Assembly (NCBI RefSeq): GCF_030684315.1
Contig: NC_081387.1
Coordinates: 5,002,497 to 5,066,496, forward strand
DNA length: 64,000 nucleotides
Source: Stegostoma tigrinum
Taxonomy: Eukaryota
Direction of reading: 5' to 3'
Shown: positions 1-64,000 of the stretch, piece after piece
Position numbering within the stretch: position 1 is the first letter of the stretch
Layout: every line of letters starts with the position of its first letter
The notes under the pieces: model-generated
What the model saw: the letters and a program-made list of their open reading frames with translations, nothing else
The model's database searches: none
What the model was told of the DNA's origin: nothing
Translations under genes and position numbers: made by a program

Positions 1-580
1 TCACCATTTCACCTGTCACAACAATTCTCAATTCCGTAGTATATGATATGTTTGTTTGTACACTAGCACTCAGAAAAACAGTGAACACTGTGCAGTGGAC
101 TTTAACAGTGTTCTGTGTGGCATCCTTGTTATTCAATGGTTGCACCAGTTATCTGCCACAAACGGAATCCTATTATAAATTTACAAATGCTTGTACATTA
201 CCTTGACCACAGAACAAGAATCTGTCGGTTACTGAGAAAACCCTGGCCATAACAGACACAAGCTGAAGGTTGATGTACTCCACACTGGAATTCTGATCTC
301 CAGCATGACTGTCAGTGCCACAAGAAAATTATCAATAACATGCTTGTCATCAACACCAGCACCCTGGCTGCCTGTGTCACTTCACATACACTGTGAATAC
401 ATTTCAGAGATATCATCAAAAATATGCTGATCCACATTGACTTTAGCAACCCGACCTCCATCAATCACAAATCAAAGCAGCGACTAGAACCATTATTTAA
501 GTTCTTAAGCTATTTCCCTTCAACCCCAATGACCAATTGTTCCATGTTAGGAAGATCTTTAACATCCTTGAAGACCCCAG

Positions 581-727
581 CGTGGAGTGGCACGGTGGCT
601 CTGTAGTTTGCACTACTGCCTCACAGCACCAGGGACCCAGGTTTGCTCCCAACCTTGAGTGACTGTCTGTGTGGAGTTTGCACATTCTCCCTGTGTCTGT
701 GTGAGTTTCCTCCAGGTACTGACTCTC
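581..727 (+). mobile_element. HE1/V-SINE-like tRNA-derived SINE, 3'-truncated
   Basis: tRNA-like head (ggcacggtggctc...gggacccaggttt) followed by the V-domain tgtgtggagtttgcacattctccc. Confidence 0.8.
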
Positions 728-1188
728 TGAAAACATTGGAAAGCATTGTCCTGATATTTGACGGTCTTAGCTGCTACTGTACTAAAGAACACAGGGGCTG
801 AGGCCCTTACCCAGACCTTCACACTCCCTTTCCCCATCCATCTACAACTCAATTACCTTCCCAGGTTGCACCATGTTCTCCCCTTATACCCCTGCAGTGA
901 CTTCATCACCTCCCCTTCCCACTCAGGGTCCTGCTGTTGGGATGCACTTTCTTTTGTCATTTGATCTTCACCTCCCTGAGTGAGGATGTTCAACGGATGT
1001 CTTACCTCTTATTACATCGAGAGCCAAGAGGCAATTGTTACCCATACCTCTGGATGACCTGATACACTTGTATACTGAGGTGTTTTGGCTCCAAATCAAA
1101 CAGAAACTTAACAAGGAGGATCGAGAATTAAAAATAGAAAAACTTGAGATTAAAAGGATGCAAAAGGAACAAACCAGTGAAACTGTTT

Positions 1189-1797
1189 CAGAGATAGTAG
1201 GACCAATGCTGGAGAATCTGAGACAACAAGGTATAGGGCTGGATGAACACAGCAGGCCAAGCAGCATCAGAGGACGAGGAAAGCTGATATTTCAGGCCGA
1301 GACCCTACTTCAGAAATGGGGGAGGGGAAGAGGGTTCTGAAATAAATAGGGAGGGAGGGGTGGTGGATAGAAAATGGATAAAGGAGAAGATAGGTGGAGA
1401 GGAGACAGACAGGTCAAAGAGGCGGCCGCTTCCCTAACCTGTCTTCCTACCTATCCCCTCCTCCCACCTCAAGCCCCAACCCCATCTCCTACATACTAAC
1501 CTCATCCCGTCCCCTTGACCTGTCTGTCCTCCCTGGACTGACCTATCTCCTCCCTACCTCCCCACGTACACTCACCTTTACTGGCTCCAACCCGCCTCTT
1601 TGACCTGTCTGTCTCCTCTCCACCTATCTTTTCCTCTATCCATCTTCTATCCGCCTCCCCCTCTCTCCCTATTTATTTCAGAACCCCCTTCCTCTTCCCC
1701 ATTTCTGAAGAAGGATCTAGGCCTGAAACGTCAGACTTCCTGCTTCTCTGCTGCTGCTTGGCTGCTGTGTTCATCCAGCTGTGCACCTTATTATCTC
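1189..1797. mobile_element. Penelope-like terminal (pLTR) inverted derivative
   Basis: Two opposed copies of the same terminal repeat found at 17757 and 52300-52560. Confidence 0.8.
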
Positions 1798-2475
1798 CTA
1801 AATCAGTAAAACAGATATCTGAGACATACTGCTCTGCCTCATCTTGTCTACATCAAATTAGAGCTCTCATACGGCCAGTCCGTTTTTTTCCCCAAGTATT
1901 ACTGATTGCAACTATTTCTTTTTCCATCTGGGAAATTAAAGAAAATAGCTGTAAATTCGGTGCTTGGGTGGTGTAACAGCAGTAAGGGACATCATAAGAC
2001 ACATTGGACGTATTTGGTATTCAACTTTCAATAAGGAGAACAGGGCTTATCAGAAACAAAAACAGAACTTGCTGGAAAAGCTCGACAGGTCTGACGGCAT
2101 CTGTGGAGAGAAATCAGAATTAATGTTTCAGGTCCAGTGACCCTTCCAGAGAACTTCTTATCAGCCTGGGCATCAATTCCAATTTTCCCCAGCAACTGAT
2201 GGCAAACTGTCAGTTTATTAGTCAGTCCCAGTTAAAAATTGGGAATCCTGCAGCCCAATGGTATCAATGTGGACTTCACAAGCCTCAAAATCTCCTCTCC
2301 CTCAATATGGAGCAGGAAACTGCCATCCTTAATTTGTCTGGCCTAAATGTGACTCTAGACCTTCAGCAATGTGCTTGACCCTAAATTGCCCTCTAGGTAA
2401 TTAGGAAGGCATAATAAATGCTGGCCAGACCAGGGATGCCCACATCTCATGAATGAAAAAGAGAAAGAAACATTT

Positions 2476-2795
2476 ATAGAGTCGATAGCCAGAGACTATT
2501 TCCCAGGGCAGAAATGGCTAGCACGAGGGGTCATAGTTTTAAGCTGGTTGGTGGAAAGTCTAGAGGGGATGTCAGAGGCAGGTTCTTTACGCAGAGAGTT
2601 GTGAGAGCATGGAATGCGTTGCCAGCAGCAGTTGTGGAAGCAAGGTCATTGGGGTCATTTAAGAGACTGCTGGACATGCATATGGTCACAGAAATTTGAG
2701 GGTGCATCCATGAGGATCAATGGTCGGCACAACATTGTGGGCTGAAGGGCCTGTTCTGTGCTGTACTGTTCTATGTTCTATGTTCTATGTTCTAT
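2476..2795 (+). mobile_element. young CR1 LINE, 3' fragment
   Basis: ORF2 C-terminus MASTRGHSFKL...VTEI, (CTATGTT)n tail and ATTT target duplication. Near-identical to the 14.6, 18.6 and 19.1 kb copies. Confidence 0.93.
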
Positions 2796-3314
2796 GATTT
2801 CTTGGAAATCTCTGCATCCAGTGAGAGGAAGTAGCAGAATCATCATATATTTTTGAAAAAGAGAAAAATAGATTCTTCGGTTCGTATTGGAAAAGATTTA
2901 AAAGGTTTCAGTGAAATAATTACAAACTGATCTCACATCACATTAAAAGTGCAAGCAAAAGGAGCAGATAATGTAAACATTAGGCTGCGGACAATTTAAA
3001 AAATACATGAGACTGGATAGAGCTCACATTTCTCAAGACCAGATTGGTCAAAATGATCAACATCTCCTGGAGATTTCTGGTCCCTCTCTGCCCACTGTTT
3101 CCTCTCTATCTGGGCTGAAATTAGAAATTAGCCTCAACCCCACACTTTCCATGCAGGGATGGGAACCGTAGTCTGAAGGAGCATCCTCCAGTGCTCCTGG
3201 ATAAAATGACTTTGAATTCATGCAGCCATTTCTACCCTGCTGTGCTGCTTGTTTGAGGTATAGCCCTATTTCCCTTTACAGTGAGTCTGCCCCTCAGGGG
3301 GAATTGCTTCACAT

Positions 3315-3950
3315 TGTTGATAGGGTTGTAAAGAAGGCATAAGGTGTGTCAGCTTTCGTTGGCAGGGGAATTGAGTTTAAGAGCTGTGAGGTTATGCTGC
3401 AGCTTTATAAAACTCTGGTTAGACCACACTTGGAATGTTATGTTCAGTTCTGTTCACCTCATTATAGGAAAGATGTGGAAGCTTCAGAGAGGGTGCAGAG
3501 GAGATTTACCAGGATGATGCCTGGACTGGATGGTAGGTCTTATGAGGAAAGGCTAACGGAGCTAGGGTTTTTCTCATTGGAGCGAAGAAGGATGAGAGGT
3601 GACTTGATAGAGGTTTACAAGATGATGAGAGGCATAGATAGAGTGGATAACCAGAGACCTTTTCCCAGGGCGGAAATGACTATTATGAGGGGACATATTT
3701 TAAGGTGTTTGGAGGAAGGTATAGGGGAGATATCAGAGTAGGTTCTTCACACAGAGTGGTGGGTGTGTGGAATGTGCTGCCGGCAGTGGTAGCGGAGTCA
3801 GATACTGTAGAGACTTTTAAGCGACTCTTGGAGAAGCACAGGGAGGAGAGTAAAATGTAGGGTATGTGGAGTGGATTGATCTCAGTAGGATAGGTCGGCA
3901 CAGCATTGTGGGCTGAAGGCCTGTACTGTGCTGTACTATTCTATGTTCTA
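3315..3950 (+). mobile_element. CR1 LINE 3' fragment (older subfamily)
   Basis: LYKTLVRPHLE..VQFCSPHYRKD ORF2 motif followed by the 3' UTR. Confidence 0.9.
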
Positions 3951-4469
3951 TATTTTATGAATCAGTAATACACTTTAACAGGAATTCATGTGACTTCGTA
4001 AACATTGTTGTAAAAGTTTGATTTCATTGAGACCATGTCCCTCAGCAACAGATGACAGTCTGGTGCTCTACTGATCCTATTGGGTAATGAAGCAAGATTA
4101 TTTCTGAGCTTGTCTATAATGGGGATGGACAGGTGCACAACAGAAGCTGTGTTCTTGCTGCGTGTTCCCCTTGTCTGCTCACAACACAAGTATTATGGAC
4201 TCTCTACCAACTCTGATATGCCCAACACACAAATTCTGATTTGGAAATATTCTTTGAATAGTTTTGATTCAAACAAACACACTGAAATAACTTCCCATTT
4301 CACAACGTTGATCTCAGTTGCTGGTGTAAAGACACAAAATGTCAGATGAAGAGATGACCATGTTACTCAGAGCCAGAATTACTTCTTCTTGTAAAGGCAG
4401 ACTGATGTATGACAAGTTGCAGGACGTTACAGCGTGCAGTCCACAAGGGAGAATCGAAACAATACCTGT

Positions 4470-7400
4470 TGACATTCAATGGCACCCCTGCAAGTTCCGG
4501 CATTGTCAACACCCTGTGGGTTAACATTGACCAAGAACTAAACTTGACCAGCCATATCAAAACAGTGGCTACACGAGCAGGTTAGAGCGTGGGAACTCTG
4601 ATGTGAATAACTCAAAGCCTGACTCCCCAAAGCTTGTACATTACTACACAGCACAATTGAGGAGTGTGTTGGAATACTCCCCAGTTGCCTGGTGGAGTAC
4701 AGCTCCAGTAACACTCTGTTCTACACCATGTAGGACAAAGCAACACACATGTTTGTCACCATATCCACCATGTTCAACATTCTCTCCCTTAATCACAGAT
4801 GCTCAGAGGCACCAGTGCGTACCATTTGGTAACTCACCAGGACAAGGGAAGCAGACACATGGGAACACCACCACTTGCAAGTTCCTCTCCAAGCCAGACA
4901 TATTGACATTCCTTAGTGTTAGTGGGTCAAAATACTGGATCACTCTGACAGAAATGTGGGTATATTGTGGTTCAAGAAGGCAGTTCACCACCAGCCTTTC
5001 CAGAGCAATGAGCAATGGGTAGTAAATGTTGGTCCAGCCAGAGATGCCAACATCCTATGATTGAGTAATTTTAAAAACCGCCAGTGAGGCTGTAGCATTC
5101 ACAGCAATCTTCAACAGGATGTCCTGTGTGGACGATCCATGTCAGCCTCCACAAGCAGCCCCCAGCATCACGGACACCAGTCTTTAGCCAATTTGATTCA
5201 CTCTACATGACATCAAGAAATGCCCGAAAGTCCTGATTATTGCAAAGACTATGGCCCTGACACCATTCAGGCAATAGTACTGAAGACCTCTTCTTCACAG
5301 CTTACCATTCTCCTAGTCAATCCATTCCAAGACAGTTACAACACTGGCATCTACCCAACAATATAGAACATTGCCTAAATATGTCCTGTACTTAAAAAGT
5401 AGGACAAACCCAACCTGGCAATTACTGCCCCATCAGTCTACTCTGGAACATCAGTAAAGTGACGGAAGGTGCCATCAACAGTGTTATCAAGCAGAACCTG
5501 CTCAGCAATAACCTGCTCAGTGACTCCCAGTTTGGATTCCGCCAGGACCTGCTCCTGACCTCATTACAGCCTTGGTTCAAACATGGACAAAAGAGCTGAA
5601 TTCCAGAGGTGAGGTGAGAGCAACAGCCCTTGACATCAAAGTCACATTTGACCAAGTGTGGTGTCAAAGAGCTCAAGTAAAACTGGAATCAATGGGTATC
5701 AATATGCAAACTCTCTACTGGTTGGAGTCATACATGGCACTTAAGAAGATGATTGTGCTTATTGGAGTTCAATCATCTCTGCAGGAGTTCCACAGGGTAG
5801 TGTTCTAGGCCCAACCATCTTCAGCTGCTTTATCAATGATCTTCTCTCCATCATGAGGTCAGAAGTGGGGACGTTCATTGATTATTGCACAATGTTCAGT
5901 ACCATTCTCAACTCCTCAGGTACTAAAGCAATCCATGTCCAAGCGTTATCTGCCCCTGGGACTGGAGGAGAAACTCAGTGTTGGATGCAGTTTTGGATTG
6001 TTGAGACAGGACAGCCAACCTGTCAAAGGCTGTGTGGTTCTATTTATCATTACTGACTCTCAGATTGACAATTACACGCTATAACATGTATACAACATAC
6101 TGCTGGGACATGGCTTCTGGATCCATTTCACTTTCCTCTGTTATCACCCGCCGAATTTAGGATAGGACAGCAACTTCATCAATCCATTAAATATTGCAAC
6201 CTGATTCCACTAACATTGAAGAGTGCATAACATTCAATCATATTATAGGCATTGTTATAGGTCGCCATTTATTGCCAATCTCTAGTTGCTTTTGAGAAGG
6301 TGGTAGGGAGCTACCTTCTTGAACCACTGCAGTCGACATTTTGTGAGTTGATCCACAATGACCTTAGGGAGGGAATGCCAGGATTTGGACCCAATGACAC
6401 TGAAGGAATGGCAATACATTTCCAAGTCAGGATCTTGAGTAGCTGGGAGGAGAATTTGCAGGAGGTGGTGTTGCCATGTATCTGCTGCTTTTGCCCCTCT
6501 AGATGGAAGTGATCATGGGTTTGGAAAGTGCCATCGTAGAAGTCTCAGTGAAATTCTGCAGTGCATCTTGTACCTGGTACACACAGCTGGTAACTGAGCT
6601 TTGGTGTTCAATGAAGTGGATGTATATGGATGTGATACTTTTCAAGGAGGTTGCTTTGATCTGAATGGCATCAAGCTTCTTAGGTGTTGTTGGTACTGCA
6701 CCCAACTAGGTAAGTGTGGAATGTTCCATCACACTCCTGATTGTGCCATGTAGAAGGCAGACAAGCTTTGGGGAGTCAGGAGTTGAGTTGCTTGCTACTG
6801 TATTTCAAGCCTCTGCCGTGCTCTTGTAGCTACTTTATTTATATGGCAAATCCAGTTCAGTTCCTGGTCAGCGGTGATGACCAGGATGTTGACAGGTTTT
6901 AGTAAGGGTTAGATTCTCTCTTTTTGGAAATTGACATTGTTTGACAATTGGGTGGTGCAAATGTTACTTGCTACTTTTTAGCCCGAGCCAGGATATTGTC
7001 CAGGTCTTACTGCAATTGAACATCGGCTGCTTCAGTATCTGAGGAGCCACAAATGATGCTGGGCATTGTGCAATAATCAGCGAACATCCCAATTTCTGTT
7101 GAAGGGAATGTCATTGTTGAAGCAGCTGGAGATGGTTAGGCACAAACCTGGGAAACTTCTGCAGAGATATCCCGGAACTGAGATGAGTGACCTTGAAAAA
7201 CCATAACCATCTTCCTTTGAATTCAACGAGCAAGGAGCTTTCCCCTTGATTCCAGTTATTAAATTTTGTCTTGGTTCTATGCAGGTGCCATGGTTTCAGT
7301 CTCTCCTCACTTGAAGAATTGAAATTTTTTATCCATCTTTGGGGAAGCAATGTCTCAGTGGTATTATCACTAAACTAATCTAGAGACCCATGAAATGTTT

Positions 7401-8590
7401 TGGGAACCTGGGTTCAAATCCTGCCACAGCGGATGCTGGAATTTGAATTCAAATAAAAATCTGGAATGAAGAGTCTAATGATAAGAATAAATCCATTGAT
7501 GATTCAGAAAAAAACTCATCTGATTCACCAATGTCTTTTAGGGATGGAAACTGCCATCCTTACCTGATCTGGACTCCAGAACCACAGCAATGTGAGTGCC
7601 TCTTAACTGCCCTCTGGGCTATTAGGGATGGGCAATAAATGCTGGTCTGGCCAGTGTTACCCTCCTTCTGTAAATTCATATAAAAAGTAAATCTATAATG
7701 AGGTCAGGAGCCAAGTGGCCATAGCAGGCCCCAATCTGAGCAAACAGGTTTTGATGGTCAGGTTCTCACTAATGGGTCTGTCAATATTCCAGAAATAGTA
7801 TTGGAACAGCTTGGCTAGGGGAGCAGCAAGTTCTGGAGCACAAATCTTCAGTACTATTACTCGAATGTTGCCAGGGCCCGTAGCCTTTGCAGTATCCAGT
7901 GTCAACCGTTTCTTGATATCACATGAATTGAATCGAATTAGCTAGAGACTGGCATCTATCATGCTGGAGACCTCTGGAAGAGGCCTAGATGGTTAATCCA
8001 TTTTTGCACTTGTGGCAGAAAATGATTACAAATGCCTCAGATCTGTGATGGACTCCCCGATCTTTTGAGATGGGGTTAAATTGTGGAATCTTCTCCAGTA
8101 ATTTGTCCACCAGCATTCATGACTGGATGTTGCAGAACTACAGAGCCTACATCTGATTTGTTGTTTTTGAGATTATCACCCCTAATCATTGCTTGCTGTT
8201 TCTTTTGTTTGTCAGACATGCATTCCTGTGGTGTCGTATTCACATGTTGATATCTCATTTTAGACACACCTAGTGCTGTTGGTTATGCCATTCTACGCTC
8301 CTCATTAAACCAGGTTTGATTTCTGGCAATGGGAATTTTGGAGGGAAGAGTATGCCAGGCCGTGAAATTATTGATTGCAGTTACATATTGATGTCTCCTG
8401 CGTGCCCAGTTTTGAGATGCCGAACCTGTTTAAAGCCGGTTCCTGTTAGCACAATGGAAAGCCACACAATCTATTGTTGTACTTGTCTTCTGTTTGAAGA
8501 TAATATTCTGTCTCTATAAGGGAGTATACTCTAAGGGAGTGCTTTGGTCACTCCTGCCAGTACTGCTGTGATTAATTGCATCAACTTATG
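4470..8590. mobile_element. cluster of degenerate CR1/L2-group LINE remnants in both orientations
   Basis: Frameshifted RT motifs (NYCPISLL, ALDIKVTFDQVW, QGSVLGP-like). The same family recurs at 15660-17060 and 57090-58050. Confidence 0.7.
7343..7685 (+). mobile_element. tRNA-derived SINE with LINE-like 3' tail
   Basis: A-box-like cagtggtattatcac and B-box ggttcaaatcc. The 3' part is shared with 2305-2460. Confidence 0.65.
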
Positions 8591-9124
8591 GGGGGAGGGG
8601 CAATGGTGTCAGGGGACTGGATGATTGGAAATGTTTGAAAAAAAGAGGATAAATGTGACAACAGTCCATCTAGGTGAATGTTGATTTTGAGGAAGTTTTT
8701 AGAATGAATAATCTGGTGCAAAATAAACAACTGCCGAAGGCCAGTCTCTGTCGGCTGTGCTAATAACTCAATCCTATGTATCCAAAAACAACCCCCAAAA
8801 AAGTATTCTGCCTAGCAGTAGATGACACATTATGGTAGTGTAATTTTATTGCTTGGTTTTATAACATAGTTGAGACATGACAAAGAATCTGTTTGATTGT
8901 TGTTTATGGTTGGGGATTTTCCACTCAATCTCTTCCTCCTCTCTGCAAAACAGAATCCAAGTGAAACTGCAGTTGCATACTGTATGCATCTCAAAATAGT
9001 TTAAGCATGCTAGCATCTTAATATGGTTTTCATCCATCAATCTTTGCTTGGCTGAATATTTTTTTCACTGAACAACTTCTGCTTCAATTTCACTTACTTC
9101 CTCCAAATTAAAGTGAATGTGCTT

Positions 9125-9755
9125 ACATGGTTATGAGCTCTGCCTACCTTTCTAGGGGATATGTGGAACTTTTTTTGTTCCAATCCTGCTGGAGTCCTCC
9201 TTCTCACTTCTTTTACCTTCACAGCACAACTTCTTGCTCTTGTTATTTACGGGAAAATATAATTGACCTTCTTTTCCAAATTCCATCCTTTTCACCATTA
9301 CTAGATTCCTTGTCCTTAGTGTCTGCATCTCCATTTCTGGAATAACCTTATTAATGCATATTTACCACAAACCAACTGATTCCCTTAGCTACTTTGATTA
9401 CACTTCCTCACATTCTGCTGCCTGCCCTGTCTGCAATTCATTCTCCCAGTTTGTCTGTCACATCTGTTCTGACAATACACTTTTCATAACAGCACTTGCA
9501 ATATGCCGTCCCTCTTCCTCAATGGAGGGTTTCCAAAGTGGCTCTCAATTGTATCTGTCCATTTCAGGCACTCCTGCTTTCGTGCCTTGCCCTCCACCCC
9601 GTCCAGACCATGATTGCATTAACATTGCCCTTCCTAATCACACCAATCTCTCAATGCAGGGGAATATTCACCATCTCCACTGTGATGCCACATCTTCCCC
9701 AATCTTCCCTTTCATCACTTCAAGGGAGCCTTCCCTCAACATGTCCTCCTCAATC
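9125..9755 (+). mobile_element. degenerate Penelope-like RT remnant
   Basis: Remnants of PSYACLFVGYVE and IYHKPTDSLSYFDYTSSH. Confidence 0.7.
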
Positions 9756-9987
9756 ATCTGATCCCAGCTGATGATAACACTGGACAAGCCAGTCTCAGAA
9801 TGAAAGCTGGCTTATTTGTCAACAATTTTATTTGTGTATTTTAGTTACCATGGTGCTTAATCACTGAATGCATTTACAAAAGACTGTCAATTTTTGTTTA
9901 ACAAAAGAACACCAGTTTATGACACAATAAAGGAAAGCCAGACATAAGACAATTTGGAAAGATCTTAATGTAGACATCAAAAACACA

Positions 9988-10221
9988 GATAACAAAGTGT
10001 GGAGCTGGATGAACACAGCAGGACAAGCAGCATCTCAGGAGCACAAAAGCTGACGTTTCGAGCCTAGACCCTTCATCAGAGACCCCTCCTCTCTGGTGAA
10101 GAGTCTAGGTCCGAAACGTCAGCTTTTGTGCTCCAGAGATGCTGCTTGGCCTGCTGTGTTCATCCAGCTCCACACTTTGTTATCTTGGATTCTCCAGCAT
10201 CTGCAGTTCCCATTATCTCAG
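9988..10221. mobile_element. non-autonomous fold-back Penelope pLTR element
   Basis: About 95-bp inverted arms plus a ~35-bp extension, flanked by the 15-bp direct repeat atcaaaaacacagat (9976-9990 and 10222-10236). Confidence 0.88.
10052..10079 (-). ncRNA. minimal hammerhead ribozyme motif in a fold-back element
   Basis: CTGATGA-A-GGG-tctagg-CTC-GAAA-CGTC. Confidence 0.55.
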
Positions 10222-11626
10222 ATCAAAAACACAGATTCCTTTATCACAGAAACCGTTTTTTCCAGCAATATCATACACAGGTGCTTCATTGCAATCCAGT
10301 ATCACTCCCATTTTAAGTTTAAGACTTTTGAACCAATTGATTCTTTCCAGTTTTGATGATCTAGAGATTTTGTTCCAGCTCTGAAGCCCAGAGAATGCTT
10401 TCCAGTCTTGACAGCCTGAGCATGTTTTAGGTTGTCACAACCTGGAGCCTTCAACAAAGTTCTCAAAACCTGATGATTCCTACCAACTGAAACGCAGTCT
10501 GGTGATTTCTGCTCTTCTGATGATATGAAACCATTCTTCTGAACTGAAACCTTATGCTGCCTCCTAACCATCTATCTAAATAGATCATAAAAGTTAGCAT
10601 CCAAAACATTCAGCTCCTTGGATATCAGATTAAGGCATTTGACTTAAATCACTTGCTGCTTTGGAAATAATATCTTTAATTCACCGTTCCAAATGATGAA
10701 TGACTTCTTAAAAAAAACAAGCAAGTCACCTTCACAGAACAGAAACCAAAATTTAGTTTGCTTCTATCTGAAACTCCAAATTCCCAAATGATAATCAGAT
10801 AATCAAACCTTTATCATACACTTGAATCTTCTTTTCCATTCCATGGTATCTTACCATGTAAGAGCAGGATATGCAACGCACACTCTTCTACCTCTTCTTT
10901 TCTGCATTAAAGGAACCAACAAGGGGTCAAGTCTGTTTGACCTTGTCCCCGACAATCTATCTGTTGCAAGTGCAGTATTGGTAGGAGTGACTACCACCCA
11001 GTCATTCTGAAAACAAAGCCCCAGTTCACCCTGAGGATATACTCTATTGTGTTGTGCCCAATACCACAGTGGTGAACAGGATATATTTTGAACAGATTTA
11101 GCCACTCAAAACTGGGCATCCATATGGTGCTGCAGGCTGTTAGCAGCAGCAGAATTGCATTCAAACACAACCTATGAAGTCATGGAGCTCCATGAACAAT
11201 TATCATCAAGCTGGGAGATCAACTCTGGTTCAATTACGGATGGAAGAGAGTATGCCAGGAGCAGCACCAGACATACCTCAATAGAATATGGTAACCTGGT
11301 GAAGCTGGATACTTATGTAACAAACAGCATGAGCAGCATGTGATGGACAGATGTTCCAATATAACTAGAAAGCGTGCACCAATAATCATGCTCTACTGAT
11401 TCATAAGCAGCCCCAAAATGTACAAAACTCTTATTAGACAGCCAGAAATCATATGTTTACCTGATTGTCTACTGACTGCTCTACAGGAGAAAGATGATTC
11501 ATGGCAGATGTATTTCCACAACAGATAAATACACCCTAATTATTGTAATGCAGTTAACTTTAACAAAAGGCAAGAACAAAGAAAGTATTTTACTACTGTG
11601 TCACTTAAACTATATCCCTTTAAAAG

Positions 11627-11653
11627 ACACACACACACACACACACAGAGAGA
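11627..11653. repeat. (AC)n(AG)n microsatellite
   Basis: Directly visible in the sequence. Confidence 0.9.
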
Positions 11654-11869
11654 AAAGGGCAGATGGTTTGAAACAGATAGTATAGTGGAACAAGAAAATG
11701 ACCAGGAAATCAAAAGTCTTGAATTGAAGGATGGGTCTCCCATGTCTTTTTTTTGTGAATTGTTTTTGTACTGATGGGTATTTTTTGATCCAGTAATCGT
11801 TCAGGTGGATCTAGGATTCCTCTTGTTAGAGTCATAAAGATGTACAGCGCAGAAAAAAAGACTGAATAA

Positions 11870-12548
11870 AAATTGAAAGAACTGCAGATGCTGTAAATCA
11901 GGAACAAATACAAAGTTGCTGGAAAAGCTCAGCAGGTCTGGCAGCATCAGTGAAGGAAGAAACAGAGTTAACATTTCAGGTCCGGTGACCTTCCCCAGAA
12001 CTGATGGTGGCTGGGAAAACACCAGTTTATATGCAGAAAAAAGGGGAAAGGGATAGGGTAGGGAGCAAACGATAAGATAGCGCCTAAAGAGAGAGAAGAG
12101 CAGTTGAACAGACAAAGAGTTGCGAACAATCAAGCTGGGAGGGCGAATAGTTGTTAATGGGGACTGTTAGTGACTAACAATAGTGGGTGTGTAATGGCAG
12201 GCTATATGGTAACAAGGCCTGGCTTGTGAGGAAGGGAGCTAGAACATGGGAGAGTTTAGGCCCTAAAATTATTGAACTTGATATTCAGTCTGGAGGGCTG
12301 CACGGTCCCCAAGAAGAAAATGAGGTGTTGTTCTTCTAACTTGTGTGGAGCTTTGCTAGAACACTACAGCAAGCCAGAGACAGACATGTTGGTCAGGGAA
12401 CAGGGTGGTGTGTTAAAGTTGCAGGCGACGGGTAGCTCAGGGTCTTTTTTGCGAGCAGAACATAGATGTTCTGCGAAGTAGTCACCTGGTCTACACTTCA
12501 TTTCCACAATGTAGAGGAGGTCACATTGTGAGCAGTGAATGCAGAGAA
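11870..12548 (-). mobile_element. second Penelope-like family fragment (terminus and GIY-YIG remnant)
   Basis: Terminus gaactgcagatgctgtaaatcagg...gttaacatttcaggtcc recurs at 2050, 54900, 59785 and 61535. The minus strand has an IHCSQCDLLYI remnant. Confidence 0.7.
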
Positions 12549-12559
12549 GAGGCCCTTGT

Positions 12560-13570
12560 ATTAGACAGTAGCTTTCAAAAGTATGATAATGAGAGTTCGA
12601 AAACAGTATGTTCCTGTTGGAGTGAAGGGCAAGAGTAGCAGGAGTAGGTTACACTGGATGACTAGAGATATTGGGACTTTTGTCAAGAAGAAGAAGGAAG
12701 CGAAATTGATGGCAGGTTATCTAAGACTATAACAGGATATTGAACAGCAGTGCTAATAGGCTGAGGAGTGGCAGACTGAGTTTACATAAATGTGCGGTAT
12801 TGCATTTTGGTAAGACAAACAAGTATAGGACTTAAACAGTTAATAGTAGGGCCCTGGGGGAGTTGTCAAACAGAGAGATCTAAGAGTTCAGGTACATAGT
12901 TCCTTGAAATTGGCATCACAGGTAGACTGAGTGGTGACAGGGGCATTTGGCACGCTTGCCTTCATTGGTCAGTGCATTGAGTATATGAGTTGGGAGGTCA
13001 TGTTGCAGTTGTACAGGACATTGATGAGGCCAGTTTTGGAATACCATATTTAATTCTGGTCAGCCTGCTATAGGAAAGATGTTGTTAAATTGTAGAGGGT
13101 GCAGAAAATATTTACAAGTGTATTACAGAAACTGGATGGTTTGCGGAGAGGCTGGATAGGTTAAGACATTTTTTCCATGGAGCATCAGAGCTTGAGGGAT
13201 GATCTTATATAGGTTTATAAAATCGTAACAGGCACAGATAAGGTGAATAGCAATGGTCTTTTCCCTACAGTAGAGAATAGGGATTTCCAAATAAATGGCA
13301 TAAGTTTAGGGTTAGAGGGGAATGATTTTAAACAGACCAGAGGGGCAACTTTTCACACAGAAGATGGCACATGTATGAAATGAACTGCCAGAGGAAGTGG
13401 AGGAAGCTGGTACAGTTACAACATTTAAAAGACATCTGCACGGGTACATGAATAGTATAGATTTAGAGTGACATGGACCAAATGCAGGCAAATGAGGCAG
13501 TTTAGTTTGGAAAACTTGGTCAAGTTGTCCCGAAAGATCTGCTTCTGTGCTAATGACTCTATGACTCTGC
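12560..13570 (+). mobile_element. degenerate CR1 LINE
   Basis: Disrupted ORF2 C-terminal motifs and a tgactct tail. Confidence 0.8.
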
Positions 13571-13927
13571 TCTGATCAAAAACAATCACCTAACAACTCT
13601 AATCCTAAACTCCAGCACTTGGCCTAAAGCCTTATATGTTTAAGCATTGCAGCTGCACATCTAAATGCCTCTTAAATGTGATGAGTGTTTCTGCCTATAC
13701 CACTCTCAAAGGCAATGAGTTCCAGATTCGTACCACCTTCTGGGTGAAAAGGTTTTTCCTCACATCTCCTCCTGTCCTTACCTTAAATCTGTGCCCTTGG
13801 TTATTGATCCCTCCACCAAGGGGAGATGTTTCTTCCTGTCCTATCTATGGCCCTCATAACTTTATATATCTCTGTCATGTCCTTATCATGTCCTGTGTTT
13901 AAGGAAACCAATCCCAGTCTAAACCAA

Positions 13928-14905
13928 CAGGGCTCTGTCCTTGGGCCTCTACTGTTTGTAATTTTTATTAATGACTTGGATGAGGGGATTGAAGGATGGG
14001 TCAGCAAGTTTGCAGACGACACAAAGGTCGGAGGTGTCGTTGACAGTGTAGAGGGCTGTTGTAGGCTGCAGCGGGACATTGACGGGATGCAGAGATGGGC
14101 TGAGAGGTGGCAGATGGAGTTCAACCTGGATAAATGCGAGGTGATGCATTTTGGAAGGTCGAATTTGAAAGCTGAGTACAGGATTAAGGATAGGATTCTT
14201 GGCAGCGTGGAGGAACAGAGGGATCTTGGTGTGCAGATAGATAGATCCCTTAAAATGGCCACCCAAGTGGACAGGGTTGTGAAGAAAGCATATGGTGTTT
14301 TGGCTTTCATTAACAGGGGGATTGAGTTTTAGAGTCGTGAGATCTTGTTGCAGCTCTATAAAACTTTGGTTAGACCGCACTTGGAATACTGCGTCCAGTT
14401 CTGGGCGCCCTATTATAGGAAAGATGTGGATGCTTTGGAGAGGGTTCAGAGGAGGTTTACCAGGATGCTGCCTGGACTGGAGGGCTTATCTTATGAAGAG
14501 AGGTTGACTGAGCTCGGTCTCTTTTCATTGGAGAGAAGGAGGAGGAGAGGGGACCTAATTGAGGTATACAAGATAATGAGAGGCATAGATAGAGTTGATA
14601 GCCAGAGACTGTTTCCCAGGGCAGAAATGGCTAGCACGAGGGGTCATAGTTTTAAGCTGGTTGGTGGAAAGTATAGAGGGAATGTCAGAGGCAGGTTCTT
14701 TACGCAGAGAGTTGTGAGAGCATGGAATGCGTTGCCAGCAGCAGTTGTGGAAGCAAGGTCATTGGGGTCATTTAAGAGACTGCTGGACATGTATATGGTC
14801 ACAGAAATTTGAGGGTGCATACATGAGGATCAATGGTCAGCACAACATTGTGGGCTGAAGGGCCTGTTCTGTGCTGTACTGTTCTATGTTCTATGTTCTA
14901 TGTTC
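13928..14905 (+). mobile_element. young 5'-truncated CR1 inserted in an older minus-strand CR1 (13590-15660)
   Basis: QGSVLGPLLFVIFINDLD...FADD...VTEI, near-identical to 19115-20910 except for a few substitutions including an in-frame stop (AAG to TAG) at ~14330. (CTATGTT)n tail and short CAA duplication. Confidence 0.93.
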
Positions 14906-17900
14906 AATCTCTCTTCACGGCTGAAACTCTCCATTCCGGGCAACATCCTGGCAAATCTCCTGAGCGTATTCTCCAGTGCTATCACATCCACTTTGAATGT
15001 GGATTCCAGAACTGTACTCAATACTCTAGCTGTAGCCTAACCAACTTTTTTTATATAGTTCCAGTATCACCGCCACACTCTATGCCTTGGCTAATAAAGG
15101 CAAGTATCCTATATGCCTCCTTGACTATATCCAACTGTCCTCATACTTTATGTACGTGCACACCAAGGTCCCTCTGATCCTCGGTGCTTCCCAGGGTCTT
15201 ACCATTCATCATGTATTTCCTTTCCTTGCTTGTCCTGCCTAAGTACATCAGCTCACATTTATCCAGACTCAATTCCATTTTCCCCAATCAGATCATCTGA
15301 CTGGCCCTTCTTGATCTTCTTGTAGTCTAAAGCTATCTTCATCACTATTCATCACCCCTCTAATTGTTGTATTGCCTGTGAATTTAGTGATCAACCCTCT
15401 TACACTCAATCTTAATGATTTATGTAAGCCACAAACAGCAAGGGCCCTGACACTGACCCCTGTTGGACCCCGCCGGACACAGACTTCCAGTTGGAAAAAT
15501 ACCCTTCAACCATCATCCTCTGCTTCCTGCCATTTGGCCAATTGCAGATCTAAGTTGCCAAATGTCCTTGGATCCCATGGGCTCTTAACTTTCTTATCAG
15601 TCTGCCATGCAGGACCTTATCAAAAGCCTCAATGAAGTCTAAGATGTCTACATCAAAAGCATTGCTGTCACATGTATGAATGGTGGTGAACAATTAAGCA
15701 ACTCACTGGAAGCGGAGGCTCCACCAATATCCCTATCCTCAATGATGGAACTAGTCAGTACCTCAGTGTGAAAATAAGGCTGAAGCATTCACAGCAATCT
15801 TCAGCTAGAAATGCTAAGAGGTTGATCTGTCTTGGGCCCCTCATAATGCCTCCAACATTACTGATGCCAGCATTCAGCCAATTTAATTCACTCCAAGTGT
15901 TATCAAAATACGGCTGAAGGCACCAAATACTTCCAACATTATGGCCACTGGCACTTTCTAGCATCTGTCTCCAGACGTCAATCGAAGACATGTGCTCCAG
16001 AATTATCCAGAAACCAAGCTATGCTGGTTAGGTACAGCTGCAACACTGGCACCTACACATCAACGTGGAAGAAAGTCCAGGTATGTCCTGTGCACAGGTA
16101 GCATAGTTGTGGTTGTTGGAGGGCAGTCATCTCAGCTCCAGGATTTCTCTGCTAAAGCTCCTCAGAGTAGTGTCCTAGGCCCATCCATCTTTCAGCTGCT
16201 TCGCCAATGACCTTCCTTCCATCCTAAGGTCAGACGTAGGGATGTTGTTGGATGATTGCACGATGTTCAGCATTGTTCATGACTCCTCAGATACTGAAGC
16301 AGTCCATGTTCAAATGTAACAAGACTTGCTCAATATCCAGGCTTAAACGGAAAAGTGGCAAGTAACATTCATGCTACACAATACCAGAAAATGATTACCA
16401 AAGCCAAGAAAAAACCTGATCATCTTGACATTCAATGGCATTATTATTGCTGAATTCCCTACCATCTATATCCTGGAGATAACCATTGATCAGAAGCTGA
16501 GCTGGATGAGTCATATAAATACAGTGGCTACAAGAGCAGGCCAGAGGCTGGGATTCCTGCACCAAGTAACCCACCTCTTGACTCCCTAAAGCTTATCCAC
16601 CATCTACAAGGCTTTAGTCAGGAGCAGCTCCAAAAATGCTTAAGAAGCTGACAGCCTCCATCACGTAGTAGCCCACTTGATTAACACCACACCCTGTCAC
16701 TCCCTCTTCCATGATCTCACAGTAGCAACAGTGTGTACCATCTATAAGATGCACTGTGGAAATTCACCAAATCTCCTTGGACGTCACTTTCCGAACCTAT
16801 GAGCAGTACCATCTAAAAGGACCAGGACATATGAACACCACCTGCAAATTTAAGCCACACATAATCCAGTATTAGAACTCTCTTGCCATTCCTTTATTGT
16901 CGCTGGGTCAAAAATCCTGGAATTCCTCCCGAATGGCAATGTGAGTCAACCGATAGCACATGCAGCAGTTCAGGAAGGTAGCTCACCACCACCTTCACAA
17001 CAGCGGCAGGCCACAAATACTGGCCAGCCAGCGATGATGACACTCCATGAATGAATAAAGGTAAAAGCCTCTGCCTTATGCCTCTGGCCACCAGGTATGA
17101 GATGAGTGTGAATCAAGGCCATACTTTTGTAGCAATTCAATCTTCATCTAAGTTTGTAAAGATATTAGCAGAGGGAATGGTCTCAATCTTTATTTTTACT
17201 GAATGTCAGATTGGGATGGGTTTCCACCTAGTTACAGAATCCTTACACATGATGTTAAATTGATGTTGAAACACAGAATATTGGAACAGGAGTGGGCCAT
17301 TCAACCCTTCAAGCCTGCCCTGCCGTTCACCGTGATCACAGCTGATCATCTAACTCAGTGTCTAGGACCCAGTTCGTCCCCACAACTTTTGATTCCTTTG
17401 GCCCACAGAACCAGATCTAAATCCTTCTTGAAAACCTTCTATGATTTGATTTATTATTGTTACATGTACTGATATATAGTGAAAATTATTGTTTTCCGTG
17501 CTATCCAGGCAAATCATACCTTACCTAGGAACATAAAGGAAACAGAACAGTTGCAGAACATAGTGTTACAGCTACAGAGAAGGTGGAGAGAAAGACCAAA
17601 CTTAATATATGAGAAATCTGTTCATGAATCTGATAACAACGGGGAAGAAGCTGCTGTTCACTTTTTTGGTACACTTTTTCAAACTTTTGAATCTTCTGCC
17701 TGATGGAAGAGGGTGGAAGAGAGTATGATGAGTTGTGCAGAACCTTTGATTATGTTGTACAGCTGGATGAACACATCAGGTCAAGCAGCATCAGAGGGGC
17801 AGGAAAGCTGATATTTTGGGCCTAGACCCTTCTTCAGAAATGGGGGAGAGGAAGAGAGTTCTGAAATAAATAGGGAGAGAGGGGGAAGCGGATATAAGAT

Positions 17901-18241
17901 GGATAGAGGAAAAGATAGGTGGAGAGGGGACAGTCAGGTCAAAGAGGCAGGGATGGAGCCTGTCAAGGTGAGTGTAAGCGAGGACTTAGGAAGGGGAGCC
18001 CAGGGAGGATGGACAGGTCAAGGGGTCGGGAAGAGGTTAGTAGGTAGGAGATGGGTTTGGGGCTTGAGGTTGGAGGAGGAGATAGGTGAGAGGAAGGACA
18101 GGTTAGGGAGGCAGGAACGAGCTGGGCTGGTTTTGGGATGCGGTGGGGGGAGGGGAGATTTTGAAGCTCGTGAAATCCACATTGAGACCACTGGGCTGCA
18201 GGGTTCCCAAGTGGAATATGAGGTGCTGTTCCTGCAACCTT

Positions 18242-18602
18242 TATGCGATTAGACACGAGTTAGGAAGCATGGACTGGGAGCAGTTGTTCCATGGTAAGGG
18301 AACTATAGACATGTGGAGATGGTTTAAGGAACAGTTGTTGGGAGTGATGAGTAAATATGTCCCTCTGAGACAGGCAAGACGGGGTAAGATAAAGGAACCT
18401 TGGATGACGAGAGCGGTGGAGCTTCTAGTGAAAAGGAAGAAGGTAGCTTACATAAGGTGGAGGAAGCTAGGGTCAAGTTCAGCTAGAGAGGATTACATGC
18501 AGGCAAGGAAGGAGCTCAAAAATGGTCTGAGGAGAGCCAGGAGGGGGCACGAGAAAGGCTTGGCAGAAGGAATCCGGGAAAACACAAAGGCATTTTACAC
18601 TT
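18242..18602 (+). mobile_element. 5' portion of young CR1 copy A (continues in 20910->19115)
   Basis: Ends in ...ENTKAFYT, and the minus-strand copy starts YTYVRNKR, so the ORF2 is contiguous across the inversion breakpoint. Confidence 0.9.
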
Positions 18603-18803
18603 AGAGAGTTGTGAGAGCATGGAATGCGTTGCCAGCAGCAGTTGTGGAAGCAAGGTCATTGGGGTCATTTAAGAGACTGCTGGACATGCATATGGTCACA
18701 GAAATTTGAGGGTGCATCCATGAGGATCAATGGTCGGCACAACATTGTGGGCTGAAGGGCCTGTTCTGTGCTGTACTGTTCTATGTTCTATGTTCTATGT
18801 TCT
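18603..18803 (+). mobile_element. short young CR1 3' end (copy B) bridging an inversion breakpoint
   Basis: The last ~200 nt of the same CR1 subfamily with a (CTATGTT)n tail. Confidence 0.9.
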
Positions 18804-19114
18804 AACCGGCACCTTCCCCTGCAACCGCAGGAAGTGCTACACTTGCCCCCACACCTCCTCCCTCACCCCCATCCCAGGCCCCAAGAAGACATACCACATT
18901 AAGCAGAGGTTCACCTGCACATCTGCCAATGTGGTATACTGCTTCCACTGCACCGTTGTGGCTTCCTCTACATTGGGGAAACCAACCTTTGCAGAACAGT
19001 TCGCACTAAACTGCACCTTCCAGTCGCGAATCATTTCGACTCCCCCTCCCATTCCTCAGATGCCATGTCCATCCTGGGTCTCCTGCAGTGCCACAACGAT
19101 GCCACCTGAAGGTT

Positions 19115-20910
19115 AGAACATAGAACATAGAACATAGAACAGTACAGCACAGAACAGGCCCTTCAGCCCACAATGTTGTGCCGACCATTGATCCTCATGG
19201 ATGCACCCTCAAATTTCTGTGACCATATGCATGTCCAGCAGTCTCTTAAATGACCCCAATGACCTTGCTTCCACAACTGCTGCTGGCAACGCATTCCATG
19301 CTCTCACAACTCTCTGCGTAAAGAACCTGCCTCTGACATCCCCTCTATACTTTCCACCAACCAGCTTAAAACTATGACCCCTCGTGCTAGCCATTTCTGC
19401 CCTGGGAAATAGTCTCTGGCTATCGACTCTATCTATGCCTCTCATTATCTTGTATACCTCAATTAGGTCCCCTCTCCTCCTCCTTTTCTCCAATGAAAAG
19501 AGACCGAGCTCAGTCAACCTCTCTTCATAAGATAAGCCCTCCAGTCCAGGCAGCATCCTGGTAAACCTCCTCTGAACCCTCTCCAAAGCATCCACATCTT
19601 TCCTATAATAGGGCGCCCAGAACTGGACGCAGTATTCCAAGTGCGGTCTAACCAAAGTTTTATAGAGCTGCAACAAGATCTCACGACTCTTAAACTCAAT
19701 CCCCCTGTTAATGAAAGCCAAAACACCATATGCTTTCTTAACAACCCTGTCCACTTGGGTGGCCATTTTAAGGGATCTATGTATCTGCACACCAAGATCC
19801 CTCTGTTCCTCCACGCTGCCAAGAATCCTATCCTTAATCCTGTACTCAGTTTTCAAATTCGACCTTCCAAAATGCATCACCTCGCATTTATCCAGGTTGA
19901 ACTCCATCTGCCACCTCTCAGCCCATCTCTGCATCCTGTCAATGTCCCGCTGCAGCCTACAACAGCCCTCTACACTGTCAACGACACCTCCGACCTTTGT
20001 GTCGTCTGCAAACTTGCTGACCCATCCTTCAATTCCCTCGTCCAAGTCATTAATAAAAATTACAAACAGTAGAGGCCCAAGGACAGAGCCCTGTGGAACC
20101 CCACTCACCACTGACTTCCAGGCAGAATATTTTCCTTCTACTACCACTCGCTGTCTTCTGTTGGCCAGCCAATTCTGTATCCAAGCAGCTAAGTTCCCCT
20201 GTATCCCATTCCTCCTGACCTTCTGAATGAGCCTTCCATGGGGAACCTTATCAAATGCCTTACTGAAGTCCATATACACCACATCCACAGCTTGACCCTC
20301 ATCAACCTTACTAGTCACATCCTCAAAAAACTCGATAAGGTTCGTAAGGCATGACCTACCCCTCACAAAGCCGTGTTGACTGTATTTGATCAAGCCATGC
20401 TCTTCCAGATGGTCATAAATCTTATCCCTCAGAATCCTTTCTAACACCTTGCAGACGACAGACGTGAGACTTACCGGTCTATAATTGCCGGGGATTTCCC
20501 TATTTCCTTTCTTGAAGAGAGGAATTACATTTGCCTCTCTCCAGTCCTCAGGTACGACTCCAGTGGAGAGCGAGGATGCAAAGATCTTCGCAAGTGGCGA
20601 AGCAATTGCATTTCTCGCTTCCCAAAGCAGCCGAGGACAAATCTGATCCGGGCCTGGCGACTTGTCAATCTTAATGTTTGACAAAATTTTCAGTACATCA
20701 GCTTCCTCTATCTCTATCCATTCCAGCATGCACACCTGCTCTTCAAAGGTTTCATTCACTACACAGGTCGTTTCTTTCGTAAAGACAGAAGCAAAAAACT
20801 CATTTAGGGCTTCCCCTACCTCCTCAGGCTCCACACACAAGTTCCCTATGCTATCCCTGATCGGCCCTACTCTTTCTTTGACCATTCTCTTATTCCTCAC
20901 GTAAGTGTAA
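19115..20910 (-). mobile_element. 3' portion of young CR1 copy A with an open RT domain
   Basis: Stop-free ORF 19209-20957 with GNYRPVSLTS, DFSKAFDKV, GVPQGSVLGP and FADD. Tail at 19115-19140. Confidence 0.96.
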
Positions 20911-22256
20911 GGTTGTGGTGGGGTTGGAGGGGAATGTGGAGCAGACAAGGGAGTCACGGAGAGAGTGGTCTCTCCGGAAGACAGACAAGGGTGGGGATGG
21001 AAAAACGTCTTTGGTGGTGGGGTCGGATTGCGTCAGATGGCGGAAGTGTTGGAGGATGATGCATTGGATCCGGAGGTTAGTGGGGTAGTACATGATGATG
21101 AGGGGGATTCTGTTTTGGTTGTTGTTGTGGGGACGGGGTGTGAGGGATGAGGTGTGGGAAATGTGGGAGACATGGTCGAGGGTGTTCTCGACCACTGACC
21201 GGGGGAAGTTGCAGTCCTTGAAAAATGAGGACATCTGAGATGTACGGGAGTGGAATGTCTCATCCTGGGGAACGGATGCGGCGAAGGCGAAGGAATTGGG
21301 AATAGGGGATGGAATTTTTGCAGGAAGGTGGGTGGGAGGAGGTGTATTCTAGGTAGCTGTGGGAGTTGGTGGGTTTGAAATGGATATCAGTTTCCAAGTG
21401 GTTGCCAGAGATAGAAACAGAGAGGTCCAGCAAGGAGAGAGAGATATCAGAGATGGTCCAGGTGAACATAAGGTTGGGGTGGAAGGTGTTGGCGAAGTGG
21501 ATGAACTGTTCGAGCTCCTCTTGGGAGCACGAGGTGCCGCCGAAACAATCATCAATGTAACAGAGGAAGAGATGGGGTTTAGGGCTAGTGTAGGTATGGA
21601 AGAGGAATTATCCCACTACAAAGAGGCAGGCGTAGGCAGCCTCATGCGGGTTCCCATGGCCTTCACCTTTGTCTGTAAGAAGTGGGAGGAGTCGAAAGAG
21701 AAGTTGTTAAGGGTGAGGATGAGTTTGGCTGAGCAGATGAGGATATCAGTAACAGGACACTGGTCGGGCCTGCGGGACAGGAAGAAGCGGAGGTCCTTTA
21801 GGCCATCTGCATGGGGAATGCAGGTGTATAGGGACTGGACGTCCATGGTAAAGATGAGGTGTTGGGGACCAGGGAATTGGAAGTTTTGGAGGAGATGGAG
21901 GGCTTGGGTGGTGCCACAGATATAGGTAGTGAGTTCCTGGACTAAGGGGGAGAAAATAGAGTCGAGATAGGTGGAGACAAGTTCGGTGGGGCAGGAGCAG
22001 ACGGAGACAAGGGGCTGACCAGGGCAGGCAGGTTTGTCCTTCCCAAAATCCACAAACCTGATGCTGCTTGGCCTGCCGTGTCCATCCAGCTCTACACCTT
22101 GTTATCTCGGATTCTCCAGCATTGGCAGTTCCTACTATGTTTGATTATGGTAACAGCTTTCCTGAGGCAGTGGCAAGTATAGATGGAGTCTATATAATGG
22201 ATGGAAGGCTAGTTTGCATGATGGACTTGACTGTGTTCACAACACTGTAATTTCTT

Positions 22257-25200
22257 AGACAGAGACCTGATAGATGTCTACAAAATCATGCTGGGTATAG
22301 ACAAGGTGGATAGTAAGAAGCTTTTTCCCAGAGCAGGGGACTCAATTACGATGAGTCATGAGTTCAAAGTGAGAGGAGGAAAGTTTAAGGGAGAGATGCG
22401 TGGAAAGTTCTTTACGCAGAGGGTGGTGGGTGCCTGGAACGCGTTGCTAGCGGAGGTGGTAGATGCAGACACGTTAGTGTCTTTTAAGATGTTTCTGGAC
22501 GGGTACATAGATGGGCAGGGAGCAGAGGGATACAGACCCCTAGAAAATAGATAGAACATAGAACATAGAACATTACAGCACAGTACAGGCCCTTCGGCCC
22601 TCGATGTTGTGCCGACCTGTCATACCGATCTCAAACCCATCTAACCTACACTATTCCATGTACGTCCATATGCTTATTGAATGACGTCTTAAATGTACCT
22701 AAAGTTGGCAAATCTACTACCATTGCAGGCAAAGCGTTCCATTCCCTTACTACTCTCTGAGTAAAGAAACTACCTCTGACATCTGTCCTATATCTTTCAC
22801 CCCTCAATTTAAAGCTATGCCGCCTCGTGCTCGCTGTCACCATCCTAGGAAAAAGGCTCTCCCTATCCACCCTATCTAACCCTCTGATTATTTTATATGT
22901 TTCAATTAAGTCACCTCTCAATCTTCTTCTCTCTAATGAAAACAGCCTCAAGTCCCTCAGCCTTTCCTCGTAAGACCTTCCCTCCATACCAGGCAACATC
23001 CTAGTAAATCTCCTCTGCACGCTTTCCAAAGCTTCCACATCCTTCTTATAATGCGGTGACCAGAACTGTACACAATACTCCAAGTGCGGCCGCACCAGAG
23101 TTTTGTACAGCTTCACCATAACCTCTTGGTTCTGGAACTCAATCCCTCTATTAATAAAAGCTAAAACACTGTATGCTTTCTTAACAGTCCTGTCAACGTG
23201 GGTGGCAACTTTCAAGGATCTGTGTACATGGACACCGAGATCTCTCTGCTCATCTACACTACTAAGAATCTTACCATTTGCCCTGTACTTTGCCTTCCGG
23301 TTACTCCTACCAAAGTGCATCACCTCACACTTGTCTGCATTAAACTCCATTTGCCACCTCTCAGCCCAGCTCTGCAGCTTATCTATGTCTCTCTGCAACC
23401 TACAGCATCCTTTGTCACTATCCACAACTCCACCTACCTTAGTGTCATCTACAAATTTACTAACCCATCCTTCTACACCCTCATCCAGGTCATTTATAAA
23501 AATGACAAACAGCAGTGGACCCAACACCGACCCTTGCGGTACACCACTAGTAACTGGTCTCCAGGATGAACATTTCCCATCAACTACCACCCTCTGTCTT
23601 CTTTCAGCAAGCCAATTTCCGATCCAAACTGCTATATCTCCCACAATTCCATTCCTCCGCATTTTGTACAATAGCCTATTGTGAGGAATCTTATCGAACG
23701 CCTTGCTGAAATCCATATACACCACATCAACCGGTTTACTCTCATCTACCTGTTTGGTCACCTTCTCAAAGAACTCAATAAGGTTTGTGAGGCATGACCT
23801 TCCCTTCACAAAACCGTGCTGACTATCCCTAATCAATTTATTCTTTTCTAGAAGATTATAAATCCGATCCCTTATAACCTTTTCCAACACTTTACCAGCA
23901 ACTGAGGTAAGGCTCACTGGTCTATAATTACCAGGGTTGTCTCTACTCCCCTTCTTGAACAGGGGAACCACATTTGCTATCCTCCAGTCATCTGGCACTA
24001 TTCCTGTAGACAATGACGAGTTAAAGATCAATGCCAAAGGCTCGGCAATCTCCTCCCTGGCTTCCCAGAGGATCCGAGGATAAATCCCATCCGGCCCAGG
24101 GGACTTATCTATCTTCACCCTCTGAAGGATTTCTAATACCTCTTCCTTGTGAACCTCAATCCCACCTAGTCTAGTAGCCTGTATCTCAGTATTCTCCTCG
24201 ACAACATTATCGTTTTCTAGAGTGAATACTGTTGAAAAATATTCATTTCGTGCTTCCCCTATCTCATCTGACTCCACACACAACTTACTACTACTATCCT
24301 TGATTGGGCCTAATCTTACTTTCGTCATTCTTTTATTCCTTAAATACCTATAGAAAGCCTTAGGGTTTACCCTGATCCTATCCGCCAACAAATTCTCATG
24401 TCTCTTCCTGGCTCTTCTGAGCTCTCTCTTTAGGTCTTTCCTGGCTACCTCATAGCCCTCAAGTGCCCTAAGTGAGCCTTCACATCTCATCCTAACATAA
24501 GCCTTCTTCTTCCTCTTGACCAGAGATTCCACCTCCTTCGTAAACCACGGCTCCCGCACTCTACAGCTTCCTCCCTGCCTGACAGGTACATACTTATCTA
24601 GGACACACAGGAGCTTTTCCTTGAATAAGCTCCACATTTCTAATGTGCCCATCCCCTGCAGTTTCCTTCCCCATCCTATGGTCCCTAAATCTTGCCTAAT
24701 ATCATCGCAATTGCCTTTCCCCCAGCTATAACTCTTGCCCAGTGGTATACACCTATCCCTTTCCATCACTAAAGTAAACATAGCAGAATTGTGATCGCTA
24801 TCACCAAAGTGCTCACCTACTTCCAAATCTAACACCTGGCCGGGCTCATTACCCAGTACCAAATCTAATGTGGCTTCGCCCCTTGTTGGCCTATCTACAT
24901 ACTGTGTCAGGAAGCCCTCCTGCACACACTGGACAAAAACTGACCCATCTATAGTACTCAAACTATAGTGTTCCCAGTCAATGTTTGGAAAGTTGAAGTC
25001 CCCCATGACAACTACCCTGTCTCTGTCACTCCTATCGAGAATCATCTTTGCTATCCTTTCCTCTACATCTCTGGAACTATTCGGAGGCCTATAGAAAACT
25101 CCCAACAGGGTGACCTCTCCTTTCCTGTTTCTAACCTCAGCCCATACTACCTCAGTTGACGAGTCCCCAAACATCCTTTCTGCAACTGTAATACTGTCCT

Positions 25201-25610
25201 TGACCAACAATGCCACACCTTCACCTCTTTTACCATCTTCTCTGTTCTTACTGAAACATCTAAATCTCAGAACCTGCAACAACCATTCCTGACCCTGCTC
25301 TATCCATGTCTCTGAAATGGCCACAACATCGAAGTCCCAGGTACTAACCCATGCTGCAAGTTCACCCACCTTATTCCGGACGCTCCTGGCATTGAAGTAG
25401 ACACACTTCAATCCAACTTCTTGCTTGCCAGTGCCATCTTGCATCCCTGAAACTTTATTTCGGACCACCCTACTCTCAACCTTTTCTATACTCAAACTAC
25501 AATTTCGACTATTGTAGTTGATAGGCTTAGACAGAGGATCTCGATGGGCATAGGCTTGGAGGGCCGAAGGGCCTGTTTCTGTGCTGTAATTTTCTTTGTT
25601 CTTTGTTCTT
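22257..25610 (+). mobile_element. CR1 3' fragment split by the 22555-25519 insertion
   Basis: 22257-22554 rejoins 25520-25610. (CTTTGTT)n tail and TTCTT duplication. Confidence 0.85.
22555..25519 (-). mobile_element. CR1 LINE with uninterrupted ORF2 (APE endonuclease + RT), 5'-truncated
   Basis: FNARS..ISETW..GDFN..SDH endonuclease motifs followed by RT (FVDD), stop at 22646. TSD gatag at 22550-22554 and 25520-25524. Confidence 0.96.
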
Positions 25611-25894
25611 GCGGTCTTGGGCACAGCCATTGCCTTATCAAGCTGTAATAGGATGTTTTCTATGGTGCATCTGTAAAAATTTGTCAGAGTGATTGTGGAC
25701 ATGCCAAATTTCCTTCGCCTTCTGTAGACATAGAGATGTTGGTGTGCTTTCTTAACCATGTGGATGGACCACCTCCAGCTCACTACCGTTGGTACAGACA
25801 GGAACATGTCCTCCTCTCTGCTTTCTGAAGTGGATGATCAGCACTTTCATTTTGCTGACATTGAGGGAGAGATTGTTGTCTTTACACGGTGCAG

Positions 25895-27480
25895 TTAAAC
25901 TCTCTACCACTTTGTGTGGCAGAGAATTTCACAGACTCGCCACTCTTTGGATAATGAAATTTCTGCTCATCTCATTACTAAATGATTTACCTTGTATCCT
26001 TAGACTATCACCCTGGTGCTGGTCTCCCCAGTCATTCGAAACACTTTTCCTGCATTTACTCTGTAATAGTCTGTCGATAGTTAGAATTATATAGGTTTCT
26101 ATAAGATCCAACGCATTCTTTTAAATCCTAGTAAATCAATCCTGCCATTCCAGACATCATTCTGGCCAATCTTTGTACATTCCCCCTGGCTAGAACATGC
26201 TTCCTCAGATAAGGTGACCAAAACAGCATGTAATATTTCAGGTTTGGTCTCACCAAGGCGCTGTTGAATTATAGCAAGACATCTCTGCTCCTGTACTCGA
26301 TCCTCTCACTATGAAATTCAACTTACCTTTTGTCTTCTTGACTACCTGGGGACTTACTTTCAATGACTTGTGTACAAGAGCACCCTGGTCTCATTGCATC
26401 TTCCCCTTTCTCCATCCATTGCCAATCAGATAATAATCCATCCTCCTATTTTAACCACCAAAGTGCAGAACCTTACATTAATCCACATTACATCTACCTG
26501 TATCTACCCACTTATTCAACCTGTCCACACCATACTGATGTATCTCTGCATCCTCCCTCTGCATCCTACTCACAGTTCACCCTCACACCAACTTTGTGTC
26601 TTCTGCAAAGTTGGAGATATTACATTGAGTCCTCTATCTAAATCGTGAACATATACATATAAGTAGCTGGGGTCAAAGCTCTGATCCCCACTAGTAACTG
26701 CTCCCAACTGGGAAAAAAATTATTTCTGATATTTGTTTCCTGACTGCCAGCCAGTTCTCTATCCATGTGAGTACACATGCACTTCCATTTTACACACTAA
26801 TCTCTTATGTAGGATTTTATCAAATGCCTTCTAAAAGCCCGTAAGACCTAGGAGTGGAAGTAAGGCCATTCGTCCCATCAAGTCCACTCCGCCACTTAAA
26901 TCATGGCTGATTGGCAATTCAACTCCGCTTCCCTGCACTCTCCCCGTAGCCCTTGATTCCTTTTGAGATCAAGAATTTATTGATCTCTGCCTTGAAGGCA
27001 TCCAACGTCCCGGCCTCCACTGCATGCTGCGGCAATGAATTCCACAAGCCCACCACTCTCTGGCTGAAGAAATAAGTCCAAGTAAACCACATCTACTGGT
27101 TCCCATTATCAACTGTGCTAGTTAATATTTGAAGAATTCCAGTAGATTTGTCAAAAATGATTTCCTAATTTGCAAATCCGTGCTGACTCTGATCTTGTCA
27201 TTGGTATCTAAATGCTGTGCTCTTAAATTTTTTGTAACAGATTTTAACATTCCCCCCAACTATCAAGGGCTACTGGGAGAGTCCAGGGAAGTGGAATTGA
27301 AATGCCCATCAGCCATGATTTAAATGGCGGAGTGGACTCGATGGGTTGAATGGCCTTACTTCCACTCCTATGTCTTATGGACTTATGTCTTATGGTCTAA
27401 CTAACCAACTCTAATTTCTAGTTTCCTCTCTACTTCCTTTTTTAAGTAATGAAGTTACATTAGCCACCTTCCATGGAATT
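25895..27480 (-). mobile_element. old CR1 remnant (its 3' end likely at 17270-17440) containing two opposed short CR1 3' ends
   Basis: DLIETYIILTIDR...FSNEMSRNFIIQRV remnant. Inserts at ~26841-27073 (-) and ~27262-27398 (+). Confidence 0.7.
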
Positions 27481-28789
27481 GAGAGGATTTTATGAATTAT
27501 CTGGGGCAACAATGACCTAGATACTGTCCACAGGTGGGACAGTGTCATTTCTGAGAGGACCCAGTTGGTTTGTGGTCAGTTCCTTTCATGACTGAATCTG
27601 TTACTCAGACAAGAACTGACACTACCTTATTTGGATATGATATAATATTGTTTGGAATTGTCTTGTGCTTTGGGCCAAATTCCCAATTTCATCACATTTT
27701 CTCTTTCCAATACAAAGCAAAGAGGATATGAAATCAGAATAGTGTCAGTGTATGTGTGAGTATGTTTTGAGGGGATGGAGTCTTGTTTGCAGTAAACCTG
27801 CTTGCACAGTTAAAGCCCGCTTTCAGAGCTGCCATGGAGTTGTTTGATGTTGTACATTGCCACCGTAGCTTCCCATCACTCTGTCTCACTGACATCCACC
27901 CCCCTACCTTCCATTGTACCCACTGGGAGATTTTCTTGCCAACCTATTGTCACCCTGCCCAGCGTACCCATCACTGTCAGTGGTTCAGCTCTTACTGTAC
28001 TGCTGCACATTCCCTTCCAGAATATCTGCCACGTAAAAAACATGTTTGCCTTCAGGATGTTATTGAAGGTGATTACATTAATGTCATGGTACTGGAACAA
28101 AATTGACCAATCATGGCAACATTTTCCTCTTAATGAGAGCTCTCTACCTGCACATATCTTCTACTGCCTGAGCTCCCAGAACGCCACAGTGACAGCGTTC
28201 TTCTAATCACCAAGTGAGGTTGAGTGTTTGCCAAAGATATTGCTGAACAAAGAGTTGAATATTTCTTTTTCCTGTTCAATAGAAGATCTTTCCAAAGGGA
28301 GTGAGGGAGAGAAATTTGTTTTTCCCCTTTTGTTATGTGTAGTCAAATTTGATGTTCTTTTGTTGAAAATACATTGCCAGCATTTTGTGAACATGTTAAT
28401 TGACTGACTACCATGGTGGCCAAACTGTAAAAACAAAATTTCTGCAATATCAAGTTGGGTTTCATTTTGAATCTGATGTGTCCAATTTTACTGTCAGCTG
28501 GGATTATAACACTCTGCTCTGAGTAACTCTTTATCCAATGTGGGTCAAACACCCATCTCAATTTATTCTGCAATCTCTGATCTATTTCATTGACTTCCTT
28601 GCTTCCCTTAACCTTTCCTGGCATGTAGATTCTCCCATCCATATTCATAACCATCCCTTTGAAGTTAGTGATCCCCTAACATCTCAACTTCTACAGGTAA
28701 GATTATCTCCAATCACTTTTTCTTTATTCCTAACTACTCACAATCACTTTATAACAGCTTCCCTCTTAGCTTGAGAGATAGCTACAGCA

Positions 28790-31750
28790 AGATTGGACCT
28801 CACCGGAAGTGGAGAAGAAGCAATGGAGAAGAAATAAACTGAAAAGTGAGAAAAAAACCAAACTGTGACATCACAGGTAGGAGGTGAGTTGATTGACTAG
28901 TATTGTAACTTTGTTTCCCTTTCTTCAAAATTAGCAAGTTAGTCTAAGCAGCTGGGAAAAGTTTTTTTATATAATTAGGTTAAATGAGTCATTTCCGTTA
29001 GCCGTGTATATTTAAGTGATGACAGAAGAGAGAGGAGAGTAGCTAGTGAGTCTGTTTTCTTTGGTAAGTTTTAATGAAATGGCATCTGCAACTCCTGAGT
29101 GTGCATCCTGTTCTATGTTGGAACACCAAAGTGCTCCTATGTCCTGGGTAACCTGTCCTGACAACCGCAGAATCTTGAGCTCCAAGTTTCAGAGCTTGTC
29201 CAGCAGTTGGATCCAATGCAGCAAATTCACCAAATTGGGAGTTTTGTGGCCAGCACATTTATAGATGAGAATCAGGCAATTATTGCAAGAGTTCTCTGCA
29301 TACATCACCCTCTAACCTAGCTTTATTTCTGAATGCTGGCAGAAATCATGTTTCATCTGTGAAGTGCAGCCAGATCCAGTTAGGGGAACAGACACTTGTG
29401 CAGCAGCAGTTGTGAATCCTCTAATCATGTATCGTCCCTGGTCCCAGGGCCAAGGTCATCACCCTGAGGAGGTGAACAGCTAATGATTGTGATCCAATTC
29501 ATTACTACAGCACAGGCAGAAAGAGGGATGTGATCCTGCATTCGTAATTTATGAAACTAGGGAAGAAACTAGCAATCAGGACCTCAAAAAGCATTAATCG
29601 TCAGATTTCTCCCAGTTCCATGTATAGCATGGAATCTATATCATGTCCCATAAAGCAGATAAGTACATGGCTGGAGAGATGGAGCAGGATGGAGGGATTT
29701 GGATTCTGGAATCTGAGAGAGATGGAATTTGCACCAACTGGACAAATTATTACCAAAATGGAGCTGGGACTATTTTCCTTGCAGAGTTATTTGCCAGTGC
29801 CATTGGGGAGACCTTAATCTAACATGGCAAGGGTGTAGGAAGTAGGTAGCAATATCAAAGGGGAATGCCAAGGAACAGAGGATGTTATGAGAGGCAGATA
29901 TTTCTAAATTATTAGATGGTAAGGTAATATGTGGGTTCAGCATAAGAGACAAAATAATAAAGTCTAAATTCAGATTATTGTAAATGCTTGTGAAAGTGAA
30001 AAATATGATTGATTATTTTATAGCACAGACAGCCATGTGTAAATCCAATATTATGATAATAACAGAGACTGGCTCAACTGAGAGTAGAATTGAATATTAA
30101 ATAATCCTGGATACAAAATGTTCAGGAAAGGTGTGAAAGGAAAGGATCAGGAATATTGGGAGTATAGATTAAGAGAAACAGAAATATGTGCAAAAATGAT
30201 GGCCAGAAGGGTCAAGGACAGAATCTATTTGGCTAGATCAAAATGATAAAAAAAACTACAATTACATTTCTCAAGAAGTCTATAAGCCCCCAACTCAATG
30301 GAAGGGTGTCTAGGAACAAATTTGCATGGAAATGTTCTTATATTATACAGCAGTTATAATGAGGGCTTATGATTTTATCAGTACATTCTTTCACGAGATA
30401 TTGGTATCACTGTCAAGGCCAGCACTTGTTACTCATCCTTAATTGCCCTTCAACTAAGTGGCTTGCTGGGCCAGTTAAGAGCCAACTACAGTATTGTGGA
30501 TCTGGAGTCATATGTAGGATGACAGATTTCATTCCATAAGGGCCACGAGTAAACCAGGTTTTTACAACAATTGCAGATATAGTTGTTATGATCACCATTA
30601 GTGAGACTAGCTTCCAACACCAGATTTTATGAGCTAGATTAAAATTCCATGAGGTGCTGGGATAGAATGGAAGTGAACTCATGCCCCTAAGATGTTTTAC
30701 TAGGTCTCTGGATTACTAGTTACCAATACGCAGTCTTATTTTATCCAATCATACTCTGAAATTGTAGTTGTGTAAAAGGTCAGAGAGGTACAGGAGTTCC
30801 TAGAGTGCACATAAAGATTTTGTACACGTAATGGAAAAGGAAGCACTGTCAGACATGGTTCTTGGGAATAAGCTGCCCTAAGTAAATTAAGTGTCAGTTA
30901 GGAGATTGTTGTGGAACAGTAATCATTGCATCGTAAAATTCAGGTTGGCTTTGGAAAAGAAGGAATTCAGAATAAAAATTAATAACTAGAGCAATGCCAC
31001 TTTCTTTGGTATAAGAATGGATCTGAGCCAGATAAATTGGAATCAAAGATGGGCAGACAAACTGTAACTGAACAACGGATCACCTTTCTTGAACAGTTGG
31101 TTTGGGCACAGACTCATGAAGGATACAAAAAGGACAAACAAATCTAGAGCTCAATGGACGGTGAAAGAATAAAGAGATGAGGGAGAAAAAATATGCCAAA
31201 ACCAATACCATAAGGTAGCACAATTGAGAATTAGACTGGAATTAGAATTAGGTTCACATTTTATTGTCACATGCACTCCAGCACAAGAATACAGGAATAC
31301 AGTCAAAGTACAGAAAGTTCAGTGTGAAATTGAAAAACAGATAAGAGAAACAAAAAGGAGAGTATGAGACCAGACTAGGAGCTAACATAAAAGTGAGGTT
31401 GTTGAATTGCTCGCTGAATTGGCTTGTTCTCATTCAGACGTTTCATCACCTTGCTTGGTGACATCATCAGTGGAGCCTCTGATGAAGCAACATTATTCTA
31501 TTCAGCTTGGAATTTATACTGTTTGGTCTGTTATGGTGAGTAGTGTCATTTCCGGTTTTGATCTGCATCTGCAGATCTTTTCCAAAACTTTGAACAAGTC
31601 AACAACCTCACCTACAACCCAAGCTATAGATCTTTGCCAAACTTTTGAAAATAAAACTAAATACAGAATAGGCACATAAGTAGTATGGAGTAAAAGGAGA
31701 GATGGTGCTGATTAGAGACTGAAGTGGGAACTCACACATGGAGGAAGGAG
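28790..31750 (+). mobile_element. highly degenerate long CR1 (5' UTR, ORF1 esterase-like, start of ORF2) with smaller inserts
   Basis: Eroded ORF1 and APE-domain motifs (ITETG-like, DMVLGN, SNHC). No intact frame. Confidence 0.55.
31435..31473 (-). ncRNA. minimal hammerhead ribozyme motif (different Penelope-like terminus)
   Basis: CTGATGA-T-GTCACC-aagcaa-GGTGAT-GAAA-CGTC with a 6-bp stem II. Confidence 0.6.
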
Positions 31751-31759
31751 CCATTTGAT

Positions 31760-32555
31760 TCAATGTGATTTGATTTATTATTGCTACATGTATCTGAGTA
31801 CAGTGAAAAGTTTTGTTTTCATGTGCAGTACAGGCAGATCATAACATACAATGACTCAAAGATCATTGGGTGATTGAACAGAGTGAGGAATATAAAGTTA
31901 CAGCTGCAATGGAAGTGTACAAAAAGCAAGATCAACATTAGATTTGAAATTTGAGAGGTCCATTCAGAAATCTAATAACAACAGGGAAGAAGCTGTTCTT
32001 GAACCTGTAGTATGTGTGTTTAAGCTTTATACCTTCTGCCCATGTAAGAAGTTGGAAGAAATTATAACCAGGGTAGGAGGGGTCTTTGATGATGTTGGCT
32101 GCCTTTCCGTGGCAAGGGGAAGTGTAGATGGACTCAATGGATGGAAGGTTGGTTTGCACAACGGACTGGGCTGTGTTCACAATTCTCTGTAGTTTCTTAC
32201 AGTCCTTGGCAAAACAGTTGTCGTACCAAGCTGTGATAGAATGCTTTCTATAGTGCATCTGGTAACGTTGGTGAGAGTCCTTATGGACATGCCGAACTTC
32301 CTTAGCCTCCTGAGGAAATAGGCATTGTTGTGCCTTCTTGACCATCGCATGATGTGGGTTGACAGGGACAGATTGTTGGTGATCATCCCTCCCAGGTACT
32401 TGATGCTCCCAACCATCTCCACTTCATGCCCATTGATGTAGCTAACAGCATGCCCCTTTCCTTGGTTCCTGAAGTCAATGATCAGTTCTTTAGTTTTGCT
32501 GATATTGAGGGAGAGATTGTTATCTTTGCATCACATAACCAAGCCCTCTGTAAGC
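31760..32555 (-). mobile_element. Rex1/Babar-type LINE 3' remnant
   Basis: IKYLG..ITNNLS...YFLRRLRKFGMSIRTLTNVTRCTIESIL motif and a (TTTGA)-type tail. Confidence 0.8.
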
Positions 32556-32889
32556 TAAATGTGAGTTTATTGTGATTTATAAACTTGCACAGAGAAAGAA
32601 TAGTTTCTTCCAATCGTTCTGCACTTTTAAACTTTAATTTTAAGTCTGTAAAAATTACTAACAATGTTCTCTTAAATTTACTTGCAAGTCTGAAGTTTCT
32701 ATGATGTCCAGAGCCAAGAATTATCGATACTTGATTCATAAAGCTCCCGGCACCCTGCAGGTTCGATCACAAAGAATCCCGAATGAGGCCCGAATTCTAA
32801 CCCCGCGCAGACCCGAGCCCAAGGAGGTCCAGTCCAGGAATGAAACTGGCCCCTGCAGCAACCCAACTCCGTCAGCCAGAAAGGGCTGG

Positions 32890-34895
32890 GCATCCTCCTC
32901 AAATTTGTCTCCTAGAGAAATTCCTCGCCATCCTCCGCCTGCTGCATGACAGCATGTAAGCAGTGATCCTCAAAAATACATACACCACAAACCTAATACA
33001 TGTGCAAACTGGGGTGAAGCACCAACACAGCTCCAATTTTCTCATTTTAACAATCCAACCCGTGCCCACAAATGGACTGGAGCTTCTCTACGGGACAAGT
33101 GGGAAACTGTTCAATTTGCATCGCATCCAGTTCAGAATCAAGACCACCCCAACCTCTGTGGCAGGCTGCAGTTAGCAGACCACACTTGTGCATGTACATA
33201 CTCAGAGTCAAACTACAAACTATCAATGTATTCAAAAGTGTGACAATGTAAACTTCACAACTTTATTAAACTATTCAAAGATTGAAAGAATTGACAATAG
33301 ATAAATGTTACAACAGAAAGAATCAGTGATAACTCTGGAATAAACTTTTCTTGAGGGACGGAGCAACAAGAAACTGTTTTAAAGGAGTTAAAAGCAACAT
33401 GTGAATTAACTGTCTCTGGGAAGAAACAGCATGAACAAGCTGTTTCCTGGGAGAAGAGATAACTTTGCTTGATAATCTGCTGCCTCTTGACAAATGGGCA
33501 ATTAAGACCGCCTGCCAGAAGTACTGTGGTGAAGTGAAGGTGTTAATTGTAGCAAAAGCTATGTTTTAAACAGACAGCTAACCAAACGTGACAAGGAAAA
33601 GGGGAGCTATTTCTGATGAGATAGCAAACTACATACTTAAAATCTCTGAATGTGTAATTATTTTGTGGATGAAAGAATCTAAAGGATATCAATAATGTCA
33701 CACCACAAACATGAAAGAGAGAAAATTTGTGTGAGATTCCAACACCAGGTCAAGTCAACAGCAGAACTTCAAAGAAAAACAATACAGAAGGACTGAACTT
33801 TGGAAACTTCCAGAGACAGAACACTGTTGCGTGAAAACCTGGCCAGATTTCAACATTAATCGGCTAATAGCTAAGTTGGGTTGCAAGGCTTATACTCATC
33901 TACTTGAGTGGTCTTGTTTTGGTTGTTGCATACAATAAAGTTTAAATGATTGTTTCAGTCCTTGATTGCCTGTGAGATTTCTTAATGAGTAGCTGAATTA
34001 AAGATAACTTGTGGTTATTTACCCACAACATGGGGCATTATGAAGGAATGAGATTTAGGGTAGAAATCCAGAACAGAAAGGTTCTTCACATCTTACTCCC
34101 ACTGTACAACCATGCCCCCTTACTATCAGGATCCATAATGAGCCACCAGACAACGTGGATCAATCCTCATACCTTGGCAGTCTCGTCTCAGTGAGGGCAG
34201 GCAGTGACTAGGAAATTCACTGTTGGACCCACTGTGTAGCTCAGATTTTGGTTGCCTGAAGAATCGAGTGCTTGATGATAAAGACCCCAGACCTTACACC
34301 AAGATCATGTTGTACAGCACAGCTGGAAATGTGTTACACGCCTCCTGTATGTTGGAAACAGAGACAATGTAGCAGACGTCCCAAATAGCTAGGGAAATAT
34401 CATCAGCAAAGTCTTCGCAAATCCTGAAAATCACTGGCAGGATAAGTTTTCTAATATAAATGACTTCTCTCAGGATAATCTCCCTAGCATCGAGGTACTG
34501 GTTACTATCAATCAGCAGCATTGGTTGATCCATGCTGTGCTCATTCCTGAAAATTAACCTCCAAAGCTCTTTACTCCAAGCTTCATCACAATGAACGACT
34601 GCTAGGAGGGCAGAGAACTATTTCAAAGACGTCTGCAATATCCCTACCAACACTTGGGAATCTCTTGTATGAGACTGCCTAAACTACAGAAGCATCTGCA
34701 AGGGAGGCAACCGTTTTAAACTCCTCCGACAGGCTGAGATAGAGAAGTACAAACAGTGGAAGGAGCAAGCACCCAACCGTCCACCCACCTGACTCATCAA
34801 ACACTACTTCTCCAATCGGGATTTATGGATCAACGATTGGACCATTTAATCACATCAGGTTCTACAACACTGGAGTGGAGGAAAGACATCCTCTA
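32890..34895 (+). mobile_element. RTE-clade LINE remnant interrupted by an LTR-like repeat (~33239-34030)
   Basis: KFLAILRLLHDSM and VQTGVK remnants. The interrupting ~790-bp TG...CA segment is related to 54745-55170. Confidence 0.6.
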
Positions 34896-34899
34896 GCAG

Positions 34900-36240
34900 A
34901 ACAATAGTGCTTATGTCTCAAACAAAAAGGAATACTTTAGGAAGATTAGAGGAGTATAGAATGTACAAGGGTAAAGTGATACGGTAAGTTAGGAAAGCAA
35001 AGATAAGATTGAAAAATATTGGATGGTAAAATGAAGGTAAATCTGAAGGTACTTTAGCAGTGAATTCAAGAAGTGGATCATATCAGAAAGGGTTCAGCCC
35101 ATCAGAGATGGATATGGTAACTTGTGCATGGATGCAGAAAATTTGGGGAATGGTTTTAACTGGATTCTTTGGCTCTGTCTTCACAAAGGAATTGGATGAT
35201 GATGTAGACATTCTAGTTAAAGATTGGAATTTCCCTGGAATATAGGAAAATGTGTTAAGTTGATTAAAATTTGGTTGTTGACTCAGCGACAGAAGACAAA
35301 TGATAATGATCAACGGATGTTTTGCTATGGAAAGTAGTTTCCAATGAAGTTCCACAGGGTTGTGTGTTAAGGGCCTTACAGTTTGTGGTATTAATTAATG
35401 AATTAGACACGTGATTGGGAAATTTACAGATGGCATAAAATTTGGCCAGATACGGATAGTGAAGGGGATGGCTGTCAAGTTCAGAAAAATATCACTGGTG
35501 TGGTTGAATGGACAGGGAAGAGGCAAAGAGAATTCAGTCTAAAAAAGTGTGAGGTTATTCATTTGGGGAGGGAAAACAAAGCATACATTATAAACAAATG
35601 TACTGGGAGAAGTAGAGAAAGTGAGAGCCTTTAGGAGTGCATGTCTACAGATCCCAAAGCTACAGGACAAATTAATAAGGTTGTTAGGGAGGAATATGGG
35701 ATTCTTTACTTCACTGGGCAAGGTATTGAATACAAGAGCAGGAATGTAATGTTGTAATTATATAAGGCACTGGTTAGGGCACAGCTGGAGTATTGTGCAC
35801 AGTTCTGCCAGAGCTTGAAAATTACATCTATGAGCAAAGGTTGGATAGGCTAGGTTTTTCCCCCTTAGAACAGGGAAGGCTGAGGATTGACTAAACGGTA
35901 CATAAGATAATGAGGTGCTTGGATAGAATGGACAGAGAATGCTTGTTTCTTCTAGCAGAGAGGTCACAGGGGCATAAGACGATTGGCAGAAGGATTAGAG
36001 GCGACATGAGGAAAAACATTTTTATCAATAGTGTGGTCGGTGGATAAAATTTGCTAATTTAAAAGGAACCTAGATTTATTATCTTGGAATTCCCCAGCAT
36101 CTGCAGTTCCCATTATCTCTGTACCTGGAGTGGTCACCTACGAGACTATGAGCTAAGTGCAGGAAAGTGGGACTAGAATGGGCAGTTGTTGCAGGTGCGA
36201 TGGACTGAATGCCTGCTTGTTGTTATGATATAACATATAT
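34900..36240 (+). mobile_element. degenerate CR1 ORF2 remnant
   Basis: LYKALVRAQLEYCAQF-like motif and FFGSVFTKE. Confidence 0.75.
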
Positions 36241-37461
36241 GATTTATCTATATTTTAATTTATTTTTATTTTTGGATTTGAAACTAGTGACATGTGGGTT
36301 CTGTGTGCCTGAAGGCATTAACTTGTTGGTGTATATGTAGCCATAGAGATTTCTTTTTAAAAGAGTATGAGAGATAAAGTTATTGAATGCTAATAGGAAT
36401 TTGTCTACAAAGCAAATGTCTTATGAGCAAGCATAATATATATCGTAGTGCATTAAATTTCATTTAAAAGGTTCTAGAAATTGTGTTTTATTTGGCTTAA
36501 GGAAAACACCCATAGCTTGGAAGAAATTTTTGGTTTGCATTTTTTCAGAAATCTTAGCTGAAGCTGGACATGTAAAGCAGTTGCTCCTGAAGAAATAAGG
36601 TAGATTAGAACTATTAAGAGCTAGGCTACCTCAGTATGGAGAGTTTACCTTAAATGTTCCAGATCAGAAGTGTTTGGTTAAAGTACTGAAGGGGTTAGTT
36701 GTAATTGGAGGATGTCTAACCTCAGTTGTGAGAAGTCTCAGGGAAGAGATAATCAGATTTTCAAGACTAGAGATTGAAACCAAATTAAGCCAACTCCGTG
36801 TATGATAGAGAAGGAAATTCTCTCTTAAATTTGAGTACTGTAAAAGGGTACTGTTAGCATTGTGAACACATTTTACAGTTTCAACACCATTAAAAAGGTA
36901 TGCTATGTATACATAATTTGGTTTATTCTATTATTCCTTCATTTCTTTTGTGTAATAAATTTGTATCATTGAAACTAAATCTGCAGCATTGTGAGCTTCT
37001 GTTTAAATGAAAGACCACCTCAATGAATAAAATACAAATTGATAAAGCCAGATTTCATCTGGTATCTGACTTGCCCAGTAATGTCATGAACTGAAATTGA
37101 AATAATAAGGGGCTCTTGGCAGAATTTTACTTTAAGTGGATTTAAGCGGGATCTGTCTTTTTAAAGAAATGACTGTGTGGTGGACCTTGACAAAGCAGCT
37201 CAGTTATGATGGGATTTATGGCGCAGAATCTGAATGATGCTTTTCTGGCAGTATAAGATATAATTGTGGATCATTTGAATTGAGCTTTAGCCAAACGTCC
37301 CAAGTTAAACTGAAGTTAAAATAAAAGGAGAATTATGTAAGAATGATGTACTTCACATGATAATCCAGCATTTAACACAGGAAGAATTTAAACCTGAAAT
37401 TGGGATGTCACAACTGTAATTAGTTAAAAGTTATAAATGAAAAGAGATAGAAAAATTAGAG

Positions 37462-40400
37462 GAGCAGCAAAGTTGATATTTCAGGTCAGGACCCTCCTTC
37501 AGGAATGAAGGAGGGGGAAGGGAGCTCTGAAATAAAGAGGGATGGGGTTGTGAGGATGGGGAAGATAGGTGGGATGGTGATAGGTGAGTGGAGGTAGGTA
37601 GTGGTGGGGATTGGTCAGTGAGATGGGAGGAACAGATAGGTGGGAGAGAAGATGGACAGGTTGTTTCAGGTCAAAGAGGCAGGGATGAGAGAGATGGCTG
37701 GTCATGGGTTGAGGCTGTGTTTGGGGAAATTTTGAAACTGGTAAAGTCCACATTGAGATCATTGCATTATAGGCTCCTAAGGCGGAATATGAGGTGCTGC
37801 TCCTCCAGTTTCCAGATGGCATCATTGTGACACTGGAGGAGACCCAGGATGGACATGTCACCCAGGGAGTGGGAGGAGGATTTGAAGTAGTTTGCATCTG
37901 GGAGGTGAGATAACAACGTGTGAAGCTGGATGAACACAGCAGGCCAATCAGCATCTTAGGAGCACAAAAGCTGACGTTTTGGGCCTAGACCTTACATCAG
38001 AGAGGGGGATGGGGAGAGGATTCTGAAATAAATAGGGAGAAGTGGGGAGGTGAACTGAAGATGGATAGAAGAGAAGATGTGTGGGGAGGTAGGGTGTGAA
38101 TATGTCAGTCCAGGGAGGACAGACATGTCAAGGGGGCAGGATGAGGTTAGTAGGTAGGAAATGGAGGCACAGCTTGAGGTTGGAGGAGGGGTTAGGTGAG
38201 AGGAAGAACAGGTTAGGGAGGCGGAAACGAGCTGATCTGGTTTTTGAATGCAGTGGGGGGAGGGGAGATTTTGAAGCTTGTGAAATCCACATTGATACCA
38301 TTGGGCTGCAGGGCTCCCAAGCGGAATATGAATTGCTGTTCCTGCAACCTTCGGGTGGCATCATTATGGCACTGCAGGAGGCCCAGGATGGACATGTCAT
38401 CTGAGGAATGAGAGGGGGAGTTAAAATGGTTCACGACTGGGAGGTGCAGTTGTTTATTGCAAACCGAGCGGAGGTGTTCTGCAAAGCGGTCCCCAAGCCT
38501 CCTCTTGGTTTCCCCAATGTAGAGGTAGCCACACCGGGTACAGCAGATGCAGTATACCACATTGGCAGATGTGCAGGTGAACATCTGCTTGATGTGGAAA
38601 GTCATCTTGGGGCCTGGGATAGGGGTGAGGGAGGAGGTGTGTGGGCAAGTGTAGCATTTCCTGCGGTTGCAGGGGAAAGTGCCGGGTATGTTGGGGTTGG
38701 AGGGGTGTGTGGAGCGGACAAGGGAGTCACGGAGAGAGTGGTCTTTCCAGAAAGCAGACAAGGGTGGGGATGGAAAAATGTTTTTAGTGGTGGGGTTGAA
38801 TTGTAGATGGTGGAAGTGTTGGAGGATGATGCGTTGTACCCGGAAGTTGGTGGGGTGGTATGTGAAGACTAGGGGGATTCTGGTTTGGTGGTTATTGCGG
38901 TGGGCGGAGTGTGAGAGATGTGTTGTGGGAAATGCGGGAGACACGGTCGAGGGCATTCTCGGGAGCAGACACAGCAGAGGCAGAGAAATTGGAAGTAGTG
39001 GATTGCAGTCTTCTAGAAAAGGTGGGTAAGAGGAGATATAGTCCAGGTACCTGTGGGAGTCGGTGGGCATGAAATAGATATCGGTTGAGGTGGTCACAAG
39101 AGATGGGGACAGAGAAGTCCACTAAGGAGAGAGACGTATTAGAGATGGTCCAAGTGACCTTGAGATTGGGATGAAAGGTGTTAATAAAATTGATGAACTG
39201 TTCAAGTTCCTCATGGGAGCATGAGGCAGTGCTGATACAGTTATCGATGTAATGGAGGAAGAAGTGGGGGTTGGGGGAGGGTCCAGTGTAGCTGCAGAAG
39301 AGGGACTGTTCCACGTATACTACAAAGAGACAGGCCACCACTGACATCAACCCACCCACTGCCAACGTCACCCCTAACTCCACCCCCACAGCCACCATAT
39401 CCACATCCAGTCCCAGTGTCCAGCCCTGCCAGGTCTTCACCATCACCCCAGACCTCCCCCTCACTGAGGACGAAATGTCAGTCCTCAGTAAAGTGTTCAC
39501 CTTCATTCCTCTGCACCCACACATCAACAAATACTGTTCACGTTTGGACTTGGAACACCATTTCTGCCACTGCACCTATTTCTTTAACCAGGGGTCTAAC
39601 CCACCTTCCATAGACCCCTTCTCCCACCTCCAACACACCCCCTCCTCCTGGACATCACCACAAGGCCTCCGATCCTCCCTTAACCTCTTCATCTCCAACT
39701 GCCGTCAAGACATTGATCACCTCAACCTCTCCCCAAGAATGTGCAGCCCTCCACTCCAATCCCAACCTCACCATCAAACCCGCAGTGGTAGTATGGCGCA
39801 CTGACCTCTACATCGCCAGGGCCAGACGCCAACTCTCCGACACCTCCTCCTACCGCCCCCTTGATCATGACCCCACCCCGGAGCACCAAACCATCATCTT
39901 CCAAACCATCCACAACCTCCTCACCTCAGGTGACCTCCCACCTACAGCCTCCAACCTCATTGTTCCCCAACCCCGCACCACCCGCTTCTATCTCCTTCCC
40001 AAAAATCCACAAACTTGACTGTTTCAGCCAACCCATTGTCTCTGCCTGCTCCTGCCCCACCAAACCTATCCCTGCTTACCCTGGACTCTATTTTCTCCCC
40101 CAGCCCAGGAATTCTTCACCTGTGTCTGGGACACCACCCACATCCTCGACCTACTCCAAGACATGGCCCCTAACACCCTCATCCTCATTATGGACATTCA
40201 ATCCCGATATACTTGCATCCCCCATGCAGATGGCCTAAAAGCCCTCTGCTTCTTCCCCTCCTGCAGGCCCAACTGTTCCCCCTGCACCGACACCCTCATC
40301 CACTTGACGGAGCTCATCCTTACCTTTAACAACTTATCCTTCAACTCCTCCCACTTCCTCCAGACGAAAGGGATGGCCATGGGCACCCACATGGGCCCAA

Positions 40401-41850
40401 GCTATGCCTGCCTCTTTGTAGGTTACGTGGAACAGTCCCTCTTCTGTAGCTACACTGGCCCCATCCCTCGCCTCTTCCTCTGTTACATTGATGGCTGTAT
40501 TAGCATTGCCTCGTGCTCCCACAAGGAGCTCGAACAGTTCATCCACTTCACTAACACCTTTCACCCAAACCTCAAGTTCGCCTGGACCATCTGACTCACT
40601 CTTCTTCCTGGACCCCTCAGTCTCCATCTCTGGTAACCACCTTGAAACCGATATCTATTTCGAGCCCACCGACTCCCGCACGGCACCTCTTACGCACCTT
40701 CCTGCAAGATTGCAATTCTCTACTTCCAATTCCTCTAGCTCCACCATGTCTGCTCTCAAGATGAGGCATTCCACTCCTGAACATCCCAGATATCCTCGTA
40801 TTTCAAGGACCACCCTTCAGTGGTCAAAAATGCTCTTACGTTTCCCACACCCGCTCCCTGCAGCAAAATCAAAGACAGAATTACCCCTTGTCCTCACATA
40901 TCACCCCACTAACCTTTGTGTTCAATGAATCATTCTCCACCACCTCCAATCTGACCTCACTTTCTCTCCCCACCCATACCTGCCTTCTGGAGCGAACCTA
41001 CGTCTCTGTGACACCCTCATCCCTCCACACTTCCCACTAGCCCCACCACCTTCCCCTGCAACTGCAGGAGTTACTATACCTGCCCCTACACCTCTCTCCC
41101 CCCCCCCCCCCAACAAAAACAAAAATCCTTCCACATTAGACAGATGTTCACCCTCATATCCGCTCATGTCGTATATTGTATCCGCTGCGGCCACCTCTAC
41201 ATTGGTGAGGCCAAGCAGAGGATCAGAGAATACTCAGACTTGCGCTTGGTTTGTGACAATGACAACACCTTCCAGTTGAGAACCACTTCAAACACCCCTC
41301 CCATTCCCTGGATGGCATTTCCATCCTGGGCCGTTTCCAGGGTTGCAATAATGCCTCCCGGAAACTGGAGGAGCAGCACCTCATGTTGGAGTTTGGTTAA
41401 GCGGATGAGGATGTCAGTGGAGGGGGAACCAGTTGGGCCTGTGGGAGAGGAAGAAGCGGAGGGCTTTTAGGCCTACCATGTGTGGGATACAAGTGTACAG
41501 GGATTGAATGTCCCTAATGAAGGGGTTTTGTGGGCTAGAGAACGGAGTGTCTCAATGTGGACTTGACCAGTTTTCATATCTCCCCAACCCCATCCCAAGA
41601 GCAACCCTCCTTCCCAATCCCACCCCCTTGACTTGTCAGTCTTTCCCACCTATTTGCTCCTCCCATCTAAAAATTTATCAAACCCCACCACTGCCTACCT
41701 GCACTCATCTATCACCATCCCACTTACCTTCCCCAAGCCTACTCCTCTCCCCATTTATTTGCAGCTCCCTTCTCCCAATTCTGTAGAAGGGTCCCACTCC
41801 GCTCCTCCAGCTCCACACCTGACTCAAGCATTGGCAGTTCTTACTGTCTC
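37462..41850. mobile_element. large inverted Penelope-like complex (RT + GIY-YIG), minus then plus segments
   Basis: ORF 38213-39097(-) has VVYCICCTRCGYLYIGETKRRLGDRFAEH, and the + strand has RT KGMAMGTHMGPSYACLFVGYVE..YIDG. Flanked by a near-perfect repeat tag(a/g)aaaattagag at 37448-37461 and 41851-41864. Confidence 0.9.
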
Positions 41851-43519
41851 TAGGAAAATTAGAGAAAAGTTTTGCCATGAAACAACTTTGAGCAATGAAA
41901 GGAGGAGGAAATCAGGTGACTAGCAAGTCTACAGATGGGAAGTGGTGGTCAGGGAGTGGACAGGTGACAGAGGTAATAAGGAGAATCAGGTCCTTCACTT
42001 GACAAGATACAGCACTCAAAGCTTGTGATTCCAAATAAACTTGTAGGAATATAACCTGGTGTCATGTGACTTCTGAATGTCTAAGGAATCAAGATGAGTG
42101 GAGCTAAAGTTTATGGGGTAGCCATTATTAGTGATGTTAACGTGTCTGAATCAGCTGTCCCCACCACCCCCCCCGCCAAAGTGCTAAGCCTGAATTTTAA
42201 AATTCAAGATTCATGGAAGTAAACTAGTGAAGAACACAGATGAAGAACAGACTATTAAAACTTCAATGGGGATATGAAAGACAATATTGCAGCTTGGTGA
42301 TTTTATAACAGTTAATGAGAAATGACAGAAGTAAACACTAACCCAAAGTTTTAAATCCCTCTATGTACGTGGGGTGGAACACTGCTTGTCCTTCAAAAAC
42401 CTGGCTTGGGAAATCTGGCCCAGGCAGTCAGATTTCCTGTTGCAATAGTTGGGATGTGGGTTAGGTCACCTCAGCATGACAGTGCTGACACAGTTGCATC
42501 ATATGCAGATCTTGTCTCCATACACCTATGCTGTATTAAAGTTTCTCTAGCTTTATTTTCTTCCCCAGCATTTCATGACCCATAGACCACAATCAGTAAG
42601 GATAAGTGATAACACCTTTGCTATATTAGTTCTCAACATCAGTGTCCAGCAAAACTGCATACTCAGCCCCTTACTTTACACTTTGTATATTCCCAACTGT
42701 GGGGCCATATTCCACTAACTCCATCCGGAAGTCTGCTGACAGCATCACCATAAGTCAGATCTCAAACAATGAGACAGAATAGATGGAATGCTTATTAGCA
42801 TGGAGAAGCTGAATATGCTGGGGCAACTTTCCCTGGAGCAGAGACCAAGGTGTAACCTTGACGTTTATTAAACTTGAGGCAAGGATAATGCTAATAGACA
42901 TGTTTTCCCTGGGGATGGGAGAGTCCAAAACTAAGAGCATAGGTTTAAAAAGGAGAGATGAAAGATTTTAAAAAGGGACTAAAAGGGCAACCTTTTCCAC
43001 AGAAGGAGGAGTGTATGGATGGAGTTGCTAGAAGGAGAGGCTGGTACAACTGCAACATTTAAAGGCATCTGGAGGGGTATATGAATAGGAAGGGTTGAGG
43101 GATATGGGCTGAATTCTGGCAAGTGGAACTAGATTTATTTGCAATATCTGGTCAGCATTTCAAATTGAGTCTCTTTGCTGTACATCTGATAGCCATGAAC
43201 TCTTCAAACTAGTTCAAATGTTTAATGGTTAGAACACAGCAACTGTCAGTAAAGAGCCAATAGGAGGAGTTGTGTCCAAATATTTTTTTTAATTAAGTGT
43301 TCCACCATTTCAGCTGAATTTGAGATCATTGAAAACTTAAAGATTGCATCAAATCATTTAGATACAAAACCCAGAAAATTTACAGTGAGATTAAAACATT
43401 TACAAGGCTGAACAGAAAAAACATTAAAACACAGGAGAATCATCTTTAGATGCATGAGCCTAGAAGCATGTACTCTACCAGTCTGCATTGGAAACAAAGT
43501 CCAGTGGTGTAGATATAGT

Positions 43520-43637
43520 TAGAACATAGAACAATACAGCGCAGAACAGGCCCTTCGGCCCTTGATGTTGCGCCGACCTGTGAACTAATCTAAGCCCATC
43601 CCCCTACACTATCCCATCATCATCCATATGCTTATCC
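43520..43637 (-). mobile_element. short CR1 3' end, ~230 bp downstream of the MHC IIB stop
   Basis: Tail and stem-loop resemble 22555-22680. Confidence 0.85.
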
Positions 43638-43868
43638 TTATTTACCATCTGCACAGGGGTAGGACACTGATCAGGATGTTTGATAAGTCACATGCTCCTC
43701 TTGTTTTAAGTGGGATATAAAGCTGCATATAACTGCAAGTGTAAAGTTAATCAAAACAAAGCCAAGGCAAAGTCTGATGCTGAGTGAGCTGCAATTGTAC
43801 GCAAGTTGAAAGAAGCCTGCAGACTGCTGTAATTCTGTCCATCATTCAGCTGGTGTGGATGTGATCAG

Positions 43869-43894
43869 TTAACTGACAGCTGGACCCATCAGAC
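43869..43894 (-). CDS. MHC2B: MHC IIB exon 6 coding part (tail end and stop)
   Basis: TTTTTTTCCAG|GTCTGATGGGTCCAGCTGTCAGTTAA encodes RLMGPAVS* in frame. Confidence 0.82.
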
Positions 43895-46800
43895 CTGGAA
43901 AAAAAGTTACTTGTTTAGGGGAAAAGATCGGTCATCCAGTTAAACCAAACTGCATAATCTCTGCCATTGACATTAATGTACTGGGGAAGCTTTTATGGCA
44001 ATGAAACTTAGTCCAAAATTGACTAAGTAACTATGCATATGGACAGCTGCATAAGTGAATACACTCTGGGAGTCTGCAATTTTTGGGGGTTCTGGATTGT
44101 TTAGCAAGAAAGGAATCTTACTATTTCTAGTCCATATGAATTCCAGTTCCTGAAATGGAGGTGTAGATGCTGGAATCATGTTGCTCATCCCTAATGGCCC
44201 TGAGTCTGTTAACTGTATGCTGTAGGTCAGCAAATGGGAATTGTTTTGAAGCAAAAACTTCTGAAGCATTTCCTTTTAAATGGAGTCCTTTCAGAAGGAA
44301 TCATTAAATCCAACAGGTGTTGTAAAGCAGGTGCCTGCAGAATCATGAGAGAAAGAGGAGAAGGAAGAGTAAGAAATCTGCAGAATAGCATTAAGGCAGC
44401 TTAGTCTTGGGAAGGATTTGATGTGTCTTCAATTTCCATGGAAGAGGAACTGTCATGCAGTCAGTTAAGTAGAATCCTAATGAGTCAAGTCCAGAGTAGT
44501 TGCAGAGTGACTCACAGTATATAAAAGTGTTCAATAAACTGTTGAGGCTCAAGATTTGACTGATTAATCAGTGAGTTAAATGGAGAAGAAGTGATCCATT
44601 AGACTAGGCTTCATCCTAGGACTAGACATTCAACAGCAGTCAGCTGGGCTGCTAACACCAAGCAAGGCTCAGGTTTTTGCTGTTGCCCCCCACACATGAA
44701 AGGAAGGATTTACATGTCTTGTTTTATAATGCTTATATGGGACAGGTTTGTGTACTAAAAACACTGCACAAGTAACTGCCAGCATTAAATGTTCAAGTGA
44801 AAAATGGGGGTTTGGACAGTGAATTTGAATTCTGTCACTGCCACTGGTCATGACCAGTGGATGTTAGGATACAATTAGCCAAAAACTGCTGGAGCATGTC
44901 TTCTGAAAGAAACAATTAAGACTTGACACTTACGTGGGCCATGGTTGGAATCCAGGATAGCTGAAAGAAAGAAAATTGTGTTAGTACTGAACAAGATATG
45001 GTTGTGAAGCAGCCTGTTAAGACACATCTATACTGTTCAAGTCTGTTTGATCAGCACAGCTCAGATGTTGGTATTTGATCAGTCCTGGTTTCCCTGAAAC
45101 TAGTTAACTAAAATTTGATAGTAATTGACATTTAAAAACCAAGTGTCAGGGTATACAGAAGGTTTACAATAGATCAGACTTTGATAGTAGAGTCAGAATT
45201 TATGCATAGCTTTGAGTTTTTAATCCACAACACATGAAATCCCTCTTTCCTTCCTGTGCTGCCCCCACAACTATTATATAGCCTTACTATTAATGTCCAG
45301 TGGAAACAAACTCAGCATATTCAACCTATCCTCCCAAATCTACCTGCTCATTCCAGGTGGAAATCTGGAAAAATCTCCTCTGTACCACATCCAAATTGTC
45401 ATTTCATTGTGCACTTTGATCTTGTATAACTAATACCTTGTATCACAAAATCTTTGTTTCTTTTAACTATTACACAGCCCATTATAAACATGCATTCTCT
45501 ATTCTTTGCCTGCTTCTGTCCTTTTTCTTAAGGCACTGGTTTTCTTCCTGGCTGTTTACTCTTGAGCTAAAGAGTTGCCAGATAACATGGATATGCATTT
45601 ATTATTCAAGAAAGTTATAAATGTTCCTTTGTACTGGATACAAACCTGCAAGGTCTTTTTCAAACAACCTTAAGTTATTAATGTCTTACAGTACTGCTAG
45701 CTCAAAGATCACCATAATATCATTCACAGGGATTACCATTTTGTAAAATAGAATTAGAACTGATTCTATAAGTTTAGGACCTATAGAAATGCCTCAATAT
45801 CTGAATTGACATCTGAAAGACATTTAAGCAACTAAGAGGCATAAGGATGATAGTAAAATGTAGGGTATGCAGGTAGTTTGATCTTAGATTAGGATAATAG
45901 TTGGCACATTGTGGGCCAAAGGGCCTGTACTGTTCGGTGTTCTGTTTTACCCTGATGCTGTCAGGATCTGACAGTTACTGAACTAAACATCTGAAAGTGA
46001 ATGTTTGGACAATAAAGTTGTCCTGAGAAATTACATCCACAGGGACAAGATGCTAGCTTTCAATTTTTTTCCTTTTGTTGCACTGCTGGCCATACATTAA
46101 CCTCAAGTTGCCAATAATCCTCTTACACATGTGCCTTACTACTTATGTTGCAGTCGAGTGGCATTTGTATGGATTGAGGCAGGATGTTAGAATTTGGTAT
46201 TTGTAAGATGCTGGGGGAAAATTCAGTGTGAGGTCCCTTTAATGGAATGTGCTTTTCTATGTTGAGATTTAAACAAAGTATCAGGGGGCAGCGGTTTGAG
46301 AGTCTGCAGGTGCACAGAAAGCATTTGAATTGAAACATTTGTATCAAAATGGCTGTACAGCTAGCAGGCTAAACAGTTTGTTATCAAGACCAGAAGTTTG
46401 ATTTTAGCCAATTTAAGTCTGATAGTTTTGGTCCTCTGTCAAAACTATTGTAATAGGTCAACAACTCAAGGGTATAAACAGGGGCAATTGGGCAAAGGCA
46501 GGAGAAAGCTAATTCTTTGGCAGTTACTCATGCAAGCATTGCTAGCTCAGTTTGCTCCATGTTTTAGAGAAAGCCCTATCTAACTCAAAAAGGTACCTAT
46601 GGTACATCTAGTTAAATGTTCCTGATTAAAGTATTTGATGGAGAAGGCCCCAGACCTTCTGGAAGATGTAACCTGTAATTGTAATGGAGACCAAGTTCTA
46701 ATTTTTAATTAAATTTTTGGTTTAATTAAGTAGGAAAGTTTTTATTGGAAGAGCATACCATTAGAATTGTTTTATTTGAGAGACAGGGATGAGTAAGCTG

Positions 46801-49800
46801 CAGCTTTGAACAAAGACATCTGGTACTGAGCTGAGTGATAAGATAAGGGAGTGAAGGCCAAGCAGTTAGAAACCAGAATGAACTGGACCCAAACTGCTAA
46901 GTTTTGCTTTGCATCATAGACAGAGTTAAAGTACATGCTTAATGAGACAATACATTAACTTTCACACCCATGCTTATGAGACTGCTTAATTAACATAACA
47001 TGTGATGTATGGGAGATAATGGGAACTGCAGATGCTGGAGAATCCAAGACAACAAAATGTGAGGCTGGATGAACACAGCAGGACAAGCAGCATCTCAGGA
47101 GCACAAAAGCTAGGCCTGAAACATCAGCTTTTATGCTCCTGAGATGCTGTGTTCATCCAGCCTCACATTTTGTCATCATGTGATGTATGGAGAGGGTGGG
47201 ACAAGGGACGACGACATAGGAAGATTGTGCACCTTGGTGCTCAGATTGGATGGAGCTAAAAGGGGAGGATCTGGCTGGACAAAATGTATAAAAAAGGGCG
47301 GCTCCCTGACCTGTGTCTCAGGCAATGAGAGGCACCTGATTCTGCAGACTCGTAATAAAGCGCAAGTAACTTGTTTCCAAGACTTGGAGCACGTGAATCT
47401 ATATCTCACATTTGGGAATAGTTAGTACTTGGAGAATTGTTTGGTTTGTTAATAATTCAGTTTGTTCACTGTTAGAGCTAAGTGAATAGTTGCTTTGTTT
47501 ATAGAATATAAAGTTTATTTTCTTTAACCACTCCTTTATAATAGATTGGGGTGTGGAGGAGAGAAGCAGGTTAAACAAATTTTCACATGTAACAGGTTAA
47601 AAGGCAAAGTGCTCCTTGCTGGGTGTCTTGGCTTTAGTTATCCATGGCAGGGTCATCTCCACTTTATAACTGGGGGTAGGTAGTGCAAAGGCTGTGGTAC
47701 TGATGTTCAGAAAACCCTGCTTAGAGGGCGATAAAAAGATTTGACATACCAAAAATATTACAGTTGATAATACTGGCAATGTTACTCTAGTGGGGCAATT
47801 AATTTTTTGGAAAGGAGGAAAATGTTGCTCCAGCTAACAGTAGCCAGTTCCCAAAGGACCATGTCTTGCTAGTGTGTGCCAGACTACTGGATTTATAAAG
47901 GGCAGTTATGATTCCCAGGCACCAATTGCAGCCTCACTTTTTGCATTGTGCTTTAAGAGATTAAGGTTAAATATTTCATTCTTATTCAATTATAAGAGCC
48001 TCACCTTTAGCATTCTTCAGTCTCATTATCACACCAGCCAACAAGATGATCAGTCCAAACACAAAGCCCAGCACTCCGACAATGATCTTTGTTTTTTCAG
48101 ATTTAGTTGTGCTCTCTACTTCTACCAAAAGAATTTAAAGCAACATTTTAAAATAAGACTCAAGCCATAACTAGACTAGAATGCAAGTAGGTACAATGAA
48201 TACTTTAGCTGATTTGATCATAGCTGGAAGTTAATTTCCATTGTAGTACTGAGATTGGATTAATATACAGTATAATCAGATGACAGGATACAGTTCAACA
48301 GGGACCCTAAATCAATATGGACTGCAGTAAGAGAAAAAAGTGAAGGAACTCCTTAAGTGAAAACTCCAGTTTGATGTTGCTGAATTGCTCCAGTAATGTT
48401 CTGGGGTTACTGGACTAGGCATAGTTTTAGTAGCCTCAAGTGCAGTTCACATTCTGGTTCTACCACAATGAGTGGTTCCCTCTGATGTCAAAACGTGTGC
48501 CATTCACAAAAAAGGTAAGATCTGCACATGAACCTCCACCCAAGTGCCTGGATGACTGCAGCTGTAATATTGAAGCCAAAGCTTAATACCTTTCAGGTCA
48601 AAGCAACCCATGCACCATCTTCAACATTCACTCAGTGTTATGTACCCTCTACAAAATTCATTGCAACAACTGAGGCACCTGTGAAAGCACCTTCCAAATG
48701 CACAAATCCCACCCTCCTAAGGGGGCAGGTGTATTGGAGCATCTCAGTTCCTTAGTTGCACAATATTCTGGACTTGGAAACATTAGTTTTTTAAACTGTC
48801 AAAATCCTGGAATTCCCTCCAAGCAATAGGTGTATCTACATCAAAATGGAGTGTAAGTTTTCACCATAGTCTTTTCCAGGGCAAATAAAAATGCTGATCT
48901 ACACACTGAAAATGGCTATGAGACAAAATGGTATTTTTAAGTAAACACTCGTGTTGTGTTCTTGCAATGTACAAAATTTAGGAAGTTACATTTTCATAAG
49001 TCTAGATACATACAATACTACCTAGCCAACCTTAACATGGAATTCCTGTAACACTCCCGGGCTGGACCAAGTAAATATTATCTCTTACCCCAATCCACTC
49101 TCATTGGAGAGGTCAGGCTGCTGTGTTCCACATGGCAGGTGTATTTATCGCCATACACTGGCTCATACTGGAGATACTGGCGAACCTGATACGTCCAGTC
49201 ACCATTTGATAACAATTCGAATGTGACATCAGCATCAGAAACCTTCTGTCCATTTTTCAGCCATGTGACACTGATCTTTGCTGGGTAAAAGCCAACAGCA
49301 TAACAAATTAGGATGGCTGAGGGCCCAGGATGTGCTGATTCTTTTGTTTGGATTGTCACTTTTGGCTTAACTGGAATGGGAACAGAAAATTTTAGAAGCC
49401 AAGTTAATATTTTGTTGTTGTTATCAGTCTTGAGCAGCATGCCACAAAATTTAGAGTGCATAAAAATCATTGGCCAGGTCCAGTGAGGTTGAATTTGATC
49501 CCAGACTGCAAAATGTTAAACATGAGCTAGATTTTATCATAACTGCAGATGCAAGGATGAAGCTCAGTCAAAACTGAGTCACTGAATTCTGGAAAATATT
49601 GCAATAAAAACAAACAATTCAAATGTTTGAAACCTGACCAGCCTAAAGTGGGGACTAGCAACATGCACCAGTGGTATGGGATAGGGTAGATGCTAGTGGC
49701 TATGTTAATTTGAGCAGTAGAATTAATACTATTTGTCTCAAATCTTAAATTTAAATTTCTCTAACTTTGAAAAAAATCAGTGCAAAGCCATGTTGAAATA

Positions 49801-52800
49801 TGATTTTTTTGGCTATGAAGGCATCTGTCAGCCAACTACACCATCCTTTCATTCAGAAGGATGGAGATATGGCTTAAAAATGTTCATAAAGCAGAATAGT
49901 ACAGATGGTGAAACTCAGATCAGCAGCAGGGGAATGAAACTTTTAACATTGCCTCACTCCACAAGTGCTGGCAGACCTGCTGGGTTTCTTCAGCATTGTA
50001 CTTTTGGTTAAATAACACTATGTAGTAGTGATATGATAGTAGCTTTGGCCAGGTTTTACCTGGAGACCACTTACAGAATTGATGGCTTTTGATAATGGTC
50101 ATCAGGTGCCACAGGGTATGGTGGAGGTGAAGATTTTGAATTAGAAATTGTTGTTTTTGTCTATTGCAGTTGCATGAGAAAGGTACCAATTGCTTAAACT
50201 GTACAAGGGTTCCAAAGTTTGAAGTGTTAATGGTTCTTTTCTGCACAGATGCTTCTGTAATTGCTCAGCATTGTCTTCTTTAAGCATCAGTTAGCAGTTT
50301 TATGCATCACTACTTTTGTATCTGTCTGAAAGGAACAGACCATACTGAAACCAAGTCAAAGAATAATGGACCACAGGGAGGGAAATGCCTTCAATACGTA
50401 TCCAGCTACAGGTTTCAAAAAATGTCTTTCTTATACACATGTTGGGAATGGTGCCCATGTCTTATGGCACTGTAATAACCAATACTAGTCAAGGTCATGG
50501 TCTTGAGACACTGATCAGAGGTTGTTATTCAGTTGTATGTTGACTATTGCATATCAATGCAAACTTTAGGCTGGGAATAAAGCAGAAACAGTAGGGCACC
50601 AGGTTCTGAGTTGGTAACCAAGTGATGGGTAGTTGGTCAGTGATAGTGGGAACTGCAGATGCTGGAGAATCCAAGATAATAAAGTGTGGAGCAGGATGAA
50701 CACAGCAGGCCAACCTGGAGCGCGCATGAGAGAGCAAGCGAGCGAGAGAACTGGTTAGGCAGGTGGGGTGAGCTGGGCTTGTTTTAGGATGCAGTAGGGG
50801 AAGGGGAGATTTTGAAGCTTGTGAAGTCCACATTGATACCATTGGGCTGCAGGGCTCCCAAGCAGAATATGAATTGCTGTACCTGCAACCTTCAGGTGGC
50901 ATCATTGTGGCACTGCAGGAGGCCCAGGATGGACATGTTTGAGGAATGGGAGGGGGAGTTAAAATGGTTTGCAACTGGGAGGTGCAGTTGTTTATTGTGA
51001 ACCAAGTGGAGGTGTTCTGCAAAGCAGTCCCCAAGCCACCACTGGGTTTCCCCAATGTAGAAGAGGCCATACCAGGTACAGTGGATGTGGTTATACCACA
51101 TAACCAGATGTGCAGGTGAACATCTGCTTAATATGGAAAGTCATCTTGGGGCATGGGATGGGGTGAGGGAGGTGGCCAAGTGTAGCACTTCCTGTGGTTG
51201 CAGGGGAAGGTGCCGGGTGTGGTGGGGTTGGAGGGTAGTGTGGAGTGGACAAAGGAGTCCTGGAGAGTGGTCTCTCCAGAAGAGAGAAAAGGGTGGGGAT
51301 GGAAAAATGTCTTGGATGGTGGGATCAGATTGTAGATGGCAGAAGTGTTGGAGGATGATATGTTGTATCCAGAAGTTGGTGGGATGGTGTGTGAGGATGA
51401 GGGGGATTCTTAGGGCAGTTATTACAGGGGCAGGGTGTGAGGGATGTGTTGCAGGAAATGTGGGAGACAGTCAAGGGTGTATTCAACCACTGCCAGCAGG
51501 GGGGGGGGGAAGAAGGTGGTGAATGGTCAGGTAAATGGTGAAGTGGATGAACTTTGAGCTCCTCTTGGAGCATGAGGTGGCACCAATACAATCGATTTAA
51601 TGTAAGGAGGTGGGGGTTGGGGCTGGTGTAGGTGTGGAAGAGGGACTGTTCCACATACCCTACAAAGAGGCAGGCATAGCTTGGGCCCATGTGGGTACCC
51701 ATGGCCACACCCTTTGTCTGTAGGAAGTGGGAGGAATTGAAGGAGAAGTTGTTGAGGGTGAGGACACGTTCAGCTAGGTGGATGAGGGCATTGGTGGACA
51801 GGTACTGATCAGGCCTGCAGGACAGGAAGAAGCGGAGGGCCTTAAGGCCATTAGCATGGGGAATGCAGGTGTATAGGGACTGGATGTCCATGGTGAAAAG
51901 TGAGGTGTTGGGGCCAGGGAATTGCAAGTTCTGGAGGAGGTGGAGGGTGTGGGTGGTGTCATGGATGTAGGTAGGGAGTTCCTGGACCAAGTGGGAGAAA
52001 ATGGAGTCCAGATAGGTGGATCCCAGTTGTGAACCATTTTAACTCACCCTCCCATTCCTCAGACATTTCCATCATGGGCCTCCTGCAGTGCCACAATGAT
52101 GCCACCCAAAGGTTGCAGGAACAGCAACTCATTCCACTTGGGAACCCTGCAGCCCAATGGTATCAATGTGGACTTCACAAGCTTCAAAATCTCCCCTCAC
52201 CCCACCGCATCCCAAAACTAGCCCAGTTCGTCCCCTCCCCCCACTGCATCCCAAAACCAGTCCAACCTGTCTGTGCCTCCCTAACTTGTTCTTCCTCTCA
52301 CCCATCCCTTCCTCCCACCCCAAGCCGCACCTCCATTTCCTACCTACTAACCTCATCCCACCTTGACCTTTCTGCCTTCCCCAGACTGACCTATCCTCTC
52401 CCTTCTCCACCTTCGGTCCGCCTCCCCCTCTCTCCCTATTTATTCCAGTTCCCTTTCCCCATCCCCCTCTCTGATGAAGGGTCTAAGCCCGAAACGTCAG
52501 CTTTTGTGCTCCTGAGATGCTGCTGGGCCTGCTGTGTTCATCCAGCTACACACTATCTTATGATGGGTAGTTGATGCTTGGTGCTGGTTAGATTGGAGAA
52601 CCCTAGGGAGAGGAGTTTTGGTTGTGGTGGGTGGGGGGGGAGAAGGGGAGGAGAATGCAGTGATTTCTCCAACTACACGGCCATTCGTTTTGTTCAGTAG
52701 CCCCCCCCTTCCCCTCCCCCAGGTGTACCAGATCCCCAGATCCCCGGCCCCAGGCTGCCTGACGGAGCCCCTTTGCCCGGATCAGGGAGATCTGTCAGCC

Positions 52801-55800
52801 CCCCCCCCCCCCCCCCCGCCTCGGGCTGACCATCCAGACTGATCGCCTGCTCCGGCAGACGGTTTCAGGAGAGCGGCCTGAGGTGAGGGGGCCGGAGGGG
52901 GGAGACCCCGCCCGGGGGGCCGGGCCGGGAGGTGGTGAGGGCGGGTCAGGTGCAGGCGGCCCTGATCCGTGCTTCACACCGGGTGAAGACGGCCCGATGT
53001 CTCCCCCCCCACCCCCCGCTCTCACCTTGTCGGGCCAGGGCGGTTTCGTACATGATCGGGATGTTGTGTTCACAGTAAGCCGTCCCTTCCTGGTACTTCG
53101 CTTCCGCGCTCTCCCTGTTGAATCTGTCCACATTAGACTGCATCCAGGCTTTCACCGCGATGTACTTCTTCTGGTTATAGTCATAATACGCCATCAGCTC
53201 CTTGTCATAAACATGCTGTTCTAGAAAGACCCAGTCCCCGGTGCTGTTAAACAGACATCTGTGTAAGCCAATGAAGGAATGGGCGCCTGAGAGAGAGAGA
53301 GAGAGAGAGAGTAAGTCACCATCCCAAACCCATCCCGCCTGCAGAGATGGGACAGCCATCACACACTGTCCCTTGTGGCCGTAACCCAACTGATCCCCAC
53401 TAAACCGGGGCATCGGAGAAGGGAACCATAGAGGGAGCGCTCCCGGGTTCCGGAAAAAGCCTTTTATTCCTTTGTGGAAAGTGGCAGGTCGCTCGCTGGA
53501 ACAGCTAATGTCGCTTGTGATATGTTAGACTTGAGAAATTTAACTGTTTAGGGACTGATTGGCGTTTTTGGTGATTCACTGTCACGATATTGCGGACAGT
53601 TATGGCTGAGCAACAAACCCAAGCCGTTAAAGAGACTCAAGCAATTAGCCATTTCTGGCGAAACTACATCAAAACTCAATTTGCCACCCGCCAAATGAAC
53701 TGTTAGAGATAGTAGTAGCTGCAGAATCTGGGATAACACGGTGTGGAGCTGGACGAACACAGCAGGCCAAGCAGCAGAGGAGCAGGAAAGGCTGACATTT
53801 TGGGCCTAGACCCTTAAGAAATGTCGGCCTTTCCTGCTCCTCTGACGCTGCTTGGCCTGATGTGTTTATCCAGCTCTACACTTATGCCAAACAAACTGGA
53901 TGCTTTATGGCCACAAAGGACTGCTCTACAGGAGAATTTAGCTCTGATTAACTCCTTATCTTCAAAAAGGTGGTCAGAAGTCACAGCACACCAGATGACA
54001 GAATTTTTCCCCACCCGAAGTTAAACCTATCTTTTGGAGTGCATCCTTACTGAGTTTATAGACAGATCAAAGGTCTTAAAATGGAGGGGATGGGGAAGAG
54101 CAGACTTGCTGAATAAGTCTCCACAGGTAATGAAAGGTGTCAGAGAGCAAAGTGTCAACAGCTGCACAGCAAGCTAAGAGGTGACCTATCATACAAGTAA
54201 GTGAGACAGATAATTACAAAAAATTAAAAGGTGGTGTTGGACAAACCAATGACTGGAACAACATAATAGGTACAAGAGTCACATGCCAAGGATCTAACCA
54301 AGTACCCCAAAACTTTATAAACGCAAGTACAGAGATCACAAGATCAAGGTGACAGTGTCAAAACAGGACAGTTAGGAAAATTTTACAGATACCAAATATG
54401 GTGGGGGTCACATGAAGCACAAAATGAACCCATGATCACAGCTGAGGTCATCTTGATGGGCATGGAGCTTGACTATCAGTTTGATTGGTGATTCTGCTTT
54501 GCACATCTCATGGGTCACCTTGGAGACCACTCACCCAAAGATCAGGGGCTGAATATCCTTGACTGCTGAAGTGTTTCAACTGGGAGGGTACATCCCAGTC
54601 TGGCTCTGCTCTGAAAGCCTGCCATTTTCCAATAAACCTGGTGTTTGTGTGACTTCTGATCCAGATCATTCAGACAGATTGTTAGTCAGTGCTAAAAATT
54701 GCACAGACTACTTTGATAAGCAAACTGCAGACTTGTCGTAACTTGGGTGGAAGGACATTGAAAAACTCAGACTGAAAGACAAGAATTTGTTCAAGAACTG
54801 AACACTAGAGAACACCCTTTAGCACAAGTCAGAATACTGCAAGGATCAAACCATGAGACTTTTCTTCACCTCCCAATCCAGTGGGAGACTACTGGCTGGA
54901 GACAAGCAGAAATTGCTGGAAGAGCTCAGGTCTGGCAGGCTCTGAGGAGTGAAGCTACAGTTAACCTATCAGGTCATGTGACCCTTCCTGTTCTTTTGGT
55001 TTTTAAACTCATTGAAGTCTGGCCAGATTTCACCATTAATCAGGTAATAGCTATGTTGGGTACTGGGTTGAGGGGCCTTTTGTTGCTACATGCAATAGTT
55101 TGAATTATTGTTTGTGCTTGGAGATATTTAAGTAGCCAAATTAAAAGGTAACTCAGTGATTTACCCACTGCTTGTCTCTAGTTACCCCTCAAGTTGCTGA
55201 GCAGCCTGCTTGAACCTCTAATCCATGTCATGTTAAGGTGGGAATACTAGGATTTTAACAAAACTGCAGGAATAGCAATGCATTGCCAAGTCAGGTTTCA
55301 GAGGTTTGGAGGGGAACCTACTAATATTTTCCATATTTGTCCAACATTTGGAAATATGAGTCATGCCTTTGGAAGGCAACATCTTAGGCAAATTAATCCA
55401 GTTCATTATTTAGGTGGTACATTGCTGCTCAAGAACAGCAGCAGAGGGAATGAATTGCACTGCATCCATAAAGTGGAAGTGAGCTGCTTAGTCCTGCATA
55501 TTGTTATTAAATTGTTGTTGGGGCCAAATTAGTTCAGTTCAGAGTAATGACATTTCTGGTGATGGACAGGGGAGTCAGGTGGTGAATTACTCACTGCAGG
55601 ATTCCCAGTCTGACTGGGTCTTGCAGCTACCTGTAGGGGGTAGTCTTTTTTTGGAAATTGGTAACCCCCATTGAGGACAATGACAATGCCATTGAAGGTC
55701 AAAGGGCAATTAATTTATTTCCTAGCATGTGGAGAGAATGTCACTTGCCACTTTTCAGCCTAAGCATGGCTAGCCCAAGCCTTAGGATTTGCACATGAAC

Positions 55801-58800
55801 TGCTTCATTTGATCAAAAGTGGTGCTGAACATCAGTGAACATATCCACTTCTGACCTGGAGGGAAACTCATTGAAACAGATGCTGCTTGGGCCTAATACA
55901 CTTTGCTGGATTGGACATATTGACGATCATCTTATGTGCCTAGGATGAAGGAGTTCCTCCTTTTCCAAATATCCTATACAGCCACACAACATGACCTCCT
56001 CACTCCTATACTCAATGCACAGACCAATAAAAAGGCAAGCATACAAAATGCATCCTTCACTATGCTGTCTACCTGCAACTCCACTTCTAATGAACCAAGA
56101 ACTTGCACTGCAAGGTCTTTGTTGACCAAGACTCCTCAGGACCTTACACTGAACATACAAGTCCTGCCCTGATTTGCCTTTCCAAAATGCAATACTGCAC
56201 ATTTAGATAAGTTAAACTTCACCTGCTACTCCTCAGTCAGACAGCCCATCAATCAAGGTCCTGTTGGACAGGGGAGAATGTTACCTTTGAGCATATTAGT
56301 CTAGTTTCAGTGTCATCATACCTTCTATGTTCACATGAATAATTTATCAAAACAAAAAAGCAGTGGATCCAGCACTGATCCTTGTGCCAGGCCACTGGCC
56401 TCCAGTCTGAAAAGCAAATCTTTGCCACCATGTCTTCTACATGAGTCAGTTCTGTATCCAGTAGCCAGTTTTTCCTGTATTCTGAGATACAACCTGGCTA
56501 ACCAGTCTAACATGCAGAACCTTGAACACCTTACTGTACAGGACATTCATTGGGCCACTTTTGGAATACTGCATTCAGTTCATGTAGCAGGGACATCAGA
56601 AAATCCAGAAACTTTAGGTTCAGAAGAGATTTAAAAGGATGTTGCCAGGTTGAGGGTTTGAGCTATAGGGAGAGGCTGAATAGGCTGGGCTGTTTACCCT
56701 GGAGTGTCAGAGGCTGAGGGGGTTGCCTTATAGAAGGAGTTAAGGTCGGGGGGGGGGGGGGGGGCGGCATGGATAGGGTGAATAGTCAAGGTCTTTTCCC
56801 AGGATAGGGGAGTCCAAAACTAGAGGACATGGGTTTAAGAGGGGAAGATTTGAAAGGGACCCAAGGGCAGCTTTTTTCCATGCAGAGGGTGGTGTAAATG
56901 AAGTGAGCACTGAGGGGAAATGGAGGTACAAATTACAACAACATTTAAAGAGGTAGCTGGATGGGTATGTGATTAAGGAGGGTCCAGAGGGATGCAGGGT
57001 CAAATGCTGGCCAACAGACCTAGGTTTATTTAGGATATCTGGTTAGCATGGACAAGTTGCGCCAAAAGGGTCTATTTCTAGGACTCCTAAACACTGTCAA
57101 TTATCTTGATGTAAGAGCCTGCATATTTTAGCTTTTGTCCAAGATTGAACAAAGGCTAGAGGCCAGAACTGAGTGGCCCTAAAGTGGATGTCACCGAGTA
57201 GATGCTGCTTGATAGCAATGTTGATGTCTTCCACCAGTGAGTAGAAACTATGGTGTTGTAATTGGCCAGGTTGGATTGGTCCTGCCTGGTGTTCTGGCAT
57301 TTCCCAGTGTTGTACTTAATAGCTTGGCAAGGAGTTGCTAGTTCTTAAAGATTAAACACCATTGCCAGATGTAGCCAGGGCCCATAGGTGTAGTAGCCAT
57401 GATATGAACTGGCTCAGGCCTGGCATCTGATGGGGACACCACTAGATAAGGCCCAGGATGGATCATGCACACCACTTCTGGCTGGAGATTGCTGGGAACG
57501 CTTCAGCCTTATTTTTCAAACCTGATGTGCTAAGCTGACAGTTGCAGACAGGGATTTGTGGATTGTCATGAGTTGGTTGTCCACTGCTGTTTATATTGAT
57601 AGTTGCAGGACTGCAGAGCTTAGATCTGATCTATTGGTTGAGAAACTTAATGTTCATTTGCTGAGACTAGTCCTGCTGTGAGCACATTTTGGGTATGCTT
57701 AGTGCTGCTCTTGGCATACCCTCTAATGAGCCAAAGTTAACCCATGACCCTGATGGCAATAGAGTGACATATGCTGGGCCATGAAGTTGAGGATTGTACA
57801 ATTCTGTCATTGACAGCCCATAAGAAGCCAAGTCTCAAATTCAGATTTGGCTGATAGCTGTCCTATTCAGCAGTGAATGCAAGACTTCATCTCCACGAGG
57901 ACTGTACAGGGGTCAACTGTAATATTACCTGGATATATTGGAGGCAGATTGGCAAGGATGGAGTCAGTAAGTTCTTCCATGTTGGCTCCCTCACCACCTG
58001 CTGCAGACTCTGCCAGCAGCAGCAGTGTCCTTTAGTACCTGACTAGACAGTTCTGATGGACAATCATTGAAATGTTAATTCCAAATACTGCTGGAATTGG
58101 AGTTTTGCCAGCACTTAAAATATTCTGTTACTCCAGAGAGGTACAAAGAGTCTTGCCTGCAGTAACAAAGGAAGCGTGCAAGTTGATTAGCACATGCAAA
58201 GTCAACCATCTGTTGGAGATTGGCTAGGACACCAACTCAACTGAGTAGACAAGGTGTTTTGGTCTAATAAACAAAAACTCAAGGTTGGGGAAACAACATG
58301 TCAATGGAATCACAGATAACTATGAGGACCAGAGGATACATCAGGACATAGATCAGTCGACAACATGGGCAGAGATGGCAGATGGAGTTTAATCTGGAAA
58401 AGTGATGTAATGCATTTCAGAAGGCCTAATCCAGTTGGAAAACAGTAAATGTCAGAACCCTTATAAGTATTGATTGGCACAGTGATTGGAGTGTACACAG
58501 GTCACTGAAAATGGCATGGAGTTGGAGAAGGTGGTCAACAAGGCATACATCATGCTTGCCTTCATCAACTGGGGCATGGAGTTTAAGACTTGCAGGTAAT
58601 GTTGCAGCTTTATCAAAGCTTAGTTTGGCCACATTTGGAATATTGAGTTCAATTCTGGTTGCCACTTATGATTGCAAAAATTATAGTGCAAAAGTTTCAC
58701 AACAGGAAGGAATTGAGTACCAAAGGTTAACATTGTTCATAAAATGCAAGCTCGAGATTGAGCTGCTTGAACTACTGGAAGCAACCACAGCAGTAAGTGT

Positions 58801-61366
58801 GGCAGGCATGTTAACTGACTGGTCCAAGTCACAAATCAGTACAAAGTATTTTCCTCCAAGCTTCACAAGTGAGGAGCCATTGTCATTTACAAATGTTTGC
58901 ACTACTGGAGACATTCGACCTATTTCCTTGCTGTCTCAGCACAAGCAATTTATAATCATTGCTGCAGAATTAAAGACTTTTCTAAAGTGAAATTTAATGT
59001 TACTGTGACACTTCAGCACTTTCTGCATCTAATACACTTACGTAATTGCTGGTTGATCCTAGTACAAGTAGCTGACAATGAAATGGACTTGATGGATTAA
59101 AAGTTGAGAAGTTAAAGATTACAATCCTAGACAAAGTTGTGGGTTGTATTGCATCCAACTTTTAAAATATACTGATGTTTTAGATCACAGAACATTTTAT
59201 TAATTCAGTTGAGAACTGACTAATATTTAAGCTTAGGACAGTGAAAATTCTGTTTTAATCAGCTGGCAAAGAAACCTGAAACCCCTAGTGAGTTGAGTTT
59301 CGAAACAGTTCTGTTAAACAAGTTGTTTGAGCCAGCTTGTGTAGGCACACTGCTTGTCTTTCTGAACTCCAATACCTTATTTCTGGGATATAGCAAAAGC
59401 ATGGTTGATACAAGACTTATACAAGTAGTGTTGTTTCGTGAAGAAATGAATCTAAGCTGCTGGAGAAACTCAGGTCTGGTAGTATTGGGGAGAGAAAGCA
59501 AGTTATTAAATCTAGTGACTCTTCAGTACATTGTCACATTCAATTTCGAAACTAGTTCTTTTGAGATGAGCCACAAGGCCACTGGACATTTGTCCATTTA
59601 AAGCCACTGTTCTCTTGAAGTGTTTTAGATTGTTGCTAGTCTGCTCCTAATTCAAGGCATTACCAGTCTTAGGCATTTTAAAACAGAAGTGATCTTAAAC
59701 CCCCTGAGGTTGTGGCTAATCATTATGACCCTGACATCTTTTGTGGAAAGGATCTGGGCTGAAGAGCCAGATTGTAAAGCAACTACAAAAACAAAGTTGC
59801 TGTAAAATCTCAGCAAGTCTGACAGCATCTGAGAAGGAGAAAAGTTACTGTTTCAGGTCCAGTGACCCTTCCTCATAAAGCAGCTATGTTTGTTTCCTTT
59901 AAAAAAAAGAGGACAGACCATGAAAATATCTGCAAAACATAAGCAGCCTAAGTAAGCCTGCAATATTGAACAGCATGCAACCCCAGCCTTAGGCCAGTGC
60001 AGAAAGATTCTTGAAAATAATTGTAAACATTACAAACATCCTGATGCAATTCCAAATAATCCCAACTGCTGAACAACTCAATTAATCCTTTTGGACTTCA
60101 GGTGAAAGGAAACAAAAGAGCTATTGCTTTTGAAGCACAGTATCCTCCAATTCTATTTCACTGTGGTCTGGGTATGGCAGGGCATAGTTATAGGGAGAAA
60201 GTTTTATTGCATCAAACTTTTTTAAAGTTTGGCACATGTTAGTGGGGAAGAACAAACACCTCACTACATCTTTGCCCCTGAACCATAATCTCATTAGAGA
60301 GGCATGCTTCTGATGGAGTAGCCCAAACTGCCTGAAATAGCCACCATGTTAGAAATAAATATAGTGAGTCATGCTGATTGACTGGTCTAGGTAACAAAGT
60401 CAGCACAAGAACTTTCATCCAAAATGCACAAGTGTGGGATCATGAGAAATTGGAGTTATGTACTACAGTAGAAATAGATGCTGAGCAGACTGTAAAAAGC
60501 AGGATAGTAGGATTTGATTTTTTTGATTAACAAAGACAGCTATTCTCCAATTTTGCAGTTCATAGGAAAGGGAAATTAGTGTTGGCCCTTGTTCTATTGA
60601 AAGTGCAAAAATAGGAAGGTTTTCCTAAAAAAAGCTAGTGTAAGTACACCCAGAACAGTGAACAGTACATTCCCAAATAAACAAAGATAATAGAATTTTA
60701 AAAAGTTTACTAGGTATATGGAGAGATCTTAAGAGTTTGAGCTTGCGCTCAATGGAGTGCATATTGGGAAGCTTATTGCAAAATTCATAGCCATTTTATG
60801 AACGTCAGGGCCAAATAACTTCCTTCTGCCGTGAGTAGTTGTAACACTGATTTAGAGCTTTAATAACAAAACTATTGGACGTGCTCCCACATGCAAAGGC
60901 GACCACTCAGTACATTGTGCAGTTTATTCAGCTGAATTTACACCATCAGGTTCATACTCTTACAGGTTACAGTAAGAATTACAGGTTTGTTTTTAAAATA
61001 AGCTTCCATTTTAACAAAGCTGACAAAAGATTCCAAACACTTACTGCCCTCCAATGAGGGAGTTTCTCCGTCACCTCTAATCCTTCAAGCAATCACTTTA
61101 AAAAAGTCAGTCCCTAAAGTCTCCAAGTTAGGGTAACGACAATTTCAAGTTGTGACTGATGCACTCTAATCTAGATGAGGACTAGTGGGGGCAGTAATGT
61201 TAAAGAGACCTGCAAGTTTCCTTCCCCGGGGTCCGTAGGCTGCACGGGGGGTCTTACCGGCTCCGCTGTCCCTCTCGCCGTTAAAGATAACCAGGACCGC
61301 GATAAGGAGAGGGATCCGTACCCACAAAGAGCAAGCAGCAGCGCCACCCAGCGACTCCATAACCAT
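43869..61366 (-). CDS. MHC2B: MHC class II beta chain gene, 6 coding exons, 273 aa
   Basis: Manually spliced exons of 109+261+282+117+27+26 = 822 nt form one open frame: leader, beta1, beta2 (Ig C1-set), TM and a split cytoplasmic tail ending AILDSNHGPRLMGPAVS*. All introns are GT-AG and phase 1. Confidence 0.96.
44934..44960 (-). CDS. MHC2B: MHC IIB exon 5 (27-nt cytoplasmic microexon)
   Basis: TTTCTTTCTTTCAG|CTATCCTGGATTCCAACCATGGCCCAC|GTAAGT encodes AILDSNHGP in frame, with strong splice sites on both sides. Confidence 0.85.
46777..47410 (+). mobile_element. solo-LTR-like repeat in intron 4
   Basis: TG...CA ends, TATAAAAA at ~47287 and AATAAA at ~47354. No clean TSD, so the 5' boundary is uncertain. 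Confidence 0.45.
47013..47176. mobile_element. fold-back Penelope pLTR mini-element
   Basis: 14-bp TSD catgtgatgtatgg (46999-47012 and 47177-47190). Same arms as 9988-10221. Confidence 0.88.
48005..48121 (-). CDS. MHC2B: MHC IIB exon 4 (connecting peptide and transmembrane)
   Basis: EVESTTKSEKTKIIVGVLGFVFGLIILLAGVIMRLKNAK carries the class II beta GxxGxxxGxxxxxxG motif. Acceptor TTTTGGTAG, donor G|GTGAG. Not present in the ORF track. Confidence 0.95.
49089..49370 (-). CDS. MHC2B: MHC IIB exon 3 (beta2 Ig C1 domain)
   Basis: 282 nt encoding LICYAVGFYPAKISVTW...NGDWTYQ...YTCHVEHSSL, the class II beta2 signature. Acceptor TTCCAG, donor G|GTAAG. Confidence 0.98.
50636..52560. mobile_element. 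Penelope-like element in MHC IIB intron 2 (minus body, plus inverted end)
   Basis: RT TMDIQSLYTCIPH...KGVAMGTHMGPSY and FYIGET motifs. 13-bp TSD tgatgggtagttg (50623-50635 and 52561-52573). Confidence 0.9.
52467..52501 (+). ncRNA. minimal hammerhead ribozyme motif in a Penelope pLTR
   Basis: CTGATGA-A-GGG-tctaag-CCC-GAAA-CGTC: catalytic core boxes, stem II and palindromic ACGT helix III. Stem I is weak. Confidence 0.6.
53026..53286 (-). CDS. MHC2B: MHC IIB exon 2 (beta1 peptide-binding domain)
   Basis: GAHSFIGLHRCLFNSTGDW...YCEHNIPIMYETALARQ has two Cys, an N-glycan sequon NST and the conserved H81/N82-equivalent CEHN. Acceptor (TC)nAG, donor G|GTGAG. Confidence 0.97.
53289..53311. repeat. 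(GA)n microsatellite forming the polypyrimidine tract of the exon 2 acceptor
   Basis: About 11-12 GA units abut the acceptor AG. Confidence 0.9.
53704..53885. mobile_element. fold-back Penelope pLTR mini-element in intron 1
   Basis: Inverted arms with an imperfect flanking repeat gccaaa..aactg. Confidence 0.75.
55975..57085. mobile_element. degenerate CR1 fragments in opposite orientations in intron 1
   Basis: QGSVLDPLLF remnant on the minus strand and ORF2 C-terminus/3' UTR on the plus strand. Confidence 0.7.
61258..61366 (-). CDS. MHC2B: MHC IIB exon 1 (signal peptide)
   Basis: Encodes MVMESLGGAAACSLWVRIPLLIAVLVIFNGERDSGA with a hydrophobic core. Donor G|GTAAGA. The start could be ATG 61366 or ATG 61360. 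Confidence 0.9.
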
Positions 61367-61414
61367 ACTGCAACAATCACAAACTGACACTGAGCGCGGG
61401 TGGGGGGAGCTGCC

Positions 61415-61422
61415 TTTAAATA
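61415..61422 (-). promoter_or_regulatory. TATA-like box of MHC IIB
   Basis: TATTTAAA on the minus strand, about 50 bp upstream of the first ATG and just downstream of the CCAAT array. Confidence 0.6.
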
Positions 61423-61433
61423 GAGATCCGGAG

Positions 61434-61523
61434 AACCAATCAAAGTGGGGACTGGGCCAACCAATCAGAGTGGGGACTGGGCCAACCAATCAGAGTGGGG
61501 ACTGGGCCAACCAATCAGAGTGG
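61434..61523 (-). promoter_or_regulatory. 25-bp tandem repeat (~3.6 copies) carrying four inverted CCAAT / Y boxes
   Basis: Unit ccaatcagagtggggactgggccaa, with CCAAT at 61436, 61461, 61486 and 61511. Three copies read CTGATTGGTT on the gene strand, the class II Y-box consensus. Confidence 0.85.
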
Positions 61524-61534
61524 AAGATCCAAAT

Positions 61535-61812
61535 GAACTTCGGATGCTGTAAGATAACGAAGTGTGGAGTTGGATGAACACAGCAGGACAAGCAGCATAT
61601 CAGGGGCAGTTTGTGCTCCTGAGATGCTGCTTGTCCTGCTGTGTTCATCCAGCTTCACACTTTGTTATCTTGGATTCTCCAGCATCTGCAGTTCCCATTA
61701 TCTCGGATGCTGTAAATCAGGAACAAAAACAGAAGTTGCTGGAAAAGCTCAGCCGGTCTGGCAGCCTCTGTGAAGTAAAAGTCAGAGTTAACATCGCAGG
61801 TCCAGTGACCTG
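61535..61812. mobile_element. Penelope family-2 terminus with a nested fold-back mini-element (61553-61702)
   Basis: 13-bp TSD tcggatgctgtaa (61540-61552 and 61703-61715). The host matches 11879-11990. Confidence 0.85.
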
Positions 61813-61889
61813 CTCACTGTAGAGTCTTATATAAGGCCAATCAACATGACACAGGACACATCCAATCACAGTAGACTAATACTTGTCCA

Positions 61890-62194
61890 ATTAGATTAGA
61901 TTAGCTTCCCTACAGTGTGGAAGCAGACCCTTCGGCCCAACAAGTCCACACTGCCCCTTGAAGCATCCCACCCAGACCCATCCCCCTAAACGCTATGGGC
62001 AATTTATCACAGCCAATCCACCTAAACTGCACATCTTTGGACTGTGGGAGGAAACCGGAGCACCCGGAGGAAACCCACGCAGACATGGGGAGAATGTGCA
62101 AACTCCACACAGACAGTCACCTGAGGTGGGAATCAAACCCAGGTCCCTGGTGCTGTGAGGCTGCAGTGCGATCCACTGAGCCACCGTGCAGCCC
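61890..62194 (-). mobile_element. full-length HE1/V-SINE-like SINE
   Basis: A and B boxes, V-domain, LINE-type 3' tail ending in (CTAAT)n, and a possible ATTAG target duplication. Confidence 0.88.
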
Positions 62195-62217
62195 TATTAG
62201 CGCAGTGAAGGGATAGC

Positions 62218-62262
62218 CCAATCAGAAGTGAGCTACGCGCTGTTCATCATCTGCTGCTGTGG
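62218..62262 (-). promoter_or_regulatory. candidate X-box and Y-box module
   Basis: Minus strand reads CCACAGCAGCAGATG, a 22-nt spacer, then CTGATTGG. This resembles the mammalian X1 (CCTAGCAACAGATG) and Y arrangement. Confidence 0.5.
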
Positions 62263-62707
62263 GAAGCAAATGCTGTAAAAAAAATTAAAATCGTCGGATC
62301 ATTGGTCAGGAGTGAGCCAATCAACATAGGTCAGCCTATATAACAGTGTTAGGGGGTGGGGTGCGGAGGAGCACCACAGGATCATAGGAGTTGTGAAGGT
62401 GATGTTTCAGCTCAGCTGATGCTGCCTGGCCTGAATCTGTGCTGACTTGTTCTAATCCAACCCTGCACTTCCAAGAACTTAGAAATCTCATCCTTACCGA
62501 TGGATTCTAGAATTTTACCAACAGCCGAGGTTTGGCCAATCAGCCAATGATTTTCCATTTTTTGTCTTGATCCTTTCTTAAACAAGGGGTTACAACAGCA
62601 ATTTTCCAATCATCTGGGACTTTCCCTGACTTCAGTTTGAGATTCATGACTATAGGCTGACCTAGAGATAGTAACAACTATTGATACTGGAGTCAGAGAT
62701 AACACGT

Positions 62708-63466
62708 GTCCCAGATGATTCGGAAATTGCTGTTGTAACCCCTTGTTTAAGAAAGGATCAAGACAAAACATGGAAAATTATAGGCCAATTGGCCTAACCT
62801 CGGTTGTTGGTAAAATTCTAGAATCCATCGTTAAGGATGAGATTTCTAAATTCTTGGCAGTGCAGGGTTGGATTAAAACAAGTCAGCATGGATTTAGTAA
62901 GGGGAGGTCATGCCTGACAAACCTGTTAGAATTCTTTTGAAGAGGCAACAAGTAGGTTAGACCAAGGAAACCCAGTGGATGTCATCTGTCTAGACTTCCA
63001 AAAGGCCTTTGATAAGGTGCCTCACGGGAAGCTGCTGGGTAAGGTGAGGGCCCATGGTGTTTGAGGTGAGCCACTAGCATGGATTGAGGATTGGCTGTCT
63101 GACAGAAGGCAGAGAGTTGGGATAAAAGGCTCTTTTTCAGAATGGCAACTGGTGACAAGTGGTGTCCTGCAGGGTTCAGTGTTGGGGCCGCAGCTGTTCA
63201 CTTTATATATTAATGATCTAGATGAAGGGTCTGGGGACATTCTGGTGAAGTTTGCCAATGATACGAAGTTAGGTGGACAGGCAGGTAGTACTGAGGAGGT
63301 GGGGAGGCTGCAGAAAGAGTGGACCAGGCTGATGAAATTCAACGTGAGCAAATGTGAGGTCTTGCACTTTGGGAAAAAGAATACAGGCATGGACTATTTT
63401 GTAAACAGTGTGAAAATTCATAAAGCCGAAGTACAAAGGGATCTGGGAGTGTTGGTCCAGGATTCT
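62708..63466 (+). mobile_element. CR1 RT fragment
   Basis: NYRPIGLTSVVGKILE, SCLTNLLEFF, SGVLQGSVLGPQLF and FAND motifs. Confidence 0.9.
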
Positions 63467-64000
63467 CATATCATCATCAAGATGTACAGCATGGAAACAG
63501 ACCCTTCGGTCCAACTCATCCATGCTGACCAGATATCCTAAGTTAATCTAGTCCCATTTGCCAGCATTTGGCCCACATCCCTCTAAATCCTTCCTATTCA
63601 TGATGTCTTCTGCTATCACCTCTCATTCTTCTAAGCTCTGATGAGTGGGGAGTAACACCCTCAACCTTTCCTCACGACAAACCCTTCATCATAGACAATC
63701 AACCTAATGTTCCTTCTCTGAACCATTTACAATCCAAGTATCATCTTGAATATTGCTGAAAGGAGACTCATTGTTTTTGTTTCTTACCCATCAGGACACT
63801 TGCAAGAATACCCAATAACACAAGGAACAATAATCTATGCTGCATGAGAATATGATGTTGATTGGTTGGCAACTGGATGCTGACTAGTGAAGCTGCTGCC
63901 AAGAACAGGGAGAAGTTATTTCTGCAAGCTCTTGTTTAAGTGAAAAGGCCAGAACATGTGATCTTTTTGGGGTTCTTCCTCACTGTGTTGGTCCAACAGG

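What the first reader, a model, noticed from the sequence alone, without database searches (positions are those of the whole stretch)
18236..20914. Retrotransposition-mediated ~2.3-kb inversion with swapped target-site duplications
Seen in sequence: the Penelope piece 18804-19114 is reversed relative to its flanks. CR1 copy A is split, with its 5' part (18242-18602, +) continuing exactly into 20910->19115 (-). Three short duplications are all present as inverted pairs: aacctt 18236-41 / aaggtt 19109-14 (TSD of copy A), ttacactta 18595-18603 / taagtgtaa 20902-10 (staggered break inside copy A), and aacc 18804-07 / ggtt 20911-14 (target site of copy B). Flipping 18603-20910 restores a continuous CR1 ORF2 and a colinear Penelope. 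Inference: copy B primed at the Penelope site but its 5' end was joined to a second staggered cut ~2.1 kb away, giving an inversion with one insert-bridged and one empty junction. The junction offsets do not fit homologous recombination between the two CR1 copies. Rearrangements of this type are known for mammalian L1, but I do not know a worked germline example for shark CR1.
Basis: partly seen in the sequence, partly recalled or inferred. Interest (0 to 1): 0.8.

Follow-up and report, generated by a model that had tools for sequence, protein, structure and literature searches.

The report
CR1-linked small inversion in Penelope element
A young CR1 jumping gene sitting in an old Penelope element has been broken and partly turned around, with short duplicated target sites split between the two junctions, which is the scar expected when a retrotransposon insertion goes wrong and inverts DNA, a process known for human L1 but not documented for CR1.

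Summary
Two other Penelope copies in the window show that 18808-19108 is reversed and fits exactly between its flanks. A CR1 paralog ORF and a contig from another species show that 18242-18602 (+) continues into 20910->19115 (-), with 9 bp present twice. A 201-nt CR1 3' end (copy B) bridges one junction and is 100% identical to copy A's 3' end.

A retrotransposition-linked inversion is the best reading (about 0.67 in all), but not the only one. The same sequence can be read as a 311-bp Penelope fragment inverted between two CR1 "bridges" that carry halves of one element, as described for synchronous L1 insertions in tumours. If only the 303-bp spacer is flipped, both CR1 pieces gain ordinary direct duplications. 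A DNA-only fold-back copy also fits.

Reads could not confirm the junctions: paralogs swamped the one read-laying run. This is a new member of a known kind, of moderate interest.

The parts
17756..18241 (-). Penelope-like element, 3' (C-terminal) part, called P1; its sense strand is minus
   Evidence: Aligns on the same strand to Penelope copies R2 (37924-38351) and R1 (50747-50892). R2's coding strand there is minus.
18236..18241 (+). AACCTT, left copy of the 6-bp target-site duplication of CR1 copy A
   Evidence: Present once in R1 and R2 (CTGCAACCTTCAGG / CTGCAACCTTCGGG). Present here also as AAGGTT at 19109-14.
18242..18602 (+). CR1 copy A, 5' part (A5'): the linker between the endonuclease and the RT. 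CR1 homology starts at 18243.
   Evidence: Residues 3-119 align to 370-486 of the 1053-aa CR1 ORF2 paralog with 0 gaps. Paralog contigs run on upstream of 18243 (loose ends).
18595..18603 (+). TTACACTTA, first copy of the 9-bp duplication at the break inside copy A
   Evidence: There is a single copy in a colinear contig of the family (record 29).
18603..18803 (+). CR1 copy B: a 201-nt 3' end of the element (end of ORF2, the 3' UTR and the heptamer tail). Base 18603 is shared with the 9-mer.
   Evidence: 201 of 201 identical to 19315-19115 and to copy C at 2593-2793. The tail TGTTCTA x 4.0 lies at 18777-18804.
18804..18807 (+). AACC, an inverted copy of GGTT 20911-14. It can be read as target-site duplication of copy B, or equally as the first 4 bases of copy A's duplication copied along with B.
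18808..19108 (+). Penelope-like piece P2 (zinc-finger-like and GIY-YIG region), reversed relative to P1 and P3
   Evidence: Aligns in reverse to R1 50893-51214 and R2 38354-38683. Its + strand translation matches R2's minus-strand ORF, 71% identity.
19109..19114 (-). AAGGTT, right copy of copy A's 6-bp duplication, now inverted
19115..20910 (-). CR1 copy A, middle and 3' part (1796 nt). ORF2 is open from 20909 to the stop at 19209-19211 and holds the RT domain.
   Evidence: Residues 1-562 align to paralog residues 486-1047, 72% identity, 0 gaps. RVT_1 E=2.6e-35. The tail lies at 19114-19141.
20902..20910 (-). TAAGTGTAA, second (inverted) copy of the 9-bp duplication
20911..20914 (+). GGTT, native Penelope bases at the P2/P3 boundary (GGGT in R1 and R2)
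20911..22017 (-). Penelope-like element, upstream (RT-side) part, called P3
   Evidence: Aligns to R1 from 51215, to R2 from 38684, and to 41049-40029.
18603..19315 (.). Perfect 205-nt inverted repeat (18603-18807 / 19111-19315) around a 303-nt spacer

Best explanation
Two steps. First, a 5'-truncated CR1 of about 2.16 kb (copy A) inserted normally into an old Penelope-like element, making a 6-bp duplication (AACCTT). Later, a second CR1 RNA of the same young family began target-primed reverse transcription 311 bp downstream, from the DNA 3' end ...CCGGTT. After about 201 nt, the cDNA end was joined to a second staggered break 2.1 kb away inside copy A, not to the other side of its own target. 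The other two ends were joined directly to each other.

The result is an inversion of 18603-20910 with one CR1-bridged junction (18603-18803) and one empty junction (20910/20911). The 6-, 9- and 4-bp duplications are left as inverted pairs.

Shown: the final structure, the colinearity of both elements after un-inversion, and the duplications. Inferred: the RNA origin of copy B, the order of events, and the nature of the break inside copy A.
For: - Penelope is colinear only if 18808-19108 is reversed. AACCTT is single in 2 of 2 reference copies, and the GGTT-equivalent is single in both.
- The two CR1 halves abut without a gap on the paralog ORF, with a 9-bp overlap. One colinear family contig has a single 9-mer (record 29).
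- Copy B is exactly a 3'-terminal CR1 fragment with its tail against the target, as TPRT makes.
- Both new junctions have 0-1 nt of microhomology, read directly from the sequence.
- The family is young and active enough: copies C and D are 99.7% and 98.6% identical to A, and A's 566 codons are open.
- After TGTTCT, the target starts with AAC in 3 of 8 CR1-type tails in the window. The shared AACC may therefore reflect nick-site preference.
- L1 precedents exist. Three insertions came with inversion of genomic DNA at the reciprocal end in an L1 expression model (PMC11702581, passages). Reciprocal inversions with L1 bridges and split duplications were found in tumours (bioRxiv 10.1101/2024.08.27.596794, section 9).
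Against: - No read, contig or second assembly was shown to carry the five junctions.
- No allele or species with copy A un-inverted was found.
- Copy B and copy A's 3' end are identical over 205 nt, including the same tail end point and the next 4 bases. Copies C and D end their tails 3 nt later and 1 nt earlier. This identity is what a DNA copy of A's own end would give.
- The break inside copy A has no independent explanation. The bases at it do not match the ...TT nick context seen at the tails if the overhangs were 3' (read from the sequence).
- Nick-site preference rests on only 8 tails.
Confidence: 0.4

Rival explanations
1. One event: two synchronous CR1 insertions.
- CR1 endonuclease cut both strands at two sites 311 bp apart: the bottom strand after AAGGTT and the top strand after CCGGTT.
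- Both 3' ends of the freed Penelope fragment primed reverse transcription on CR1 tails.
- One cDNA ran 1796 nt. The other ran 201 nt, then continued on the uncopied 5' part of the first RNA by template switch or second-strand synthesis in trans, giving a 9-nt overlap.
- The fragment was re-joined inverted. Alternatively it was re-joined in place, and the 303-bp spacer was flipped later by recombination between the 205-nt arms.

On this reading only 311 bp of host DNA are inverted, and copy A never existed as an intact insertion.
For: - Both tails abut the two ends of the 311-bp fragment, and both priming ends read GGTT-3'.
- The two CR1 halves lie in opposite orientation and overlap by 9 bp. 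This resembles the internal duplications of twin priming: 17% (283 of 1,703) of 5'-inverted L1 insertions carry one.
- Flipping the spacer alone gives direct AACCTT..AACCTT and GGTT..GGTT around the two pieces, with Penelope fully colinear.
[quoted passage not shown] Ten of 13 reciprocal translocations came from two synchronous insertions.
- The two tails are identical in length and the arms show zero divergence.
Against: - It needs two priming events, two RNAs and a template switch with only 1 nt of microhomology (read from the sequence).
- Un-inverting 18603-20910 gives a completely ordinary insertion with a 6-bp duplication. A single-event history would produce that only by coincidence.
- Template switching of this kind has not been shown for CR1.
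- The figures and supplements of the L1 papers could not be seen, so the match to their models rests on text alone.
Confidence: 0.27
2. DNA repair only, with no second retrotransposition. Copy A was present. Two staggered double-strand breaks (9 bp and 4 bp) freed the 2.1-kb fragment. Its resected 3' end ...GGTT folded back onto AACC, the start of copy A's own duplication 307 nt upstream on the same strand. It was extended for 201 nt, copying copy A's 3' end in inverted orientation. The fragment was then re-joined inverted by end joining.
For: - It explains in one stroke the 100% identity over 205 nt, the identical tail end point and the shared AACC.
- The AACC site lies 307 nt from the fragment's 3' end.
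- Fold-back templated insertions at breaks, completed by end joining with 0-5 bp of microhomology, are documented in yeast (PMC11724301, passages).
- Templated insertions and inversions also occur at L1-induced breaks.
Against: - The documented fold-back insertions were 2 to about 150 bp, most under 14 bp, with a 41-nt loop and a 10-nt microhomology. Here the figures would be 201 nt, a 303-nt loop and 4 nt.
- A nearer AACC, 104 nt from the end, was not used.
- The copied segment starts exactly at the retrotransposon's tail. TPRT makes this automatic; fold-back would give it only by luck of where AACC lies.
- GGTT must still be duplicated by a staggered cut.
- The two breaks have no stated cause.
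Confidence: 0.18
3. Assembly artefact. The region is mis-joined, or the 303-bp spacer between the two perfect 205-nt arms is given in the wrong orientation.
For: - The perfect inverted repeat belongs to a very abundant young family. About 196,000 and 283,000 contigs of the two same-species runs were laid on the 4.2-kb stretch at 90% likeness.
- No junction-specific support was obtained.
Against: - A mis-join would not create base-exact 9-bp and 4-bp duplications at the junctions, nor leave both elements exactly complete.
- Even with the spacer in the other orientation, copy A stays split, with halves on opposite strands.
- The window has no N.
- A 713-bp structure is easily spanned by long reads, if the assembly used them. 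That is not known here.
Confidence: 0.07

Closest known systems
L1 retrotransposition-mediated reciprocal inversions with L1 bridges (bioRxiv 10.1101/2024.08.27.596794; abstract, passages and section 9 read)
   Same: An inverted host segment. Retroelement fragments with their tails at the breakpoints. Target-site duplications split between the two junctions (the paper's 'heteroduplication'). Two halves of one element on different junctions, meeting at a shared breakpoint. Junctions with and without an insert.
   Different: Those are somatic, in human tumours, made by L1 with poly(A) tails and TTTT/A nick sites. The spans are megabases and the duplications 18-419 bp. Here the event is fixed in an assembled germline genome. 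The element is CR1-like with a heptamer tail, the span is 0.3 or 2.3 kb, and the duplications are 4-9 bp. Their figures and supplements were not seen.
Small inversions and templated insertions at L1 insertion sites in an inducible L1 cell model (PMC11702581; passages read)
   Same: Kilobase-scale or smaller inversion of genomic DNA next to a 5'-truncated insertion, attributed to processing and mis-joining of the ends made during TPRT. The junctions have c-NHEJ-like features.
   Different: Three cases only, in cultured human cells. Their exact structures are in Figs S9 and S10, which could not be read. Whether any has split duplications like this one is unknown to me.
Twin priming (Ostertag and Kazazian 2001; seen only as a cited reference and as described)
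   Same: Two parts of one LINE in opposite orientation that meet at adjacent template positions with a small internal duplication (9 bp here).
   Different: In twin priming both parts lie inside one insertion flanked by one direct duplication, and no host DNA lies between them. Here 311 bp of host DNA and a second 3' end lie between the halves, and the outer flanks carry different duplications.
Staggered-break model of inversions with inverted duplications at both breakpoints (Drosophila work; recalled, from no call)
   Same: Each breakpoint's short duplication appears once outside and once, inverted, inside the far end of the inverted segment.
   Different: That model needs no retroelement and does not explain the CR1 3' end at one junction.
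Fold-back templated insertions at double-strand breaks (PMC11724301; abstract and passages read)
   Same: An inverted copy of nearby sequence, primed by a short microhomology at a resected end and then captured by end joining.
   Different: The reported sizes are 2 to about 150 bp, most under 14 bp, in yeast. Here the copy would be 201 nt with a 303-nt loop.

Membership tests
LINE retrotransposition-mediated inversion | A host segment is inverted relative to its flanks | tested here: met
   18808-19108 is reversed against 2 of 2 reference Penelope copies. The joined pieces align as one HSP to each.
LINE retrotransposition-mediated inversion | A 5'-truncated retroelement with its 3' tail directly against one breakpoint | tested here: met
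   Copy B, 201 nt, has its tail TGTTCTA x 4.0 ending at 18803/4 against AACC.
LINE retrotransposition-mediated inversion | The target-site duplication is split between the two junctions, in inverted orientation | tested here: met
   AACC 18804-07 / GGTT 20911-14. AACCTT/AAGGTT and the 9-mer pair behave the same way.
LINE retrotransposition-mediated inversion | The breakpoint lies at the element's preferred endonuclease nick site | tested here: inconclusive
   Only 8 CR1-type tails are in the window. AAC follows TGTTCT in 3 of 8, and AA follows the tail in 4 of 8. No genome-wide logo was obtainable.
LINE retrotransposition-mediated inversion | The bridging insert came from RNA and not from neighbouring DNA | tested here: inconclusive
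   The insert is identical to the neighbouring copy over 201 nt plus the next 4 bases and has the same tail end. It is also 201 of 201 identical to the distant copy C. Neither origin is excluded.
LINE retrotransposition-mediated inversion | The pre-event allele exists (un-inverted, without the bridging insert) | not testable with these tools
The exact ORF look-up was blank.
Twin priming insertion | One insertion flanked by one direct target-site duplication, with the 5' part inverted and no host DNA inside | tested here: not met
   311 bp of Penelope and a second 3' end lie between the halves. The outer flanks carry AACCTT and GGTT.
Twin priming insertion | The inverted halves meet at adjacent template positions, with a small deletion or duplication | tested here: met
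   The halves end and begin at paralog residue 486-487, with a 9-bp overlap.
Inversion by recombination between inverted repeats | The breakpoints lie inside the two homologous arms and no new duplications arise | tested here: not met
   The arms (18603-18807 / 19111-19315) bound only the 303-bp spacer. Flipping it does not rejoin copy A, and the 9-bp and 4-bp duplications lie outside such an exchange. It could still have flipped the spacer as a later step.
CR1-clade LINE | ORF2 with an AP-type endonuclease and a reverse transcriptase | tested here: met
   The paralog 22649-25807 (-) has Exo_endo_phos E=3.8e-19 and RVT_1 E=1.4e-35. Copy A has RVT_1 E=2.6e-35 and is 72% identical to the paralog.
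CR1-clade LINE | A 3' end with a short microsatellite tail instead of poly(A), and a conserved 3' UTR hairpin | tested here: inconclusive
   The tail is met: heptamer x 4.0, against an octamer in amniote CR1 (PMC4316615, passage). The hairpin is not shown: the 98-nt 3' end folds no better than shuffles, z = -0.25.
CR1-clade LINE | Phylogenetic placement of the RT within CR1, as against L2, Rex1 and other clades | not tested
No tree was built.
Penelope-like element | RT followed by a C-terminal GIY-YIG endonuclease | tested here: inconclusive
   In the intact copy R2, GIY-YIG scores 22.7 bits against a cut-off of 22.6. RVT_1 scores 25.4 bits, below the 29.6 cut-off, and in another copy (40163-40591). 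The local pieces themselves gave no Pfam hit but match R2's ORF.

The most novel reading that the evidence does not exclude
The structure records a single germline event in which a CR1 particle cut a Penelope element twice, 311 bp apart. Both ends of the freed fragment primed reverse transcription, and the two growing cDNAs shared one RNA between them. This would be the synchronous-insertion mechanism just described for L1 in human tumours, here operating in the germline of a cartilaginous fish with a LINE of a different clade that needs no poly(A). If so, mis-resolved LINE insertion intermediates are a general, ancient source of balanced rearrangements in vertebrates. A side effect is a perfect 205-bp inverted repeat of the active family's 3' end, which if transcribed could act as a hairpin source of small RNAs against that family.
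Probability: 0.27. Interest if true: 0.6.

Novelty: new member of a known kind. Interest (0 to 1): 0.45.

Why it matters
LINE-driven inversions with split target-site duplications have so far been worked out for human L1, mostly in tumours and cell models. One search found 52 papers holding at least 4 of its 6 terms (CR1, chicken repeat 1, retrotransposition-mediated, inversion, rearrangement, TPRT). Of the 12 listed, none of the eight that hold CR1 also holds 'retrotransposition-mediated'. A base-exact germline example from a CR1-type element would show that the same mis-joining of insertion intermediates occurs outside L1 and outside cancer. It would also give a sequence signature (tail at a breakpoint, duplications as inverted pairs, two halves of one element on opposite strands) that can be searched for genome-wide in CR1-rich genomes of sharks, birds and reptiles. 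As a single locus without read support, it is an anecdote until that survey is done.

Tried and rejected
- Read support. The one read-laying run (four runs, 90% likeness, 17500-21700) laid about 196,000 and 283,000 contigs from the two same-species runs. Nearly all were paralogs of the Penelope and CR1 families. The listed joints (for example 18806/20914 and 18241/19106 on opposite strands) are what colinear paralogs give and say nothing about this locus. No piece specific to the five junctions was listed.
- Runs of other organism labels (X1, X5) gave only CR1 and Penelope paralog contigs. One 184-nt contig of organism A joins P2 to P3 colinearly, but with 9 differences in 117 nt on one side. 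I take it for a paralog, not the empty orthologous site.
- An exact look-up of six ORFs that span the junctions found none of the 6 in the collection.
- A scan of metagenome contigs for the CR1 3' end, meant to collect more tails and target sites, gave 0 hits.
- Earlier notes of the scan: nothing near the locus bears on it. Two word searches gave only notes on a CR1 frameshift.
- Recombination between the 205-nt arms as the sole cause is rejected, because it flips only the spacer.
- Classical twin priming is rejected as such, because host DNA lies between the halves.
- Two independent ordinary insertions (the spacer-flipped reading) are rejected as a full explanation. The internal deletion of one piece starts within 9 bp of where the other piece ends, which unrelated events would give very rarely. 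This is inference.
- A significant 3' UTR hairpin was not found.
- Pfam found nothing in the local Penelope pieces, so the label rests on the better copy R2.
- The figures and supplements of the L1 papers could not be seen. Figs S9 and S10 of PMC11702581 and the supplementary figures of the tumour study may hold closer matches than I could judge.
- PMC5389967 was opened for twin priming in a CR1-rich lizard and held only a reference.

Full report
WHAT IS THERE. The stretch 17756-22017 is an old Penelope-like element whose sense strand is minus. A young CR1-type LINE sits inside it. Reading left to right:
- Penelope part P1 runs to 18241 and ends in AACCTT.
- CR1 sense-strand sequence follows at 18242-18602 (A5').
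- Next, with one shared base, comes the last 201 nt of the same CR1 family in the same orientation (copy B, 18603-18803). It ends in four copies of the heptamer TGTTCTA.
- AACC follows at 18804-07.
- A 301-nt Penelope piece (P2, 18808-19108) follows.
- AAGGTT follows at 19109-14.
- Then come 1796 nt of CR1 on the minus strand (19115-20910), tail first.
- GGTT and Penelope part P3 run from 20911.
The arms 18603-18807 and 19111-19315 are a perfect 205-nt inverted repeat with a 303-nt spacer. The window has no N.

CHECK OF THE OBSERVATION. All six short strings are at the stated coordinates.

Penelope. Two other copies in the window serve as rulers: R1 at 50747-51492 and R2 at 37924-39335. In both, P1 aligns forward up to the single AACCTT, P2 aligns in reverse immediately after it, and P3 aligns forward immediately after that. 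P1 and reversed P2 overlap on the rulers by exactly the 6 bases AACCTT. At the P2/P3 boundary the rulers read GCCGGGTGTGG, the same length as the local sequence with one GGTT. The three local pieces, joined in memory with one copy of each duplication, align as a single HSP to R1 (80.0%) and to R2 (84.4%). At protein level, P2 translated on the plus strand matches residues 139-206 of a 294-aa minus-strand ORF of R2 (71% identity). That ORF reaches the Pfam GIY-YIG cut-off (22.7 against 22.6 bits).

CR1. A 1053-aa ORF2 paralog in the window (22649-25807, minus; endonuclease plus RT) is the ruler. A5' aligns to its residues 370-486, and the minus-strand part aligns to residues 486-1047. Both alignments have zero gaps. 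The two parts are therefore adjacent and overlap by the 9 bases TTACACTTA. A 717-nt contig from a run labelled as another organism joins 18594 directly to 20910 on the other strand. A colinear member of the same young family thus has the 9-mer once (record 29).

The minus-strand part is an open frame of 566 codons with RVT_1 (E = 2.6e-35).

One small correction: CR1 homology starts at 18243. The T at 18242 matches neither element (loose ends).

WHAT COULD NOT BE CHECKED. Whether the assembly is right here.
- The single read-laying run was swamped. About 196,000 and 283,000 contigs of the two same-species runs were laid on 4.2 kb at 90% likeness, because both element families are very abundant. 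The tables show only what paralogs show.
- None of six junction-spanning ORFs is in the protein collection.
I rate an artefact as unlikely on internal grounds. A mis-join does not make base-exact 9- and 4-bp duplications or leave both elements exactly complete. Even with the spacer in the other orientation, the CR1 stays split.

HOW IT MOST LIKELY AROSE.
- Copy A, about 2.16 kb and 5'-truncated, inserted with a 6-bp duplication.
- Later a CR1 RNA was reverse-transcribed from the 3' end ...CCGGTT, 311 bp downstream of copy A.
- After 201 nt the cDNA end was joined to a second, 9-bp staggered break inside copy A.
- The two remaining ends were joined without an insert.
Both new junctions have 0-1 nt of microhomology (read), as in end joining.

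The family is young enough for this. Copy C (2476-2793) is 99.7% and copy D (13927-14905) is 98.6% identical to A.

Comparable outcomes are in print for L1.
- An inducible L1 cell model gave three insertions with inversion of genomic DNA at the reciprocal end. It also gave small inversions attributed to end processing before ligation (PMC11702581, passages).
- A long-read tumour study describes reciprocal inversions with one or two L1 bridges, flanked by split duplications (bioRxiv 10.1101/2024.08.27.596794, section 9).
- Reporter assays show L1 cDNA intermediates recombining with distal breaks, including one inversion (PMC13526784, passages).

THE SAME LETTERS READ ANOTHER WAY.

First, the structure can equally be described as a 311-bp Penelope fragment (18804-19114) inverted between two CR1 bridges. 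The left bridge is A5' plus copy B. The right bridge is the 1796-nt part. Both tails abut the fragment, so both of its 3' ends, each reading GGTT, would have primed reverse transcription. A5' and the 1796-nt part are two halves of one element on opposite strands with a 9-bp overlap. [quoted passage not shown] It finds that two synchronous insertions are the commoner route (10 of 13 reciprocal translocations).

Second, if only the 303-bp spacer is flipped, Penelope is fully colinear and both CR1 pieces carry ordinary direct duplications, AACCTT..AACCTT and GGTT..GGTT. Two facing insertions resolved in place, followed by a flip between the 205-nt arms, would therefore give the present sequence. 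Two unrelated insertions would not explain why one piece's internal deletion starts where the other piece ends.

Third, copy B plus the next four bases is an exact copy of copy A's 3' end plus the first four bases of its duplication, with the same tail end point. Copies C and D end their tails 3 nt later and 1 nt earlier. A resected 3' end ...GGTT folding back onto that AACC, 307 nt upstream on the same strand, and being extended, would make copy B with no RNA at all. Against this:
- Documented fold-back insertions are 2 to about 150 bp, mostly under 14 bp (PMC11724301).
- A nearer AACC at 104 nt was not used.
- TPRT automatically starts at the tail.
For TPRT, the shared AACC needs a nick-site preference. 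In the window AAC follows TGTTCT in 3 of 8 CR1-type tails, which is suggestive but thin.

ODDS. Two-step TPRT-coupled inversion 0.40. Single synchronous event 0.27. DNA-only fold-back 0.18. Artefact 0.07. The remainder is unassigned. Retrotransposition-linked inversion in either form is about 0.67.

COMPARISON AND NOVELTY. The kind is known: LINE insertion intermediates mis-joined to give balanced rearrangements with split target-site duplications. It is not classical twin priming, because host DNA lies between the halves and there is no single direct duplication. It is not recombination between inverted repeats.

What is new is the setting. The element is a CR1-type LINE with a heptamer tail, not L1 with poly(A). 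It is resolved to the base.

One literature search found 52 papers holding at least 4 of its 6 terms (CR1, chicken repeat 1, retrotransposition-mediated, inversion, rearrangement, TPRT). Of the 12 listed, none of the eight that hold CR1 also holds 'retrotransposition-mediated'. The library misses many subscription papers, so this is not proof of absence.

The CR1 label itself rests on EN plus RT domains and the microsatellite tail (PMC4316615). No tree was built, and a significant 3' hairpin was not found.

VERDICT. A real-looking and unusually clean scar of an inversion tied to CR1 activity, ordinary in kind but new for this clade of elements. Its exact history, and its presence in reads, remain to be shown.

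Noticed in passing
window 22646-25807 (-), with 22264-22554 (+): A CR1 paralog with an uninterrupted 1053-aa ORF2 (endonuclease plus RT), about 72% identical to copy A. Its tail ends at 22551, directly inside the 3' end of an older CR1-like copy that runs the other way (ORF 22288-22554 +). This is a second place in the window where two CR1 3' ends face each other.
   Followed up: partly
window 2476-2793 (+) and 13927-14905 (+): Two more 5'-truncated copies of the same young CR1 family, 99.7% and 98.6% identical to copy A. Their tails end 3 nt later and 1 nt earlier than those of copies A and B. Copy C seems to have a 4-bp duplication (ATTT). Copy D has no clear one.
   Followed up: partly
runs X1 and X5 laid on window 18243-20910: Runs labelled as two other organisms hold contigs of this CR1 family that are almost identical to copy A: 5 differences in 1194 nt in one run, and 5 in 1160 nt and 6 in 600 nt in the other. 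The active family is therefore shared across species labels, through close kinship, very slow divergence or transfer.
   Followed up: no
window 18603-19315: The perfect 205-nt inverted repeat with a 303-nt loop could flip its spacer by recombination. If transcribed, it could form a long hairpin RNA matching the 3' end of the active CR1 family.
   Followed up: no
window 38213-39097 (-): Penelope copy R2 keeps a 294-aa open frame through the zinc-finger-like and GIY-YIG region. At least five further Penelope fragments of the same family lie in the window (1428-1785, 40029-41049, 50747-52547 and others), some in head-to-head arrangement.
   Followed up: partly
window 18117-18155: Many contigs of the same-species runs show a 'goes back 39' joint here, which is a 38-39-nt tandem duplication variant inside other copies of the Penelope family.
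   Followed up: no
window 18602-18604: The junction of A5' with copy B keeps the CR1 reading frame but creates a TAG stop codon exactly at the joint.
   Followed up: yes

Follow-up and report, generated by a model that had tools for sequence, protein, structure and literature searches.

Class II promoters carry S, X, X2 and Y boxes conserved in order and spacing (strictly so for S, X and Y in the first two), according to the parts of PMC2278383, PMC1802633 and PMC4374748 available to us. The 64-kb stretch of shark DNA analysed here (referred to as the window, with coordinates given in it unless a contig position is named) raises the question of how a class II beta gene is controlled when the DNA just upstream of it holds not one Y box but a row of them, repeated in tandem.

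The beta gene lies on the minus strand. Exon 1 (61258-61360) encodes the leader, with its ATG at 61360 and a GT donor after 61258. Exon 2 (53026-53286), bounded by splice sites, encodes the beta-1 domain and matches PF00969 with E=0.0013 and 19.3 bits, just under the cut-off of 20.9 bits; it gave no match against the PDB at E 0.01. Exon 3 (49089-49370) encodes the beta-2 domain of the Ig C1 type (PF07654, E=1.4e-22), and its single-domain PDB matches are class II beta chains. Exon 4 (48005-48121) encodes the connecting peptide and transmembrane segment, and the reading frame of exons 1-4 is free of stops with three of the five candidate exon-4 acceptors (48115, 48118 and 48121). Searches of the assembly with DNA and with exon 2 found no second class II beta gene. 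Contigs of sequencing runs X7 and X13, which are not recorded as RNA, link the exon-1 donor to exon-2-like letters, showing it to be spliced in other animals. The X7 contigs end before the bases that tell the exon-1 alleles apart, the spliced contigs of runs X6 and X16 represent an exon-1 allele different from that of the window, and no spliced contig proves expression of this exact allele. At 61332-61343 the contigs of runs X6 and X16, which carry two organism codes, have the same five listed exon-1 substitutions relative to the window, a pattern that would fit an old allelic lineage.

A TATA-like element, whose function is putative, is found on the minus strand at 61415-61422, between exon 1 and the tandem repeat. 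The preliminary description had noted a TATA-like box beside the repeat; the box is indeed there, but the arrangement has to be read for a minus-strand gene, with the element lying between the CCAAT boxes and the ATG at 61360. The contigs of runs X6 and X16 end at 61378-61380 (that of X6 continues for 24 unaligned letters), a weak hint that transcription may start just downstream of this element.

The repeat itself, here called array A, was recovered by TRF at 61434-61523 with a period of 25, 3.6 copies, 98% matches and a score of 173; the other 12 of the 13 TRF rows in the 64-kb window all have periods of 16 or less. Its four CCAAT boxes start at 61436, 61461, 61486 and 61511 in plus-strand letters, at the 25-bp spacing given in the preliminary description. 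As the beta gene is on the minus strand, they are Y boxes oriented as is usual for class II genes, inverted CCAAT boxes just upstream of the coding sequence, 76-151 bp from the ATG. The view of the repeat as an amplified Y box that departs from the single-Y S-X-Y module was thus confirmed, and the array is a tandem row of factor sites within a regulatory region, as in a regulatory VNTR. Positions 61444-61523 form a perfect run of 80 bp, and a single-base change falls in the proximal unit.

Across 204 kb of this region, 5 of the 244 plus-strand CCAAT boxes have a partner exactly 25 bp on, where 0.29 would be expected, and all five pairs sit at the beta promoter, which therefore holds same-strand boxes within the 24-28 bp range at five exact 25-bp intervals; on the other strand, 1 of 285 boxes has such a partner (0.40 expected). 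Equally spaced CCAAT triplets with a spacing of 15-60 bp are confined, in the same 204 kb, to array A and to a second array (array B) described below, and the number of 25-bp triplets expected on the array strand is 0.00035. The spacer had been called GC-box-like, a description that fits poorly: it agrees with the Sp1 consensus at 8/10 positions with both mismatches in the core and with the GT box at 7/8, and judged by its letters it is no canonical GC box. G-quadruplex propensity at the promoter is low (G4Hunter mean 0.57). Searching with a double-box pattern brought up nothing beyond array A and, on a different contig, an unrelated doublet of 22 bp; the unit is therefore not a dispersed repeat. 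That doublet (C3:120472574) consists of two CCAAT boxes 22 bp apart, flanked by words of the array unit and followed by a TATA-like motif; no gene was identified at this position.

If these are Y boxes, an X box would be expected at a fixed distance upstream. A strict X1-N19-21-Y pattern gave 7 matches in 3.2 Gb, 6 of them on this contig, against 0 for the reversed pattern used as a control. The matches include the class II alpha promoter, a likely class I promoter and three orphan modules, whereas none falls at the beta promoter; the X2 (CRE-like) element is variable among the six strict shark modules. Two strong X1-like motifs that face apart are present in beta intron 1 (57379-57432), one of 18.7 bits at 57419 on the plus strand and one of 11.6 bits at 57379 on the minus strand, and neither has a Y box at 19-24 nt.

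Retroelement DNA abuts the distal Y box of array A, which is why a good X box is missing from the position where one would normally stand. The element in question, TE2 (61524-61810), is the end of a high-copy repeat that we take to be Penelope-like; it has 9,208 exact pattern matches across the genome, and similarity to 30 copies sets in at about 61524, the very edge of array A. It is interrupted by a younger insertion of 163 bp, TE1 (61553-61715), which has a 58-nt inverted repeat and a 13-bp direct repeat that marks the target duplication (61540-61552 and 61703-61715); median identity is 91% to 59 local hits for TE1 versus 85% to 58 hits for TE2. With both elements deleted in silico, none of 140 junction choices placed an X box at the canonical spacing, the best score being -10.1. 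In the core of the TE2 repeat family, at 61730-61743, there is an X1-like motif of 10.7 bits, stronger than the 14-mer considered below, and thousands of copies may thus hold RFX half-sites.

The insertion might nevertheless have supplied what is missing, with a TE2-derived X box and the distal Y box forming a working X-Y pair and the other three Y boxes being spare. The best X1 candidate for any of the four boxes is a 14-mer at 61538-61551 on the minus strand, wholly within TE2-derived DNA; it stands 20 nt away from the Y box, a gap also found in the alpha promoter, ranks in the top 0.25% of 14-mers and was left intact by the 13-bp duplication of TE1. It scores, however, only 3.2 bits, against 13.2-21.9 bits in leave-one-out scoring of real modules with a PWM trained on motifs that our own pattern had chosen; its RFX half-site core is broken, and by eye no S-like motif precedes it, TE1 being what comes before. 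Across 30 TE2 copies the equivalent 14-mer reaches scores of -2.8 to 2.3, nearly as high, and there is consequently little sign that this one has been tuned. We consider a TE-donated X box improbable. As its Y boxes lack an X1 at the expected spacing and no S box precedes an X, the beta promoter was not classed as a proximal S-X-Y module.

Beyond the retroelements, the 25-bp spacing recurs. Array B has a proximal part (61827-61891, minus strand, single copy) made of a TATA-like palindrome at 61827-61834 and CCAAT boxes at 61837, 61862 and 61887, again in exact 25-bp steps. Its spacers agree at the level of chance, with 4-6 of 18 positions identical within array B and 4-7 of 18 between array B and array A. 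The array is split by a SINE-like insertion (61890-62194, minus strand), delimited by BLAST hit ends, target-duplication candidates and read depth. Once this SINE and its whole tail are removed, the next CCAAT, at 62218, lies 25 bp from array B, 30 or 35 bp being possible as well, and the Y box at 62218-62224 is likely to be the fourth box of array B. The same box belongs to a distal X1-Y module (62218-62261, minus strand), whose X1 (62248-62261, PWM 12.5 bits) is 0.9 kb upstream of the beta ATG and stands 23 nt from the Y box, versus 20-21 nt in the six strict modules. Array B and the module are both single copy in the genome. When X and Y were sought 19-24 nt apart, the 204 kb yielded five modules: the distal X1-Y module, the one at the alpha promoter and three S-X-Y copies in inverted orientation. 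The 20 shuffles yielded none, a control that is partly post hoc since the gap was widened to 19-24 nt after the 23-nt case had been seen. By eye, a GGAGC-type S-like motif precedes X1 in four of these five modules and is absent at 62261. Without TE1 and TE2 the two arrays would be about 39-41 bp apart and out of phase, and as they also share no spacer homology, a single ancestral array giving rise to both is a guess.

The ATG has three insertions less than 900 bp away, and no spliced contig proves this allele; both facts would suit an account in which a single Y box slipped neutrally in an insertion-damaged, weak allele and the extra boxes are idle. Drift, however, leaves unexplained why array B keeps its CCAAT boxes at exactly 25 bp while its spacers are randomised, and the frame of exons 1-4 is open in what is the sole beta gene found in the assembly. 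We therefore find the neutral account very unlikely.

The class II alpha gene is encoded on the same strand as beta, with exons found 24-32 kb past the window. The alpha promoter (contig 5113846-5113886) has an S-like motif, an X1 and a single Y box at 20 nt, its leader exon begins about 150 bp downstream, and no repeat was found within 300 bp upstream. The three inverted S-X-Y modules (contig 4957845, 4974529 and 4987065) are 77-106 kb from the beta ATG, downstream of the beta gene and inverted relative to it, and are 89-94% identical over about 230 bp. No leader exon follows them, and they are candidate distal enhancers or class I remnants. Two further partial copies were found, and the 28-bp stretch after these distant modules resembles the 5' UTR of the likely class I promoter.

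Next to the distal X1-Y module, a CCAAT (62317) and a TATA (62337-62343) on the plus strand face away from the gene and form a possible divergent promoter candidate. The surrounding segment (62290-62400) is single copy, has a possible splice donor after the TATA and holds 12 nt in common with the first box of array B. The beta promoter could then be a CIITA-independent or two-way NF-Y/TATA promoter that works without X boxes, perhaps with an opposite-strand transcript, as the outward-facing pair, the palindromic TATA at 61827-61834 and the lack of a canonical proximal X would allow. The presence of the X1-Y module and of three distal S-X-Y modules speaks against it, no opposite-strand transcript was seen here, and the standard module kept by alpha argues for shared control of the two chains. 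Such a promoter seems to us a doubtful proposition.

The reading we favour, at a probability of about 55%, is that array A would be an NF-Y docking row over a TATA-like core, with RFX and CIITA likely coming from the displaced X-Y modules, and that array A would be the proximal half of a larger set of 25-bp-spaced CCAAT boxes before beta. From the letters of the locus we infer that the promoter before the insertions likely had the order X1, four phased boxes, TATA, four phased boxes, TATA and ATG. Since 25 bp is just above the minimum spacing of 24 bp reported for two NF-Y trimers (PMC4982600, as far as its available text goes), several trimers could bind array A side by side. CIITA control would be exerted both over a short range, through contact with the X1-Y module at 62218-62261, and by looping from the distant S-X-Y modules. 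Selection would likely keep the boxes and their phase and let the spacers of array B drift, and the spacers of array A may have been homogenised by slippage or unequal exchange.

The number and age of the units were examined in 7 of the 23 listed sequencing runs (X1, X5, X6, X7, X13, X16 and X17). Runs X5, X6, X7 and X16 have no coverage of array A, run X17 matches an unrelated locus only, and run X1 has a hole at 61499-61528; these gaps are not evidence. A 34-nt match in runs X1 and X17 with deletions (61458-61494) was considered as a second allele and rejected, as its unrelated flanks place it at another locus. At that locus, which two organism codes share, several CCAAT boxes follow one another at a spacing of about 22 bp, beside an RFX-like palindrome.

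Short tandem repeats are prone to mis-counting, and the array could in principle be an artefact of assembly. Run X1, however, has an identical contig of 433 nt that reaches into array A and a separate contig of 55 nt, which is exactly how long the loop from a 25-bp period should be at k=31 (a value assumed from the index word length). The loop contig is 1.85 times as deep as the flank; the assembled count predicts 2.0, an additional unit 3.0, and one unit fewer no loop contig at all. Because run X1 could come from the source sample and depth taken from contigs is only approximate, these figures count against an artefact, which is almost certainly not the explanation, and are silent on polymorphism.

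Run X13, which has another species label, also contains a 55-nt contig (depth 4.5), aligned on 61476-61525 from letter 3 to letter 52 with 4 differences, which may be errors, and no gaps. When 25-bp units were simulated, 17-23 of 51,525 gave the X13 coordinates as a loop, and all compatible units have AA, as in the truncated distal unit of the window, and one more substitution. Even when not read as a loop, the contig covers the positions of two boxes at 25-bp spacing. The comparison uses the alignment coordinates of a contig of low depth, which makes a shared array a lead; array A is probably common to a relative and homogenised separately. The 25-bp phasing looks old because array B has the same spacing with unrelated spacers and the X13 contig fits a 25-bp array. 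The near-identity of the units in array A likely reflects homogenisation, and only this homogenisation need be recent. The preliminary description had taken near-identical units as a sign of recent expansion; in that form the idea is not supported, given an array B that has the same spacing and chance-level spacers, and an X13 contig that fits a slightly different 25-bp unit.

It had also proposed that the repeat may be polymorphic in copy number, so that a recent, variable minisatellite would tune the level of the beta chain through the number of NF-Y sites. Units that are 98% identical and a perfect run of 80 bp are prone to slippage, and a human NF-Y minisatellite, at ABO, varies between alleles, according to the text of PMC7187371 that was available. 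No length variant was seen at the shark locus, however, and the loop depth of 1.85 in run X1, possibly the source, fits the assembled count, leaving the polymorphism unsupported as stated. The phasing appears older than the unit sequence, and even for ABO the effect on expression is called controversial in the same part of PMC7187371. We regard this tuning as unlikely; it is not mutually exclusive with the NF-Y docking row.

How the docking row relates to known systems can be seen by comparison. With the S-X1-X2-Y module, bound by RFX, CREB and NF-Y and acted on by CIITA, the shark beta promoter shares the inverted CCAAT directly upstream of a class II gene; it differs in having four Y boxes at 25-bp steps and in lacking a good X or S where the module would place them, the nearest good X1 being 0.9 kb upstream on a second phased array. 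Closer in spacing is a common class of human NF-Y-bound sites with two CCAAT boxes 24-28 bp apart, which RFX5 co-occupies largely without its own motif, going by the accessible portion of PMC4889920. The beta promoter resembles this class (PMC4889920, PMC4982600, both seen in part) in its same-strand boxes 25 bp apart, its G-rich spacer and the lack of an adjacent RFX motif. The human class, in the same portions, has two boxes where the shark promoter has four plus four, one run being a homogenised minisatellite, and it was defined by human ChIP, with RFX5, Sp1/2, FOS, IRF3 and PBX3 co-bound, mostly at non-MHC promoters and LTRs. The CBF/NF-Y minisatellite of ABO likewise has a CCAAT in each tandem unit and four copies, but its units are described (PMC7187371, in part) as 43 bp long, about 3.8 kb upstream and allele-variable, in contrast to the 25-bp units in the shark core promoter. 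Short proximal duplications are also reported for cetacean class II promoters (the DQA T-box and the 11-bp repeats of DRA); as far as the available text of PMC6155461 goes, they keep the S-X-Y module whole and add no further Y box, unlike those at shark beta. The orphan inverted S-X-Y modules of the shark, tens of kb from genes, recall the distal S-Y enhancers of mammalian class II loci, which bind CIITA; in the portion of PMC1802633 available, the mammalian enhancers add to an intact proximal module, whereas the shark ones may have to replace it.

A broader extension of the docking-row reading, which we put forward tentatively and think rather less likely to be right than wrong, would apply to elasmobranchs in general. 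An old, selected 25-bp NF-Y lattice would have replaced the proximal S-X-Y module of beta, recruiting RFX and CIITA without an adjacent X, and alpha would keep the textbook module; the lattice would turn over by concerted evolution and survive retroelement insertions, and its unit number would set the balance of alpha to beta.

A literature search, with supplements and subscription papers outside its scope, turned up no account of any class II promoter from a shark, and the word "promoter" has 0 occurrences in the main text of PMC4219347 and PMC10751288. What the shark locus offers is a classical beta gene without a proximal X but with phased NF-Y sites, in the oldest lineage that has an MHC and beside an alpha gene with a standard module. 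It is a natural test of whether NF-Y arrays or distal modules can recruit CIITA, and of the means by which co-expression of the two chains is maintained. Promoter polymorphism is known for HLA-DQB (PMC2118753, from the part available), and if the unit number of the shark array varies, it would add regulatory diversity to the very old allelic lineages of shark class II genes described in the accessible text of PMC10751288.
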